Below, piece after piece: positions 1 to 64,000 of a stretch of DNA of 64,000 nt. The translations under genes and the position numbers were made by a program. How positions within the stretch are numbered: the first letter of the stretch is position 1; every line of letters starts with the position of its first letter. The notes under the pieces were generated by a model that searched no databases, was not told the origin of the DNA, and saw nothing but the letters and a program-made list of their open reading frames with translations. The stretch comes from an uncultured bacterium. Its GTDB lineage: Bacteria > Acidobacteriota > Thermoanaerobaculia > Multivoradales > J023. The DNA lies in assembly GCA_965371445.1 (NCBI GenBank), contig CBDUYN010000036.1, positions 100 through 64,099 of the forward strand, in the 5' to 3' direction.

Positions 1-6054
<6,054 letters not shown>

Positions 6055-6058
<4 letters not shown>

Positions 6059-9000
6059 GCCGATCCTCCCTTCGGCACTCCGGAGCTCATCGTGGGTGAA
6101 GGCTCGAAAAGGGCTTCGAGACGCGCTGCCAGAACCTCGACGTGCGGTTGGGCGAGGATCGTGAAATGGTCTCCCCCGAGCGCCTCGACCGTCACCGGGC
6201 CTGCACACATAGAGCGCCACCTGGCGGCGGCCTGGCGGCGCCCTTCGGCGTCGAGCATCTCCGAGCAGAAAAGGGTCAGGCCTCCGGGGTAGGGCGACGG
6301 CCGATAACGGGTCATGGCCCGCAGACCGGCCGCCTGGACCTCGATCAGACGCCGGATCTGGTGGGTGCGGACGTCGACGGGAAAAAGCCCCGTGGCGTGC
6401 GCCTTCTCCAGGACGTACGGGATCCGTGCCTCAGGCTCCAAGGCCCGCAGCTCCTCTTTTTCGATCACCAGCTTCCCGCCTCCCAGATCGCGGATCAGCA
6501 GATCCAGAATCTCCAGGTCGTCCGGATCAGAAGTCTCGGGATCCAGCAGCAGGGTGTCGATCAACGCCAGGGTGGGGGACGAGCCGCGGGTCCTCAGTTG
6601 CGCGGCCATCTCGAAGGCCAAGAGGCCACCGAAGCACCATCCCAGAAGCCGCGTGGGCTCCGCCAGGCCCTGCTCGTCGACGATTTCAAGATAGGCGGCG
6701 GCCATCTCGGCGATGTCGTCGACGACCGCGCCGTGGCCGTCGAGCCCCAAAGCCTGAAAGCCGTAGACCGGTTGCTGCGGCCCCACGGTGCCGGCCAGCT
6801 CCTGGTAGGAGAAGACCGTGCCGCCGACCGCGTGAAAACAGTAGAGCGGCGGCTCCCGGCCCGCCGTCCGCAGCGCCACCAGACTGCCGGCCACGGAGCC
6901 TTCCGGGGGCTGGAACATCTGCTCCACGCGAGTCTCAGCCGCGGCTTGGTCACCGCGCAGCCGATCCGTGAGCAGCGCCCGCCCGGCGGCCGACAGACGA
7001 CGACGCCGGGCCGCTACCGCGGCCCGGCGTTCGGCGAGACGATCGCGCTTTCCCCGCGAGCTCAGAGCAGCGGTTTCGGCCGGCGCATCGGCAGCGGCCG
7101 AAGTCGGCGCGGATTCGAGACGGCCGTCGGGGAGATAACGCACCTGCGCCGGTTCACCCCCCGCTTCGCTGCCCTGCCGGAAGCGTCGCCCCCAGACACC
7201 GATCGGCACCGGCCGGCCGCTCGCATCCATCACTCGCGGTTGCTCCGCCCGTCGCGCCGGCCACTCGACGAGGAGCTGATGACGCTCGGAGGGCGCCAGC
7301 AGGGGCAGGGCCGAGAGGGGGCGGGAGACGTCCTCGGCGACGGCTGCGAGCATCGCCCGCAGATGGCGGATCAGGCGCAGGACGGTGGTGCGGTCGAAAA
7401 GGTCGCTGTTGTACACCAGGTCGGCACGCACCGCGCCGTCGCGACTTGCCCAGTTGAGAGCCAGGTCGAAATCGGCGGCGCCCTCGTTCCTCCTCGCCGG
7501 GGTGAGATGCAACGGGCGCAAGGTCAGCGCCGGCAGATCCCAGGACGCCTTCGGGACGTTGTCGAGAGCCACCATGACTTGAAAGAACGGCGTCTGCGAC
7601 ATGTCGCGTTCCGGCCGCAACTCCTCCACCAGTTTCGTGAACGGCAGATCCTGGTGGGCATAAGCCCCCAGGGTCACCTCGCGCACCCGCGCCAGAAGCT
7701 CGGCGACCGTCGGATCGCCCTTCAAGTCGACGCGCAGCACCAGCGTGTTGACGAAAAGTCCCACGAGGTCTTCGAGCTCGGCGCGGTTGCGTCCCGCGAC
7801 CGGAGCTCCGAGCAGCAGGTCGTCTTGCCCTGTATAACGCCACAGCAAAACGTCCATCACCGCGACCGTCACCATGAAAAGAGTGGCGTCACAGTCCTCG
7901 GCGAGCTTGTCCAGGGCTTCTCGCGACACCTCCGAGAGGTGGACTTGGCCGACACCGCCGCTGTAGTCCGGCGCGGATGAGCGCAAGCGGTCGGTGGGCA
8001 ACGACAACGTCCCGCTCGCCCCGGCGAGTTGGCGGCGCCAGTAGTCGATCTCTTCCTCCAGCACCTTGCCGGTGAGCCACTGCCGCTGCCAGAGCGCGAA
8101 GTCAGCGTATTGGAATTCGAGCTCCGGTAAGTGCAGCGGCTGGGTACCGGAAAACGCCAGATAATGGTCGATCAGCTCGTCGTTGAAGGTTCCTCTCGAC
8201 CAGCCGTCCGAAATGATGTGGTGCATGTTGACCAGCAACAAGTGTTCGGCACCGCCGAGGTCGACGAGCAAGGTGCGCAAGAGGTGACCGCGGCTCAGAT
8301 GGAACGGCCGGCACGCTTCCCGGTCGAGAAGACTCCGGCCGACGGTTTCACGCCGCGCTTCGGGCAACCCTCTGAGGTCGACCACCGACAACTTCGCCGC
8401 GCCTTCCGCGTCGATCACCTGAAACATCTGACCTTCCGCGATCAAGAAATGTGTACGTAGAGTTTCGTGACGACCCACGATGCCGGCGATGCTGGCGGCA
8501 AGCTTGGTAACATCGAGGTTTCCCAATATCGAAAAGCCTATCGATATGTTGTACGCCGAATTGTCCGGCGTCAACTGGTCAAGGAAAAAAATACGCTCCT
8601 GGGCAAAAGAGAGCGGCAGCCGGCCGTCGGCCGGACGCGGCACCTTGAAGAGCTGAGAATCCGCGGCGATCCGCTTCGTCTCGCGCAGATACGCCATGAT
8701 CTCGTCCTTACGGCGGCTCAGCTCGGAACGGAGCTCCGCGTCGAGCACCCCCTTTTGCGCGCGGATCCGCAGCCGCTCCCGCTCTTCGTCGAGCGTGATC
8801 CCGACCCCGGCCCGGCGCAGTTGGCTCAAGAAACGGGTGGTCGGCAAATCTCCGTGGGTGACATCCTCCCGCGGCACGACGCTGCGATCCAAGAGGCGCT
8901 CGGTCGAACCCAAAACGTGCGACACCATGTTCGCGAGCCGCTTGTACGTGAACGCGCTGTCGACGTCGCGCAACATCAGCCGGAGCGCAAGAAGGCCCCG

Positions 9001-9900
9001 CGTCGCCAGAAAAACGTCGTGCACGTCGTCCGACACGGTGAACGCCGGACGCACTCTTCGGTACCCGGAGAGAAACGCCTGACGAAGAACCGCGAAATCG
9101 TCGCGCTCGATGAGAAAGGTAAGCGGGGTCGCGATGTCGTTGAGGTGAAAGCTCCAGGCACAATCCGTAAAATCGATCGGGCAAAACGCCTCGCCGTTCC
9201 ACAGGACGTTCTCGGTGAAGGTGAAGTCGGCATGGGTCAGGCCGTATCCGTAGCTCTCGCGCTCGGCGTCGAAAAGGCGCCATTTACCACGAATCGCATC
9301 CGCCATGTCGTTGAGCCGCCGGAAGTCCTCCCGGGAGAGGAAGCGATCCCCGCCGGACGGCTGACGGAAGTCGTCCTCACCGATCAGGTCGGCGCAGCCG
9401 AGCTGCGGCCGCTCGAAGTCGTCCGGGACGTCGAACCGTCCGCCGTGGCGATGGATGCGCCCGAGCGTCTCGCCCAGCTTCGCGCATTGCTCCGCCGTGA
9501 TCGCCTCCGCCGTCAGATGCGTTCCCGCAATCCAACGAAAGAGCACGTAGTGCCAGACGCGTCCGTCGGCGGTCGTTTCCGAGGACAGCAGCTCGCCGTC
9601 ACGCCGCGGTATCGGTTCCTGAACCGTAAGCTTCTCTTCGGCGCGCAACGCCTGCAGCCAGCGTAGCTCCGATAACGTCGCCGCTGCCGAGTGGTGGGCG
9701 GTGGCGCGCAGAAAATATTCCCCCACTCCATCCGTGGCGCTGGCGGTGACGCGAAAGGACAGACCCGTCCGCGATTGTTGCACATCGACGCGAACGATGT
9801 GATCAAAGTCGTAATGGGTCAATATCGCCTCGGCGACACTTGTACGCGTACGCTGTTGGCGCCCACTTTCTGTGTTCTCAGGTTGTAGCTGTTCGAGCAT
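6055..9900 (-). CDS. Atypical NRPS protein: APH/homoserine-kinase-II-like phosphotransferase domain, TubC_N-type docking domain, C domain, A-domain remnant, and thioesterase with a Cys nucleophile; no carrier domain
   Basis: 1281-aa ORF with ATG at 9900, preceded by GAGGTGG. Kinase-fold motifs are GLTHADFTFTENVLW and PIDFTDCAWSFHLNDIA. The docking-like stretch is TRFLSQLRRAGVGITLDEERERLRIRAQKGVLDAELRSELSRRKDEIMAYL. The C domain carries LPLSFAQERIFFLDQ and MHHIISDGWS. After the C-A linker (SERHQLLVEW) only a short degenerate stretch follows: RVMDASGRPVPIGVWG...VRYLPDGRLE. The TE carries LYCFHAVGG, GWCFGG, LALIDT and GGDHFT. I found no GG(H/D)S carrier motif. Confidence 0.85.
6121..6888 (-). 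other. Type I thioesterase domain with a Cys-Asp-His triad
   Basis: LYCFHAVGG. GWCFGG at 6625-6642, where I confirmed codon TGC in the DNA. LALIDT (Asp). GGDHFT (His). Confidence 0.8.
7111..7290 (-). other. Degenerate adenylation-domain remnant
   Basis: The C-A linker SERHQLLVEW is joined directly to RVMDASGRPVPIGVWGRRFRQG...VRYLPDGRLE. This resembles the stretch YVLD..G.PVP.GV.GEL..GG...YRTGD..R...DG.LE of a normal A domain. Core motifs A1-A5, A9-A10 and the whole T domain are absent. Confidence 0.6.
7306..8628 (-). other. Condensation domain of the 6055..9900 protein
   Basis: LPLSFAQERIFFLDQ, MHHIISDGWS (8197-8223), YADFALWQRQW, PTDRLR, GLFVNTLVLR. Confidence 0.85.
8686..8847 (-). other. 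TubC_N-type (beta-hairpin) NRPS docking domain, here internal rather than N-terminal
   Basis: Residues about 352-405: LPTTRFLSQLRRAGVGITLDEERERLRIRAQKGVLDAELRSELSRRKDEIMAYLRE. This matches the pattern L..L...GV.L...G..L...A.KG.L..EL...L...K.EI..(F/Y)L as I remember it for this docking family. Confidence 0.55.
8881..9843 (-). other. APH / homoserine-kinase-II / RdoA-like phosphotransferase domain (residues about 20-340 of the 6055..9900 protein)
   Basis: Catalytic-loop-like HADFTFTEN (9208-9234). Metal-binding-like IDFTD (9163-9177). Upstream EYFLR...ELRWLQAL...FRWIAGTHL layout typical of the fold. Confidence 0.7.
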
Positions 9901-9938
9901 TCGCCACCTCGTTTCAAACTCCTCGCGTGCCGTCGCGA

Positions 9939-12900
9939 TCAGATCTCAAATTCCTCGACTTCCTCCGCCGCCAGGTCGTTCGCAGAGTGGTCGGCCGACG
10001 ACGGCTCCGCGCGGTCTGCCCAACGCGCCAGCTCGATTCTTTCCGCCAGCTCTTCCACGGTAGGCGCTTCAAAAAAAGCTCTCAGGGGAAGCTCGACGAG
10101 ATATTTTTTCCTTATCTTCGAGAAGAGCTGGGTCACCAGGAGCGAATGGCCGCCGACGTGGAAGAAGTTGTCCCGCACGCCGAGCGTTTCGATCGCCAGC
10201 AACTCACGCCAGAGCCCGACCAGCTCCTCCTCGAGCGGGGTCCGCGGTGCGACCGTGCTCTGCGCGTCGGCAGCGAGCTCGCGTACCGACAACGCCCGAC
10301 GATCCACCTTGCCGTTGGGGCTGAGCGGCAGCCCGTCGAGGGGAGCGAAAAAGGCCGGCACCATGTGCTCCGGCAACCTTTCGCGCAGAAACTCCCGCAA
10401 GGCCGCCGGTTCGACCTCCTCTCCCGGGCAGCTCACCAACCAGGCCACCAACTGTTGGTTCCCCGACGCCGTTTCGCGCATCACGACGACCGCCTGCTCC
10501 ACGGTCTCGTGCCGGCTGAGGGCCGTCTCGATCTCTCCCAGCTCGATGCGGAAACCCCGGAGCTTGACCTGGTGGTCGACGCGGCCGAGGAATTCCAGCT
10601 CGCCCTCCGTCGTGAAGCGCCCGAGGTCCCCGGTGCGGTAGAGACGCTCGTCCGTGGCGAACGGGTGGGGGAGGAAAGCCGTGGCCGTGCTCCGCGGATC
10701 GCTCAGGTAGCCGCGTCCCACGCCGATGCCGGCCACGAAGAGCTCTCCGGGCCGCCCGAACGGCACCGGAGAGAGGTCCGGAGCCAGGACGTAGAGCCGC
10801 AGGCTCAGCACCGGCCGGCCGATGGGAATCGTCCGCGCCGCGGCATCGACCGGGCCTCTCAGGACATGGTGAGTGACGTCGTCCGAGCACTCGGTGGGGC
10901 CGTAGGCGTTGACCAGGGGAATCCGCGGGAAGACACCGTGCCAGCGCCGTGCCAGCTCCACCGGCAGGGCCTCGCCGGTGGGCACCAGCCAGCGCAGCCG
11001 CGGCAGCGGCGACGGCACCTCCTCCTCGTCGGCGACCATCATCTGCATCATCGAAGGCACCACCTCGAGGATCGTGACGGCGTCCTCGCGGACCGCGGCG
11101 AGCAGCCGCGCCGGATCGTGCGCCACCTCGTCGGGGTAGATCACCACCCGGCCGCCGACCCAAAGCGCCGCCAGGAATTGCCAGATCGAGATGTCGAAGC
11201 ACTGCGAGGCGTTCTGGGCCACCCGGTCGCCGCTCTCGATGCCGAGGTCGAGGATCTTGGCCCGCAGGTGGTTGACCATGCCCCGCTGCTCGACCATGGC
11301 CCCCTTCGGCAAGCCGGTCGATCCGGAAGTGTAGAGCACGTAGGCCAGGTTCTCCGGACGGCCGCGGGCGGGCAGCGGCTCGGACGATTCCCCGGCCTCC
11401 TCCACGAGGTCCTCGAGCACCTGGACGCGGCACGAGGCCGGCTCCCCGAGGGCCTCGGTCAAGGACGACAGAAGCTCCCGCGACACCAGCACGAGCCCCG
11501 AGCCGCTGGCCCCGAGCACCTGACGATGGCGTCCGGCGGGATGGCGGGGATCGAGCGGCAGATAGGCGCCCCCGGCTTTCCAGATCGACAGCACGGCGAG
11601 GAGAAAGTCGATCCCGCGCTCGGCCAGGATCGTCACCACCGTCTCGCCGTCCACCCCCGCGTCGATCAACCGGCGGGCGACGGCGTTCGTCCGGCGGTCC
11701 AACTGACGGTAGGTCGCCCTCCGATCCTCGCAGACGGCCGCCACGGCCTCCGGCGTGGCGCCGGCCTGGCGGGCGAAGAGCTCGACGAAGGCCGCCGGAG
11801 CCTCGGCCGGAGGGGTCACGTTCCATTCCAGAAGCAGCTGGTGCCGTTCGGCGGGGCCGAGAAGGGAGAGCTCCCGGAGCCGCAAAGGGTCCTGAGACAG
11901 ACCGCTCAGCAGGTGGCCGAAGTGACCGAGGATCCTCAAGGCGGCCGTGTCCTCGAAAAGGCTCGCCTCGTAGCTGAGCTTCATCAGCAGGGCCGACTCG
12001 GGCACCACGTCGACGGTCAGGGGGTAGTTGGTGCGCTCGAAGACCCGCACGTCGCTCGGCCTCAGGTCCTCGTCCTCCTGGAGCGCGGCTCCCACGGGAA
12101 AGTTCTCGAACACCAGGATGTGATCGAAGAGAGGCTGCTCGGCCCCGAAGCCGCTCCAGAGCTGCACCCGCTCCAACGGGCTGTGCTCGTGCTCGCGCGC
12201 CTCCGCGTGCGCCGCCTGCTGGGCCGCCAGCCAGGGGAAACACTCCCCTTCCGCTTCCACGCGGGCCCGCACCGGGAGGGTGTTGATGAAAAGGCCCACC
12301 ATCGACTCGCGGCCCTCCGGGCCTGCCGAGCGGCCGGAGACGGTGGCGCCGAAGAGGACGTCGCGCCGGCCCGTGGTACCGGCCAGCAGCAAGCTCCAGG
12401 CCCCCTGCAACAGGGTGTTGAGGGTCAGAGAGTGCCGCGCCGCCACGGCGCGGAGCGCCTCGGTCGTCTCGGGGGCCAGGCGGGTCTCCCGCTGCCGGTA
12501 AGCGGCCAGGTCGCGGGTGTCGCCGCGGCGGCCCTCGGCGAGGAGCGTGGGGGTGGTGAAGCCCTCCAGGGTCGCCCGCCAGAACGCCTCGGTCTCCGCG
12601 AGGTCGTGCTCGCGGAGCCAGGCGACGTACGCCCGGTAAGGAGGGATCCCCGGCGGCTCCTGGCCCCGGTAGTACGCGAGGGCGTCCCGGAAGACCAGAC
12701 CCGACGACCAACCGTCGAGCAGCAGGTGGTGGTAGCTCCAGGCGAAGTGCCAGCTCTCCTCCCCCGCACGGATCAGGAGGATCCGCATCAGGGGAGCTTC
12801 GTCCAGATCGAAACCCCGGCGGATGTCGTCTTCGAGCTCGGCGTCCAGGCGCTCTCGCCGCTCGGCCGCCGACAGCTCCCTCCAGTCCTCCTCCCGCCAG

Positions 12901-15900
12901 GGGAGACGCGGCTCCTCCAGCACCAACTGCAGCGGCTCCTCGAGCCCTTCCCAGAGGAACGCCGTGCGCAGCACCGAATGGCGGCGGACCACCGACCGCC
13001 AGGCCCGACGCAGGCGCTCGGGGTCCAACGGCCCCCGAAGCGTCGCGCTGAGCTGCTCGACGTAGGTTCCCGAACCCGGCTCGTAGAGGGTGTGGAAGAG
13101 CATGCCCTGCTGCATGGACGTCAGCGGGTAGAGGTCCTCGACCGGACCGCGGGACGCCAACAGGGCGTCGAGCGACGTCTGATCGAGGTCCGCCAGCGGG
13201 AAGTCCGAGGGCGTGTGGCCCCCGAAGCCGACCGTGCGGCAGTGGTCGATCAGCGCGCGCAGTGACTCCAGGTACCCCCGGGCGAGCGTCTCCACGGTCG
13301 AGCGACGGTGCCGCGCCCCATGCTCCCAGCGCAGCCGCAGGCGGCCCGCCTGGACACCGCCGCTGACCTCCAGCAGGCTCTCCCTCAGGCCCCGTGAATC
13401 CGCCCGCGCACCCGACGCCTCCTCCGCCGGACGCCAGAACGAGGCCGACAGCGCCGTGTCCAGTTGTCCGAGGTAGTTGAAGATCACCTCCGGATCCGGC
13501 CGCGCGCCGAGCCGCTGCCGCGCCTCCGCGGCGCCCAGATAGCGCAGCACCCCGTAGCCGACGCCATGGTGGGGCACCGAGCGCAGCCGCTCCTTGACCG
13601 CCTTCAGGGTCTCTCCCGGGCCGCCCTCGGCCACCTCCAACGACACCGGGTAGAGGCTCGTGAACCAGCCCACCGTGCGAGAAAGGTCGAGGCCCCCGAC
13701 CAGCTCCTCTTCCCGGCCGTGACCCTCCAGCGCGAGGCGCAGCCCACGCTCGCCGGTCCACTTCCGGAAGGCCAGCACCAGGGCCGTCAGCAGCACCTCG
13801 TCGATGTTCGTGCGATAGACCGCCGGCACGTCGTAGAGCAGCGCCCGGGTCTCCTCCTCCGCGAGAGCCACCTCCACCTTCCGGGTCGTGGCCACGGTGT
13901 TCGGCGCCCGCGGGTCGTCCACCGGCAACGCGGCTCTGGCCCGCCCGGCCTCCGTCCAGAAGTCGAGCTCCTCGGCGAGGTCCCCCGAGCGGCCGAGCTC
14001 CTCGAGGGCCTGCGCCCAACGCCCGAACGACGCCGTCCGCGGCGGCAAGACCGGAGCCTCACCGCGCTCCAACTGCCGGTAGCAGCTCTCCAGGTCGGCC
14101 AGCAGGACGCGCCACGACACGCCGTCCACCGCCAGGTGGTGGATCACCCACAACAGGCGCTGTGCCCGCTCCGCGCCGAGATCCAGGAGCACCAGGCGCT
14201 GCAGGGCACCCCGCGAGGGGTCGAAGCCGCGGTGCGAAGCGTCCGCCACCGAGCCCAGGACCCCCGCCTGCCGATCGGACGGCACCCGCGAGAGGTCGAT
14301 CACGGTGCAGGGAGACGGACCTCCTTGCGCGCGGCTCTCCTGGTGCCAGGCTCCCGAGTCCTGGGCTCCCGAGTCCTGGAAGAAACGCAGACGCAGGGCG
14401 TCGTGGTGGAGCACCAGGACCTCCGACGCGGCGGCCAGCCGGCCGGCGTCGAGGCGCTCGACCGGCGCCAGCAGCACGGCCTGGTTGAAGTGCTGGTGGA
14501 CCGCGGAGCGCGACGCGAAGAAGGACTGCTGGATCGGCGTCAGGGGAACGGGACCGGTCACCGACGCCGCCTCGTCGCCGGCCGAGCCCGCGGCGACCGC
14601 CACCGCCGCCTGCTCGGCGACGGTGGGATTCTGGAAGACCTGCCGCGGGCTCAGCCGCAGCCCGGCGGCGCGCGCCTGCGACACCACCTGGATGCTGAGG
14701 ATCGAATCGCCGCCCACCTCGAAGAAGTTGTCGTGGACCCCGACGTCGCGCAGCCCCAGCACCTGTCGCCAGATCCCGGCCAAAAGCTCCTCCGCCGGAG
14801 TCGACGGGGCCACGAAGCCCGCCGTTTCCTCTTGCCCGGAAGGCGACGGCAGGGCCTTACGGTCCAACTTGCCGTTGGCGGTCAACGGGATGGCGTCGAG
14901 AAACATGAACGTCGACGGCACCATGTACTCCGGCAAGATGTCGCCCAAAAAGACTCGCAGGTCCTCGACGCGCGGCGCCGCCTCCGGCGTGCGCGGCACC
15001 ACGTAGGCCACCAGGCGTCCCGCACGCACCGCCGCCGGCCCGCTGGGTCCGTCGATCACAGCCACCGCGTCGCGCACCCCTTCATACCGGGTGAGAGCCG
15101 TCTCGATCTCTCCCAGCTCCACGCGAAATCCACGGATCTTGACCTGCGCGTCCTGGCGGCCGAGGAACTCCAGGTTCCCGTCGTTGAAGAAACGGGCCAG
15201 ATCCCCCGTGCGGTAGAGCCGATCTCCCGGATGCTCCGCGAAGGGATCCGGAACGAAACGCTCCGCGGCGAGCGCCGGAGCGCTGGCATAGCCGCCGCTC
15301 AGACAATGCCCTCCGATACACAGATCACCCGGCACGCCGATCGGACAGGGGCCCATCCGGGGGTCCAGGACGAGGTAGCGGGCGTTCTTCATGGGCCGGC
15401 CGTAGGGAATGCTCGGCCACGAGGGATCGACGCGTTCGATCGGGTAGAAGTTCGACCATACGGTACATTCCGTCGCTCCACCCAGGCTGATCACTCGCGC
15501 CCGCGGAAAGCTGGCCCGCACCTGATCCGGAAGCGGCACGGGAATCCAGTCGCCGCTCAAGAAGACCCGACGCAGCGTCTCGGACCCCTCCCCCGGGCTC
15601 GGGAAAAGAGGTGCCAGCTGCTGCAGCGCCGCCGGTGCGGAATCCCAGAAGGTGATCCCGTCCTCCTGGAGCAGACGGACCAGGCGCTCCGGCTCTTCCA
15701 AATCCTCCCCGGAAGCGATTCGGATCGAGCCGCCGGCGGCGAGCATTCCGAAGATGTCGTAGACCGACAGGTCAAAGCTCAAGGAGGCGACGAAGAGCAT
15801 TCGGTCGCCGGGGCCCACCTCGAAGGTCCGATTGACCCATGCGATCAGGCGCATCGCCGGCTCGTGGCGGACCATGACTCCCTTGGGCTTGCCGGTCGAG

Positions 15901-17879
15901 CCCGAGGTGAAGATCACGTAAGCGAAATTCCGCGGCTCTACCGGGCAGGGGGGCTCGACGCTGCGGCGGCTGAGGGCTTCCGACTCCCGATCCAGAAGCA
16001 CACGCTCCGTCGTTTCCCCGAGCTCCGCCGGAGCGTACCCCGTCCGGCTCACCAGCAGGCGGACCCCGGCGTCTTCGATCATGAACCGCAACCGTTCGGC
16101 CGGCAGCTTGCCGTCCAGAGGCACGTAGCCGCCTCCCGCCTTGAGGGCCGCCAAAACGGCGACGACCATCTCCGGCGAGCGCGGCAGGCAGACCCCGACC
16201 ATCTCCCCGGGTTGAAGCCCCAGGGAAAGCAGGTGACGGGCCAACTGGTTCGCCTTCGCCTCCAGCTCGCCATAGCTCAGCCGCTGCTCCTCGAACAACA
16301 GCGCCGTGGCGTCGGGCGTGCGCCTGGCCTGCGCCGCGAAGAGGTCGTGCAGGCAGCCGGTTCCCCGCCATGCCTGACGCGTGTCGTTCCACTCCGTCAA
16401 GACCTGGTGGCGCTCGCCCGCGCTCAGCAGGGAGAGCTCGCCGAACCGCAGGCCGGGATTTTCCACCAGGCTCAAAAGCACGTTCTCGAAGTGACGCAGG
16501 AAGCGCCGCGGGGTCGTCGGCAGGAAGAGCACCCGGTTGTACACCAGGGTGCCCATGAGCTCTTCGCCGCGCTCTTCCAGCAGAAAGGTCAGGTCGAATT
16601 GAGCACCGCCCGTGCCGACGTCGATGACCGAAAAGGTCAGGTCTGGCAGACGAAACGTCGGGACGACCGCCGGCTGGTAGGAGAAGAGGACTTGAAACAG
16701 GGGAGTGTGGCTTTCGCTGCGCTCGGGATGGACCTCCCGGACGACCTGGCCGAAAGGCACCTCCTGGTTCGCCAGGGCGTCGAGCGTCGTCTGGTCGAGC
16801 CGCTTCAAAAGCTCCGAGAGCCGCGGGTCCCCGGAGAGGTCGGCGCGCAGAGCCAGCGTATTGAGCAAGAGCCCGACGACGTTTTCCAGCTCGGTCCGGT
16901 TGCGCCCGGCCACCGGGGTGCCCACACAGACCTCCCGCGCCCGCGTCCAGCGCCCCAACAACGCCGCAAAGGCGGTGAGGCAGAGGGTGAAAAGCGAGCT
17001 CCCGCTCTCCTGGCGCAGGCGAAGCAAGGCCTCGCGCAACGGCCCTGGGCAACGCCACAGGATCACCTCGCCGTCCAGGGCAACCACCGAAGGACGCGGC
17101 CGGTCCGTCGGCAAGCTCAGGACCGACGGCACCCCGGCGAGCTGCTCGCGCCAGTAGGCCAACTGGTCGTCGTAGGCGCCGCTCTCCAGTTGCCGCCGCT
17201 GCCAGCGCACGAAGTCGGCATACTGGATCTGCGAGTCGGGCAGCCGCGGCTCCTCGCCCGCCGCCAGGGCGCGGTAGACGGTGAGCAGCTCCCGGTAGAA
17301 GATCGCGTCGGACCAGCCGTCGGAGACCACGTGGTGCACGGCGCGCACGAGCACGTGCTCCTCGCGCCCCAGGCGGATCAGCAACAGGCGCAGCAGCGGA
17401 CCCCGGGACAGCTCGAAGGGGACGTTGGCCATGAGCCGGGCCAGGGGTTCCAGGCGGGCCTCGCGCCGCTCCGGCGGCAGGGCTTCGAGGGAGAGCACCG
17501 GCATCTCGAGGCGCATCACGTCCCGGACCTCCTGGAACGGTCCGTTCGCGCCTTCGCGGAGGATCGTGCGCAGGCTCTCGTGCCGGCCGACGACAATACC
17601 CAGGCCGCGCCGCAGGGCCGCGACGTCGAGGCGGCCGCGCAGCCGGGCCGCGGCGAGGATGACGTAAGCCGGGGAGCCCGGGTCCAACTGCTCCAGGAGC
17701 CACAGCCGGCTCTGGCCGTAGGAGAGGGGGACCTCCTCCCCGTCGCGCGGCGTGATCCGAAAGGCTTGCAGGGAACCCTCACCCGATCGCCCGGCCAGCT
17801 TCTTGAGCAGGAGTTGCCGCTTCGCCGGCGACAGCTTCTCCATGCGGCGGGCGATGTCTGATTTTTGAATCTCGCTCAT
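9939..17879 (-). CDS. Non-ribosomal peptide synthetase, C-A-T-E-C-A-T (two modules, the first epimerising)
   Basis: ORF 9939..17885. The track start at 17885 is TTG. ATG 17879 has AGGAG 6 nt upstream, so I prefer it. Motifs in order: LSYGQSRLWLLEQ and HHVVSDGWS (C); FAYVIFTSGSTGKPKG (A); DNFFEVGGDSILSIQ (T); HHLAVDGVSWRVL (E, about 14101-14160); HHLLLDGWS (C); LAYVLYTSGSTGLPKG (A); DNFFHVGGHSLLVTQ (T). The C-terminal tail is ...EEVEEFEI. Confidence 0.93.
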   Translation of the reverse strand: MSEIQKSDIARRMEKLSPAKRQLLLKKLAGRSGEGSLQAFRITPRDGEEVPLSYGQSRLWLLEQLDPGSPAYVILAAARLRGRLDVAALRRGLGIVVGRHESLRTILREGANGPFQEVRDVMRLEMPVLSLEALPPERREARLEPLARLMANVPFELSRGPLLRLLLIRLGREEHVLVRAVHHVVSDGWSDAIFYRELLTVYRALAAGEEPRLPDSQIQYADFVRWQRRQLESGAYDDQLAYWREQLAGVPSVLSLPTDRPRPSVVALDGEVILWRCPGPLREALLRLRQESGSSLFTLCLTAFAALLGRWTRAREVCVGTPVAGRNRTELENVVGLLLNTLALRADLSGDPRLSELLKRLDQTTLDALANQEVPFGQVVREVHPERSESHTPLFQVLFSYQPAVVPTFRLPDLTFSVIDVGTGGAQFDLTFLLEERGEELMGTLVYNRVLFLPTTPRRFLRHFENVLLSLVENPGLRFGELSLLSAGERHQVLTEWNDTRQAWRGTGCLHDLFAAQARRTPDATALLFEEQRLSYGELEAKANQLARHLLSLGLQPGEMVGVCLPRSPEMVVAVLAALKAGGGYVPLDGKLPAERLRFMIEDAGVRLLVSRTGYAPAELGETTERVLLDRESEALSRRSVEPPCPVEPRNFAYVIFTSGSTGKPKGVMVRHEPAMRLIAWVNRTFEVGPGDRMLFVASLSFDLSVYDIFGMLAAGGSIRIASGEDLEEPERLVRLLQEDGITFWDSAPAALQQLAPLFPSPGEGSETLRRVFLSGDWIPVPLPDQVRASFPRARVISLGGATECTVWSNFYPIERVDPSWPSIPYGRPMKNARYLVLDPRMGPCPIGVPGDLCIGGHCLSGGYASAPALAAERFVPDPFAEHPGDRLYRTGDLARFFNDGNLEFLGRQDAQVKIRGFRVELGEIETALTRYEGVRDAVAVIDGPSGPAAVRAGRLVAYVVPRTPEAAPRVEDLRVFLGDILPEYMVPSTFMFLDAIPLTANGKLDRKALPSPSGQEETAGFVAPSTPAEELLAGIWRQVLGLRDVGVHDNFFEVGGDSILSIQVVSQARAAGLRLSPRQVFQNPTVAEQAAVAVAAGSAGDEAASVTGPVPLTPIQQSFFASRSAVHQHFNQAVLLAPVERLDAGRLAAASEVLVLHHDALRLRFFQDSGAQDSGAWHQESRAQGGPSPCTVIDLSRVPSDRQAGVLGSVADASHRGFDPSRGALQRLVLLDLGAERAQRLLWVIHHLAVDGVSWRVLLADLESCYRQLERGEAPVLPPRTASFGRWAQALEELGRSGDLAEELDFWTEAGRARAALPVDDPRAPNTVATTRKVEVALAEEETRALLYDVPAVYRTNIDEVLLTALVLAFRKWTGERGLRLALEGHGREEELVGGLDLSRTVGWFTSLYPVSLEVAEGGPGETLKAVKERLRSVPHHGVGYGVLRYLGAAEARQRLGARPDPEVIFNYLGQLDTALSASFWRPAEEASGARADSRGLRESLLEVSGGVQAGRLRLRWEHGARHRRSTVETLARGYLESLRALIDHCRTVGFGGHTPSDFPLADLDQTSLDALLASRGPVEDLYPLTSMQQGMLFHTLYEPGSGTYVEQLSATLRGPLDPERLRRAWRSVVRRHSVLRTAFLWEGLEEPLQLVLEEPRLPWREEDWRELSAAERRERLDAELEDDIRRGFDLDEAPLMRILLIRAGEESWHFAWSYHHLLLDGWSSGLVFRDALAYYRGQEPPGIPPYRAYVAWLREHDLAETEAFWRATLEGFTTPTLLAEGRRGDTRDLAAYRQRETRLAPETTEALRAVAARHSLTLNTLLQGAWSLLLAGTTGRRDVLFGATVSGRSAGPEGRESMVGLFINTLPVRARVEAEGECFPWLAAQQAAHAEAREHEHSPLERVQLWSGFGAEQPLFDHILVFENFPVGAALQEDEDLRPSDVRVFERTNYPLTVDVVPESALLMKLSYEASLFEDTAALRILGHFGHLLSGLSQDPLRLRELSLLGPAERHQLLLEWNVTPPAEAPAAFVELFARQAGATPEAVAAVCEDRRATYRQLDRRTNAVARRLIDAGVDGETVVTILAERGIDFLLAVLSIWKAGGAYLPLDPRHPAGRHRQVLGASGSGLVLVSRELLSSLTEALGEPASCRVQVLEDLVEEAGESSEPLPARGRPENLAYVLYTSGSTGLPKGAMVEQRGMVNHLRAKILDLGIESGDRVAQNASQCFDISIWQFLAALWVGGRVVIYPDEVAHDPARLLAAVREDAVTILEVVPSMMQMMVADEEEVPSPLPRLRWLVPTGEALPVELARRWHGVFPRIPLVNAYGPTECSDDVTHHVLRGPVDAAARTIPIGRPVLSLRLYVLAPDLSPVPFGRPGELFVAGIGVGRGYLSDPRSTATAFLPHPFATDERLYRTGDLGRFTTEGELEFLGRVDHQVKLRGFRIELGEIETALSRHETVEQAVVVMRETASGNQQLVAWLVSCPGEEVEPAALREFLRERLPEHMVPAFFAPLDGLPLSPNGKVDRRALSVRELAADAQSTVAPRTPLEEELVGLWRELLAIETLGVRDNFFHVGGHSLLVTQLFSKIRKKYLVELPLRAFFEAPTVEELAERIELARWADRAEPSSADHSANDLAAEEVEEFEI
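13250..14560 (-). other. Epimerisation domain
   Basis: It follows a GGDSI-type T domain. Motifs: PLTPIQQSFF, HHLAVDGVSWRVLLADL (about 14101-14160), EGHGREE, FNYLGQ. Confidence 0.85.
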
Positions 17880-17912
17880 CTTCAACTCCTGGCGTCAAGG
17901 CTCAGACCCCTG

Positions 17913-20366
17913 CTATTCGTAGCGCAGGGCCTCGGAGGGCTCCACGGCCAGTGCCTTGCGGATCGGCATGAACGTCGCGACGAGCGTCACCAGAAAGAGC
18001 GGCGGGACGATCAGGACGAAAGCGATCGGATCGGTCGGTGCCACGTCGTAGAGCAGGCTCGACATGACGCGGCTCAAAGCGAAAGCCGCGCCGACGCCGA
18101 TCGTGATTCCAATCACCATGTCGAGGAGCGACTGCTTGAGCACCAACACGACGACCTCTCCCTTCCTGGCTCCCAACGCCACACGGACTCCGATCTCACG
18201 GGTCCGACGGCTGGCCGAATACGACATGACGCTGTAGATCCCCAGCGTCGTCAAGACGACCGCGGCGCCGGCGAAGAGCAGCATGAGGATCGTCCTGAAA
18301 CGTATCCCGCTCACGTCTTCCGCCATGCTCTCCTCCATGGTGATGGCCTCGAACACGGCACGTGTCGGATCGATTTTCCGGACCACGTCGCGAACCATTT
18401 CGACCATGGTGGCCTTGTCGGTTTCCGTACGGACGAAGACGTTGACCTGCGCCGCGGGGAGCTGGTCGAAGGTGACGTAGCAATCGCGGAGCATCTCGGA
18501 ATGAGAACGTCCCAGGCCCCGCATGCGCGCGTTGGAGACGACGCCGACGACCGTACGCCACCCATCCTGGCCGAAGACGTTGACCACACGTTTCCCGATC
18601 GCGCTCTCGCCCGGCCACAGCTCGTCGGCAATCGCCTTGCTGATGACGATGGTCGCGAGGCCGTCGGCGCGGTCCGTCTCGTCGAGCATCCGCCCCGCGA
18701 GCAGTCGCAGCCCGATCTTTTCCGTCGCTCCCGGGGTCACGAAGTGGATCCAGGTGTGCAGACGGCTGTAGGACGGATCCGCTTCCTTGCCCTCCGGGAC
18801 CATGTACAGAAACGTCGTGCTCGATCCCGGCAGCCCCATGCCCCAGAGGCCGGCGTCGATCACCCCCGGTAGCGCGGAGACACCCTCCTCCAGGTTGCGG
18901 AAGAAGACCCGAGCGATCTCCTCGTCCTCCTCGTAACGCGGGCCGTCGAGGATCAGCCGCATGTACACGAGGTTTTCGGTGTCGAAGCCGTAATCGGTCT
19001 TCGTGAACTCGTAGATGCTTCGGGCCATGAGACCGGCGCCGACCAGGACGGCGACGGAGAGGGCAACCTGCAGGACGACCAGGCCACGGCGCAAGAGGTT
19101 ACGCTCCCGGCCGCCGCCGCCCGTACCCGCACCACTCGGCCGCAGGAGGTCGTGGAAGCTGACCTTGGCGGCACGGATCACCGGCACCAGGCCGAAAAGC
19201 AGCGTCGTGGCCAGAGCCAGGAGCAGGGTGACCAGGAACACGCTCTTGTCGACCGACACCTCGGCGAAGCTGTACAGGTTCAAGGGATCGCTGGCGAACA
19301 CCAGCTTGACACCGGCGTAGGCCAGGAAGAAACCCACCAAGCCGGCGGCCAGCGCGATCGACACGCCCTCCGCCATCGCTTGATGGACGAAGCTCCGGCG
19401 CCCGGCGCCCATGGCCATCCGGACGGCGAATTCCCGGAGACGCTCGACGAAACGGGCGAGCAGCAGAAGCGTCACACTGATGCAGCTCAGGAAGAAAACC
19501 AGGCCGGACCCGAGGCCGAGCACCGTGACGGTGTCGTTTAACCGGCCAAATTGGGTACGCAGGTCCAAAAACGAGGTCACGCGCGCCTCGACGTTCTTGT
19601 TGGTGTCGGGATATTCGTTCTGCAAAGCGATCGACACCGCCCTCATACCGGCGTGCGCCTGCTCGACCGTGACACCCTCGCGGAGACGTCCGACGACGAC
19701 CGACGTGTAGAAGCGGCGGTCCTCGACGAACCCTGGCGACCCCTCGACGGCACTCCGCCGATAGGGCACCACGACTTCCATGGGCTCATAGCGGAGCCAG
19801 CGGGTCTTCTGCACCATGACCCCCACGACTTCGTAGGGATTGCCTCCCAGGGCGATCGACTGGCCGACGATGTCCGGGTCGCCGCCGTATTCCGACTGCC
19901 AGAAACCGTAGCTCAAGACGACGACCGGGATGCCGGTCGGCGGCTGGTTGTCGGCCTCGGTCAGCCGCCGTCCGAGGGCCATCTCCACGTCGAGCGTGTC
20001 GAAGAAGTACGGATCGACAAACATCATCATGACGCGTTCGGCGCCGTCGTCCCGCTGGACCGACGACGGGAAGTTCGTAAAGGCCGCCAGACCGTCGAAG
20101 AACTCCACGCCGCGTTCTTTCCAGTCCTGGATGTCGACGTAGGAAATCGCCTCGCGATTATGGATCGGCTCGGGACCCCTTCTCCACATCATGATGATGC
20201 GCTCGGGGTCTCGGTACGGCACCGAGCCGAAATAGATGGACTGCGCGAGAGACAGGATCATCGTTACGAATCCGATTCCCAGGGCCAGGATGAGGACCAC
20301 CAGAGAGGTAAACCGAGGGCGTCTGGCAAAGGATCTGAGACCACTGCGGATGTCTTTGCTTAGCAT
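17913..20366 (-). CDS. ADOP-family (duplicated FtsX/MacB-type) ABC transporter permease
   Basis: ORF 17913..20381. The track start is TTG at 20381. ATG 20366 is preceded by GAGGAAGGTGAAA. The N-terminus MLSKDIRSGLRSFARRPRFTSLVVLILALGIGFVTMILS...VPYRDPERI is the typical ADOP/MacB-permease head. The roughly 820-aa length fits two FtsX-type TM bundles, and the protein ends ...ALAVEPSEALRYE. No ATPase gene is adjacent. Confidence 0.82.
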   Translation of the reverse strand: MLSKDIRSGLRSFARRPRFTSLVVLILALGIGFVTMILSLAQSIYFGSVPYRDPERIIMMWRRGPEPIHNREAISYVDIQDWKERGVEFFDGLAAFTNFPSSVQRDDGAERVMMMFVDPYFFDTLDVEMALGRRLTEADNQPPTGIPVVVLSYGFWQSEYGGDPDIVGQSIALGGNPYEVVGVMVQKTRWLRYEPMEVVVPYRRSAVEGSPGFVEDRRFYTSVVVGRLREGVTVEQAHAGMRAVSIALQNEYPDTNKNVEARVTSFLDLRTQFGRLNDTVTVLGLGSGLVFFLSCISVTLLLLARFVERLREFAVRMAMGAGRRSFVHQAMAEGVSIALAAGLVGFFLAYAGVKLVFASDPLNLYSFAEVSVDKSVFLVTLLLALATTLLFGLVPVIRAAKVSFHDLLRPSGAGTGGGGRERNLLRRGLVVLQVALSVAVLVGAGLMARSIYEFTKTDYGFDTENLVYMRLILDGPRYEEDEEIARVFFRNLEEGVSALPGVIDAGLWGMGLPGSSTTFLYMVPEGKEADPSYSRLHTWIHFVTPGATEKIGLRLLAGRMLDETDRADGLATIVISKAIADELWPGESAIGKRVVNVFGQDGWRTVVGVVSNARMRGLGRSHSEMLRDCYVTFDQLPAAQVNVFVRTETDKATMVEMVRDVVRKIDPTRAVFEAITMEESMAEDVSGIRFRTILMLLFAGAAVVLTTLGIYSVMSYSASRRTREIGVRVALGARKGEVVVLVLKQSLLDMVIGITIGVGAAFALSRVMSSLLYDVAPTDPIAFVLIVPPLFLVTLVATFMPIRKALAVEPSEALRYE

Positions 20367-20377
20367 TTTCACCTTCC

Positions 20378-21543
20378 TCAAGTTGGAAAAGAAGAGATCT
20401 TCCGAAGCCGCGCCTCGCGTTCGTGGCCGAAAGCCGGGTTGACGGTACAGGTCGAGCCCTCCGCGGCCAGCTCCGCGTCGGTGCAGACACCGCAGAAAGT
20501 GCAGGGCACGATGTCCTCAAGACGGCCTTCGCTCACCTTGCGGGGCAGCTCCGGATCGGCGATCAACGCGCGGCCCATGGCCACCAGGTCGATTTTACCC
20601 GCCGCCAGGGCGCTCTCGGCGAGCGGTGGCGGTATCCGGCCGCAGGCGACGACCGGGATGGAGACGGCCCGGCGGATCTCTTCGGCGTAGGGCAAAAGCC
20701 CGCCCTCCGGCCAGCTCATGGGGTCGACCCGGACCTCGCCGACCAGGGAGACCGAGATGTCGAGGACGTGGACCCCGGCCTCCTCGAGCCATTTCGCGAC
20801 CTGCCGCGTCTCCCCGAGGGTGATGCCGTCGGCAAGCGGCTCAAAGCCCTCCACGCACCGGCATTCGACGGCGCTCAGGCGGCAGAGCAGCGGGTAGCTC
20901 GTGCCCACTCGCCGCTGGACCGCCGCCACGACCTCGAGGAGGAAGCGGGCACGGTTCTCGAGCGTGCCGCCGTACTCGTCGCGGCGGTGGTTGTAGGTTG
21001 GGGAGAGGAATTGGGAGAGGAGATAGCCGTGGGCGGCGTGCAGCTCGACGCCGTCGAAGCCGGCCATCCGGACGCGGGCCGCGGCCGCGGCGAAGCGTTC
21101 GACCAGCTCGGGGATCTCGTCGGCGCGCAGCTCGCGGGGCGTCTCGCCGAAGTGGTTGGGGATCGGCGAAGGGGCCACGGGCTGCTCGCCGGTGATCATC
21201 GAGGTGGCCTTGCGGCCGGCGTGGTGGAGCTGCAACACCACGGCGGCCCGGGCGCCGCGGACGGCGTGGGCCAGCTTCCGCAGGCCGGGCAGGAACTCGT
21301 CGCCGTCGGCGCGCAACTGGCGCGGCGTCAGGTGTCCCCGCGGTGCCTCGATCGAGGTCGCCCCCACCAGCACCAGGCCGGCGCCGCCCTCGGCCCGCGC
21401 CCGATACGCCTCGACCATGCGCTCGCTCACCTGCCCCGACGGCTCCGCAAAGCCGCAGTCCATGGGGGCCATCACCATGCGGTTCCTGAGCTTCAGGCGA
21501 CCGCAGGTGAAGGCGGAGGTCAGGTGGGGGAAGGTTGGACGGC

Positions 21544-21547
<4 letters not shown>
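20378..21547 (-). CDS. Old Yellow Enzyme family NADH:flavin oxidoreductase (FadH/enoate-reductase-like TIM barrel plus CxxCxxC...C motif, no C-terminal FAD/NAD(P)H domain)
   Basis: The true start is the internal ATG at 21547 (MSRPTFPHLTSAFTCGRLKLRNRMVMAPM...). It forms an ATGA overlap with the stop of the upstream megasynthase at 21544-21546. OYE motifs: VLQLHHAGR and GFDGVELHAAHGYLLSQFLSP..N.R.DEYGG. C-terminal cysteine motif: PCTFCGVCTDAELAAEGSTCTVNP. Confidence 0.85.
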
Positions 21548-29157
<7,610 letters not shown>

Positions 29158-32100
29158 CTAGTCGCCTGTTGCATGGAGGTCGAGGAGAGTCTCCTCTACC
29201 TCGTCGTCGGACAATTCCGCCAGGACGGCCATGATCTCCTCGTGGTCCTCTTTCTCCCGGACGGTCTGAATCTGTGCCACCTCTCGGGCCTGTTCTTCCA
29301 CGGTGGCGAGGATGAAGAGCTTGTCGACCGGCATCTCGACGTCGAACCTCTCGACGATCCGCGAGTGGATCTGGGTGGCGATCAGGGAATCACCGCCGAC
29401 CTCGAAGAAGTTGTCGTGGAGCCCGATCCGGGCGATGCCGAGGACCTGCTCCCAGATGGCGGCGACGCCCTTCTCCTGCTCGCTCTCCGGTGCCACGTAC
29501 TCGTCGCCGCCGATGGCGAGGGCCTCCTCGAGGGGACGGCGGCGGGTGGGGAGCCGGTTCCAGGCGGCGGCCATGGCCGCTGCCGGCTGGTGGGTGAGAA
29601 GCACCCGGCGGAGCTCCGGAGCACGGAGCACGGCGGCCAGGGCCGAAGCGCCCAGGTGGGGCGGCAGCCCGCCGTTTGTCCCCCTCCGGGCGAGCCCCCC
29701 GCCGGCCGTCCCGCCGTCGATCGGCACGCCCCAGGCCAGGCTCCGCCAGGCGGCGCCCTCCCCCCGCGAGGCGCGGGCCGCGAAGTAGAGGTCGGTCGCG
29801 TTGGCCGGACCCGAGAGCTCGTCGCCGGCCGCGGCGAGCGGCGAGACGAGCAGCTTCATCTCCGGCTCCTCGTCCGCCAGGCCCTCCTCCAGGGCGCTGA
29901 GGGTGGCCGACGCCGACGCCAGGACGCTGGCGTAGGCCGCCGCGTCGAGCTCGTCCTCGAGCCCGGCACCGTTCCAGGCTCCGGCGGCGTGCAGCACGCC
30001 GCGGAGGCGACCCCAGCGTTCCCGGGCCCGGCCGACGGCCGCCGGGATCTCCTCCGCCGTGCTCTTCCAGACCTCGACCTCCGCTCCCGCCGCCTCCAAC
30101 CGACCCACTTTGCGGACCCGCTCGGCCAGCTCCCGCCGCCGTTCGTGCCAGCGCTCCACCACCGTCTCCAGGTACTCGCCGGCGCGCAGGTCGACGTCCT
30201 GCTGGACGACCAGCAGCGAGTGGTCGACCGTGGCGCGCTCCTCGGCGTCGAGGGGAAAGACGCCGTGGTAGGAGAAGCCGAGCCCGGCGAGCAGCTCCTC
30301 CCACCGGGCCGGCTCGAGGAGCGGGTGCAAGGTACGGATCTCGTCGGCGTAGAGCCACCAGCCCTCGGCCAGCCCCCAGATCAGGCTGATCCAATGCTGA
30401 TCCCGGGTCGGCTCGAGGATCATCGTCCAGCCCCCGGGGGCCAGCAGGCGCCTCAGGTTGCGCATCGTCTCGGCGACGTCCGGGGTGGCGTGGACCACGT
30501 CGAAGGCGAGCAGGACGTCGAAGCCGTAGCGCTCGTAGCCCTGCGCCGCCGGATCCCGCGTCACGTCGAGGACGCCGAAGCGCAGGAAGTCGAGCCCCCG
30601 TGCCGCCGCCTCTCTCTGACCGGCGACCACGAAGGCGCGGCCGATGTCGGTCATGTGGTACTCGACGTTTGCCCCCCGCAGGGCTTCGGCCAGCTCCCAG
30701 GTCAGGTTGCCGTCGCCGGCACCGAATTCCAGGACGCGCAGCGGCCGGTGGGAAAGCCCGGCGGCTGCCTCCCGGATCACCTCGACCATCACAGGGTAGA
30801 AGATCCGGTTCACGGAGTAGCGGTCCTGGGTCTCCATCACCTGGCGCAACATCTCCGAGCTGCCGCCCGGGAAGAGGATGCTGACCGGGTCGACCTCGCC
30901 CCGAAAAGCCTCCGGGTAACGGGTCGCGCAATGGCCGACGCAGTCGACGCCCGGCGCGAAGTCGGGGTGCAGCTCCTTGGCGAGCTCGCCCAGGGCCTTG
31001 GGATCCGACAGCTCTTCCGGCAGCTCACGGAAGGTGACGCCGTCGTCGTCGAGCGCGACGATCCCGGCGCGGCACAGCACGTAGAGCAGGTAGTCGAAGA
31101 AGCGCTCGAAGCGCGGCACCACCGAGAGCTTCTCCATGAGCTCGCCGCGGGTGGTACATAGCCCCGGACGCGCGTCGGCGTGCTCGGCGAAGAAGTGGTA
31201 GCTCCAAGCGGCGCACAGAGCGTCGGCGAGGGTCTCGAAGTCCTCGGGCACGCTCTGGCGCTCGACGGTCTCGGCGAGCCGCTCCATCCGTACCGAGATC
31301 TCGGCTCGCGACATGTCGATGCCGGCGGCGTCGGCGGCGAGCTGCGCCAGAAAGGCGCTCATCTCCTCCGACGACGGCGGCTTCTCCTCCAGGAGGACCG
31401 GCCACTCTTGCCGCGGCGGCAGGGCCTCGGACTCGAGGAGGACGAGACGCCGGACGCCGTCGCCCGCGGCGCCGTCGCCGTAGCTCAACGCCTGGGCGAG
31501 GCTGAATCCGGGCTCGCTCAGGCCGCCGGTGAGGAGCCAGGTGCCCGCCGGCAGCCCCGCGTCGGTCTCGCCGGCCGGATCGCCGGACGCCGGATCGCCG
31601 GCCGCCGCCTCGACGGCCGGCAGGAAACGCCGTCCGCCCCGGTAGGCGACGGTCAGCTCTTGCGGCGCGGCGTCCACCTCGGCGGCCACCTGGGCCGACA
31701 ACCGCGGCAGGGAAGCGGCCTCCGAGGTGGCGTAGAGGTCCAGGTGGCGGCAGACGACGTGGGCCGTGCCCCGGGTGAGCGAGCGGCAGACGGCGGGCAG
31801 GACGGCCGCCCCCGGCCGCGGCATCTCCTGGACGAGGACCTCGTGGAGACCGTCGGTCAGGACCCAGAGGGCGAGCGGAGCGTCCGCCCGGCGGTCGAGA
31901 GCGCGGGCGAAACGCAGCAGGGGTTCGAAATCCTCCGCCGCCTCGGCGTCGGTGTCCAGGCGCCGCAGGTCGAGGATCACCTCCGGCAGCCCGGGGAGGG
32001 AGTCGAGGAGCTTCTCGGCGTCTTCCGCCTCCGCCGGTCCGGCCCGGCGAACGACGCGTCCGGCGCCGGCGAGCCGGTGCTCCAGGGCCTCGGCCAGGGG

Positions 32101-35100
32101 TCCGCCGTCGTCCAGCACCAGGTAGCCGGAGGCGCCGCCGCCGCCGCGTGGCAGCCGGGAGGTCTTCCAGACGGGTTGGAAGAGCCACTCCTCGGGACGG
32201 CGGCCGGCCGTCAGGCCACCCCGCCCGGCCGCGCCGGCACCGGGCTCCACCCAATGACGCCGGCGCTCGAAGGGATAGGTGGGAAGCGAGATCCGCCGGC
32301 GCCGCGCGTCCCCGTGGACGGCGGCCCAGTCGGGCGAAAGCCTCGCCAGCCACAGCTCCCCCAGGGCCGCCAGCACCGCCTCGTAGGCCGAGCGCTCCTC
32401 CTTCGGAGAAGGAAGCGAGGCGATCAGCGAGCGGCCGTGCCGGGGCTCGAGGTGACGCTGGGCCAGGGTCGTCAAGGTCTTGCCGGGACCCACTTCGAGC
32501 AAGACCGCGGCGGCGTTGCCCAGGATCTCGCCGGCACCGTCGGAAAAACGCACCGCTTGCCGGAGCTGGGCGCCCCAGTACCGCGGATCGACGGCCTGCT
32601 CGGCGGTGATCCAGGTACCCGTGAGGCAGGAGATAAAGGGAATCCTGGGCGGGCGGCGCTCGACGCCCTCCAGGCAGCGGACGAAAGGTTCGACCGCCGG
32701 TTCGAGCCGGGCGGAGTGGAAGGCGTGGGAGGTGTGGAGGCGCCTCGCGTCGACGCCGTCGGCCGCCAGCTCCGCCGCCAGCTCCGCCACCGTCTCCCGC
32801 GCCCCGGAGACCACCACGCGATCGGCGGCGTTGACCGCGGCGAGCCAGAGCTCCCGACCTTCCAGCCGGGCGAGCACCTCCTCCTCCGCCAGGGGGACGG
32901 CGAGCATCTCGCCGCCGGGTAGCTCCTGGATCAACCGCCCCCGCTCGGCCACCAGGGCGAGGGCGTCCTCGAGCGAGAAGACGCCGGCCAGGCAGGCGGC
33001 GACGTACTCGCCCACCGAATGACCGATCATCGCTTGCGGCTTCAAGCCCCAGGCCGTCCAGGTGCGCGCCAGAGCGTATTCGACGGCGAAAAGCGCCGGC
33101 TGGGTGAAGCGGGTCTCGGCGAGCCGTCGGCTCGCCTCCTCCGTCACCTCCGCGGGATGGATCAGCTCGCGCAGGTCCGTCGCCAGGTGCGGCGAGAGGA
33201 TCTCGGCGCAGCGGTCGAGCTCGCGCCGGAAGGCCGGCTCGCTCTCGTAGAGCTCCCGACCCATGCCGGGATGCTGGCTCCCCTGGCCGGGGAAGAGGAA
33301 GACGAGCTGGCGACGGCCCTCCTTGTGGGCGGCGCTCCGCACCCGGCCGGGCTCGCCGCTACGCCGGCCGCCGGCACGCAGCAGGCGCGCCGCTTCGGCC
33401 GCGTTGGCCGCGACCAGGAAGCGGCGGTGCTCCAGCTCGCAGCGGCCCACCTGGAGGGTGAAGGCCACGTCGTCCAGGTTCAGCTCCTGCTCCGCGAGGG
33501 CGTGAGCCAACCGGTCGGTGGCGGCTTCCAGGGCGGTCGCGGTATGTCCCGAGAGCACCAGCAACTGAAGCTCTCCCGACGCCTCGGACGGCGACGGCGA
33601 CGGGGCTTGCTCCAACACGGCGTGGGCGTTGGTTCCGCCGATGCCCAGCGAGGTGACCCCGGCCCGGCGGGGAGAGTCCCCGACCGCCGGGAAGTCGGCC
33701 AACTCGGTGTTGACGTAGAAGGGACCGCTGGTGAAGTCGATCTCCGGATTGGGCTCCTCGAAGTGGAGGCTCGGCGGGATCTTGCCGTGCCGCAGGGCGA
33801 GGACGGTCTTGATCAGGCCGGTGACTCCGGCCGCCCGGTCCAGGTGGCCGACGTTGGTCTTCACCGAGCCGACGGCGCAGGAACGGGGCCGGCCGGCCGG
33901 AAACGCCCGAGCGAGCGCCGCCATCTCCACCGGGTCTCCCAGCCCGGTGCCGGAGCCGTGGGCCTCGACGTAGGTCACCGTCCTCGGATCGACGCCGGAG
34001 ACCTCCAGGGCGTCGGCCACCACCATGGACTGCCCCTCGATGCTGGCCGCCGAATACCCCGCCTTGAGCGAACCGTCGTTGTTGACCGCCGTGCCCTTGA
34101 TCACCGCGTAGACCTGGTCGCCCTCGGCGAGGGCGTCCTCCAGGGGTTTCAACACCACCAACCCGGCGCCGTTGCCGAACACCATACCCGTGGCCTTGGC
34201 GTCGAAGGCCCGGACGTGCCCGTCGCGGGAGTTGATCCCCCCCTCCTGGTGACGGTAGCCGCTGACCTGGGGGACGATGATCGAGATGCCGCCCGCCAGC
34301 GCCATGTCGGCCTCTCCGGTCCACAAGCCCTGACAGGCCATGTGGACCGCCACCAGAGACGTCGAGCAGAAGGTCTGGACGGCGACGCTCGGCCCCCGCA
34401 GGTTCAGCTTGTAGGAGACCCGGGTGGTCAGCGAGTCCTTCTCGTTGCCGACCAGGATCTGGAACGTGTCCACCGACTTCAAAAGCTCTGGATCGGAGTA
34501 GAGGCCCTGCATGTAGGAGCTGATGCTGGCGCCGGCGTAGACACCCACCCGCCCGGGGTAACGCTGGGTGTCGTAGCCGGCGTCCTCGAAGGCCTCCCAG
34601 GCGCATTCCAGAAACAGGCGGTGCTGTGGATCCATGATCTCCGCTTCGCGGGGCGAATAGCCGAACAGCTCGGCGTCGAAAAGCTCGATGTCCTCGAGGA
34701 TCGGCCGCGCCTTGACGTAGGACGGATCACAAAGCACCTCGGGATCCGCTCCGGCGGCCAGGAGCTCCTCGTCGGTGAAAAAAGAGATCGTCTCGCGCCC
34801 GGCGCAGAGGTTCTCCCAGAAGGCCGAGACCGACCCTGCCCCTGGGAAACGGCCGCTCATCCCGATGACAGCAAGGTCACGGCGCTCCCCGGCGCCGCGC
34901 CGCGCCGCTTTGACGGCCGGTGCCTCGACGGCCGCCGTCCCTTCGCCAGGCGACGGCTCGCCGCTCAGGTGTTGCGCCATGGCGCTCACCGTAGGCGCCT
35001 CGAAAAGCGCCACCGGGGCGATCTGAACCTCGAGCTCCCGGCTCAGCTCGCCGACGAGTTGCATGGCGAGGAGCGAATTGCCCCCGAGGTCGAAGAAGTT

Positions 35101-38100
35101 CTCCTCGTGGCCCACGTCTTCGGTACCGAGGATCCGGCCCCAGGTTTCGGCGATCCGGCGCTCGAGCGCGCCGATGTCCAAGAGGTCCTCCGTCCGGCGC
35201 AGGGCGGTCCCGGCGGCCGAGGCCGCGTCGCGCAAGGTTTGCATCGTCACCCACTGCTCGATGCGCGGCTCGAGCGCGCCGGTCGAGATCACCAGGTGGC
35301 GCGGCTCCTCGAGAGCCAGCAGCCGTCGCAGGGTCTCGATCCCCTCCGACGGCGCCATCGCCAGCTCGCTCAAGGTCGTGCCGAGGCCGCCGCGAGCCGC
35401 TTCGTCTTCCTCGTAGTGCCAGCTGTCCCAGTCGACGCTCTGCCAGGCCGTGGCGGCCTCGCGGTTGTGGCGCGCGGCAAAGAAGCCCATAAAGAGGTTG
35501 GCGGCGGCGTAGCCGACGTAGCCCAGACCGCCGAGAATCGTCGACAGCGAGGAGTAGAGGGTGCAGAAGTCGAGGTCGATCCCCTCGAGGACCCGTTCCA
35601 GCACGTAGAGGCCGTAGACCTTCGGAACGAAGTGCCGCTCGCACTCCTCGCGGCCGGTCGACGCGACGGTCTTGAACGAATCCTGGGCCAGCACACCGGC
35701 AGCGTGGACGACGCCGTGGAGGGTGCCGAAACGTTCCCGGGCCTTGTCGACCACGGCGCGCATCGCCGCCTCGTCGGCGACGTCGGCGGCGGCGGCGAGC
35801 ACCTCGGCGCCGGCCTCCTCGAGGAGGCGTACCTGCTCGACGGCGTGGCGCGTGCGTTCGTCCGCGTCGCCGCCGGCGAGGATAGCGTCCCATTCCTCGC
35901 GCTTCGGCAGCGGCGTGCGCCGGGTGAGCACCAGCTTCGCCCGGTGCTCCCTCGCCAGGTGTCCGGCAAGGGCCAAGCCGATCCCCCCGAGGCCGCCGAG
36001 GATCAGGTAGACGCCGTCGTCGCGGAAGTGAAACCTGTCCTCTGCCGGCGGCATTGCCAGGCGCTCGAAGCTCCGGACGAGGCGCTCGGCGCCGCGGTGG
36101 GCGACGACCGGCTCGGCCTCCGGCGAGCCGAGCTCCGCGGCGAGACGGCGTGCCAGGCTTTCCGCATCGACGCCGTCCTCGCCGGCGGTGTGCGGCGCCA
36201 CCTCAATGTCGATGACCCGGCAGAGGATCTGCGGGTGCTCCTGCGGGATCACCACCGCCGCTCCGAGGACGCTCGAACGCTCGGGCACCAGGGGCTCGTC
36301 TCCGGTGACCTCCTGAACGCCGCTCGTGACCACGTCGATCTCCAAGGCGCCGGCCGCCGGCCGCCGGGACAGGGCTTTGACCAGGGCGATCAGACTGTAG
36401 AAGCCAAGCTCCTGGGCGGCGCGGAAGGCCGCCTCGTCTCCGGGGACCGGCGGCGTCGGCGCCACGTTCCACAGGTGGAGCACGCGGGCGAGCCGCGGGC
36501 CTCCGGCGAGCTCGCCGAGCAGCGCCTCGTAGTCCTCGGCGTGGCCGGGACGAAGCTTGAAGCGCCCATCCTCGCTCCGGGCGAAAGCGTCGCCGGGAAC
36601 GGCCACTGCCACCTGGGCGACGTCGAGCTCCCGGACGAGGGCGTCGGCGACGCCGAGGGCGTCGGCGAGCACCAGGCAAAGCTCGTCCGTTTTTGCCGCC
36701 GGCGCTGCGGGCCAGGGACAGGAAGCCCAACGCGGTTGGTAAAGCCACTCCTCGAGGTCGGCGACCTTCCGCGGCGCTGCCGGCGCCTTGACAACCTCGC
36801 GGCCCGACGTACGCGCCAGGGTCGCCTCGTCGGGATCGATCCAGTGGCGACGCCGTTCGAAGGGGTAGGTCGGCAGCGTCACCCGGCGACGGCGCTCGCC
36901 CTCCCAGGACGCCGCCCAGTCGACTTCGACGCCGGCGAGCCACGTCTCGCCGACGGCGCCGAGAAAAGCGGCGACGGCGCTCGAGCGGTCGTGGCGGCCG
37001 CGCATCGCGGCGACGACCGGACGCGTCTTGCCGCATTCGGGATGGAGGCGGGCGAACGACGCCAGGCTCTGGCCAGGTCCCACCTCGAGGAGGACGCGCT
37101 CGCCGCCCTCGGCGAGCAGCGTCCCCACCCCGTCCGCGAAGCGCACCGGGGCGCACATGTGACGCGCCCAATACGACGGATCGACCGCCTCCTCGGGGGT
37201 GATCCGCTCGCCAGTGACGTTCGACACCCAGGGGATCTCGGGCCGGCTCAAGGTGAAGGAGCGGGCGAGCTCGGTGAGCTCGGCTGCCGCCGGCTCGAGC
37301 ATCGCCGAGTGAAACGCGTGGGTAGTGGCGAGGCGCCGGTGGACGACGCCGTCTTCGTCGAGGGCCGCCTCGAGAGCCGCCATCGCCTCTTCGGGGCCGG
37401 CGGCGACGCAGCCGGTCACACCGTTGACCGCCGCCAGCGACAGGCCGTGGCTTTGGAGGCGGGGCGTAAGCTCCGCCTCGCCCTGGGTGACGGCGAGCAT
37501 CGCGCCGCCCGGCAGGGCGTCGATGAGCTGCGCCCGGCGCGCCACCAGGGTGAGGGCGTCCTCAAAAGAGAGGGTACCGCCCAGGCAGGCGCAGACGTAC
37601 TCGCCGAGGCTGTAGCCGATCGTCGCCTGCGGCCGGACGCCGCGGTGGCGAAAGAGCTCGGCCAAGGCCAGCTCGACGGCAAAGGTCGCCGGCTGGGCGA
37701 AGACCGTGCGGTCGAGACGCCGGCTCGCGGCGTCGGCCACGGCGCCGCCGCGGCCGAGCATCGCCTTCAGGTCGATCCCGCCGCCGCCCGCCTCTTCGGC
37801 CTCGGTGCCGCGCGGGTAGATCACTTCGCGCAGGTCGGTGCCGAGAAGCGGCGCGAGGTGCTCGGCGGCCCAGTCGAGGGCGGCCCGAAAGACCGGCTCC
37901 CGCTGGTAGAGGCCGAGGCCCATGTCGACGTATTGCTCGCCGAGGCCGGGAAAGAGGAAGACCGTCCGCCGCCTGGTGGTCGCGACCACGGCGCTCCTGT
38001 CGCGCTCAGCGCCGGCCTCGCCGTCGCCGGGCGCCAGAGCGGCGACGGCGGCGGCGAGGTCGCGGCAGACCACGGCGCGGCGGTGCTCGAAGGCCTTGCG

Positions 38101-39576
38101 GCCGACCTGAAGGGTATAAGCGACGTCGGCCAGCTCGAGCTCGCCGCGCTCGGCGAGGTGGCGGCCGAGGTTCTCGCCCATCGTGGCGAGGGCGCTCTCG
38201 GAACGCGCCGAGAGGAGCAGCTGCTGCCAGGGACGGCCCGGCACCGACGGCGACGGCGCCGGCGGCTCCTCGAGGATCATATGCGCGTTGGTCGAACCGA
38301 TGCCGAAAGAGCTCAACCCGGCGATCCGCTTCTTGCCCGCCGGCGGCTCCGGCCAAGGACGCAGCTCGGAGTTGACCACGAACGGGCTCGACGCGAAGTC
38401 GATCTTCGGGTTGGGCCGCTCGAAGTGGAGGCTCGGCGGCAGCTCCTTCGCCTCCAGGGCCGACGCCGTCTTGATCAGCCCGGCGACGCCGGCGGCGGTC
38501 TCCAGGTGCCCGACGTTGGTCTTGGCCGAGCCGATCGCGCAGTAGCCGGTGCGCTTCGTCGAGGCCCGGAAAGCCTCGGTCAGGGCCAACATCTCGATCG
38601 AGTCGCCCAGGTCGGTGGCGGTGCCGTGGGCCTCGACGTAGGAGACGTCGTCGGCCTCGACCCCGGCCACCGCCATCGCCTCCAGCAGCACCGCGGTCTG
38701 GCCCTCCACCCCCGGCGCCGTGAAGCTCGCCTTGCGGGCGCCGTCGTTGTTGGTCGCCGAGCCGCGGATCACCGCTTGGATCGGGTCGCCGTCGGCGAGC
38801 GCGTCGTCGAGGCGTTTCAGGAGCACTGCCCCGGCGCCGTTGCCGAAGTTCGAGCCCGCCGCCGCCTCGTCAAAAGTCCGGCAGCTGCCGTCGGGCGAGA
38901 GGATTCCACCCTTCTGGTAGGGATAGCCGCGGCGCTGCGGCACGTTGATCGCCGCGCCGCCCGCCACCGCCATCCTGCACTCGTCGAGCAACAGGCTCTG
39001 GCAGGCCAGGTGCACTGCCACCAGCGATGTCGAGCAGGCTGTGTGCAGCGCATAGCTCGGGCCGCGCAGGTCGAGCTTGTAGGAGACCCGCGTCGCCATC
39101 ATCGCGAGATCGCTGCCCAGGGCGATCTGGAAGTTGTCGAGCGACGGGAAGCGCCCGCGCTGGGCGACGACGTTGAAAAGGTAGGTGTTGGTCTTGGCGC
39201 CGGTAAAGACACCTACCGGGTGCGCATAGGCCTCCGGATGGTAGCCCGCCCGCTCGAAGACCTCCCAGGCGCATTCCAGGAAGAGGCGGTGCTGGGGGTC
39301 CATGATCGTCGCCTCGAGCGGCGTGTAGCCGAAAAACGAGGCGTCGAAATCCTCAATGTCGTCGACCACCGAGACCCGGCGTACGTAGGCCGGATCCTGG
39401 ATCTGCTCGGCCGGCACCCCGGCGGCGCGCAGCTCCTCGTCGGTGAGCTCAACAAGCGACTCGACCCCGTCGCGCAGGTTACGCCAGAACTGCTCGGGGG
39501 TCGAGGCGCCGGGAAAGCGGCAAGCCATGCCGACGATGGCGATCTCGGAGCCGGTGTACGTGTCGCCTTGAGCCAT
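29158..39576 (-). CDS. Type I polyketide synthase, two modules: KS-AT-KR-T-KS-AT-[KR-like N part]-MT-[KR-like C part]-T
   Basis: 3472-aa ORF with ATG at 39576. KS1: HTACSTSLVAVH, EAHGTATDLGD, KTNVGHLETAAG. AT1: FLFPGLGEQY, IGYSLGEY, THAFHS. KR1: LGGLGGIGLA ... GYAAANLF. T1: ENFFDLGGNSLLAMQ. KS2: TFCSTSLVAVH, EAHGSGTGLGD, KTNVGHLDRAAG. AT2: FLFPGQGSQH, GHSVGEY, SHAFHS. MT: LRVLEFGAGDGNLT ... WGLAEGWWLYADEIR. T2: DNFFEVGGDSLIATQ. Confidence 0.93.
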   Translation of the reverse strand: MAQGDTYTGSEIAIVGMACRFPGASTPEQFWRNLRDGVESLVELTDEELRAAGVPAEQIQDPAYVRRVSVVDDIEDFDASFFGYTPLEATIMDPQHRLFLECAWEVFERAGYHPEAYAHPVGVFTGAKTNTYLFNVVAQRGRFPSLDNFQIALGSDLAMMATRVSYKLDLRGPSYALHTACSTSLVAVHLACQSLLLDECRMAVAGGAAINVPQRRGYPYQKGGILSPDGSCRTFDEAAAGSNFGNGAGAVLLKRLDDALADGDPIQAVIRGSATNNDGARKASFTAPGVEGQTAVLLEAMAVAGVEADDVSYVEAHGTATDLGDSIEMLALTEAFRASTKRTGYCAIGSAKTNVGHLETAAGVAGLIKTASALEAKELPPSLHFERPNPKIDFASSPFVVNSELRPWPEPPAGKKRIAGLSSFGIGSTNAHMILEEPPAPSPSVPGRPWQQLLLSARSESALATMGENLGRHLAERGELELADVAYTLQVGRKAFEHRRAVVCRDLAAAVAALAPGDGEAGAERDRSAVVATTRRRTVFLFPGLGEQYVDMGLGLYQREPVFRAALDWAAEHLAPLLGTDLREVIYPRGTEAEEAGGGGIDLKAMLGRGGAVADAASRRLDRTVFAQPATFAVELALAELFRHRGVRPQATIGYSLGEYVCACLGGTLSFEDALTLVARRAQLIDALPGGAMLAVTQGEAELTPRLQSHGLSLAAVNGVTGCVAAGPEEAMAALEAALDEDGVVHRRLATTHAFHSAMLEPAAAELTELARSFTLSRPEIPWVSNVTGERITPEEAVDPSYWARHMCAPVRFADGVGTLLAEGGERVLLEVGPGQSLASFARLHPECGKTRPVVAAMRGRHDRSSAVAAFLGAVGETWLAGVEVDWAASWEGERRRRVTLPTYPFERRRHWIDPDEATLARTSGREVVKAPAAPRKVADLEEWLYQPRWASCPWPAAPAAKTDELCLVLADALGVADALVRELDVAQVAVAVPGDAFARSEDGRFKLRPGHAEDYEALLGELAGGPRLARVLHLWNVAPTPPVPGDEAAFRAAQELGFYSLIALVKALSRRPAAGALEIDVVTSGVQEVTGDEPLVPERSSVLGAAVVIPQEHPQILCRVIDIEVAPHTAGEDGVDAESLARRLAAELGSPEAEPVVAHRGAERLVRSFERLAMPPAEDRFHFRDDGVYLILGGLGGIGLALAGHLAREHRAKLVLTRRTPLPKREEWDAILAGGDADERTRHAVEQVRLLEEAGAEVLAAAADVADEAAMRAVVDKARERFGTLHGVVHAAGVLAQDSFKTVASTGREECERHFVPKVYGLYVLERVLEGIDLDFCTLYSSLSTILGGLGYVGYAAANLFMGFFAARHNREAATAWQSVDWDSWHYEEDEAARGGLGTTLSELAMAPSEGIETLRRLLALEEPRHLVISTGALEPRIEQWVTMQTLRDAASAAGTALRRTEDLLDIGALERRIAETWGRILGTEDVGHEENFFDLGGNSLLAMQLVGELSRELEVQIAPVALFEAPTVSAMAQHLSGEPSPGEGTAAVEAPAVKAARRGAGERRDLAVIGMSGRFPGAGSVSAFWENLCAGRETISFFTDEELLAAGADPEVLCDPSYVKARPILEDIELFDAELFGYSPREAEIMDPQHRLFLECAWEAFEDAGYDTQRYPGRVGVYAGASISSYMQGLYSDPELLKSVDTFQILVGNEKDSLTTRVSYKLNLRGPSVAVQTFCSTSLVAVHMACQGLWTGEADMALAGGISIIVPQVSGYRHQEGGINSRDGHVRAFDAKATGMVFGNGAGLVVLKPLEDALAEGDQVYAVIKGTAVNNDGSLKAGYSAASIEGQSMVVADALEVSGVDPRTVTYVEAHGSGTGLGDPVEMAALARAFPAGRPRSCAVGSVKTNVGHLDRAAGVTGLIKTVLALRHGKIPPSLHFEEPNPEIDFTSGPFYVNTELADFPAVGDSPRRAGVTSLGIGGTNAHAVLEQAPSPSPSEASGELQLLVLSGHTATALEAATDRLAHALAEQELNLDDVAFTLQVGRCELEHRRFLVAANAAEAARLLRAGGRRSGEPGRVRSAAHKEGRRQLVFLFPGQGSQHPGMGRELYESEPAFRRELDRCAEILSPHLATDLRELIHPAEVTEEASRRLAETRFTQPALFAVEYALARTWTAWGLKPQAMIGHSVGEYVAACLAGVFSLEDALALVAERGRLIQELPGGEMLAVPLAEEEVLARLEGRELWLAAVNAADRVVVSGARETVAELAAELAADGVDARRLHTSHAFHSARLEPAVEPFVRCLEGVERRPPRIPFISCLTGTWITAEQAVDPRYWGAQLRQAVRFSDGAGEILGNAAAVLLEVGPGKTLTTLAQRHLEPRHGRSLIASLPSPKEERSAYEAVLAALGELWLARLSPDWAAVHGDARRRRISLPTYPFERRRHWVEPGAGAAGRGGLTAGRRPEEWLFQPVWKTSRLPRGGGGASGYLVLDDGGPLAEALEHRLAGAGRVVRRAGPAEAEDAEKLLDSLPGLPEVILDLRRLDTDAEAAEDFEPLLRFARALDRRADAPLALWVLTDGLHEVLVQEMPRPGAAVLPAVCRSLTRGTAHVVCRHLDLYATSEAASLPRLSAQVAAEVDAAPQELTVAYRGGRRFLPAVEAAAGDPASGDPAGETDAGLPAGTWLLTGGLSEPGFSLAQALSYGDGAAGDGVRRLVLLESEALPPRQEWPVLLEEKPPSSEEMSAFLAQLAADAAGIDMSRAEISVRMERLAETVERQSVPEDFETLADALCAAWSYHFFAEHADARPGLCTTRGELMEKLSVVPRFERFFDYLLYVLCRAGIVALDDDGVTFRELPEELSDPKALGELAKELHPDFAPGVDCVGHCATRYPEAFRGEVDPVSILFPGGSSEMLRQVMETQDRYSVNRIFYPVMVEVIREAAAGLSHRPLRVLEFGAGDGNLTWELAEALRGANVEYHMTDIGRAFVVAGQREAAARGLDFLRFGVLDVTRDPAAQGYERYGFDVLLAFDVVHATPDVAETMRNLRRLLAPGGWTMILEPTRDQHWISLIWGLAEGWWLYADEIRTLHPLLEPARWEELLAGLGFSYHGVFPLDAEERATVDHSLLVVQQDVDLRAGEYLETVVERWHERRRELAERVRKVGRLEAAGAEVEVWKSTAEEIPAAVGRARERWGRLRGVLHAAGAWNGAGLEDELDAAAYASVLASASATLSALEEGLADEEPEMKLLVSPLAAAGDELSGPANATDLYFAARASRGEGAAWRSLAWGVPIDGGTAGGGLARRGTNGGLPPHLGASALAAVLRAPELRRVLLTHQPAAAMAAAWNRLPTRRRPLEEALAIGGDEYVAPESEQEKGVAAIWEQVLGIARIGLHDNFFEVGGDSLIATQIHSRIVERFDVEMPVDKLFILATVEEQAREVAQIQTVREKEDHEEIMAVLAELSDDEVEETLLDLHATGD
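30250..31050 (-). other. SAM-dependent methyltransferase domain embedded in a split, degenerate KR-like region
   Basis: Motif I LRVLEFGAGDGNLT (about 30700-30745). FDVLLAFDVVHATPD. LLAPGGWTMILEPT. WGLAEGWWLYADEIR (about 30300-30400). Confidence 0.8.
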
Positions 39577-39598
39577 AATCTTCGTTTCCCTGTTTCCC

Positions 39599-42500
39599 TC
39601 AACCTGCCTTCTTGCGCGTCCGGCGACGCTTCAACATTTCCTGGCGGCGGTCCATGCTCTCGCGCCGCTCGGCGAGGTGGGCGGCGCGCTCGGCGTCGGC
39701 TTCGCCGGCATCCTGGGCCAGGAGCTCGGCCAGAGAGCGCACGGTCAACCGTTGATAGAGCTGGGCCACCGGGAGCTCGACCGCGAGCACCTCGCGCAGC
39801 CGGGCCGCCACTCGGACGGCGATGAACGAATCGCCGCCCAGCTCGAAGAAGTTGTCGTCGACGCCGATCGGCTCGAAGCCGAGAAAGTCCTGCCACACCT
39901 CCGCGATGCGCCGCTCGAGGTCACTGTCGGGGGCGGCATAGGGGGTCTGGAGCTCGGGGCGCGGATGGCGCTCCCCCGCCGGCGTGCCGGCCGCGGCCGG
40001 TACGGCGTGCGCCGCGATGCGGCGCCGGCGCTCGGCGAGGCGCGCTTCGAGGGCGCCGGTCGAGACCAGCACCAGCTCGGCGTCGAGCCCCAGGAGCCGC
40101 CGAAAGGCCTCCTCGCCCTGCCGCGGCGTCATGGCGAGCTCCGCCAGGTCGGGACGCAGCCCTGTGAGCTGCTCGTCCTCGTCCTCGAATTCCCACACGT
40201 CCCAGCCGACGCTCCTCCAGGGGATCGCCGCTCCCCGGCCGGAGCGCTCTTGGACGAAGGCGTCGAGGAAAGAGTTGGCCGAGGCATAGGCGCCGTAGGC
40301 CAGCCCGCCGAGGACCGAGGCCAGCGACGAGAGCAACAGGCAGAAGTCGAGCTGAGCTCCACGAGCCTGGAGCGCCGCCTCCAGGGCCAGGGCACCCTGG
40401 ACCTTGGGCCGGAAGTGAGCGGCGAGGTGCCCGGCGTCGATCTCGGCGAGCGAGCGGAAAGTCTCCTCGCCAGCGGTACCGGCGGTGTGGAGCAGGCCGT
40501 GGAGAGCGGCGAAACGCTCCTCGACCCCCTCCAGGGCCCCTTCCAGGGAAGCGGCGTCGGCGAGGTCGACGTCGAAGACCGCCACCTCGGCACCGAGCTC
40601 CTCGAGGGCCGCGACGCGGCGCCGGAGCGCCTCGTCGTCCCCCGCCTTCGCCGCCTCGAAAAGCGCCAGCCGAGCGCGCCAGGAGCGCGCCAGGTAGCGG
40701 GCGAAAGCGTAGCCGTTGCCCTGGAGCCCCCCGGTCAGCACGTAGACGCCGCCTTCGCGCAGCGGGACTGCCGGCGGCTCCTCGGTGCGCACCGGCTCGA
40801 AGGCCTCGACATAGCGCTGCCGGCCGCGCCAGGCGACGACCTCCTCGTCACCGCCCGCCGCCACCTCGGCGACGAGCCGTGCGGCCAGGGCGGCGGCGTC
40901 ACCCTCCAGGCCGGCCCCGGCGTCGAGGGCTCGGCAGCGGACCCCGGGAAGCTCCTCGGGCAGCACCCGGCAGAGTCCCAGGAGCGCCGCCCTCTCCGGC
41001 CGTAGCGGCTCGCCGGGGAGGAGTCGCTTCATGCCGCTCGCTACCACCAGCACGTCGACCCCGGCGGCCGGAACGGGAAGCGTGGCAAAGGCGCGGGCGA
41101 GGGCGAGGAGGCTCGCGAGGCCCTCGTCGCTCGCCGCCTCGAAGCCCGCGGCGCTCGCGAGAGGGGGCGCGTCGAGACCGCCGAGCCTCCAGGCGTGGAC
41201 CACCGCTCCCGGCAGCTCGCCGCCGGCGGCCAGCTCCTGGGCGAGCGCCTCCCAGGCGGCGGCGTCCGCCGGATCGACCGCGTAGGCGCCTTCGCCGCGG
41301 CGTTTAAGGCCTCCGCCGGCGCGGCCCGGCTCGACACGGACCACCCGGGCGGTGTTCTCGCCGAGGCGCTCGGCAAGCGCCGCCGCGAGCCCCGCGGAGC
41401 GCTCCAGGACCAGCCAGGTCGACGCCAGGGCCGCATCTGCCGGCGCCGGCGGGAGAAGCGACGGCTTCCACGACGGCAGGTAGAACCAGTCGGCGATCTC
41501 CGGCTGCTGGCGCAATGTCGCGGCGTCCGCCGCCGCGGCCATTTCGCCCGCCTCGATCCAATAACGCCGGCGCTCGAAGGGATAGGTCGGCAAAGCGACG
41601 CGCCGGCGCCGCTCGCCCGCATAGAGGGCCGCCGGATCGAGCTCGACGCCGGCCAGCCACAAGCGGCCGAGGCTCGCCAGCATGTGGGCCTGGTCTTCGC
41701 CGAGCCCCTCGGCGGCGTCTTGTGGGTGGCGCAGCGAGGAGAAGACGGGTTGCTCCGGGCGCCGCGACGGATGCCGCGACGCCAGGGTGGCGAGGGCCCG
41801 GCCCGGCCCCACTTCCAGGAGCACCCGCTCTTCCTCCGCGAGGAGGGTGGCCACGCCGTCGGCAAAACGGACCCCCTGGCGCAGATGGCGCGCCCAATAG
41901 GCCGGATCGGTGGCGTCCTCGGGGGAGATCCAGGTTCCGGTGACGTTGGAGACCCAGGGGATTTTGGGCGGATGCAGCTCGATCCGGCGGACCTCGGCGG
42001 TGAAAGCGTCGAGGATCGGATCCATCATCGGCGAGTGAAAGGCGTGCGAGGTATGGAGCCGGCGGCCCTCGACGCCGCGTCCTTCGAGCTTCTCGGCCAG
42101 GACGTCGATCGCCTCGACAGTGCCGGAAACGACGGTGCGCGACGGCTCGTTGGTCGCCGCGACCGCGAGGCGCGGATCGCCGGTGAGCTCCTCGGCGAGC
42201 TCCGCCCCGGCGAGCGGTACGGCGAGCATGGCGCCCGCCGGCAGCTCGTCCATGAGCCGGCCGCGCGCCGCGACGAGCGCCAGGGCGTCGTCGAGCCGGA
42301 GCGTCCCGGCCAGGCACGCCGCCACGTATTCGCCGATCGAATGGCCGAGCATCGCCTGGGGCACGACACCCCAACTCTTCCAGAGCTCGGCCAAGGCGTG
42401 CCCGAGGACGAAGAGAGCCGGCTGCGTGAAACGCGTCCGGGCGAGCTTCGCCGCCGCCTCTTCGGCCTCGCCGTCCTCCGGCCACAGGATCCGCCGCAGA

Positions 42501-44275
42501 TCCTCGCCCAGGAGCGGCTCCAGCGTCCCGACCGAGCGGTCGACGGCGTCGCGAAAGACCTCCTCGGCCGCGTAGAGACCGCGTCCCATGCCAACGTACT
42601 GGCTGCCCTGGCCCGAGAACAGAAAGGCCACCGGCCGTTCCCGCGGCTCCTCGCGGTCGGCGGCGCTCCACACGTGCTGCGGCAGCTCGCCAGCAAGCGC
42701 CGCGACTGCTTCGGCGCGCTCGCGGACCACGAGGGCCTGGCGGTGGCGAAAAACGGTTCGTCCCTGGCGCAGGGTAAAGGCCACGTCAGCCATGGTTTCT
42801 TCGCCGGCCTCGGCCGCGAGATGGGTGCGCAGGTTCTCCGACGCCGTCGCCAGGGCGCTCTCGCTTCGCGCCGAGAGGACCAGGAGCTGCCACTCCCGCG
42901 ACGCCCCGGAAGGTTCCGGCTCCGGCGCCTCCTCGAGGACGGCGTGGGCGTTGGTGCCGCCGACCCCGAAAGAGCTGACGCCGGCGCGCCGCGGCATGGC
43001 GTCTCGCCGGGTCCACTCCTCGAGCTTTTGGGCGACGTAGAACGGGCTCGCGGCCAAGTCGAGCGCCGGGTTGGGACGTTCGAAGTGCACGGTGGGGGGA
43101 ATCTTCCGGTGCTCCAGGGCGAGCACCGTCTTGATCAGCCCGGCGACCCCGGCGGCGGCGTCGAGGTGGCCGAAGTTCGACTTGATCGAGCCGAGGGCGC
43201 AAAAGCCCTTGGCGGCGGTCGCTTCGCGGAAGACCTTGGTGAGGGCGCGCACCTCGATCGGATCGCCGAGCGAGGTGGCGGTGCCGTGGCATTCGACGTA
43301 GCCGATGCCCTCGGGGTCGACCCCGGCCATCTCCTGGGCGGCGGCGACGACCTCCGCCTGGCCCTCGACCGAGGGGGCGGTGTAGCTGACTTTCGCCGAG
43401 CCGTCGTTGTTGATCGCCGTCCCCTTGATCACCGCGCGGATCGAATCGCCGTCCTCGATCGCGTCGGCGAGGCGCTTCAGAGCGACCACGCCGATGCCGC
43501 TGCCGAAGATGGTGCCGGCGGCTTGTTCGTCGAAGGTGCGGCAATGGCCGTCGGGCGAGGCGAGGCCGCCTTCCTGGTGGAGGTAGCCGATCCGGCCCGG
43601 GACCTTCACCGTCACGCCGCCGACCAGCGCCATGTCGCACTCGTAGCTCAAGAGCCCCAGGCAGGCCAGGTGGGTGGCCACCAGCGATGTCGAGCAGCTG
43701 CTCTGGACGATTATCGAGGGTCCCTTCAAGTCGAGCTTGTAGGATGTCCGGGTCGGCATGAAGTCCTTGTCGTTGGTGATGAAGACCTGGAATGCCCCGG
43801 CGCCGTCGAAAAGCTCGCGGTGCGTCATCAGGTTCGACAGCAGGTAGGTGTTCCAGGCCACCCCGGCGTAGACCCCGATCAAGCCGTCGAAGCCGGCCGG
43901 CGTATGGCCGGCGTTCTCCAACGCGCTCCAGGCATGCTCGAGGAAGAGCCGCTGCTGGGGATCCATGAGCGCGGCGTCGCGGGCGTTGTAGCCGAAGAAG
44001 TCGGCATCGAACTCTTCGGCGCCTTCGATGGCGCTCGCCATCTTGACGTAGCCGTCGCGGGCGAGGACCGAGCGCGGGACCCCGGCGGCGATCAGCTGCT
44101 CGTCGGTGAGCGGCTCGACCGCCTCACGGCCTTCCGCGAGGAGCTTCCAGAGAGCGTCGAGGTCGCGGGCACCAGGAAAGCGCCCGGACATGCCGATCAC
44201 GGCGACGTCGCGCTCGGACGTTTCGTCGCCCGCGCCGTCGGCGGACGTGTCTTCGTCGTGCAGCAGCTCGTTCAT
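39599..44275 (-). CDS. Type I polyketide synthase, one module: KS-AT-KR-T
   Basis: The track lists ORF 39599..47053, but its first roughly 925 aa are an Arg/Gly/Pro-rich out-of-frame read through the upstream gene. The real start is ATG 44275 (MNELLHDEDTSADGAG...DVAVIGMSGRFPGARD), in an ATGA overlap with the upstream stop at 44272-44274. KS: SSCSTSLVATH, ECHGTATSLGD, KSNFGHLDAAAG. AT: FLFSGQGSQY, GHSIGEY, SHAFHS. KR: LTGGLQGNGYA ... GAYASANSF. T: DNFFELGGDSFIAVR. The C-terminal tail is very basic: KRRRTRKKAG. Confidence 0.92.
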   Translation of the reverse strand: MNELLHDEDTSADGAGDETSERDVAVIGMSGRFPGARDLDALWKLLAEGREAVEPLTDEQLIAAGVPRSVLARDGYVKMASAIEGAEEFDADFFGYNARDAALMDPQQRLFLEHAWSALENAGHTPAGFDGLIGVYAGVAWNTYLLSNLMTHRELFDGAGAFQVFITNDKDFMPTRTSYKLDLKGPSIIVQSSCSTSLVATHLACLGLLSYECDMALVGGVTVKVPGRIGYLHQEGGLASPDGHCRTFDEQAAGTIFGSGIGVVALKRLADAIEDGDSIRAVIKGTAINNDGSAKVSYTAPSVEGQAEVVAAAQEMAGVDPEGIGYVECHGTATSLGDPIEVRALTKVFREATAAKGFCALGSIKSNFGHLDAAAGVAGLIKTVLALEHRKIPPTVHFERPNPALDLAASPFYVAQKLEEWTRRDAMPRRAGVSSFGVGGTNAHAVLEEAPEPEPSGASREWQLLVLSARSESALATASENLRTHLAAEAGEETMADVAFTLRQGRTVFRHRQALVVRERAEAVAALAGELPQHVWSAADREEPRERPVAFLFSGQGSQYVGMGRGLYAAEEVFRDAVDRSVGTLEPLLGEDLRRILWPEDGEAEEAAAKLARTRFTQPALFVLGHALAELWKSWGVVPQAMLGHSIGEYVAACLAGTLRLDDALALVAARGRLMDELPAGAMLAVPLAGAELAEELTGDPRLAVAATNEPSRTVVSGTVEAIDVLAEKLEGRGVEGRRLHTSHAFHSPMMDPILDAFTAEVRRIELHPPKIPWVSNVTGTWISPEDATDPAYWARHLRQGVRFADGVATLLAEEERVLLEVGPGRALATLASRHPSRRPEQPVFSSLRHPQDAAEGLGEDQAHMLASLGRLWLAGVELDPAALYAGERRRRVALPTYPFERRRYWIEAGEMAAAADAATLRQQPEIADWFYLPSWKPSLLPPAPADAALASTWLVLERSAGLAAALAERLGENTARVVRVEPGRAGGGLKRRGEGAYAVDPADAAAWEALAQELAAGGELPGAVVHAWRLGGLDAPPLASAAGFEAASDEGLASLLALARAFATLPVPAAGVDVLVVASGMKRLLPGEPLRPERAALLGLCRVLPEELPGVRCRALDAGAGLEGDAAALAARLVAEVAAGGDEEVVAWRGRQRYVEAFEPVRTEEPPAVPLREGGVYVLTGGLQGNGYAFARYLARSWRARLALFEAAKAGDDEALRRRVAALEELGAEVAVFDVDLADAASLEGALEGVEERFAALHGLLHTAGTAGEETFRSLAEIDAGHLAAHFRPKVQGALALEAALQARGAQLDFCLLLSSLASVLGGLAYGAYASANSFLDAFVQERSGRGAAIPWRSVGWDVWEFEDEDEQLTGLRPDLAELAMTPRQGEEAFRRLLGLDAELVLVSTGALEARLAERRRRIAAHAVPAAAGTPAGERHPRPELQTPYAAPDSDLERRIAEVWQDFLGFEPIGVDDNFFELGGDSFIAVRVAARLREVLAVELPVAQLYQRLTVRSLAELLAQDAGEADAERAAHLAERRESMDRRQEMLKRRRTRKKAG

Positions 44276-47200
44276 CGAATCTTGCGCCTCGGCCGCTTGC
44301 CGCGGCTTTTCAAGGTTGTCCCGAGAGCCGCCTTGCGCCGGCTTGCCCGAGAACGGGTTTTGGCAAAGGCCTCCTCGGCCTCGGCCGGGGGCTCGAGATG
44401 ATGTGCCAGGGCTTTGATCGACGGGGCCTCGAAGAGGCTCACCGTGGCGATCTCGCGCCCCAGCCGGCGCTTGAGCTCGCCCACCACCTGGACGCCGACG
44501 AGCGACGTCCCGCCGAGCTCGAAGAAGTTGTCGTGCACACCGATCTCGTCGACACCCAGGTAGCGCTGCCAGACCTCGGCGATCACTTTTTCCAGCCCGG
44601 CGACCGGGGCGACGTACTCGGTGCTGAGCTCGCCCCGATCGTGACGCTCGGCGGGAGCGTCGAGGCCGGCGAGCTCCGTCGCCAGGCGGGTGGGATCGAA
44701 GTCCGCGTAGGCTTTCTGTACCGCGGCGAGGTCGCGCGGCGAGACCACCAGATGCGGCGGCACCCGGGGCGCCGAGAGGACCCGGCGCAGCACTTCGGCG
44801 GCGTCCGCCGGCTCGACGGTTCCCTCGAGGATCGCCGCCGCCAGGTCCGTCTCTTCCTCCGCGGACCCGTTCGCGGGGGACGACATCCGTGCCAACTCCT
44901 CGACCGCCGCCAATTCGAGGCGCTTCATCGAGAATCCTTCGACCACGACTCGCACCGCACCCTCCGTGTCGAAGAGGACGGCGTCGCAGGAGAGGGTGTC
45001 GCCCCCTTCCTTGCCACGTAGCACCAAGTGGCTGCGGAAGCGCTGCGGCAGCGCCGCGTGGCAACGCAGACGCTCGTAGGAGAGGGGCAGGTAGTCGCCC
45101 TCGCGGACCAGCTGCACGTAACCCACGGCGATGTCGAGAAGCGCCGGATGGAGCTCGCACCGGACGAGGTCGGAGGCCAGGTCGTCGGGCAAGGAGATCT
45201 CCGCCACCAGCTCCCCTTCGCCCACCTGGACGCGCTCCAACCCCTGCCAGCGGCGCCCGGTGACGAGGAACTCGCGGCTCGAGCGCGCCACGGCGTCTTC
45301 GGCGGTGATTTCGCCGCTCATCCGCCTCTCTATCTCTCCGAAGTCCTGCTCGAGGACGGCCGGCGCCTTGGCGGCGACCGCCACCTCGCCGCGGCAATGC
45401 TCCTTCCAGCCCTCGGCGGAACCGGCCGGCCGGCTCAGCACCCGGAAGCGGGCGGCCTCCCCGGCCTCCTCCAGGTCGAAGACGGTGAGCACCTCGCGGC
45501 TTGCGCCGTCGTCGACGACGAGGGGCTCCGGGAAGACCACGTCGCGGATCTCGAGCGGCCGGCTCGCGGCGCGCTCGGCAAAGGCCGCCCGCGCCATTTC
45601 CAGGTAGGTCGCACCGGGCACCGTCGGCCGGCCGGCGATCCGGTGCTCGGCGAGCACCCACTGACCGGCGACGGTGTAGATCGCCCGGTAGACTTCGCGC
45701 TCGGCGGTCTTCACCATGCGCAGGCCGAGCAACGGATGGCCGGGCGCCCCCGCGGCCGCCATGCCGACGCCGCGCCACCGGTCCCAGCCCAGGGAGAGGA
45801 TCCGCGCCCCGCGGCGACCGCCGCCCAGGCGCCGGGTTTCGGCCTGGGCAAAGGCGTCGAGAAAAGCGTTGGCGGCGCAGTAGTCGGCCTGGCCGAAGCC
45901 GCCGGCGACCGCGTTGATCGACGAGCACAGCACCAGGAAGTCGAGGGGCTCGCCAGCGAGGGCTTCGTAGAGCGCCCGCGTGCCGGCGACCTTGGGGCGC
46001 AGCACTGCCGCCGCCGCCGCGGCGGAGCGCGTCTCGACGAGGCCGCCGCCGGCGATTCCGGCGGCGTGGATCGCCCCGCGGATCGGTCCCAGGCGCGTGC
46101 GGGCCTCCTCGAGCACCGCCGCCAGGGCGTCCTTGTCGGCAACGTCGGCGGTGGCGGCGAAGACCTCGGCGCCCGCCGCCTCGAGCTCGCGCACGCCGCG
46201 GATCGCCCGCGACAGGGGATCGTTCTCGCCGCGCTCGGCGACGGTGGCGTCCCACGCCTCGCGCGGCGGCAAGGAGCGGCGGCCGACGAGCGCCAGGCGG
46301 GCGCGGACTCCGTCGTCGCCGAGCGGCGTCGCCTCGACAAGGGCGCGCGCCAGCACGAGGCCGACGCCCCCGAGGCCGCCGGTGACGAGGTAGGCCGCCC
46401 CCGGCGCGAGCCACGGCTCGGCCGGCGGCAGCGTCACGGGCTCGAAGGCACGCACCCAGCGGCCGCCGCCGCGCCAGGCCACTCGGCGTTCGGCGGCGCT
46501 GGCCGTCTCGAGCTCTGCGGCGAGGTCGTCGAGCAGGTCGCCCGTGTCCTCTTCCGAGTCGGGGTCGACGTCGATCGAGCGGCAGCGAAGCCGCCGCAGC
46601 TCCTGGGGCACCGCCTCGAGCAGCCCCCATAGCGCCGCTCCGGCCGGCTCGACGGCCTCCTGCGGCTGGACTCGCCAAGCGCGGCGAGTCACCAGGTCGA
46701 GCGCCACCGGCGCCTCGCCGGCGAGCCCCGCCAGGGCCTGGACCAGGGCGAGCAGCGCCGCCACGGCGGCCTCCGCGTCGGCGAGCTGCGCCGCCGGCGC
46801 GTCGAGCGGCCAGGCACAGACGACGCGGTGCGGCGCCTCGCCGAGCTTCTCGAGAAACGCCGCGTAGCCCTCCCTCCCGCGCAGCTCGCCGACGTCGGCC
46901 GTCACGAGCCGCCGGTCGTTTGCCGCCAACCGCTTGGCCAGACGGACGCCGAGGGCGTCGCCGGCGACGAGCAGCAACCAGGTCTCGGGAGACGCCGGCC
47001 TGGCCGCGGCGGCACCCAGGAACGACGGCTTCCAGACCGGCGCGTAGAGCCAACGGCCGACGTCGTCGTGGCGGGTGAGGGCCGGGCGCTCGGCGGGGGC
47101 TTCGCGGGGCGGTGCCGCGGTGACCCAGTAGGTCTTGCGCTCGAAGGGATAGGTCGGCAACGCCAGGCGCCGCCGGTGCTCCTCACGGTAGAAGTAGAAG

Positions 47201-50200
47201 CCGTCCCAGTCGATCTCCACCCCGGCCTGCCACAGCCGGCCGAGGGCGCTTGACATGACCTCCTCCACACCGTCGCGGTCCTTGGGATGAGGCAACGAGG
47301 AGACGAAGACGCGGCCGCGCGCCTGCGGCCGGGCGAGGGTGGTGAGCGTGTGCCCGGGTCCGACCTCGAGAAAAATGCCCGGATCGGCGGCCAGCCTCGA
47401 GACGGCGTCGGCGAAGCGTACCGGCTCGGCGAGGTGGCGCCCCCAGTAGCCAGGGTCGGTGGCTTCCTCGTCGGTGATCCAGGTGCCGGTGAGGTTGGAG
47501 ACGAAGGGGATGTCGGGCTCCCCCAGGTCGAGCCGGGCCACCTCTCGGACGAAGGGGTCGACCGCCGGCGCCATCATCGACGAATGGAAGGCGTGAGAGG
47601 TGTGGAGCCGCCGGTGGCGGACTCCGGAGCTCTCGAGCTCGGACGCCAGCGCGAGGATCTCCCGCTCCGGTCCCGACACGACACAGTCGTCGGGACCGTT
47701 GACCGCCGCCAGCGATGTGGTGCTGTCGAGCAGCGCCAGCAGCTCCCCCTCGCCGAGGCCGACCGCCAGCATGGCACCCGGCGGCAGCTCCTGCATCATG
47801 CGGCCGCGTGCCGCGACCAGGCGCAGGGCGTCGCCGAAGTTGAAGACACCCGCCAGGCAAGCGGCCACGTACTCGCCGATCGAATGCCCCGCCATCGCCG
47901 CCGGAGTCACGCCCCAGGTCATCCACAACCGGGCCAGGGCGTACTCGACCGCGAAAAGCGCCGGCTGGGTGAGCCGCGTCTCGCGCAGCCGCTCGGCGGC
48001 CGCCGCGAGGTCGGTCCCCGCCGGAGGGTAGAGCACCTCGCGCAGGTCGAGACCGATTTCGGCCTGGAGCAGCTCGGCGCAGCGGCCGATTTCCTTCTTG
48101 AAGACCGGCTCGTTGTCGTAGAGCTGACGCCCCATCCCCAGGTACTGCGAGCCCTGGCCCGAGAACAGGAAAACCACCCGCCGCCGCGCCGCGGCGAGGC
48201 CGCCGCGCCGCGCCTGGGAGCTGCCGGGGCGCACCGGCGCGGCGGCCTGGACGTCGAGGCGTCCCGGGCGCAGGCGCTCGGGATCGACGGCGGCGAGCGC
48301 GGCGGCGGCTTCGTCACGGTCGCGAGCCACCATGAAGCGCCGGTGCTCGTAGGCCGTTCGTCCCACCTGCAGGGTGAAGGCGACGTCGGCCAGGTCGGCG
48401 TCGCTCGTGCGCAGGTGCTCGCCCAGGCGCCGGGTCGCCGCGTCGAGGGCGGTCGAGGTCTTGGCCGAGAGGAGCAGCAGGTGCACACCGCTCGAGGCGC
48501 TCGTCGGCGCTGGCGGCGGCGCTTCTTCCAGCACCACGTGGGCGTTGGTCCCGCCGATGCCGAAAGAGCTCACCCCGGCACGCCGCACCCGGCCGTGGGA
48601 ACGCCAGTCGCGCCGCTCGCGGGGGACGAAGAAGGGGGTCGCCGCGAAGGGGATCTTCGGGTTCGCCGACTCGAAGTGCAGGCTCGGGGGGATCGTCGCG
48701 TGGCGCAGCGCTCCGACCGCCTTGATCAGGCCGGCGACGCCGGCGGCGGTGTCGAGATGGCCGACGTTGGTCTTCACCGAGCCCAGGGCGCAGTAGCCGG
48801 TCTCGTGCGTCACCTCGCCGCCGTGGGAGATGCGCGAGCCGCCGCGGTGGAAGACCTGGGTCAGCGCCGTCACCTCGATCGGGTCGCCGAGCTCGGTGCC
48901 CGTGCCGTGGGCCTCGACGTAGCCGATCGAGCGCGGCTCGACGCCGGCGGCGTCGAGGGCGGCGGTGATCACCTCCTCCTGCCCCTCGACCGAGGGCGCC
49001 GTGTAGCCGACCTTGAACGAGCCGTCGTTGTTGATCGCCGAGCCCTTGATCACCGCCAGTACAGAGTCGCCGCCGGCGAGGGCACGCTCGAGGTCTTTCA
49101 GCACCACCACGCCGAGGCCGTTGCCGAGCACCGTACCGGCGGAGTCCTTGGAAAAAGCGCGGCAGTGTCCGTCGGGCGAGAGGATGCCCCCCTCCTCGTA
49201 GAAGTAGCCCTGGCGCTGCGGCACCCGCACGGCCACGCCGCCGGCCATCGCCATGTCCGACTCGCCGGCCTTCAAGCTCTGGCAGGCCAGGTGGACGGCC
49301 ACCAGCGAGCTCGAGCAGGCGGTCTGCACGTTGATCGAGGGGCCGCGCAGGTTGAGCTTGTAGGAGGCCCGCGTGGGGACGAAGTCCTTGTCGTTGGAGA
49401 TGAAGGCCTGGTAGCTGCCGGCCAGCCGCGACAGGCGATCCTCTCCGGCGTGGAGCAGGTAGGTGTTCATGCCGACACCGACGTAGAGGCCGATCTTGCC
49501 GTCGTAGCGCCGGGTGTCGTAGCCGGCGTTCTCCAGGGCCTCGTAGGCGCACTCCAGGAAGAGCCGGTGCTGCGGGTCCATGACCTCCGCCTCGCGCGGC
49601 GTGAAGCCGAAGAAGGAGGCGTCGAAGTCCTCGGCACCGTCGAGCACGCCGCGCGCCCGGACGTAGCGCGGATCGGCGAGGACCTCACCCGGCACGCGCT
49701 CGGCGAGCTCGTCGTCGGTGAAGAAGGTGATCGACTCGACGCCTTCGCAGAGGTTGTGCCAGAAAGCGTCGACGTCGCGGGCGCCGGGAAAGCGGCCGGC
49801 CATCCCGACGATCGCCACGTCCATACGCTCGGCCAGCGCCTTCCGGCGTACCCGGTGAGGCTCGGGGACGGCCTCCTCCGGCGCCAGGCGGCGGGCGAGG
49901 GCGTCGATCGTCGGATATTGGAAAAGGTCGACCACGGTGACGTCGTCGCGCTCCAGGCGCTCGACGAGCAGGCGGTGCAGCCGCGCCGCGAGGAGCGAAT
50001 GGCCGCCGAGGTCGAAGAAGTTGTCGTGCAGGCCCACGACCTCGACGTCCAGCACTTTGCACCAGAGCTCGGCGAGGGTCTGCTCGAGCTCGGTCCGCGG
50101 CAGCTTGCGCACCGCCGCCGTGGCCCGCGGCGCCGCCGTCCGGGGAGCCGGCAGGGCCCTGCGATCGACCTTGCCGTTGGGCAGGAGCGGCAGCTCGTCG

Positions 50201-53200
50201 AGGCGCACGAAGGCCGACGGCACCATGTAGTCGGGCAGGCCGTGGCGCAGGAAGCGGCGCAGCTCACCGTCGTCGGCCGCCTCGTCCTCGCCGTCGACGA
50301 GGTAGGCCACCAGGCGCGGATCGCCGGGATCGTCGCCGTGTACCACGACCACCGCCTGGCGCACGGCCGGATGGCCGGCGAGGGCCGCCTCGATCTCTCC
50401 CAGCTCGATGCGGTAACCGCGCACCTTGACCTGGTAGTCGACGCGGCCGAGGAATTCGAGGTTGCCGGTGTCGCGGTAGCGCGCCAGGTCGCCGACGCGG
50501 TAGAGGCGCTCGCCGCTCGCCGAGCCGAGCTCGGCGGCGAAGGGGTCGGGCACGAAACGTTCGGCGGTGAGCCCCGGCCGGCCGCGGTACCCCCACGCCA
50601 GGCCGTCGCCGCCGATCCACACCTCGCCGGGCACTCCGATCGGCACCGCCTCGAGGCGGGCGTCGAGCACGTGCAGCCGGGTGTTGGCGATCACCCCGCC
50701 GACCTGGACCGGCTCCTCCCCGGCTCCCACCCGCCGGACCGCCGACCAGATGGTGGTCTCGGTGGGGCCGTACATGTTCCAGAGGCTCTGCCCTTTCTCC
50801 ACGAGCCGTGCCGCCAGCTCCGCCGGCAACGCCTCGCCGCCGCAGAGCATCTTGAGGCCCGGCCGGCCGCGCCAGCCGCTTTCGAGCAGCAGCCGCCAGG
50901 TGGCCGGCGTCGCCTGCATGACGGTGACGCCGCGCTGCGCGATCTCCTGGCCCAGGCGCAAGCCGTCGGTGACCAGGTCGCGGCCCGCAAGGACGAGGCG
51001 CGCCCCCACCGTGAGCGGTAGGAAGATCTCCAACACCGCGATGTCGAACGCCAGGGTGGTGACCGCCAGCAGTACGTCGCGTGGCTCCAGGCCGGGACGG
51101 CGGCGCATCGACGCGAGGAAGTTGACCACCGCCCGGTGCGGGATCTCGACGCCCTTGGGCTTGCCGGTCGAGCCGGAGGTGTAGATTACGTAGGCCAGGT
51201 TCTCGCCCCGCGGCGCCGGGGGGCCGGGGCCGGACGCGGCCTCCGGGGAGGGTTCGGCGTCGATCTCCAGCACCTCGCTCGCCGCCGCGGCGAGACCGTC
51301 CAAGAGACGGCGCTCGCGACGGCGCGTCACGAGCAGCCGCAGCTCCTGGGCGCGGCAGGCGTCCTCCAGCATGTAGGTCAACCGCTCCTCCGGATAGGCC
51401 GGGTCGAGGGGCACGTAGGCGCCGCCCGCCTTCAAGACCCCCAAGAGGGCCACCACCATGTCGAGCGAGGGCTCGATGGCCAGGCCTACCGCCACGTCGG
51501 GGCCCACCCCCAGCCGGATCAGACGCGCGGCCAACCACGCGGCGCGCGCCTCGAGCTCGCCGTAGCTAAGCTCGCCGCCCTCGCAGGCGACGACCGCCAC
51601 GGCTTCGGGGGTGCGCCGCGCCTGGGCCTCCACCAGCTGGTGGAGACAGAGCTCGCGCGGGTAGTCGGCGGCCGTGACGTTCCAGTCGTGGAGCAATTGC
51701 CGGCGCTCGGCGGCGGCGAGCATCTCGAGATCCGCGAGCCGCCGCTCGGGCTCGGCGACGGCCGACTCCAGGAGGCAGCGCAGGTGGCCGAGCAGGCGCT
51801 CGACGGTGCTCCCCTCGAAGAGGTCACGGTTATACTGTAGGGAAAGGCCGACTTCAGCGTCGACGGCGGCCGCTGTCAGGGAGAGCTCGAACTGGGCGGC
51901 GCGGGTCTCGAGCTCGATCGACTCCCACTCCAACCCCCCGAGCACCAGGCGGGTACCCTCCCGGCCCAAGGCGAACGCGTCGAGGCCCTCGCGGCGCAGG
52001 CGAGGGGCCTGCTGCAGGGTGAAGAGGACCTGGAAGATTGGCGAACGGCTCACCCCGCGCTCGGGGTGGAGGCGCTCTACCAGCAGGTCGAAGGGGTAGC
52101 CCTGGTGACGAAAGGCGTCGAGCACCGTACGCCGCGTCTGCGAGAGGAAACCGCGCCACGTCGTCTCGCCGGCAAGGTCGCCACGCATCACCAGCGAATT
52201 GACGAAATAGCCCACCAGCCCTTCGAGCTCCGGGCGCAGGCGTCCCGCGGTGGGCGAGCCCACCAGGATCCGGCGTTGCCCGGTGTAGCGGTGGAGCAGG
52301 GCCTGAAAGGCGGCGAGGAGCACCATGTAGAGGGTGGCGCCGGAGCGTCCGGCGAGCTCGCTCAGCCGCTCGCCGAGCGCCGCCGGCACCGCGGCGCGGC
52401 GCACGGCGCCGTTCCAGGTCTGGACCGGCGGCCGAGGCTTGTCGGTGGCGAGGTCCAAAGGCTCCAGGCTGCCGGCGAGCGAGTCGAGCCAATAGCCCTC
52501 CAGCCGTTCGCGCTCTTCGCCTTCGAGCGCCCGGCGCTCGAAGGCGACGTAGTCGCTGTAGCGCAGCGCGAGCGGTGCCAGGGGTAGAGGCCGGTTCTCC
52601 TTCTCGGCGAGATAGGCGACGCCGAGCTCCTCGAGCAGCACGGCCAGAGACCAGAAGTCGGCCACGGCGTGATGCACCACCAGGAGCAGGAAGTGCTCGC
52701 CTGGCCCCCGCTCGAGGATTCTCACCCTGAGCAGCGGGCACTGGCGCAGGTCGAATGGCCGATGGGCCTCCTCGGCCAGGCGGTCGCGCCATCGCGCCTC
52801 GTCCCAGCCTGCGGCCTCCTCGACGTGGAAGCTGAATCCCTTCGCGGCGTCGGCGTGGACCTCCTGCGTGACCTCACCGTGGGGGTCGCGGAAGCTGGTG
52901 CGCAGCGCCGGATGGCGCTCGACCAGGCGCCTAAAAGCGCGGCGCAGCGCGCCGGTGTCGAGCTCTCCGAGAAGGCGCGCCGCCGCCGCGACGTTGTAGG
53001 CCGGGCTCTCCGGCGCCAGGCAGTGGAGGAAGTAGAGGGCCTCCTGGCCGTAGGAGAGGGGATGCTCGCCCTCCGTTTCGCCGGTGGCCGGGATGGGCTC
53101 GGGAGCGTCGTCGGCGAGGCCTTCGAGGACCTCGTCGGCCAGCTCGGCGAGCGAGGCGCCTTCCAGCATCGCCGCCAGCTCGGGGGCGAAGCCCAGGTCC

Positions 53201-55212
53201 GACTCCAGCCGGCCGCGCAGCTCCATCGCCATCAGCGAGTCGAGGCCGAAGCTGGTCAGCGGACGATCCACGGCGATCTCGGCGGTCGCGACGCGCAGCC
53301 GGCGCGCCGCCTCACGGCACAGGTAGGAGAGCAGGAGCGTCCGGCGCTCGGCGGCGCCAAGGCCCTCGAGGTCGTGTCGCGAGAGGCTCGCCTCGCCTTC
53401 GGCTTCGGCGCCCCAGTCATACGGGGGCGCGCCTCCGGCGCGACCGCTCTCGCCGTCGCGTTCGGCGGCGCTCGAGCTCAGGACGCTCTCCCCCACCGTC
53501 CGGAGCTCGCCGGCCAGGTAGGCGTCGCGGCAGGCGCGGCGCTGGATCTTGCCGCTCGAAGTCTTGAGCAGGGTCCCGGTGCGGATCAGCACCACCGCGT
53601 GCACCCCCACCTCGTGCTCGTCGGCGATCGCCCGGCGTACCGCCTCGGCCACCCTCTCCACGTCCCGGGGGTCTTTGCCGAGACGGGCGTCGCGCCGCCC
53701 CTCCATCACCAGCACCAACCGCTCTCCGCCTTCGACGTCGACCGAGAACGCGGCGCTCGAGCCCAGGCGCAGCGCACCGTGGCTACGCTCCGCGGTCGCC
53801 TCGAGGTCGTGGGGATAGAGGTTGCGGCCGCGCAGGATGACGAGCTCTTTCAGCCGGCCGGTGACGAAAAGCGAGCCGTCGGTGAGGAAGCCGAGGTCGC
53901 CGGTGCGCAGGTAGGAACCGGCGTCCTCTTCCCCGGCCGGGCGGGCGCAGAAGTCGCGGGCGCTGGCCGCGACTTTTTGCCAGTAGCCGCCGGCGACGCT
54001 CGGCCCCCGTACCCAGATCTCGCCCACCTGACCGTCGGCGAGGCGCTGCTCGCTCACCGGGTCGACGATCGCCACCTCCTGACCCAGCCAGGGCCGGCCG
54101 CTACCCACCAGCTCCCGGCCGGTGGCGGCCGGCGATCCGGCGGCCGGCTCGGCACGGTGCTCCTCGAGGGCCGCCTCGTCGAAGGTGCGCACCACCGGCG
54201 GCTCAAAGCGCTCGCCGCCGGTGACGAGGAGCGTCGTCTCGGCCAGACCGTAGCAGGGGTAGAAGGCCTCTCGCCGGAAACCGCACGGCCGAAAGGCCTC
54301 GGCGAACCGTTCCAGGGTGGAAGCGCGCACCGGCTCGGCGCCGTTGAAGGCCAGGGTCCAGCTCGTCAGATCGAGGCCTTCGCGCTCCTTGGCCTCGACG
54401 CGGTCGACGCAGAGGTCGTAGGCGAAGTTCGGTCCGCCGCCGGTCGTCGCGCGGTAGCGGTCGATCGCCCGGAGCCAGCGCAGGGGCTTTTCCAGAAAGG
54501 CCATCGGCGACATCAGCACACAGCTCGCGGCGACGTAGAGCGGTTGCAGGAGGTTCCCGATCAGGCCCATGTCGTGGTAGAGGGGCAGCCAGCCCACCAC
54601 CACCGACTCCTCGGTCATGCCGAAGGCACGGCGGATCATCTCCTCGTTGTGCAGCAGGTTCGAATGGCTCACCATGGCGCCCTTGGGGTCGCCGGTCGAG
54701 CCCGAGGTGTACTGGAGGAAGGCCAGCGTGTCGCCGGCGACGCCGCCGGCTCGCCAGGCACCGGCGTCGGCGTCGTCGATCCCGTCGGTCTCCACCCAGA
54801 TCGCCGCCGCAAGCGGCGGGCTCTGGGCGGCGAGCACGTCGGAGCGCCCGCGGATCTCCGCCGTGGTGAGCACGGCCGCCGGAGCGCAGTCGCCGAGGAT
54901 CGCCAGGAGCCGCGGCTGGACCCGGCGCCGGCGCGGCGGATAGGCGGGCACCGCCACCACCCCGGCGTAGAGACAGCCGAGGAAGGCGGCGACGAAGTCA
55001 AGACCCGACGGATAGAGCAAGAGCGCCCGCTCGCCCTGGAGGCCGACCTCCTGGAGCCACGCCGCGACGGCCCGCGCCCGGCGGTCGAGCTCGCCGTAGG
55101 TGAGCCGCGCCGCCTCGACCTCCCCGTCGGCCAGGAAGGTGTAGGCCCGGCGCTCCGGATCTTCCTCGGCATGGCCGCGCAGTAGCTCGACCAGGGTCTT
55201 GGGGTTGATCAT
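44272..55212 (-). CDS. Loading and mixed megasynthase: FAAL-ACP-C-A(Gly)-T-KS-AT-KR-DH-T
   Basis: ORF 44272..55227. The track start is TTG 55227. ATG 55212 (MINPKTLVELLRGHAEEDPERRAYTFL) looks more likely, but the start is uncertain by 15 nt. FAAL: FLQYTSGSTGDPKG, WLPLYHDMGLIG, GGPNFAYDLCV. ACP: LTSFGLDSLMAMEL. C: HPLSYGQEALYF, VVHHAVADFWS. A: LAYVIYTSGSTGKPKG. T: DNFFDLGGHSLLAAR. KS: TACSSSLVAVH, EAHGTGTELGD, KTNVGHLDTAAG. AT: FLFSGQGSQY, GHSIGEY, SHAFHS. KR: VTGGLGGVGL ... DYCAANAF. DH: HPLLG ... LAEHRIAGRPTVPGATYLE ... HPALLD. T: DNFFELGGTSLVGVQ. Confidence 0.92.
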   Translation of the reverse strand: MINPKTLVELLRGHAEEDPERRAYTFLADGEVEAARLTYGELDRRARAVAAWLQEVGLQGERALLLYPSGLDFVAAFLGCLYAGVVAVPAYPPRRRRVQPRLLAILGDCAPAAVLTTAEIRGRSDVLAAQSPPLAAAIWVETDGIDDADAGAWRAGGVAGDTLAFLQYTSGSTGDPKGAMVSHSNLLHNEEMIRRAFGMTEESVVVGWLPLYHDMGLIGNLLQPLYVAASCVLMSPMAFLEKPLRWLRAIDRYRATTGGGPNFAYDLCVDRVEAKEREGLDLTSWTLAFNGAEPVRASTLERFAEAFRPCGFRREAFYPCYGLAETTLLVTGGERFEPPVVRTFDEAALEEHRAEPAAGSPAATGRELVGSGRPWLGQEVAIVDPVSEQRLADGQVGEIWVRGPSVAGGYWQKVAASARDFCARPAGEEDAGSYLRTGDLGFLTDGSLFVTGRLKELVILRGRNLYPHDLEATAERSHGALRLGSSAAFSVDVEGGERLVLVMEGRRDARLGKDPRDVERVAEAVRRAIADEHEVGVHAVVLIRTGTLLKTSSGKIQRRACRDAYLAGELRTVGESVLSSSAAERDGESGRAGGAPPYDWGAEAEGEASLSRHDLEGLGAAERRTLLLSYLCREAARRLRVATAEIAVDRPLTSFGLDSLMAMELRGRLESDLGFAPELAAMLEGASLAELADEVLEGLADDAPEPIPATGETEGEHPLSYGQEALYFLHCLAPESPAYNVAAAARLLGELDTGALRRAFRRLVERHPALRTSFRDPHGEVTQEVHADAAKGFSFHVEEAAGWDEARWRDRLAEEAHRPFDLRQCPLLRVRILERGPGEHFLLLVVHHAVADFWSLAVLLEELGVAYLAEKENRPLPLAPLALRYSDYVAFERRALEGEERERLEGYWLDSLAGSLEPLDLATDKPRPPVQTWNGAVRRAAVPAALGERLSELAGRSGATLYMVLLAAFQALLHRYTGQRRILVGSPTAGRLRPELEGLVGYFVNSLVMRGDLAGETTWRGFLSQTRRTVLDAFRHQGYPFDLLVERLHPERGVSRSPIFQVLFTLQQAPRLRREGLDAFALGREGTRLVLGGLEWESIELETRAAQFELSLTAAAVDAEVGLSLQYNRDLFEGSTVERLLGHLRCLLESAVAEPERRLADLEMLAAAERRQLLHDWNVTAADYPRELCLHQLVEAQARRTPEAVAVVACEGGELSYGELEARAAWLAARLIRLGVGPDVAVGLAIEPSLDMVVALLGVLKAGGAYVPLDPAYPEERLTYMLEDACRAQELRLLVTRRRERRLLDGLAAAASEVLEIDAEPSPEAASGPGPPAPRGENLAYVIYTSGSTGKPKGVEIPHRAVVNFLASMRRRPGLEPRDVLLAVTTLAFDIAVLEIFLPLTVGARLVLAGRDLVTDGLRLGQEIAQRGVTVMQATPATWRLLLESGWRGRPGLKMLCGGEALPAELAARLVEKGQSLWNMYGPTETTIWSAVRRVGAGEEPVQVGGVIANTRLHVLDARLEAVPIGVPGEVWIGGDGLAWGYRGRPGLTAERFVPDPFAAELGSASGERLYRVGDLARYRDTGNLEFLGRVDYQVKVRGYRIELGEIEAALAGHPAVRQAVVVVHGDDPGDPRLVAYLVDGEDEAADDGELRRFLRHGLPDYMVPSAFVRLDELPLLPNGKVDRRALPAPRTAAPRATAAVRKLPRTELEQTLAELWCKVLDVEVVGLHDNFFDLGGHSLLAARLHRLLVERLERDDVTVVDLFQYPTIDALARRLAPEEAVPEPHRVRRKALAERMDVAIVGMAGRFPGARDVDAFWHNLCEGVESITFFTDDELAERVPGEVLADPRYVRARGVLDGAEDFDASFFGFTPREAEVMDPQHRLFLECAYEALENAGYDTRRYDGKIGLYVGVGMNTYLLHAGEDRLSRLAGSYQAFISNDKDFVPTRASYKLNLRGPSINVQTACSSSLVAVHLACQSLKAGESDMAMAGGVAVRVPQRQGYFYEEGGILSPDGHCRAFSKDSAGTVLGNGLGVVVLKDLERALAGGDSVLAVIKGSAINNDGSFKVGYTAPSVEGQEEVITAALDAAGVEPRSIGYVEAHGTGTELGDPIEVTALTQVFHRGGSRISHGGEVTHETGYCALGSVKTNVGHLDTAAGVAGLIKAVGALRHATIPPSLHFESANPKIPFAATPFFVPRERRDWRSHGRVRRAGVSSFGIGGTNAHVVLEEAPPPAPTSASSGVHLLLLSAKTSTALDAATRRLGEHLRTSDADLADVAFTLQVGRTAYEHRRFMVARDRDEAAAALAAVDPERLRPGRLDVQAAAPVRPGSSQARRGGLAAARRRVVFLFSGQGSQYLGMGRQLYDNEPVFKKEIGRCAELLQAEIGLDLREVLYPPAGTDLAAAAERLRETRLTQPALFAVEYALARLWMTWGVTPAAMAGHSIGEYVAACLAGVFNFGDALRLVAARGRMMQELPPGAMLAVGLGEGELLALLDSTTSLAAVNGPDDCVVSGPEREILALASELESSGVRHRRLHTSHAFHSSMMAPAVDPFVREVARLDLGEPDIPFVSNLTGTWITDEEATDPGYWGRHLAEPVRFADAVSRLAADPGIFLEVGPGHTLTTLARPQARGRVFVSSLPHPKDRDGVEEVMSSALGRLWQAGVEIDWDGFYFYREEHRRRLALPTYPFERKTYWVTAAPPREAPAERPALTRHDDVGRWLYAPVWKPSFLGAAAARPASPETWLLLVAGDALGVRLAKRLAANDRRLVTADVGELRGREGYAAFLEKLGEAPHRVVCAWPLDAPAAQLADAEAAVAALLALVQALAGLAGEAPVALDLVTRRAWRVQPQEAVEPAGAALWGLLEAVPQELRRLRCRSIDVDPDSEEDTGDLLDDLAAELETASAAERRVAWRGGGRWVRAFEPVTLPPAEPWLAPGAAYLVTGGLGGVGLVLARALVEATPLGDDGVRARLALVGRRSLPPREAWDATVAERGENDPLSRAIRGVRELEAAGAEVFAATADVADKDALAAVLEEARTRLGPIRGAIHAAGIAGGGLVETRSAAAAAAVLRPKVAGTRALYEALAGEPLDFLVLCSSINAVAGGFGQADYCAANAFLDAFAQAETRRLGGGRRGARILSLGWDRWRGVGMAAAGAPGHPLLGLRMVKTAEREVYRAIYTVAGQWVLAEHRIAGRPTVPGATYLEMARAAFAERAASRPLEIRDVVFPEPLVVDDGASREVLTVFDLEEAGEAARFRVLSRPAGSAEGWKEHCRGEVAVAAKAPAVLEQDFGEIERRMSGEITAEDAVARSSREFLVTGRRWQGLERVQVGEGELVAEISLPDDLASDLVRCELHPALLDIAVGYVQLVREGDYLPLSYERLRCHAALPQRFRSHLVLRGKEGGDTLSCDAVLFDTEGAVRVVVEGFSMKRLELAAVEELARMSSPANGSAEEETDLAAAILEGTVEPADAAEVLRRVLSAPRVPPHLVVSPRDLAAVQKAYADFDPTRLATELAGLDAPAERHDRGELSTEYVAPVAGLEKVIAEVWQRYLGVDEIGVHDNFFELGGTSLVGVQVVGELKRRLGREIATVSLFEAPSIKALAHHLEPPAEAEEAFAKTRSRASRRKAALGTTLKSRGKRPRRKIR
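45040..45745 (-). other. Dehydratase domain located after the KR
   Basis: GHPLLGLRM (about 45722-45745). LAEHRIAGRPTVPGATYLE, with the His codon at 45643-45645. HPALLDIAVG (about 45121-45160). Confidence 0.75.
45800..46410 (-). other. Ketoreductase domain of the FAAL megasynthase
   Basis: AYLVTGGLGGVGLVL (about 46361-46405) ... LVLCSSINAVAGGFGQADYCAANAFLDAF. Confidence 0.8.
53470..55212 (-). other. Fatty acyl-AMP ligase (FAAL) loading domain
   Basis: RRAYTFL...LTYGELDRRARAVAAWL, FLQYTSGSTGDPKG, WLPLYHDMGLIGNLL, GGPNFAYDLC, GDLGFL.DG.LFVTGR.K. An ACP follows (FGLDSLMAMEL, about 53221-53260). Confidence 0.85.
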
Positions 55213-55230
55213 CGCGACGGCTTCCAAGGT

Positions 55231-56265
55231 CTATTCCACGGTCCGCAAGTCGACGTAGCCGGGGTAGTCCTGGATGTGGGACAGGTCGTTCTCGAGGACC
55301 GCCACGTCGCCGCGCCGCTCGATTTCCTTGAAGCCGGCGAAGCGGTAGGTGACCACCATCAGCCGGTTGCGGCCGGTGGAGACGAGCTCGGCCCGTAGCC
55401 GGACGCCGGCGCCGCGTGCCCGCTTCATCAGGTATCCGAGGAGGATCGAGCCGACGCCCCGCGACATCACCCGGCACGACATCAAGAGCAGCTTGAGCGT
55501 CCAGACAACCTGTCCCAGCTCCACGAGAGCGAGGCCGATCTTGCCGTAGGTGCCGTACTTGTCCTCGAGGCTCGCGACCAGCAGCAGGTGGTCGTCCGAC
55601 TGGCGACACGCGTCGAGCTTCTCGTAGGAGTAGGTGACGCCGGTCGAGTTGAGCTGATGGGTGCGCACCGTCAGCTCCTCGGCACGCTGCAAGTCCTCTT
55701 CGCTCGCCGGAGCGATGGTGAAACGCATGTCGAGGGAGGCGAGGAACCCCTCGTCGGGTCCTTCAAATGCCTCCTGGACCTTGTTGCGCGTGGCGTCGGC
55801 CTGGTACATCCGGCGCCGGAGGGCCGACTCGTCGGTCAAGAAGCGCGGTATGAGCTCCGGCCGCTCTGCGAGCCCGGGAACTTCCTCAGCGTCGTAGACG
55901 AGCACCTCCGGCAGGGCGTAAGCCACCTCTTCGCGCTCGAAGGGCTGGTCGTCGACGAACGCGACGGCGTCGAGGCCGACGTTGATCGACTCGGCGATCC
56001 TCTTGATACCGGCCGACTTCGCCGACCAGCTGATCTGCGGATAGAGGAAGTAATGATCGAGGCCGAGGCGAGCCAGGGCCTCCATCGCCATCTCGGGGTC
56101 GTTCTTGCTGGCGATCGAGCACAGGATGCCGCGCTGGTCGAGCGCCTCCAAGGTCTCGCGGGCGCCGTCGCGCAGGCGCAGCTCGTCGCCCTCGATCAGC
56201 GTGCCGTGCCACAGGGTTTCGTCGAGGTCCCAGACCAGGACCTTGACGACGCGTTCTTTCTCCAT
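55231..56265 (-). CDS. FkbH-like protein (HAD-superfamily IIIC phosphatase / glyceryl-ACP loading enzyme)
   Basis: 344 aa. HAD motif I is VWDLDETLWHG. HAD motif III-like is AFVDDQPFERE. The C-terminal half carries LLLMSCRVMSRGVG, the conserved Cys motif of the FkbH-like domain. Its neighbours are an ACP, an acyl-CoA DH and a 3-hydroxyacyl-CoA DH. Confidence 0.82.
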   Translation of the reverse strand: MEKERVVKVLVWDLDETLWHGTLIEGDELRLRDGARETLEALDQRGILCSIASKNDPEMAMEALARLGLDHYFLYPQISWSAKSAGIKRIAESINVGLDAVAFVDDQPFEREEVAYALPEVLVYDAEEVPGLAERPELIPRFLTDESALRRRMYQADATRNKVQEAFEGPDEGFLASLDMRFTIAPASEEDLQRAEELTVRTHQLNSTGVTYSYEKLDACRQSDDHLLLVASLEDKYGTYGKIGLALVELGQVVWTLKLLLMSCRVMSRGVGSILLGYLMKRARGAGVRLRAELVSTGRNRLMVVTYRFAGFKEIERRGDVAVLENDLSHIQDYPGYVDLRTVE

Positions 56266-56289
56266 GTCCGTCCTCCCTCCCTGGCGATC

Positions 56290-57465
56290 TCAGAGCTCCG
56301 GCAACGGGAACCGCGGAATGAGATTCTGCTGGATCTGGGTCGTCCCCTCGATGATCTCCGTCACCTTGGCGTCGCGCAGGTAACGTTCCACGGGATAGTC
56401 CTCGGTCAGGCCGTTGCCGCCGAAAAGCTGCACCGCGGCATTTGCCGCGGCCACCGCGGTGCGCGAGGCCACGTACTTCGCCATCATCGTCTCGGCGGCC
56501 GCGGCGGGGTCGCCGTCCTGGCGCAGGGTGGCGGCGCGGCAGCAGAGCAGCCGCGCGGCATGCGTCGAGGTAAGCATCTCGGTGAGCTTGCGCCGTACCA
56601 GCTGGTGCTCGGAGATCGGCTTGCCGAACTGCACCCGCTCGCCCGTGTACTGAAACGACGCCTCCACACAGGCGCGGGCGATCCCCACCGAGCCCCAGGC
56701 GACGCTGAAGCGGCCCTGGTCGAGCGCCGTCGACGCGACGTGCGAGAAGCCGAAGCCGATGCGCCCCAGGATCTGCTCCGCCGGTACCCGGCAGTCCTCG
56801 AAGAAGACCTCCGCCACCCACGTCGCCCGCGTACCGGTGATGGTTCGCATCGGCCGGCGGGTGATCCCCGGCGTGTCACCCGGCACGAGCAGCGCGACGA
56901 GCTTGCCGCCGACTGGTTGGCCGTCTTTTGATCCTTCACAGCGCGCGAAGACCATGAAAACGTCGGCCACCTGTCCGAAGGTGACCCACTTCTTGCGGCC
57001 GTTCAAGACGAAGCTCTCGCCGTCGAGGCGCGCGGTGGTCTCGACCGCGGTGGCGTCGCTGCCCACGTTGGGCTCGGAGAGGCCGATGGCGGCGAGCTTC
57101 TCGCCGCTGGTGAGCTGGCGCAGGAGCTCGGGGTCGAGGTGGGTCCGGCCCCAGCGCCACACGGTGTAGGCGGTCATGTCGTGGACGGTCAGGAGCGACC
57201 GGGTCGAGGAGCAGGCGCGGGCGATCTCCTCGGTCAGGAAGCCGTAGAGCAGCGGATCCATGCCGCCGCCGCCCGACTCCTCGGGCAGGCCGGCGCCGAG
57301 GTAGCCCGCGTCGCGCAGCTTCTCGCGCATTTCCATCGGGACGGCCCCCGCCTTGTCCCACGCCGCCGCGTGGGGGGCGACGTGCTCGTCGACGAACTGG
57401 GCAAAGCGCTCCCGGGCCGCGCGCTGGGCAGGGGAGAGCTTCAGCCACATGCCGGATTCGCTCAC
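56290..57465 (-). CDS. Acyl-CoA dehydrogenase family protein (FkbI/ZmaE-like)
   Basis: 391 aa. GTG start at 57465, preceded by AGGAGGAGGA. Typical ACAD layout: AAIGLSEPNVGSDA, FVLNGRKKWVT, and C-terminal QLFGGNGLTEDYPVERYLRDAKVTEIIEGTTQIQ. Confidence 0.9.
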   Translation of the reverse strand: MSESGMWLKLSPAQRAARERFAQFVDEHVAPHAAAWDKAGAVPMEMREKLRDAGYLGAGLPEESGGGGMDPLLYGFLTEEIARACSSTRSLLTVHDMTAYTVWRWGRTHLDPELLRQLTSGEKLAAIGLSEPNVGSDATAVETTARLDGESFVLNGRKKWVTFGQVADVFMVFARCEGSKDGQPVGGKLVALLVPGDTPGITRRPMRTITGTRATWVAEVFFEDCRVPAEQILGRIGFGFSHVASTALDQGRFSVAWGSVGIARACVEASFQYTGERVQFGKPISEHQLVRRKLTEMLTSTHAARLLCCRAATLRQDGDPAAAAETMMAKYVASRTAVAAANAAVQLFGGNGLTEDYPVERYLRDAKVTEIIEGTTQIQQNLIPRFPLPEL

Positions 57466-57475
57466 GGTCCTCCTC

Positions 57476-57721
57476 CTATGCGGACGCGCCTCTCTTGCGC
57501 TCGACGAGGGCGTCGATGGCGTTCAGGCTCCGGAAGTTGTCGAGGTCCAGGTCCTCGTCCTCGACCGTGATGCCAAACTCCTTCTCGACGAACTGGACGA
57601 GTTGCATGGCCAGGAGCGAATTGACGAAGCCGAGGGCGAAGATGTCCTCGTCGGCCGCAAGCTCGTGGTTGCGCAGGAAGCGGGCGAGGAACTGCCTGGT
57701 CTTGGTCTTGCGGTCGTCCAT
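57476..57721 (-). CDS. Discrete acyl carrier protein (FkbJ/ZmaD-like)
   Basis: 81 aa and acidic. The candidate phosphopantetheinylation site is LGFVNSLLAMQLV. It sits between the two dehydrogenase genes with gaps of 10-12 nt. Confidence 0.78.
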   Translation of the reverse strand: MDDRKTKTRQFLARFLRNHELAADEDIFALGFVNSLLAMQLVQFVEKEFGITVEDEDLDLDNFRSLNAIDALVERKRGASA

Positions 57722-57733
57722 GGAATCGAACCT

Positions 57734-58600
57734 CTAGAGCGTGGTGGCGTAGTCGTAGAATCCGCGGCCGCTCTTGCGGCCCAGCTCGCCAGCGAAAACC
57801 ATCTTCTCGAGCAGCGGGCAGGGACGGAACTTAGGGTCCCGGTAGCTCTCCCAGAGCACCACGAGCGAGTCGAGGATGGTGTCGAGGCCGATCAGGTCTC
57901 CGGTCTCGAGCGGCCCCATCTTGTGGCCAAAGCAGGTCTTGAAGAGACGGTCGACGTCCTCGGCCGGCGCGACCCCGTCCTGGACCACGAAGATCGCCTC
58001 GTTGATGGTGAGCATCAGCACCCGGTTGGTGACGAAGCCCGGCATGTCGTTGACCACGATCCCTTCCTTGCCCATGCCGGCGAGGAAGGCGCGGGCCGTC
58101 TCGAGGGTCTCTTCCGAGGTGTGGTGGCCGCGGATCACCTCGACCGTGGGCTTGAGCGGTACCGGGTTCATGAAATGCATCCCTACGACCCGGTCGGGAC
58201 GCCGAGTGAGGGATCCGAGACGGGTGATGGAGATGCACGAGGTGTTGGCCGCCAACACGCACGGCTCGGGGCACACCTCGTCGAGCCGCGGGTAGACCTC
58301 GGCCTTCACTTCCCATTTTTCGATCACGTTCTCGACCACGAAGTCGGCCTTCGAGAGCGCCTCGTAGTCGGTGGTGGCCTCGATGCGCCCGAGGATCGTG
58401 GCCGCGCTCTCCGCGCCCTCGTTCTTCTTGGCGAAGAGGCTCTGCATGCGCAGGTTCTGCCGGATCTCCGAGCGCGCTCGCTCGAGCTGGGCCTCGCCGA
58501 GGTCGATCAGGACGATCCGGTGTCCGGTCTGGGCCAGGTTCTGAGACACGCCGACTCCCATGACGCCGGCTCCGATGACTCCGATGGTTTCTAGCTGCAT
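57734..58600 (-). CDS. 3-hydroxyacyl-CoA dehydrogenase family protein (FkbK/ZmaG-like)
   Basis: 288 aa. N-terminal Rossmann motif IGVIGAGVMGVGVS. HBD-type motifs GMHFMNPVP, PGFVTNR and GPLETGDLIGLD. It is the first gene of the operon, with GGGGAAGAAGG just before its ATG. Confidence 0.9.
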   Translation of the reverse strand: MQLETIGVIGAGVMGVGVSQNLAQTGHRIVLIDLGEAQLERARSEIRQNLRMQSLFAKKNEGAESAATILGRIEATTDYEALSKADFVVENVIEKWEVKAEVYPRLDEVCPEPCVLAANTSCISITRLGSLTRRPDRVVGMHFMNPVPLKPTVEVIRGHHTSEETLETARAFLAGMGKEGIVVNDMPGFVTNRVLMLTINEAIFVVQDGVAPAEDVDRLFKTCFGHKMGPLETGDLIGLDTILDSLVVLWESYRDPKFRPCPLLEKMVFAGELGRKSGRGFYDYATTL

Positions 58601-58754
58601 CCTTCTTCCCCTGAAAATCGGAAAACGGCCCCATTGGCGACATGAGCCCCCTGAGGGGTCCGTAGGGTCACGGGATCCTGAGACAGGCCAGACAAGGCAC
58701 GCTTCGGACGCCTCGCTGGGTCGATCTTTGTCGTTCGGGTGGCTTGACGGCTCA

Positions 58755-58778
58755 CTGAAGGGAATCCATCCCCTTCAG
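58755..58778 (-). promoter_or_regulatory. Perfect 8-bp-stem hairpin in the putative leader of the operon
   Basis: ctgaaggg / aatccatc / cccttcag. No U-tract follows on either strand, so it is not a classical intrinsic terminator. Confidence 0.3.
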
Positions 58779-58923
58779 ACACCTGACCTGAGGATGGACA
58801 CCGGAAGCAAGAACCGCCGGTGACAACTCGACCACGGAAGTCCGGCAGACGCCGGGCTCCTTCGACCAAAAAGACCAAACTTCCCGCTACCGCGCATCTT
58901 GCCCGACAGCACTCTCGGATCTT

Positions 58924-58952
58924 AAGATATCACAATCCTGCGCTCTTGTCGA
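58924..58952 (-). promoter_or_regulatory. Candidate sigma70-type promoter of the biosynthetic operon
   Basis: Minus strand: TCGACA (58947-58952), 17 nt, TGaTATCTT (-10 at 58924-58929 with a TGn extension). It lies in the only AT-richer patch of the 376-bp region between the CRTAC1-like stop and the first cluster gene. This is purely a motif match, and the host's promoter consensus is unknown. Confidence 0.25.
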
Positions 58953-58976
58953 GCCTGACATGAGCTTTCTGAGCTT

Positions 58977-60626
58977 TCACGGCTCGTAGACGACATACCT
59001 ACGGTTGACCCGCAAACCTTCCAGGACGAGCCGCTTGCCGAGCGGCCAGCGCACCTCGATGCGTTCGACGCGCAGCGCCGAGCCGAGCCCGAAATGTAGC
59101 CGCGAATCCGACGCGGCGCAAAAAGAGCCGCCGCGCGTCGCCTCGCGGCGCTGGATCTTGCCGCCGGCTCTCACCCAGGCCCGCGCCCCCTCGCGCGTCC
59201 CGGCGCGGTCGCGCAGGTCGAGTTGGAGGAAAGCGCCGCCGGGCGAGCCGCCGTCGTTTCGCAGCAACGTCGGCCGCGTCCCGATCTCCAGGACGACGAG
59301 GTCGACGTCGCCGTCGTCGTCGATGTCGCCGAACGCCACCCCGCGGCTCACCTGGGGGCCGTCGGCGCGGCGGACGATGCGCTCCGAGGCGTCCGTGAAG
59401 CGCCCTCGCCCGTCGTTCAGATAGAGCTGGTTCGCCTGGCGGTAGGTCTCGCGGGTACGGCCGTCGACCTCGGGGTAGATGTGGCCGTTGGCCACGTAGA
59501 GGTCCTGGTCGCCGTCGTTGTCGAGGTCGTGAAATCCCGTGCCCCAGCCCATCGGCACGCGGCTCGGCCCCCCGAGGCCCGACGGGTGGCTCACGTCCTC
59601 GAAGAGGCCGTCCCCCTGGTTGCGGTAGAGGGTGTTGTGGTCGAGCGCGAAGTTGGTGATGAAGATGTCGAGACGGCCGTCGCCGTCGGCGTCGCCCATG
59701 TCGACGCCCATGCCGGCCTGGGTGCGGCCCTCGGCCTGGGTCGCGACGCCGGCCAGGAGAGCCTCGTCCTCGAAGCGTCTGCCGCCCAGGTTGTGAAAGA
59801 GGAAGTTCGCTCCGGAGTCGTTGCCGACGAAGAGATCGACCCATCCGTCGTCGTCGTAGTCGCCGAAGACCGCTCCGAGGCCGTACTCCGGGGAGACCTC
59901 GTGGACGCCCGAGGAGGCCGAGGCGTCGGTGAAGCGTCCGCCGCCTTCGTTGCGGAAGAAGCGGTCGGCCTGGCGCGGCAGACCGACGGGGCCGCAGGCG
60001 GTGTCGACCCCCTCGTAGGGGCACTGGGGAGGCGGCTTGGCGAGGTCGAAGACCAGGTAGTTGGTGACGTAGAGGTCCATGTCGCCGTCGTGGTCGACGT
60101 CGCCAAAGGCGGCGGAGGCGCCGTAGCCGGGGTCGGCCGTGCCGGAGGCGGCGGAGGCGTCGCGAAACGTGCCGTCGCCCTGGTTCAGGTAGAGGACGTT
60201 CTCGCCCCAGTTGGTGACGTAGAGGTCGGGATCGGAGTCGCCGTCGACGTCGGCGACAGCAACCCCCACGCCCCAGGAGGTGTCGCCGACGCCGGCCTGG
60301 TCGGTCGTGTCGACGAAGCGCCAGTCTCCGTCGTTGCGGTAGAGGACGTTGCGCACCGGCTCTTTTTCGCCGCGCAGCATCTCCAAGTCGCCGCTCGTGC
60401 CGACGTAGAGGTCGAGGTCGCCGTCGCCGTCGTAGTCGAAGAGCGCGCCGCCGCCGCCCAGCTGCTCGATGATGAAGTACTTTCGGGTGTGCGAGCCGCA
60501 GACCACCTCGACGTCGATGCCGGCTTCGCGGGCAACGTCGCGTAGGAGGAAGCCTTCGGCCGTCGCTGCGGCCGGCAGGGCGGCGATCGCGGCTGCGAGG
60601 ACGAGCGTCCGTTTCACGGCGTCCAC
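58977..60626 (-). CDS. Secreted FG-GAP/VCBS repeat protein with ASPIC/UnbV-type C-terminus (CRTAC1 family)
   Basis: 549 aa with a GTG start. Signal-peptide-like N-terminus KRTLVLAAAIAALPAAATAEG. Repeated FDYDGDGDLDLYV, DVDGDSDPDLYVTN, DVDHDGDMDLYVTN, DYDDDGWVDLFVGN, DADGDGRLDIFITN and DLDNDGDQDLYVAN blocks. The C-terminal GGSFCAASDSRLHFGLG...VEVRWP motif is typical of ASPIC/UnbV. Confidence 0.82.
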   Translation of the reverse strand: MDAVKRTLVLAAAIAALPAAATAEGFLLRDVAREAGIDVEVVCGSHTRKYFIIEQLGGGGALFDYDGDGDLDLYVGTSGDLEMLRGEKEPVRNVLYRNDGDWRFVDTTDQAGVGDTSWGVGVAVADVDGDSDPDLYVTNWGENVLYLNQGDGTFRDASAASGTADPGYGASAAFGDVDHDGDMDLYVTNYLVFDLAKPPPQCPYEGVDTACGPVGLPRQADRFFRNEGGGRFTDASASSGVHEVSPEYGLGAVFGDYDDDGWVDLFVGNDSGANFLFHNLGGRRFEDEALLAGVATQAEGRTQAGMGVDMGDADGDGRLDIFITNFALDHNTLYRNQGDGLFEDVSHPSGLGGPSRVPMGWGTGFHDLDNDGDQDLYVANGHIYPEVDGRTRETYRQANQLYLNDGRGRFTDASERIVRRADGPQVSRGVAFGDIDDDGDVDLVVLEIGTRPTLLRNDGGSPGGAFLQLDLRDRAGTREGARAWVRAGGKIQRREATRGGSFCAASDSRLHFGLGSALRVERIEVRWPLGKRLVLEGLRVNRRYVVYEP

Positions 60627-60723
60627 AAAGTGAACCTTACCACCTGGCCGGGCTCTCGGCCCAATCCGTTGTCCGATCGGCCGTCGTATTCAGGGGTGGA
60701 CAACAGCTACCGAAATCGGGGAG

Positions 60724-61143
60724 ATGACGATGACGACCATGACAAGCAAAGCGCGCAAAGCCCGGCTACTTCTCGCCTGGCTCGTCGGCGCCTACCTGGC
60801 GTGGATGTACTTCAAGATGGGCTGGGTGAAGTTCGACCCGGACGGATTCTGGACGGACGCTTTTGAACGCTGGGGCTATCCCGTGTCGCTACGCCTCCTG
60901 GTGGGGCTCATCGAGGTCGCCGGCGCCGTCCTGCTTCTGATCCCCTGGACCACGTCGTACGGAGCCCTCGGTCTCGGCGCCGTCATGATCGGCGCCTGGG
61001 TCACGAGGTTCAACGACGGACGCATGGTGGACGTGGCCTGGATCACGGCGTACACCGTCGCCTTGGCCTGGATCGCCTTCGAGTGGTGGGAATGGCGCCG
61101 TCCACGGATACGGCTTGGCAAGAAGAAGAACGAAGCCGGCTGA
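60724..61143 (+). CDS. DoxX family membrane protein
   Basis: 139 aa. Several hydrophobic helices (LLLAWLVGAYLAWMY, LLVGLIEVAGAVLLLIPW, GALGLGAVMIGAW, ITAYTVALAWIAF). LIEVAGAVLLL is DoxX-like. GGGGAG lies upstream of the ATG. Confidence 0.65.
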   Translation: MTMTTMTSKARKARLLLAWLVGAYLAWMYFKMGWVKFDPDGFWTDAFERWGYPVSLRLLVGLIEVAGAVLLLIPWTTSYGALGLGAVMIGAWVTRFNDGRMVDVAWITAYTVALAWIAFEWWEWRRPRIRLGKKKNEAG

Positions 61144-61170
61144 CCACGGCCTCGGGACCGCCCCTCCGGA

Positions 61171-61194
61171 GACGGCCTAGCCCGGGCGGCCGTC
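61171..61194 (+). terminator. GC-rich hairpin about 28 nt downstream of the DoxX stop (weak terminator candidate)
   Basis: gacggcc / tagcccgggc / ggccgtc: a 7-bp stem with a 10-nt loop. No T-tract follows. Confidence 0.2.
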
Positions 61195-61260
61195 GCCCTG
61201 GATGCGGTCCGTGGGTGCCTCGTCAAGGTCCTGGACGTCGAGGGCGGCGAAAGGCGGGAC

Positions 61261-61581
61261 ATGGTGGCCGGCATGATGCGTTTGGAGGTCAACGACCTCC
61301 TCGCGGCTCACCTCGAGCCGTCCAAGGAGTGGACTCGGGAGATCTCCGAGCTGACGCGCCGGACGGCTCAGATCCGGTTCCTCGAACGTCTAATGGCTAA
61401 GCTCGAGGTGATGTCTGCGACCTCCGAGGAGGCGGCCGGGCTTATCGAACTGGGTTACGGCAAGGTCCCCGCCGTGGATAGCCTGCGCGAGACGGCGCGC
61501 GATCTGACCTCGCAGGTCTCCTCGCTCCTCAAAGTTGCGGCATCCCTCAACGGCCTCTTCGGCGAGGAGCTTCCGAAGTGA
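61261..61581 (+). CDS. Hypothetical small protein, translationally coupled to the downstream Ntn-hydrolase-like ORF
   Basis: 106 aa. GC3-rich codon usage fits coding sequence. Its stop TGA (61579-61581) overlaps the GTG (61578) of the next ORF as GTGA. I recognise no family. Confidence 0.45.
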   Translation: MVAGMMRLEVNDLLAAHLEPSKEWTREISELTRRTAQIRFLERLMAKLEVMSATSEEAAGLIELGYGKVPAVDSLRETARDLTSQVSSLLKVAASLNGLFGEELPK

Positions 61582-62193
61582 CCTGCATCGTCGCGGTCTC
61601 GGACGGAGAGAGGACGCTCGTTGCGGCGGATCGCCGGATGGCCGGCCTCGGGGGTGAGCACACCCCGCCGGAGTGCTACACGATGGACCATCCCAAGGTC
61701 TGGCAGGACGAGGCGTCGGGGGTGGTGTTGGACTTGTCCGGATCCCGGCGGATCGGCCAGCTGATCCAGCGGGAGCTACCGGCCTTTGACGGTCAGCTGT
61801 GGCGCTGGCTCGTCGGTCCGGTTTGCCGATCTCGTCCGGCAGATCAAGGCACAGCAAGAGGGGCTCAACCCTCGGACGATGCTCCTGGCCGCGCTCGGGC
61901 CGGAGATCCTGACGCTCTCGGTGTTCGATCTCGCCGTAACGGAGCCGGAGGCCTTCGGCACGGTGCGCTACTCCGCAATCGGCGCCGGTCGTCATTGGGC
62001 CTATGGCTCGCTCCGCACCTCGGCGGCGCTGGGAGCCGGCACCCTCGACGACTGGGCACGCCTGGCGCTCGAAGCGGCGGCGCAATTCTGCCCGGTGGTC
62101 GGTGGCCCGCCCTTCGATGTCCTGGAACCGACCGACCGGTCGGGAAAAGCGGCCGAAAAGGCTGCGACTTCGACCGTTGGGCTGCGGATCTGA
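61578..62193 (+). pseudogene. Proteasome/HslV-like Ntn-hydrolase homologue, apparently interrupted by a +1 frameshift near 61,790-61,825
   Basis: Frame A (61578) starts (M)TCIVAVSDGERTLVAADRRMAG, an N-terminal Thr followed by an IVAV strand as in proteasome-type Ntn hydrolases. It then loses GC3 bias after about 61,800. Frame B (ORF 61786..62193) has strong GC3 bias and carries RYSAIGAGRHWAYGSL...ARLALEAAAQFCPVVGGPPFDVLE, which resembles the C-terminal half of the same fold. Confidence 0.4.
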
Positions 62194-62404
62194 TGCTCTA
62201 ATAGGCGTATCTCCAGGTCCTCGACCAGGTGGCGACGTCGACGCCGGCGATCGCCTCCGAGCTCGCGGCCGCGGCGGAAACGCCAGCGTCCATCTGGTCG
62301 GAGCGTTCAGCCTATGAAAATAGGCATTTCCTGATCCTGGAGCGCGTCCAGACGTCTCGCGGCCGTGGTGTCGATCGCCACCGATCGCCGCTGCTACAGC
62401 GGCA

Positions 62405-63892
62405 TCAGGTCCTAGCTCTCGTCCTCTTCCTCGAGCTTCCCCTCCGCCTCGGGCTTCTTGAGCCTTTCAGACCTTGGTCGGGCTCCCCTTTGACCTCGTC
62501 GGCCTGATGCTGGAGAAGTATCTCGAGGTTCTGGCGGGCCGCGGCGTAGTTGGGATCGATCTCCAGGGCTTGGAGGAAGCTCCTCTCGGCTTCCTTGGGC
62601 CTCCCCTGGTCGGCAAGGGTGCTGCCCAGGTCGTTGAGGGCCTCCGCGAAGTTGGGATCGAGCTCGCGGGCTCGGCGGTAGCTCTCTTCCGCCTCCTCGT
62701 GCTTTCCTTGGTCGGCAAGGGCGAGGCCCAGGTTGTTGGGGGCCGAGGCGTCGTCGGGATCGATCTCCAGGGCTCGGCGGTAGCTCGCCTCTGCCTCCTC
62801 GTGCTTGCCCTGGCCTCGAAGGGCGTCGCCCAGGTTGGTGTAGGCCGCGGCGTAGTCGGGATCGATCTCCAGAACTCGGCGGAATCTCTGCTCCGCTTTC
62901 TCGGGCTTCCCCTGGGCGGCGAGGACGTAGCCCAGGTTGTAGTGGGCCGCGGAGTTGTTGGGATCGATCTCCAGAACTCGGCGGTAGCTCTCCTCCGCTT
63001 CCTGGTGCCTCCCCTGGGCGGCGAGGACGTAGCCCAGGTTGCTGTCGGTTTTAGCGAGGCTGGGATCGAGCTGTAGGGCTCGGCGGAGTCTCAGCTCGGC
63101 TTCCTGGTGTTTCCCCTGTTCAGCAAGGGCGAGGCCCAGGTTGTTGTAGACCGCGGCCGAGTCGGGATCGATCTCCAGAGCTCGGCGGAAGCTATTCTCC
63201 GCTTCCTGGTGCATCCCCTGTATGGCAAAGACGTGGCCCAGGTTGTTGTGGGCCGAGGCGAACTTGGGATCGAGTTCCAAGGCTCGGCGGCAGCTCTCCT
63301 CCGCTTCCTGGTGCTTCCCCTGGTCGGCAAGGACGCGGCCCAGGTTACTGTGGGCCGCGGCGAAGTCGGGCTCGATCTTGAGGGCTCGGCGGTAGCTTGC
63401 CTCCGCGTCCTCGTGCTTTCCCTGGGCCACGAAGTAGGCGCCTTGAACCCTGTGGGCTCGCGGTAGATTCGGAGCGAGCTCGCGCGCGTCGCGGATGAAG
63501 CGGCGGGCTTCCTCTCGCTCGCTTCGATCCTGGTTGATACTCACGATGACCTCGGTTCCGGGCTTCCCTCCCAGGCGATCCCAAGCCTGATCTAGGAACC
63601 GATCGGCTTCAAGCTTGCGGTCCTGCGCTTCAAGCTCTACTTGCTTGGCGGCAAGCCTCTCGGCCTGCTCTGTTTGCTTCACGGCCTGCTCATCTTGCTT
63701 CTTGGCCTGCTCTGTCTGCACCATGGTGTTTCTTAGCGCTAACAAGACTCCGGCCAGGGCAAAAAGGAACGTCCACACGAGTTGCCATGAAGTTTCCTCC
63801 GGGTAACGCAGCCGAACGGCCAGGCTTGCGGGGACGGCCAGCACGAAGACGAAGACGAACGCCCAATCGCGTGGGCGTTGGCTCACGGTCAC
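62405..63892 (-). CDS. Membrane-anchored tetratricopeptide (TPR) repeat protein
   Basis: 495 aa with a GTG start. Two N-terminal hydrophobic segments (WAFVFVFVLAVPASLAV, LVWTFLFALAGVLLAL). A Gln/Glu/Lys-rich coiled-coil-like stretch follows. Then come nine full 34-aa repeats and a partial tenth, of the type xxNLGxxLAxQGKHxEAExSYRRALEIDPxxAx. Confidence 0.85.
   Translation of the reverse strand: MTVSQRPRDWAFVFVFVLAVPASLAVRLRYPEETSWQLVWTFLFALAGVLLALRNTMVQTEQAKKQDEQAVKQTEQAERLAAKQVELEAQDRKLEADRFLDQAWDRLGGKPGTEVIVSINQDRSEREEARRFIRDARELAPNLPRAHRVQGAYFVAQGKHEDAEASYRRALKIEPDFAAAHSNLGRVLADQGKHQEAEESCRRALELDPKFASAHNNLGHVFAIQGMHQEAENSFRRALEIDPDSAAVYNNLGLALAEQGKHQEAELRLRRALQLDPSLAKTDSNLGYVLAAQGRHQEAEESYRRVLEIDPNNSAAHYNLGYVLAAQGKPEKAEQRFRRVLEIDPDYAAAYTNLGDALRGQGKHEEAEASYRRALEIDPDDASAPNNLGLALADQGKHEEAEESYRRARELDPNFAEALNDLGSTLADQGRPKEAERSFLQALEIDPNYAAARQNLEILLQHQADEVKGEPDQGLKGSRSPRRRGSSRKRTRART
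62500..63450 (-). repeat. Tandem array with about 102-bp periodicity encoding the TPR units
   Basis: Recurring DNA blocks such as gggatcgatctccag(a/g)(a/g)ctcggcgg(t/a)a(g/t)ct and ccaggttg(t/c)t every roughly 102 bp. This matches the 34-aa repeats in the protein. Confidence 0.7.
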
Positions 63893-64000
63893 GGGTGGGT
63901 CTCCCCGTCGCGGTTCGTCGAGATCATCCCTGTCATGTTCACCAGGATACCGCCTCCGGCTCCCCCTGCGCTCGATGGACTCCGGATTCTTAGCCCCTCA

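Follow-up and report, generated by a model that had tools for sequence, protein, structure and literature searches.

The 64,000-nucleotide stretch of DNA analyzed here (the window; uncultured acidobacterium, GCA_965371445.1 CBDUYN010000036.1:100-64099) encodes an NRPS subunit that begins with a kinase-like sequence, which raises the question of what a kinase does at that place. To our knowledge, every kinase known from NRPS/PKS pathways is a stand-alone enzyme that phosphorylates the finished product. AmiN, Vph/Cph (viomycin, capreomycin) and CalQ (calyculin) phosphorylate a hydroxyl group of the product, either for self-protection or to give a protoxin. The focal ORF lies between two other NRPS genes.

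9939-17885: upstream NRPS subunit gene, C-A-T-E-C-A-T
9942..9965, minus strand: C-terminal docking tail EEVEEFEI of the upstream NRPS subunit (...AAEEVEEFEI, then stop)
9904..9910, minus strand: Shine-Dalgarno sequence GAGGTGG before the ATG at 9900-9898
6055..9900, minus strand: focal ORF, 1281 aa, APH - linker - docking domain - C - A/T relics - TE
2..6058, minus strand: downstream NRPS gene, A-T-C-A-T-C..., running off the window

The focal start codon (ATG 9900) lies 38 nt past the stop codon of the upstream gene. The ATG of the downstream gene (6058-6056) overlaps the focal stop codon (ATGA); the gene has the ribosome binding site GGGAGGA at 6064-6070 and its NRPS product starts MNETALDLLVEWNDT. 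Because this further NRPS gene begins on the focal stop codon, the gene order does not put the TE-bearing gene last. The focal ORF is a genuine single NRPS subunit, with domains and motifs located as follows.

8866..9900, minus strand: APH-family kinase domain, aa 1-345 (Pfam, PDB match, AF2 model with Foldseek)
9208..9234, minus strand: catalytic loop HADFTFTEN, aa 223-231
9163..9177, minus strand: IDFTD, aa 242-246, DFG-equivalent Mg-binding Asp motif
8671..8844, minus strand: TubC_N-type (beta-hairpin) docking domain, aa 353-410 (Pfam E 4.7e-13, fold of the model)
7270..8622, minus strand: Condensation (C) domain, aa 427-877 (Pfam, motif)
8203-8223, minus strand: HHIISDGWS of the C domain
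6871..7269, minus strand: eroded remains of A and T, aa 878-1010, in collinear order and unmatched by the Pfam profiles of either domain
7189-7236, minus strand: A6 relic RPVPIGVWG
7114-7143, minus strand: A8 relic RYLPDGRLE, followed by the A10 relic RGKRDRLA
6952-6996, minus strand: LSAAGRALLTDRLRG, possible T core remnant, Ala for Ser
6106..6870, minus strand: thioesterase (TE) domain, aa 1011-1265
6625-6642, minus strand: TE nucleophile motif GWCFGG (Cys instead of Ser)
6163-6177, minus strand: TE His motif GGDHF

Four domains are supported by Pfam matches that are strong and far beyond chance level: an APH-family kinase (PF01636, aa 42-284, E 1.1e-18, 68.3 bits against a cut-off of 23.2), TubC_N (PF18563, aa 356-407, E 4.7e-13, 49.5 bits against a cut-off of 26), a complete C domain (aa 427-877, profile positions 4-456 of 456, E 2e-100) and a thioesterase (aa 1018-1262, E 2.8e-26). 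Neither AMP-binding nor PP-binding was matched by Pfam in the focal protein, even at E <= 0.1, and phmmer gave no T domain match either. Pfam thereby bears out the order proposed in an earlier sequence-only reading, a phosphotransferase in front of a docking domain, a C domain and a TE with no A or T. The motifs quoted there are present at aa 223-231 (HADFTFTEN), 242-246 (IDFTD) and 560-566 (HHIISDG(WS)), and the kinase-like identity given to the N-terminus is upheld by the APH match (E 1.1e-18), with which the AlphaFold2 (AF2) model and Foldseek agree.

The model of aa 1-412 (pLDDT 85.7) comprises a bilobal kinase and, C-terminal to it, a docking domain with the alpha-beta-beta-alpha-alpha fold. 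Its top Foldseek matches in the PDB are kinases with the APH/choline-kinase fold, namely 6EF6, AmiN, HSK 2PPQ, YtaA and APH(9), each with a probability of 1.00. The (S)-1-amino-2-propanol kinase of a Mycobacterium smegmatis microcompartment, 6EF6, is the best match both in sequence (E 1.8e-17, aa 20-312) and in structure (TM 0.81 normalised to target), and shares HADL..N and IDFDDCGxGxYxYD-type motifs. However, it is about 24% identical to the focal domain and is a free-standing catabolic enzyme with no assembly-line link. AmiN (amicoumacin, PDB 6SUI/6SUM) has the same fold and is the second-best structural match, with a phmmer E of 3e-4; ComG gave no match to the focal protein at E <= 0.01.

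The APH-Dock-C start is shared by about 45 proteins and loci. Among the best 150 matches of an exhaustive HMMER search, 24 long proteins match focal aa ~20-408 with their own N-termini and continue as C-A-T.... The architecture occurs at 22 genome loci, all Acidobacteriota/Thermoanaerobaculia, and every family member with a named source comes from MAGs of these taxa. About 45 independent assemblies have the APH-linker-Dock-C junction in the same collinear form, which refutes the concern, raised with the sequence-only reading, that the fusion might be an assembly chimera. The statement that no such fusion is known holds for the literature searched, in which no description of the APH-Dock-C architecture was found, but not for the sequence databases, where the family recurs. 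The family is seen so far only in Acidobacteriota/Thermoanaerobaculia MAGs.

In the family kinases, the H, D and N of H-x-D-x4-N and the D of DFxD are invariant or nearly so. The dN/dS ratio of the APH domain is 0.17-0.47 in 21 of 23 pairs, the remaining two (0.59 and 0.63) both involving locus L006, and the APH values track those of the adjacent C domain (0.17-0.62). These ratios indicate that selection constrains the APH domain as strongly as the C domain beside it and that the family is under purifying selection. No conserved internal start codon precedes the docking domain in the family, thus the fused protein is the product. A complete A-T follows the C domain in most members. The closest stand-alone relatives (L023-L033) do not adjoin NRPS genes, and the fused domain may thus descend from a metabolic kinase rather than from a resistance kinase.

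The docking domain of the model is built of a helix (354-363), two strands (369-373 and 376-380) and helices spanning 388-411. It shares Pfam family, fold and an acidic upstream partner tail with the TubC_N, or beta-hairpin, docking domains (PF18563; PMC6195595). The canonical TubC_N forms the extreme N-terminus of its subunit, whereas the focal one is internal, starting at about aa 353 behind a 350-aa kinase. The tail EEVEEFEI, directly after the last T domain of the upstream subunit, is its presumed ligand. Wherever a related locus has an adjacent upstream subunit, that subunit terminates in the same type of acidic tail (EEGEL, EEGEI, EEIEI), and EEGEL/EEGEI-type tails were found in 16 related loci. 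As the ligand tail directly follows the last upstream T domain, the fusion tethers the kinase beside the carrier domain that delivers the chain.

A non-catalytic or regulatory role was considered, in which the kinase fold is a docking accessory (an ATP-sensing gate or a T-domain platform) and the product stays unmodified. It would accommodate the constant position of the kinase, at a subunit junction and immediately in front of the docking domain, the kinases on two consecutive subunits of L005 and the lack of a consistent substrate residue beside the junction. Nonetheless, the near-invariance of the catalytic residues in about 45 sequences, under a constraint equal to that of the C domain, makes such a role quite improbable, as does the absence of a conserved Ser, Thr or Tyr from the upstream tails of the family as a possible regulatory phospho-site. 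Furthermore, within the L011 and L018 clusters only some junctions carry the kinase and others dock without it, which argues that the kinase is stage-specific and not a general docking requirement.

The catalytic loop of the family reads H-x-D-L-x-x-x-N. The focal loop keeps H223 and the catalytic D225, D243 in IDFTD is the Mg-binding Asp, and R65 and E78 of the N-lobe align with an R and an E that are invariant or near-invariant in the family. However, the column of the Mg-binding Asn is occupied by E230, and N231 comes one residue later with a non-canonical D-to-N spacing; position D+5 is N in all other fused or stand-alone relatives whose loop motif was retrieved (L006 and one L021 reading frame are not among them). 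Of the catalytic residues sought in a proper alignment, the His, the Asp and the DFG-like Asp are therefore present and the Mg-binding Asn is displaced. The focal kinase is the most divergent of the family, with 20 of 69 conserved positions changed versus 0-11 in other members; the changes include N to E at the Mg-binding Asn, G248A, G250S and Y254N. Identity of the focal APH and docking region to all relatives is 26-33%, and that of the C domain 40-50%. The GC3 of the focal gene is 0.79, versus 0.85-0.92 in five neighbouring genes; in four neighbouring megasynthase genes it is 0.89-0.92. Given the 20 changes, the low identity of the APH and docking region and the low GC3, the focal copy could be catalytically dead, and its kinase may be weakened or inactive.

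Past the C domain, the C-A linker LLVEW (aa 876-880) leads into the A6, A8 and A10 relics and the possible T remnant. The A domain vestige of about 60 aa noticed earlier is thus real, though its size was understated. In the C domain itself, 12 of 102 conserved positions differ, a number near the top of the family range. With only relics left of A and T, the elongation function appears lost, and we infer from the sequence that the focal copy is a partly decayed termination subunit. Its TE carries a Cys nucleophile, versus Ser in the other TEs of the family. The best PDB match of the TE (E 1.3e-28) is AB3403 of Acinetobacter baumannii (4ZXH, C-A-T-TE), which shares the unusual GWCFGG Cys motif but, unlike the focal protein, has intact A and T and neither kinase nor docking domain.

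The decay might extend to the whole gene, leaving the kinase and perhaps the C domain non-working. The last A-domain code of the upstream subunit, DIWEVTADD, is Dab-like, and a chain with a Dab-like thioester at its end could cyclise off by itself as a gamma-lactam, or leave via the TE alone, lifting selection from the rest of the gene. The erosion of A and T to motif fragments, the family maximum of kinase deviations, the C domain deviations and a GC3 of 0.79 against about 0.90 in the flanking genes are what such decay would leave behind. The related L035 cluster offers a parallel: it shares with the focal one the preceding pair of A-domain codes (DLYDFSLVW followed by a Dab-like code), and A, T and TE are likewise lost from P0004, the protein at its end. 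On the other hand, the focal ORF is open over 1281 codons, it has a good Shine-Dalgarno sequence, the ATGA overlap couples it to the next gene, and the kinase His, Asp and DFG-like Asp, the C domain HHxxxDG and the TE Cys and His are all kept. The low GC3 could equally mean foreign origin. Moreover, in P0004 and P0005 the A domains are dead relics and the kinases are canonical (1 deviation in 60 conserved columns), which argues that the kinase is selected independently of elongation. Decay of the entire gene is therefore rather unlikely.

The explanation that we favor as a whole, with a probability of about one half, is a family of kinase-fused NRPS subunits that carry out O-phosphorylation at the hand-over between subunits, with the focal copy as a decayed terminus. 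In an ATP-dependent O-phosphorylation, the family kinase would modify a hydroxyl group on either the carrier-bound intermediate or the product during its synthesis, and the phosphate would most plausibly keep the molecule inert inside the cell as a pro-drug or self-protection step. At the focal locus, the upstream T domain would carry a chain with a Dab-like residue at its end, and the Cys-thioesterase or the C domain would release this chain in trans. Of the two hypotheses in the sequence-only reading, the one that has the hydroxyl phosphorylated on-line, as protection or to give a prodrug, is thus the one we would still put first. That APH-Dock is an unrecognised class of in-line NRPS tailoring domain, phosphorylating carrier-bound intermediates at a defined stage, is a more tentative proposal to which we give somewhat less than even odds.

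At the focal locus the residue delivered to the junction is Dab-like; other loci deliver a His-like or Val-like residue, Ser, Thr or a KR-reduced ketide. On neither side of the junction are the residues consistently hydroxylated, which counts against naming one target hydroxyl.

AmiN, ComG, Vph/Cph and CalQ are likewise encoded within NRPS/PKS clusters, and the fused kinase would be their in-cis counterpart. All of these are free enzymes, about 330-365 aa long, whose substrate is the finished product, whereas the focal kinase is fused in frame. ComG (corramycin) is a precedent for a BGC-encoded self-resistance kinase (PMC10996006). The AmiN-AmiO and CalQ-CalL systems have a reactivating phosphatase (AmiO, CalL), whereas none was found among the annotated genes of the window or the scanned, annotated flanks, in which only part of each cluster is visible; this counts against a pro-drug reading. 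A HAD protein at 55234-56289 sits within an FkbH/I/J/K-type cassette.

The second hypothesis was that phosphorylation activates a hydroxyl for elimination or cyclisation; as weighed here, the kinase would turn a beta-hydroxyl of the carrier-bound chain into a leaving group, after which the C domain or the TE eliminates the phosphate or cyclises the chain. Such logic operates in the kinases and lyases of class III-V lanthipeptides and in the CurM sulfotransferase-TE pair. For obafluorin and sulfazecin, the making of a strained ring is associated with a Cys TE, and Cys is also the nucleophile of the focal TE. APH-Dock-C stays together as a conserved unit, and in the subgroup with HGDLQxxN the junction unit is usually hydroxylated (a Thr for L006, a Ser-like residue for L008 and a KR-reduced ketide for L011 and L018). 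In class V lanthipeptides, stand-alone PF01636 kinases prepare the Ser/Thr hydroxyls of peptides for elimination in just this way (PMC7794033). However, the junction residue is Dab-, His- or Val-like in most loci, the focal window included, and no phospho-Ser/Thr lyase domain or gene was found in the focal protein or the Pfam-scanned window genes. The lack of a consistent beta-hydroxy residue at the junction and of a lyase weakens the hypothesis; the C domains of the family also have an ordinary HHxxxD(G)WS motif and the other TEs carry Ser. Activation for elimination is hence unlikely.

Kinases fused to other biosynthetic domains have been seen in RiPP pathways. LanKC/LanL of class III/IV lanthipeptides resemble the focal fusion in this respect; lanthipeptide systems act on ribosomal peptides and always have a lyase partner, whereas the focal system has a carrier-bound non-ribosomal chain and no lyase. 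DolG contains a PF00069 protein-kinase domain embedded in a cyanobactin macrocyclase and yields phosphorylated peptides, in a report that calls phosphorylation rare in natural-product biosynthesis (PMC12639078). It differs from the focal protein in kinase family, RiPP pathway, location between protease and DUF domains and preference for Tyr.

For the focal protein, P0004 and P0005, the kinase could instead bind or make a free amino alcohol (phosphate), which would serve the C domain as a soluble amine nucleophile, so that the chain leaves as a C-terminal amide. The nearest characterised relative, 6EF6, acts on (S)-1-amino-2-propanol, these three terminal APH-Dock-C proteins have no means to load an acceptor, and P0004 has an HHxxxD motif and a canonical kinase without T or TE. 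Supply of an acceptor cannot be the general function, as most members have a complete A-T after C. The three proteins are not mutually closest relatives, and their A-less state looks like repeated decay, leaving this idea very improbable.

O-phosphorylation at the hand-over, if true, would make a kinase at the docking interface a new type of embedded tailoring domain, and one that may interest engineers as a portable docking-compatible module that equips engineered peptides with phosphate, either as such or as a pro-drug mask. The family further shows that a passenger of 350 aa can be placed N-terminal to a beta-hairpin docking domain, which is likewise of use to NRPS engineers. The family is of interest even though the focal copy may be impaired; that copy illustrates terminal-module decay with the kinase-dock-C core persisting. 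The combination of APH, TubC_N and C would serve as a genome-mining handle for unexplored acidobacterial lipopeptide clusters, and an uncultured group of Thermoanaerobaculia would be making lipopeptides that are phosphorylated, or transiently phosphorylated as pro-drugs.

The focal gene is a single minus-strand ORF of 1281 codons (6055-9900) whose product carries four Pfam domains, in the order proposed by the sequence-only reading:

aa 42-284, (-): APH phosphotransferase, Pfam E 1.1e-18
aa 356-407, (-): TubC_N docking domain, Pfam E 4.7e-13
aa 427-877, (-): full-length condensation (C) domain, Pfam E 2e-100
aa 1018-1262, (-): thioesterase (TE), Pfam E 2.8e-26

AMP-binding and PP-binding domains gave no Pfam match in this protein even at E <= 0.1, in agreement with the proposed absence of A and T domains, and NCBIfam detected weak homoserine-kinase similarity. 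The start codon is located 38 nt past the stop of the upstream NRPS gene and is preceded by a Shine-Dalgarno sequence, GAGGTGG. An internal start before the docking domain, which would yield a kinase-less Dock-C-TE protein, was rejected because no start-capable codon or ribosome-binding site is conserved there across the family; the focal TTG in this region has just a poorly spaced GGAG. The AlphaFold2 model of aa 1-412, computed with a 21-sequence alignment, has a pLDDT of 85.7 and shows a two-lobed kinase joined through a disordered linker (aa 342-347) to a docking fold of alpha-beta-beta-alpha-alpha type.

The sequence-only reading knew of no APH-fold domain fused to an NRPS C domain. This stands for the literature searched, where full-text searches returned no description of an APH-type kinase ahead of an NRPS docking domain, but not for sequence data, where the fusion is recurrent and occurs in about 45 assemblies. 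An exhaustive HMMER search of 1.84 billion representative proteins with focal aa 1-420 as the query returned 2541 relatives at E <= 1e-3. The top matches (E 2e-48 to ~1e-31, self excluded) are nearly all long proteins that align to aa ~20-408 without interruption at their own N-terminus, several of them being fragments ended by contig ends. Pfam, together with mapping by window-derived domain queries, showed that the top relatives are APH-Dock-C-A-T proteins with up to two more modules and a TE. When a single genome per species was scanned, 22 fused loci were located, all in Acidobacteriota/Thermoanaerobaculia metagenome-assembled genomes (MAGs), several of which carry two or three. A compact example is the L016/P0021 locus, in which a PKS and two NRPS modules precede APH-Dock-(C-A-T)3-TE. 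A separate homologue search with aa 1-420 and with the family alignment returned only a few stand-alone kinases and no fused member, not even the query's own protein, and a metagenome scan with the focal N-terminus did not find relatives. The earlier concern that the architecture might have arisen as an assembly chimera can be dismissed, because about 45 independent assemblies, including long-read ones, share this junction.

In every locus with upstream sequence, the fused gene directly follows a subunit that ends with a T domain and a short acidic tail (EEGEL, EEGEI or EEIEI in the family loci and EEFEI in the window). A short acidic tail of this type is the canonical ligand of such docking domains. 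Through a flexible linker, the kinase fold, whose catalytic His, Asp and DFG-like Asp are intact, is tethered to a docking domain; the ligand of that domain forms the end of the upstream subunit, immediately behind the last T domain. Phosphorylation of the upstream docking tail by the kinase was considered and rejected, as the tails contain no conserved Ser, Thr or Tyr. At two loci, L011 and L018, other junctions of the same cluster have a plain docking domain. At another locus, L005, two consecutive subunits (755-5191 and 5250-11942) both start with APH-Dock-C, and the docking tail of the first, REEGEL, presumably serves the second.

In the 21-sequence alignment, H223, D225, D243, E78 and many structural residues are invariant, and the N230 and R65 positions are at least 90% conserved. 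Every other fused member whose loop motif was retrieved reads G-L-I-H-x-D-L-x-x-x-N, as do the stand-alone relatives. Pairwise Nei-Gojobori estimates between related loci gave kinase dN/dS values of 0.17-0.47 in all but two of 23 pairs (the exceptions, 0.59 and 0.63, both involve L006), similar to the 0.17-0.62 of the adjacent C domain. Two family proteins whose A domains are relics, P0004 and P0005, each deviate at 1 of 60 conserved kinase columns; the near-canonical kinase despite the relic A domain indicates that the kinase is kept independently of elongation. As judged from sequence conservation, the kinase is a functional component throughout the family. The case for a kinase domain that is only structural or regulatory is weakened by the invariance of the catalytic residues and by the junction specificity. 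A further member, the 873-aa APH-Dock-C protein P0010, has canonical kinase motifs and a C motif, HPIAADRWS, that has lost the second His; it deviates most from the C-domain consensus, at 18 of 105 positions.

Among solved proteins, 6EF6, an (S)-1-amino-2-propanol kinase associated with a microcompartment, is the nearest relative in both sequence (E 1.8e-17) and structure (target-normalised TM 0.81), followed by the amicoumacin resistance kinase AmiN, the homoserine kinase 2PPQ, YtaA and APH(9). Supply of an amino-alcohol acceptor by the kinase to an A-less C domain cannot be the general function in a family whose top relatives are APH-Dock-C-A-T proteins. None of the 11 loci of the closest stand-alone homologues (L023-L033) adjoins NRPS genes, and their interpretation as kinase/phospho-lyase pairs was rejected, an adjacent class-III aminotransferase being present in only one (L032). 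Fusion of kinase domains into biosynthetic enzymes is familiar from lanthipeptide synthetases, and NRPS/PKS clusters are known to encode APH-type kinases as separate proteins. A recent case of the former arrangement is a PF00069 kinase domain within a cyanobactin macrocyclase (PMC12639078). ComG, the stand-alone corramycin self-resistance kinase of a myxobacterial NRPS/PKS cluster, belongs to the same superfamily as the focal kinase (PMC10996006); it gave no match at E <= 0.01.

A-domain codes around the junction were read from a MAFFT alignment with a GrsA fragment as anchor; codes from pairwise local or global alignments were unreliable and were discarded. The amino-acid names attached to the codes, such as Dab-like and His-like, are tentative assignments after published codes. 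The module handing the chain over at the junction is Dab-like in the window (DIWEVTADD), L012 and L035, His-like (DSALIAEVW) in L014, L016, L021, L022 and L034, Val-like in L003 and L004, specific for Ser in L002 and for Thr in L006 and L009, and of KS-AT-KR-T type in L011 and L018. The codes of the module after the junction are just as varied. In the window gene 9939-17885 (-) and in L035 (2-9988), the pair DLYDFSLVW then DIWEVTADD or DVWELTADD, respectively, precedes an A-less APH-Dock-C protein, and DLFDFSLVW precedes the APH junction in L018. Near-identical APH-Dock-C units (70-80% identity) lie between different residues, so the target is not simply residue -1 or +1, and a kinase acting on either residue flanking the junction was rejected for lack of a uniform A-domain code. 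Members of the HGDLQxxN subgroup usually follow a hydroxyl-bearing unit, a weak trend that is confounded by shared ancestry. Activation of a leaving group for elimination, by analogy with CurM ST-TE or with class V lanthipeptides, which use PF01636 kinases (PMC7794033), is weakened, as non-hydroxy residues occur at the junction and a lyase is lacking. In the favored reading, the kinase of the family would phosphorylate a hydroxyl of the chain at the hand-over point between subunits. The purpose would be self-protection or a pro-drug step, for which AmiN, ComG, Vph/Cph and CalQ are the best precedents. No phosphatase was seen among the annotated genes of the window and the neighbours of the APH-NRPS loci.

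The window represents nearly all of a 64,197-bp contig and contains a large hybrid PKS/NRPS cluster on the minus strand:

57734-58600, (-): 3-hydroxyacyl-CoA dehydrogenase, FkbH/I/J/K-like cassette
57476-57721, (-): ACP, 81 aa, FkbH/I/J/K-like cassette
56290-57465, (-): ACAD (acyl-CoA dehydrogenase), FkbH/I/J/K-like cassette
55234-56289, (-): HAD, FkbH/I/J/K-like cassette
55227 down to 21544, (-): four PKS/NRPS genes
17913-20381, (-): MacB-type permease
9939-17885, (-): C-A-T-E-C-A-T gene, preceding the focal gene
(-), part of the window cluster: Old-Yellow-Enzyme-type reductase

The cassette at 55234-58600 (-) lies directly upstream of the first megasynthase, recurs in the same order in L036, L037 and L038, and resembles an FkbH/I/J/K-type pathway for making hydroxymalonyl- or methoxymalonyl-ACP as an extender unit. 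Exact-sequence database look-ups returned no record for the window proteins; the acyl-CoA dehydrogenase is 80-93% identical to Thermoanaerobaculia MAG proteins. In L036 (ENA ERZ27264655, contig k141_478168, 485,632 bp) the cluster starts with the same gene order as the window, an ACAD 87% identical to that of the window being followed by the HAD and by a 3630-aa FAAL-T-C-A-T-KS... gene. L036 carries the syntenic start of a cluster that looks orthologous, and an ortholog of the focal gene should lie ~47 kb from the ACAD gene (339.6-340.8 kb) toward lower coordinates, at roughly 285-300 kb. From the acyl-CoA dehydrogenase identities and the shared cluster start, the source of the window is an uncultured Thermoanaerobaculia-like Acidobacterium. 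The minus-strand ORFs 39599-47053 and 44272-55227, which are in different frames, share 2.8 kb; domain matches are absent from the initial ~930 codons of the former, so the real gene start is probably near 44260, just past the stop of the 3651-aa gene. MacB-type permeases and PvdQ-like penicillin amidases recur beside APH-NRPS genes (window 17913-20381 (-); L007, L010, L014, L021, L034 and L035), a hint that in these clusters the N-deacylation of lipopeptide precursors is coupled to export.

The focal copy is atypical of the family in several respects. Past the C-A linker (LLVEW), all that remains of its A domain are collinear pieces of A6, A8 and A10. The segment LSAAGRALLTDRLRG at 6952-6996 (-), before the TE, aligns with the T-core LGGHSLLA, with Ala at the Ser position, and also resembles the LSPAKRxLL motif seen as N-terminal LSPAKRQLLLKKLAG and MSPARKKLYELLKA of the genes ending at 17885 and 29157; it may be read either as a T-core remnant or as an LSPAKRxLL-type motif. 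P0004 (from L035) and P0005 (from L034), both terminal proteins, have lost the A core in a like manner, and in L035 the preceding A-domain code pair is like that of the window, DLYDFSLVW then Dab-like. The three proteins are not each other's nearest relatives, and an A-less subfamily by common descent is not supported, as P0004 and P0005 both lie nearer to full-length members than they do to one another or to the focal copy. The focal TE has a Cys nucleophile (GWCFGG, 6625-6642 (-)), a motif that it shares with its best PDB match, AB3403 (4ZXH), whereas all other TEs of the family have GWSxGG. It is merely 30-45% identical to these family TEs, which suggests a different origin of this part of the gene.

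Of the 69 positions with at least 90% conservation among the other members, the kinase and docking domain of the focal protein deviate at 20, against 0-11 in those members; they are 26-33% identical to every other member, the others being mutually 35-86% identical. The kinase changes include N230E with the Asn shifted by one, G248A, G250S and Y254N. The catalytic His, the Asp and the DFG-like Asp are present, the Mg-binding Asn column contains Glu with an Asn one residue later, and the focal kinase may be impaired. The focal C domain has a normal identity of 40-50%, with 12 of 102 conserved positions deviating. GC3 is 0.79 over the whole gene versus 0.85-0.92 in five neighbours (0.89-0.92 in four megasynthase genes), and 0.64 in its first 100 codons. 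Values are likewise slightly reduced at the adjoining gene ends, with 0.84 over the final 100 codons upstream of the focal gene and 0.82 over the first 100 codons of the downstream gene. Together, the relic A and T domains, the Cys TE, the divergent kinase and docking domain and the low GC3 indicate that the gene is either foreign or mosaic, or under relaxed constraint.

The downstream gene belongs to a minus-strand ORF (2-6430, GC3 0.91) that runs off the window start and encodes A-T-C-A-T-C..., with A-domain codes DAWFLGHVV and DALWLGGTF. Its true start codon, an ATG (6058-6056), overlaps the focal stop (ATGA) and has a ribosome-binding site, GGGAGGA, at 6064-6070; the product begins MNETALDLLVEWNDT. 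Since this megasynthase gene starts on the focal stop codon, the TE-bearing gene is, by gene order, not the last megasynthase gene. The downstream gene may be the start of a second assembly line or the split-module partner of the focal C domain. In the reading proposed for the focal protein, elongation would have been lost, and the Dab-terminated chain on the upstream T domain would be released in trans by the Cys-TE or the C domain; a rival account is plain decay of the focal copy.

What appears to be new here is the placement of an APH-type kinase ahead of an NRPS docking domain, fused kinases and stand-alone APH kinases being already known. The interest lies mainly in the family, of which the focal gene is a divergent, possibly degenerate representative.

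Follow-up and report, generated by a model that had tools for sequence, protein, structure and literature searches.

A carrier-less NRPS subunit with a cysteine thioesterase that may release a peptide chain in trans

We analysed a stretch of 64,000 nucleotides of DNA from an uncultured bacterium of the Acidobacteriota (the window). The ORF P6 (1281 aa; 6055-9900, minus strand) ends in a thioesterase (TE) domain in which Cys1089 is probably the nucleophile of an intact type-I TE. The domain was predicted to be active, with the layout of AB3403 and BulbE and not that of ObiF and SulM. Judged by its domains, the TE appeared to be the last element of an off-loading cassette fused behind an ordinary LCL-type condensation (C) domain, to which a kinase-like domain and a docking head of the β-hairpin type were joined. 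The best reading of these results, which we propose tentatively and at a little under even odds, was that the TE of the cassette releases in trans a Dap-ended chain held by the upstream protein P5.

Catalytic site of the thioesterase

Pfam, the structural model and the PDB sequence and fold matches located the TE domain (PF00975) at residues 1018-1262 of P6 (6115-6849, minus strand). The Pfam Thioesterase profile gave an E value of 2.8e-26 and 93.6 bits against a cut-off of 26.4, in line with a type-I TE. The minus strand from 6642 to 6625 was read from the DNA as GGA TGG TGC TTC GGT GGC, which translates to GWCFGG. This motif replaced the usual GWSxGG, and its TGC codon (6634-6636) encoded Cys1089 of the ORF. 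In alignments with 160-170 related TE domains, GWCFGG fell on the GxSxG nucleophile column. In the AlphaFold2 model of the TE (pLDDT 89.8), the Cys was located at the nucleophile elbow, between strand 94-98 and helix 100-114 in the model numbering. Asp1115 (LALIDT; 6556-6558, minus strand) followed strand 120-124 (β6) directly, at position I in the terminology for the catalytic Asp (PMC11298585), and His1245 (GGDHFT; 6166-6168, minus strand) came after the last strand. The corresponding columns of the related TE alignment held Asp in 157 of 162 sequences and His in 160 of 162. This was the triad arrangement of a type-I TE, with Cys and not Ser as the nucleophile. An earlier note on this DNA had claimed the Cys in GWCFGG and an intact-looking triad with these Asp and His residues, and the minus-strand letters, the alignment columns and the model agreed with it.

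Comparison with known thioesterases

The domain was placed relative to ObiF, SulM and BulbE by PDB ranking, Asp position and motifs. Type-I TEs led both the sequence and the fold list, with AB3403, EntF and Pks13 as the best matches. AB3403, a C-A-T-TE protein of Acinetobacter baumannii (PDB 4ZXH/4ZXI), was the best sequence match (1.1e-28) and the best fold match (TMq 0.78, 30% identity), and was thus the closest solved relative. It shares the GWCFGG elbow, the Cys nucleophile and the Asp after β6, but the protein also carries, in cis, an A and a T domain of its own. Since the product of AB3403 and the role of its Cys are uncharacterised, the likeness says nothing about chemistry. The same triad layout was found in BulbE-TE of the bulbiferamide NRPS, where the triad is Cys961/Asp988/His1097 with Asp after β6 (PMC11536411). 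The Cys-to-Asp spacing is 27 residues in BulbE-TE against 26 in P6. BulbE-TE differs in that it acts in cis and makes a 15-atom macrolactam through the indole nitrogen. Its Cys-to-Ser mutant gave hydrolysis only (PMC11536411).

The earlier note had also linked the Cys to the strained-ring TEs ObiF and SulM, and this link was not supported. The ObiF and SulM TEs have Asp after β7 (position II) and group with type-II TEs, and the SulM elbow is Q-C-N (PMC11298585). The P6 TE shared the Cys with them, but it had W-C-F and Asp after β6, and neither ObiF nor SulM appeared among its 36 PDB sequence matches or its top 50 fold matches. The ObiF1 TE, which forms the β-lactone of obafluorin, differs further by a β-hydroxy amino acid on the last carrier. 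The Ser module and the ketide hydroxyls had been put forward as a source of the nucleophile for such a ring. They are located several units upstream of the chain end and could therefore give large rings only. Type-II editing TEs were taken as proteins of about 250 aa that stand alone, have a GHSxG elbow and are closest to RifR, RedJ or SrfD. The P6 TE did not fit this description, as it is fused, reads GWCFGG and matched type-II TEs at 1e-4 to 1e-7 only, compared with 1e-28 for AB3403.

Domain organisation of P6

All domains of P6 lie on the minus strand. At the N-terminal end, an APH-family kinase-like domain (9049-9777) showed HAD..N and IDFTD motifs. Its nearest named family was homoserine kinase type II, with a match below the cut-off of that family. 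A literature search found no precedent for kinase or phosphotransferase domains in NRPS. A DabA-type threonine kinase was considered for this domain and dropped, since DabA-type enzymes are GHMP kinases and not APH proteins. The next domain was a TubC_N (β-hairpin) docking domain (8680-8835), followed by the C domain (7270-8622), which was LCL-like with an intact HHIISDGWS motif and 46-48% identical to ordinary elongation C domains. A vestigial adenylation (A) stub (..RPVPIGVWG..RYLPDGRLE; 7114-7260), conserved in the relatives P0229 and L019, and a basic docking-type helix (residues 946-983; 6952-7065) preceded the TE. The motif of this helix, LSSRGKRDRLAERRAAVAARRRRLSAAGRALLTDRLRG, also occurs in the docking helices at the N termini of P4 and P5 and in stand-alone TE proteins.

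No carrier domain was found in P6 by Pfam at E<=0.01. An HMM built from the 11 T domains of the window itself gave no match in P6 with all filters off, and the same HMM matched the two T domains of the adjacent protein with E values of 1e-31 and 1e-34. The P6 TE was therefore not fused directly behind the carrier that it serves, as a type-I TE usually is, and it must work in trans. This was the conclusion of the earlier note as well.

Related cassettes

A similar order of domains was observed in relatives, and by sequence the P6 TE seemed to belong to a recurring carrier-less cassette, consisting of a C domain, an A stub, a docking helix and then a TE or a reductase. L016 (protein P0044) showed ST-C-helix-TE in cis after a Thr module, and L018 (protein P0229) showed ST-C-stub-helix-R followed by a permease gene. 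L019 ended in ..A-T-C-stub-helix-TE. L049 ended in ..A-T-C-TE, and the 4.9 kb downstream of it contained no NRPS domain on that strand. The same cassette thus appears to close other assembly lines, with a Ser-TE or a reductase in the place of the TE, and the nucleophile was Ser in the architectural twins P0044, L019 and L049. A profile search with the helix and the TE start indicated that genuine stand-alone helix-TE proteins exist; its matches were all fragments of <200 aa and were informative on this point only. In cassette relatives, a sulfotransferase was located right after Dap-like or Thr modules. This resembled CurM and the olefin-synthase ACP-ST-TE arrangement, in which a domain that installs a leaving group lies between the last carrier and the TE. 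However, in CurM the ST and the TE are not separated by a C domain, and the accessory domain of P6 is kinase-like.

Wider searches were also performed. An exact look-up of the protein matched no recorded contig. The scan of genome contigs gave no orthologue and only C-domain relatives of 38-47% identity, in MAGs of Acidobacteriota, Planctomycetota and Verrucomicrobiota, and the first metagenome scan, with the TE aligned with P0001, gave no matches.

Discussion

The tentative reading of trans release begins with P5 (C-A-T-E-C-A-T; 9939-17885, minus strand). Its last carrier domain (10035-10226, minus strand), just upstream of P6, is the most likely substrate carrier for the TE. The acidic tail of P5, ..EEVEEFEI, would dock on the TubC_N domain of P6. 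In three loci, a tail with the motif E-E-x-E-[LI] preceded a TubC_N-headed subunit. The last A domain of P5 (10308-11738, minus strand) had the code DIWEVTADDK, similar to the L-Dap 'mode 3' of SulM, and its module was preceded by an epimerisation (E) module. Both features had been missed in the earlier note. The last carrier of P5 would present to P6 a lipo-polyketide-peptide ending in a D-Xaa and then an L-Dap-like residue. Transthioesterification would move this chain onto Cys1089, from which it would be released. The releasing nucleophile may be a poor one or an amine, as published Cys-to-Ser experiments on BulbE, ObiF and SulM suggest that Cys biases release toward capture by such a nucleophile over water.

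Trans action between carriers of separate NRPS subunits is the logic of the shuttles CmaE, SyrC and LgnA TEII, and the resemblance to P6 is in logic only. They are separate small proteins of other hydrolase lineages and move aminoacyl units. CmaE and SyrC use Cys. LgnA TEII uses Ser77 (PMC8748450).

The TE gene was not the last gene, a point that the earlier note did not raise. Downstream of P6 lies the NRPS gene P7 (1-6058, minus strand; A(Leu-like)-T-C-A(Val)-T-C..), which continues past the edge of the window with an open frame of at least 2019 codons. The ATG of P7 (6056-6058) overlaps the stop codon of P6 as ATGA. The first residues of P7 lie exactly at LLVEWNDT, a C-A linker motif that duplicates the LLVEW at the end of the P6 C domain, and P7 has neither its own C domain nor its own docking head. 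Residues 27-918 of P6 together with residues 11-2016 of P7 were colinear with a single protein of L013 (APH-TubC_N-C-A-T-C-A-T-C-A). The order of a TE and then an A domain was kept in L015, which was 57% identical over the shared C-terminal half of the TE, and in L016, and both downstream proteins began with a Leu-code A-T. The P6 C domain keeps HHxxxDG, follows an L-residue module and looks like a normal elongation domain. The colinearity, the start of P7, the gene order and the C domain fit a line that continues through the P6 C domain into P7, and the Dap-ended chain would then not be the substrate of the TE. The C domain would instead condense the P5 chain onto Leu-S-T1 of P7, with the module split at the C-A junction. 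The TE, recruited by its own docking helix, would release the final product from the last downstream carrier or serve as a shunt or editing outlet. The conserved helix is consistent with this, as it would be needless where the carrier has docked beforehand or, as in L016, is part of the same protein. However, the cassette relatives L049 and L018 have no A-T gene after them, no docking pair between P6 and P7 was visible, and the reductase variant argues for chain release and not editing. The contig stops before the downstream line ends. We regard this split-module explanation as rather unlikely.

It was also considered whether the Cys has no special meaning, either as a neutral Ser/Cys polymorphism of a hydrolytic or macrocyclising TE, as a base-call error or in a TE with a structural role only. 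A single base separates TGC from TCC and from AGC, which often encode Ser in these genes, and because the contig is a metagenome singleton, an error at this base is possible. The earlier note had called Cys-containing NRPS TEs rare. We found Cys in 17 of the 174 nearest TE domains and in 19 of 80 in a second sample, which corresponded to 10-24% of related TEs. The modules before these Cys-TEs were for Gly, Ser, Thr, Leu or Val. There were at least 12 independent Cys lineages among the 174 domains, and the nearest relatives of the P6 TE carry Ser, as do the architectural twins. The Cys appears to have replaced Ser by a change of one nucleotide, specific to the lineage, and such replacements seem to have occurred many times in the TE clade. 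Tandem TEs of this clade include copies without a nucleophile. Compared with L015, dN/dS was 0.62 for the TE, which is not strongly purifying, and 0.52 for the adjacent A domain, values that are weakly informative at a dS of about 0.6 in GC-rich genes. L015 was the only relative above 50% identity and is cut just after the nucleophile, so that the comparison covers the part of the TE behind the Cys. On these values, the TE seems to decay no faster than the neighbouring A domain. This and the intact triad and fold argue against a Cys without meaning. In addition, Ser failed to replace Cys in the native reaction in all three Cys-TEs tested in the literature (PMC11536411). An explanation without special meaning is improbable on this evidence.

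The last alternative is a sulfazecin-like β-lactam. The β-amine of Dap in a D-Xaa-L-Dap chain would be activated by the kinase-like domain and cyclised on Cys1089 to a four-membered lactam. The P6 locus and the sulfazecin monobactam system of SulM TE and SulN have in common the Cys nucleophile, a Dap-type code in the module that feeds the TE, a D-residue before Dap and a group-transfer domain or enzyme before release, which in the P6 locus lies between the carrier and the TE. The L-Dap code of SulM A3 is DVWEMNADDK, and SulM A3 homologues have Ile at position 2 and variation at positions 5-7 (PMC12042044). DIWEVTADDK was identical to it at 7 of the 9 listed positions, with differences of the kind that those authors report; a literature search for the A-domain codes gave no match. 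The sulfotransferases after Dap-like or Thr modules in relatives also fit, as does the Dap β-amine, the only free amine that is predicted in the chain. However, SulTE combines Asp after β7, Q-C-N, type-II-like ancestry, a carrier in cis and a sulfotransferase partner, whereas the P6 TE has Asp after β6, W-C-F and type-I grouping, acts in trans behind a C domain and is accompanied by a kinase-like domain. The Ser in its nearest relatives and the varied modules before Cys-TEs elsewhere also weaken the case. The window contained no Dap-synthesis genes and no sulfotransferase, whose place is occupied by the APH-family domain. The nearest named APH family phosphorylates hydroxyl groups, and APH heads were found on consecutive subunits of L013 regardless of release. 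The Dap-like code after an E domain is the only real argument for the lactam, which we consider very unlikely. The chance is equally slim that P6 represents a second, convergent way to make a monocyclic β-lactam or some other strained ring derived from Dap, by a type-I Cys-TE acting in trans in a carrier-less kinase-C-TE subunit, with phosphoryl activation in place of the N-sulfonation of sulfazecin.

Only three Cys-TEs have been studied biochemically, and all three need the Cys to close a ring that is difficult to form. In uncultured soil phyla, Cys-TEs are common and the modules before them are of many kinds, so strained rings cannot be predicted from the residue alone. The absence of a carrier in P6 is more unusual than the Cys. 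The cassette of a C domain, an A stub, a docking helix and a TE or reductase is undescribed, and its function in termination is predicted. It often follows a kinase or sulfotransferase domain, at a C-A junction. The P6 locus offers one concrete candidate, in which a Dap-type last module, a preceding D-residue, a group-transfer domain and a Cys-TE occur together. If the Dap link is real, the locus would point to new monobactam-like chemistry. If the cassette releases chains in trans, its logic of termination would be new, and it would offer NRPS engineering a portable part.

Results

The thioesterase (TE) was located in P6, a 1281-aa ORF at 6055-9900 (-). On the minus strand, positions 6642 to 6625 read GGA TGG TGC TTC GGT GGC, i.e. 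GWCFGG, with Cys in place of Ser as the earlier note had claimed. Pfam assigned an APH domain (P6 residues 42-284), a TubC_N docking domain (356-407), a condensation (C) domain with the motif HHIISDGWS (427-877) and a thioesterase domain (PF00975, 1018-1262; 93.6 bits against a cut-off of 26.4). Aligned with some 170 related TE domains, the P6 TE had its Cys in the nucleophile column of GxSxG. Asp1115 (LALIDT) fell in a column with Asp in 157 of 162 sequences, and His1245 (GGDHFT) in one with His in 160 of 162. In an AlphaFold2 model (pLDDT 89.8), the Cys lay at the classical elbow that links a strand to a helix; the Asp came immediately after β6, and the His followed the final strand. An HMM built from the window's own carrier (T) domains gave no match in P6 with filters off, but recovered the two carriers of the protein next to it at 1e-31 or better. 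These results confirmed the observation: the sequence does encode the Cys, as part of an intact triad with Asp and His in their usual places, and the polypeptide has no detectable carrier domain, as had been stated. The Cys call carries a caveat, since a single base change would turn TGC into TCC or AGC, which are both common Ser codons here, and the contig is represented in the databases as a singleton.

Among solved structures, the closest sequence match was AB3403 from Acinetobacter baumannii (4ZXH, E 1.1e-28), whose TE also reads GWCFGG. It also led the fold matches (TMq 0.78, 30% identity), ahead of the skyllamycin, gladiolin, Pks13, FAS, oocydin and Vlm2 TEs. ObiF (obafluorin) and SulM (sulfazecin) appeared in neither the sequence nor the fold match list. 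In these two enzymes the catalytic Asp lies after β7 ('position II'), both group with type-II TEs, and the SulTE motif is Gln-Cys-Asn (PMC11298585). In contrast, the P6 TE has its Asp after β6 and reads W-C-F. The Asp after β6 is shared with AB3403, the one other solved Cys-TE (PMC11298585), and with BulbE-TE, a third characterised Cys-TE, which forms a macrolactam via an indole nitrogen and gave hydrolysis only as a Cys-to-Ser mutant (PMC11536411). The Asp position and the W-C-F motif therefore marked the P6 TE as a new member of the AB3403 and BulbE kind rather than of the strained-ring pair. The TE itself gave no support to the strained-ring reading that the earlier note had suggested, which survives only via the Dap-like module adjoining the TE.

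In an exhaustive HMMER search, 30,207 relatives were found among 1.84 billion cluster representatives, and the window protein was the sole member of its own 50% cluster. Of 174 TE domains, taken from the 150 best of these proteins and from earlier matches, 17 had Cys and 151 had Ser, and the Cys cases fell into at least 12 separate lineages of a distance tree. The nearest neighbours of the P6 TE (≤42% identity) all had Ser, except the protein P0122 (Cys) among the closest. In 80 metagenome loci selected by similarity to the TE start, 19 TE domains had Cys and 61 Ser, and the Cys-TEs came after Gly, Ser, Thr, Leu, Val and other code modules. The supposed rarity was thus not seen; Cys-TEs are rarely studied yet not rare. 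With these counts and so many module types, Cys alone is ordinary and no pointer to four-membered rings.

Other Cys-TEs were found in the same collections. The elbow GYCMGG was common to a sizeable metagenomic group (loci L024, L025, L031, L037, L043, L047, L057-L059, L073, L078, L083 and L087), often as T-TE on its own ORF after A-T (A, adenylation) and behind Gly-, Ser- or Thr-code modules, which looks like an unstudied Cys-TE clade. Four HMMER relatives (P0015, P0028, P0075, P0139) were tandem TE-TE proteins, with Cys in the first TE (GRCFGG or GVCIGG) and with Gly, Ala or Asp in place of a nucleophile in the second; P0015 reads AT-KR-ACP-sulfotransferase-TE-TE.

The minus-strand frame below 6058 was open to window base 1, giving a further NRPS gene (P7) of at least 2019 codons, which was absent from the ORF tool list because the frame runs off the left edge. 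Its ATG (6056-6058) and the stop codon of P6 overlap in the sequence ATGA, and the start of the gene reads MNETALDLLVEWNDT. The domain order was A(DAWFLGHVVK, Leu-like)-T-C-A(DALWLGGTFK, Val)-T-C. The TE gene is therefore not the last NRPS gene, which the first reading had missed. The P7 C domains (about 2790-4260 and 1-1050, (-)) had 74% protein and 82% DNA identity, pointing to recent duplication of a module. The upstream NRPS, P5 (9939-17885 (-)), was C-A-T-E-C-A-T (E, epimerisation). Its tail EEVEEFEI matched the tails EEWEL and EEGEL of relatives, each with a TubC_N-headed subunit next, so that a chain hand-over from P5 to P6 is well supported.

Further upstream, the OYE flavoenzyme gene (20378-21511 (-)) matched only the N-terminal half (8-370 of 645) of full-length relatives, lacked the TubC_N head and Pyr_redox half found in locus L013, and had a MacB/FtsX permease gene (17913-20381 (-)) directly after it; it may therefore be truncated. 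In the C-A(Ser)-T-KS protein at 21544-29157 (-), residues of about 1650-2400 after the KS gave only short partial AT and KR-N profile matches, and these domains are degenerate or unrecognised. An FkbH protein (TIGR01686, 271 bits), an acyl-CoA dehydrogenase and a 3-hydroxyacyl-CoA dehydrogenase were encoded together at 55231-58600 (-). Such a trio is typical of a pathway to a glycolate-derived extender unit (hydroxy- or methoxymalonyl-ACP).

In P6, the C domain and the TE are separated by an adenylation stub (LLVEW..RPVPIGVWG..RYLPDGRLE) and then a basic helix (..LSAAGRALLTDRLRG). The helix shares a motif with the docking helices at the N-termini of P4 and P5, and also matches genuinely stand-alone TE proteins starting MKSPL..LSAAKRKLLAKRIRG. 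Similar arrangements were seen elsewhere. P0229 (locus L018) is sulfotransferase-C-stub-helix-thioester reductase, with a MacB-like permease gene next, and L019 has A-T-C-stub-helix-TE with a Ser nucleophile. With the helix only, P0044 of locus L016 has C-A(Thr)-T-sulfotransferase-C-helix-TE(Ser) in one ORF, with A(Leu)-T-C-A-T-C starting 18 nt past it, and in P0039 a degenerate A domain precedes the helix. The order at the end of L049 is A-T-C-TE, and the 4.9 kb downstream has no more NRPS domain on the same strand. The arrangement is thus a recurring carrier-less unit of C, optional A stub, helix and release domain, a putative trans-acting release cassette of which literature searches found no description. 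Its reductase variant favours chain release over editing as the function of the unit.

Discussion

P6 residues 27-918 and P7 residues 11-2016 were colinear with one L013 protein, APH-TubC_N-C-A-T-C-A-T-C-A, so that the cassette plus the stop/start lies formally inside a C-A junction. We tentatively prefer the reading that P6 terminates the P1-P5 line and P7 begins a new chain, which is supported by L049 and L018, where the unit is a true end. In a somewhat less likely reading, condensation by the P6 C domain would still proceed onto Leu-S-T1 of P7, with the TE acting later or as a shunt. This would fit the C domain, which is LCL-like with HHxxxDG intact, and P7, which has neither a C domain nor a docking head. 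The docking helix is also kept even with an upstream carrier in cis, and the P6-P7 type of arrangement is conserved in L015 and L016. L015, which alone among the relatives exceeds 50% identity (57% over the C-terminal half of the TE), is truncated ahead of the nucleophile and keeps the order of a TE gene and then an overlapping gene with an A domain at its start.

The last A domain of P5 (10308-11738 (-)) has the specificity code DIWEVTADDK. The L-Dap domain of SulM has Asp-Val-Trp-Glu-Met-Asn-Ala-Asp-Asp, named 'mode 3', which was reported in no other known cluster, with homologues having Ile at position 2 and varying at positions 5-7 (PMC12042044). DIWE[VI]TADDK was found in 7 of the 290 A domains collected (window, P0193, P0206, P0133, P0092, P0120, P0205), including just before an APH-headed subunit (P0193, then the next L013 protein) and just before a sulfotransferase domain (P0206). 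Of all the TE-bearing proteins that were examined, the window alone pairs this code with a module feeding a Cys-TE. A sulfazecin-like β-lactam, suggested by this resemblance and by the preceding E-domain module, as in sulfazecin, is nevertheless improbable: the P6 TE departs from the SulTE structure, APH heads also occur on subunits unrelated to release, the nearest named family of the APH domain is homoserine kinase type II, an O-kinase, with a match far below the cut-off, and the window holds no Dap-synthesis genes.

In L013 (10001-24302) and L012 (445-14950), consecutive NRPS subunits each start with an APH-like domain and then TubC_N, so that a kinase-like head appears to be a feature of subunits in this lineage generally. 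A sulfotransferase domain sits between the carrier and the next C domain in L016 (117-6776), L017 (15-6398) and L018 (39-3521), after Thr-code or Dap-like-code modules, and this placement suggests on-line sulfonation of the tethered residue.

The release cassette, and the combination of a Dap-like module, a kinase-like domain and a Cys-TE, merit experiment.
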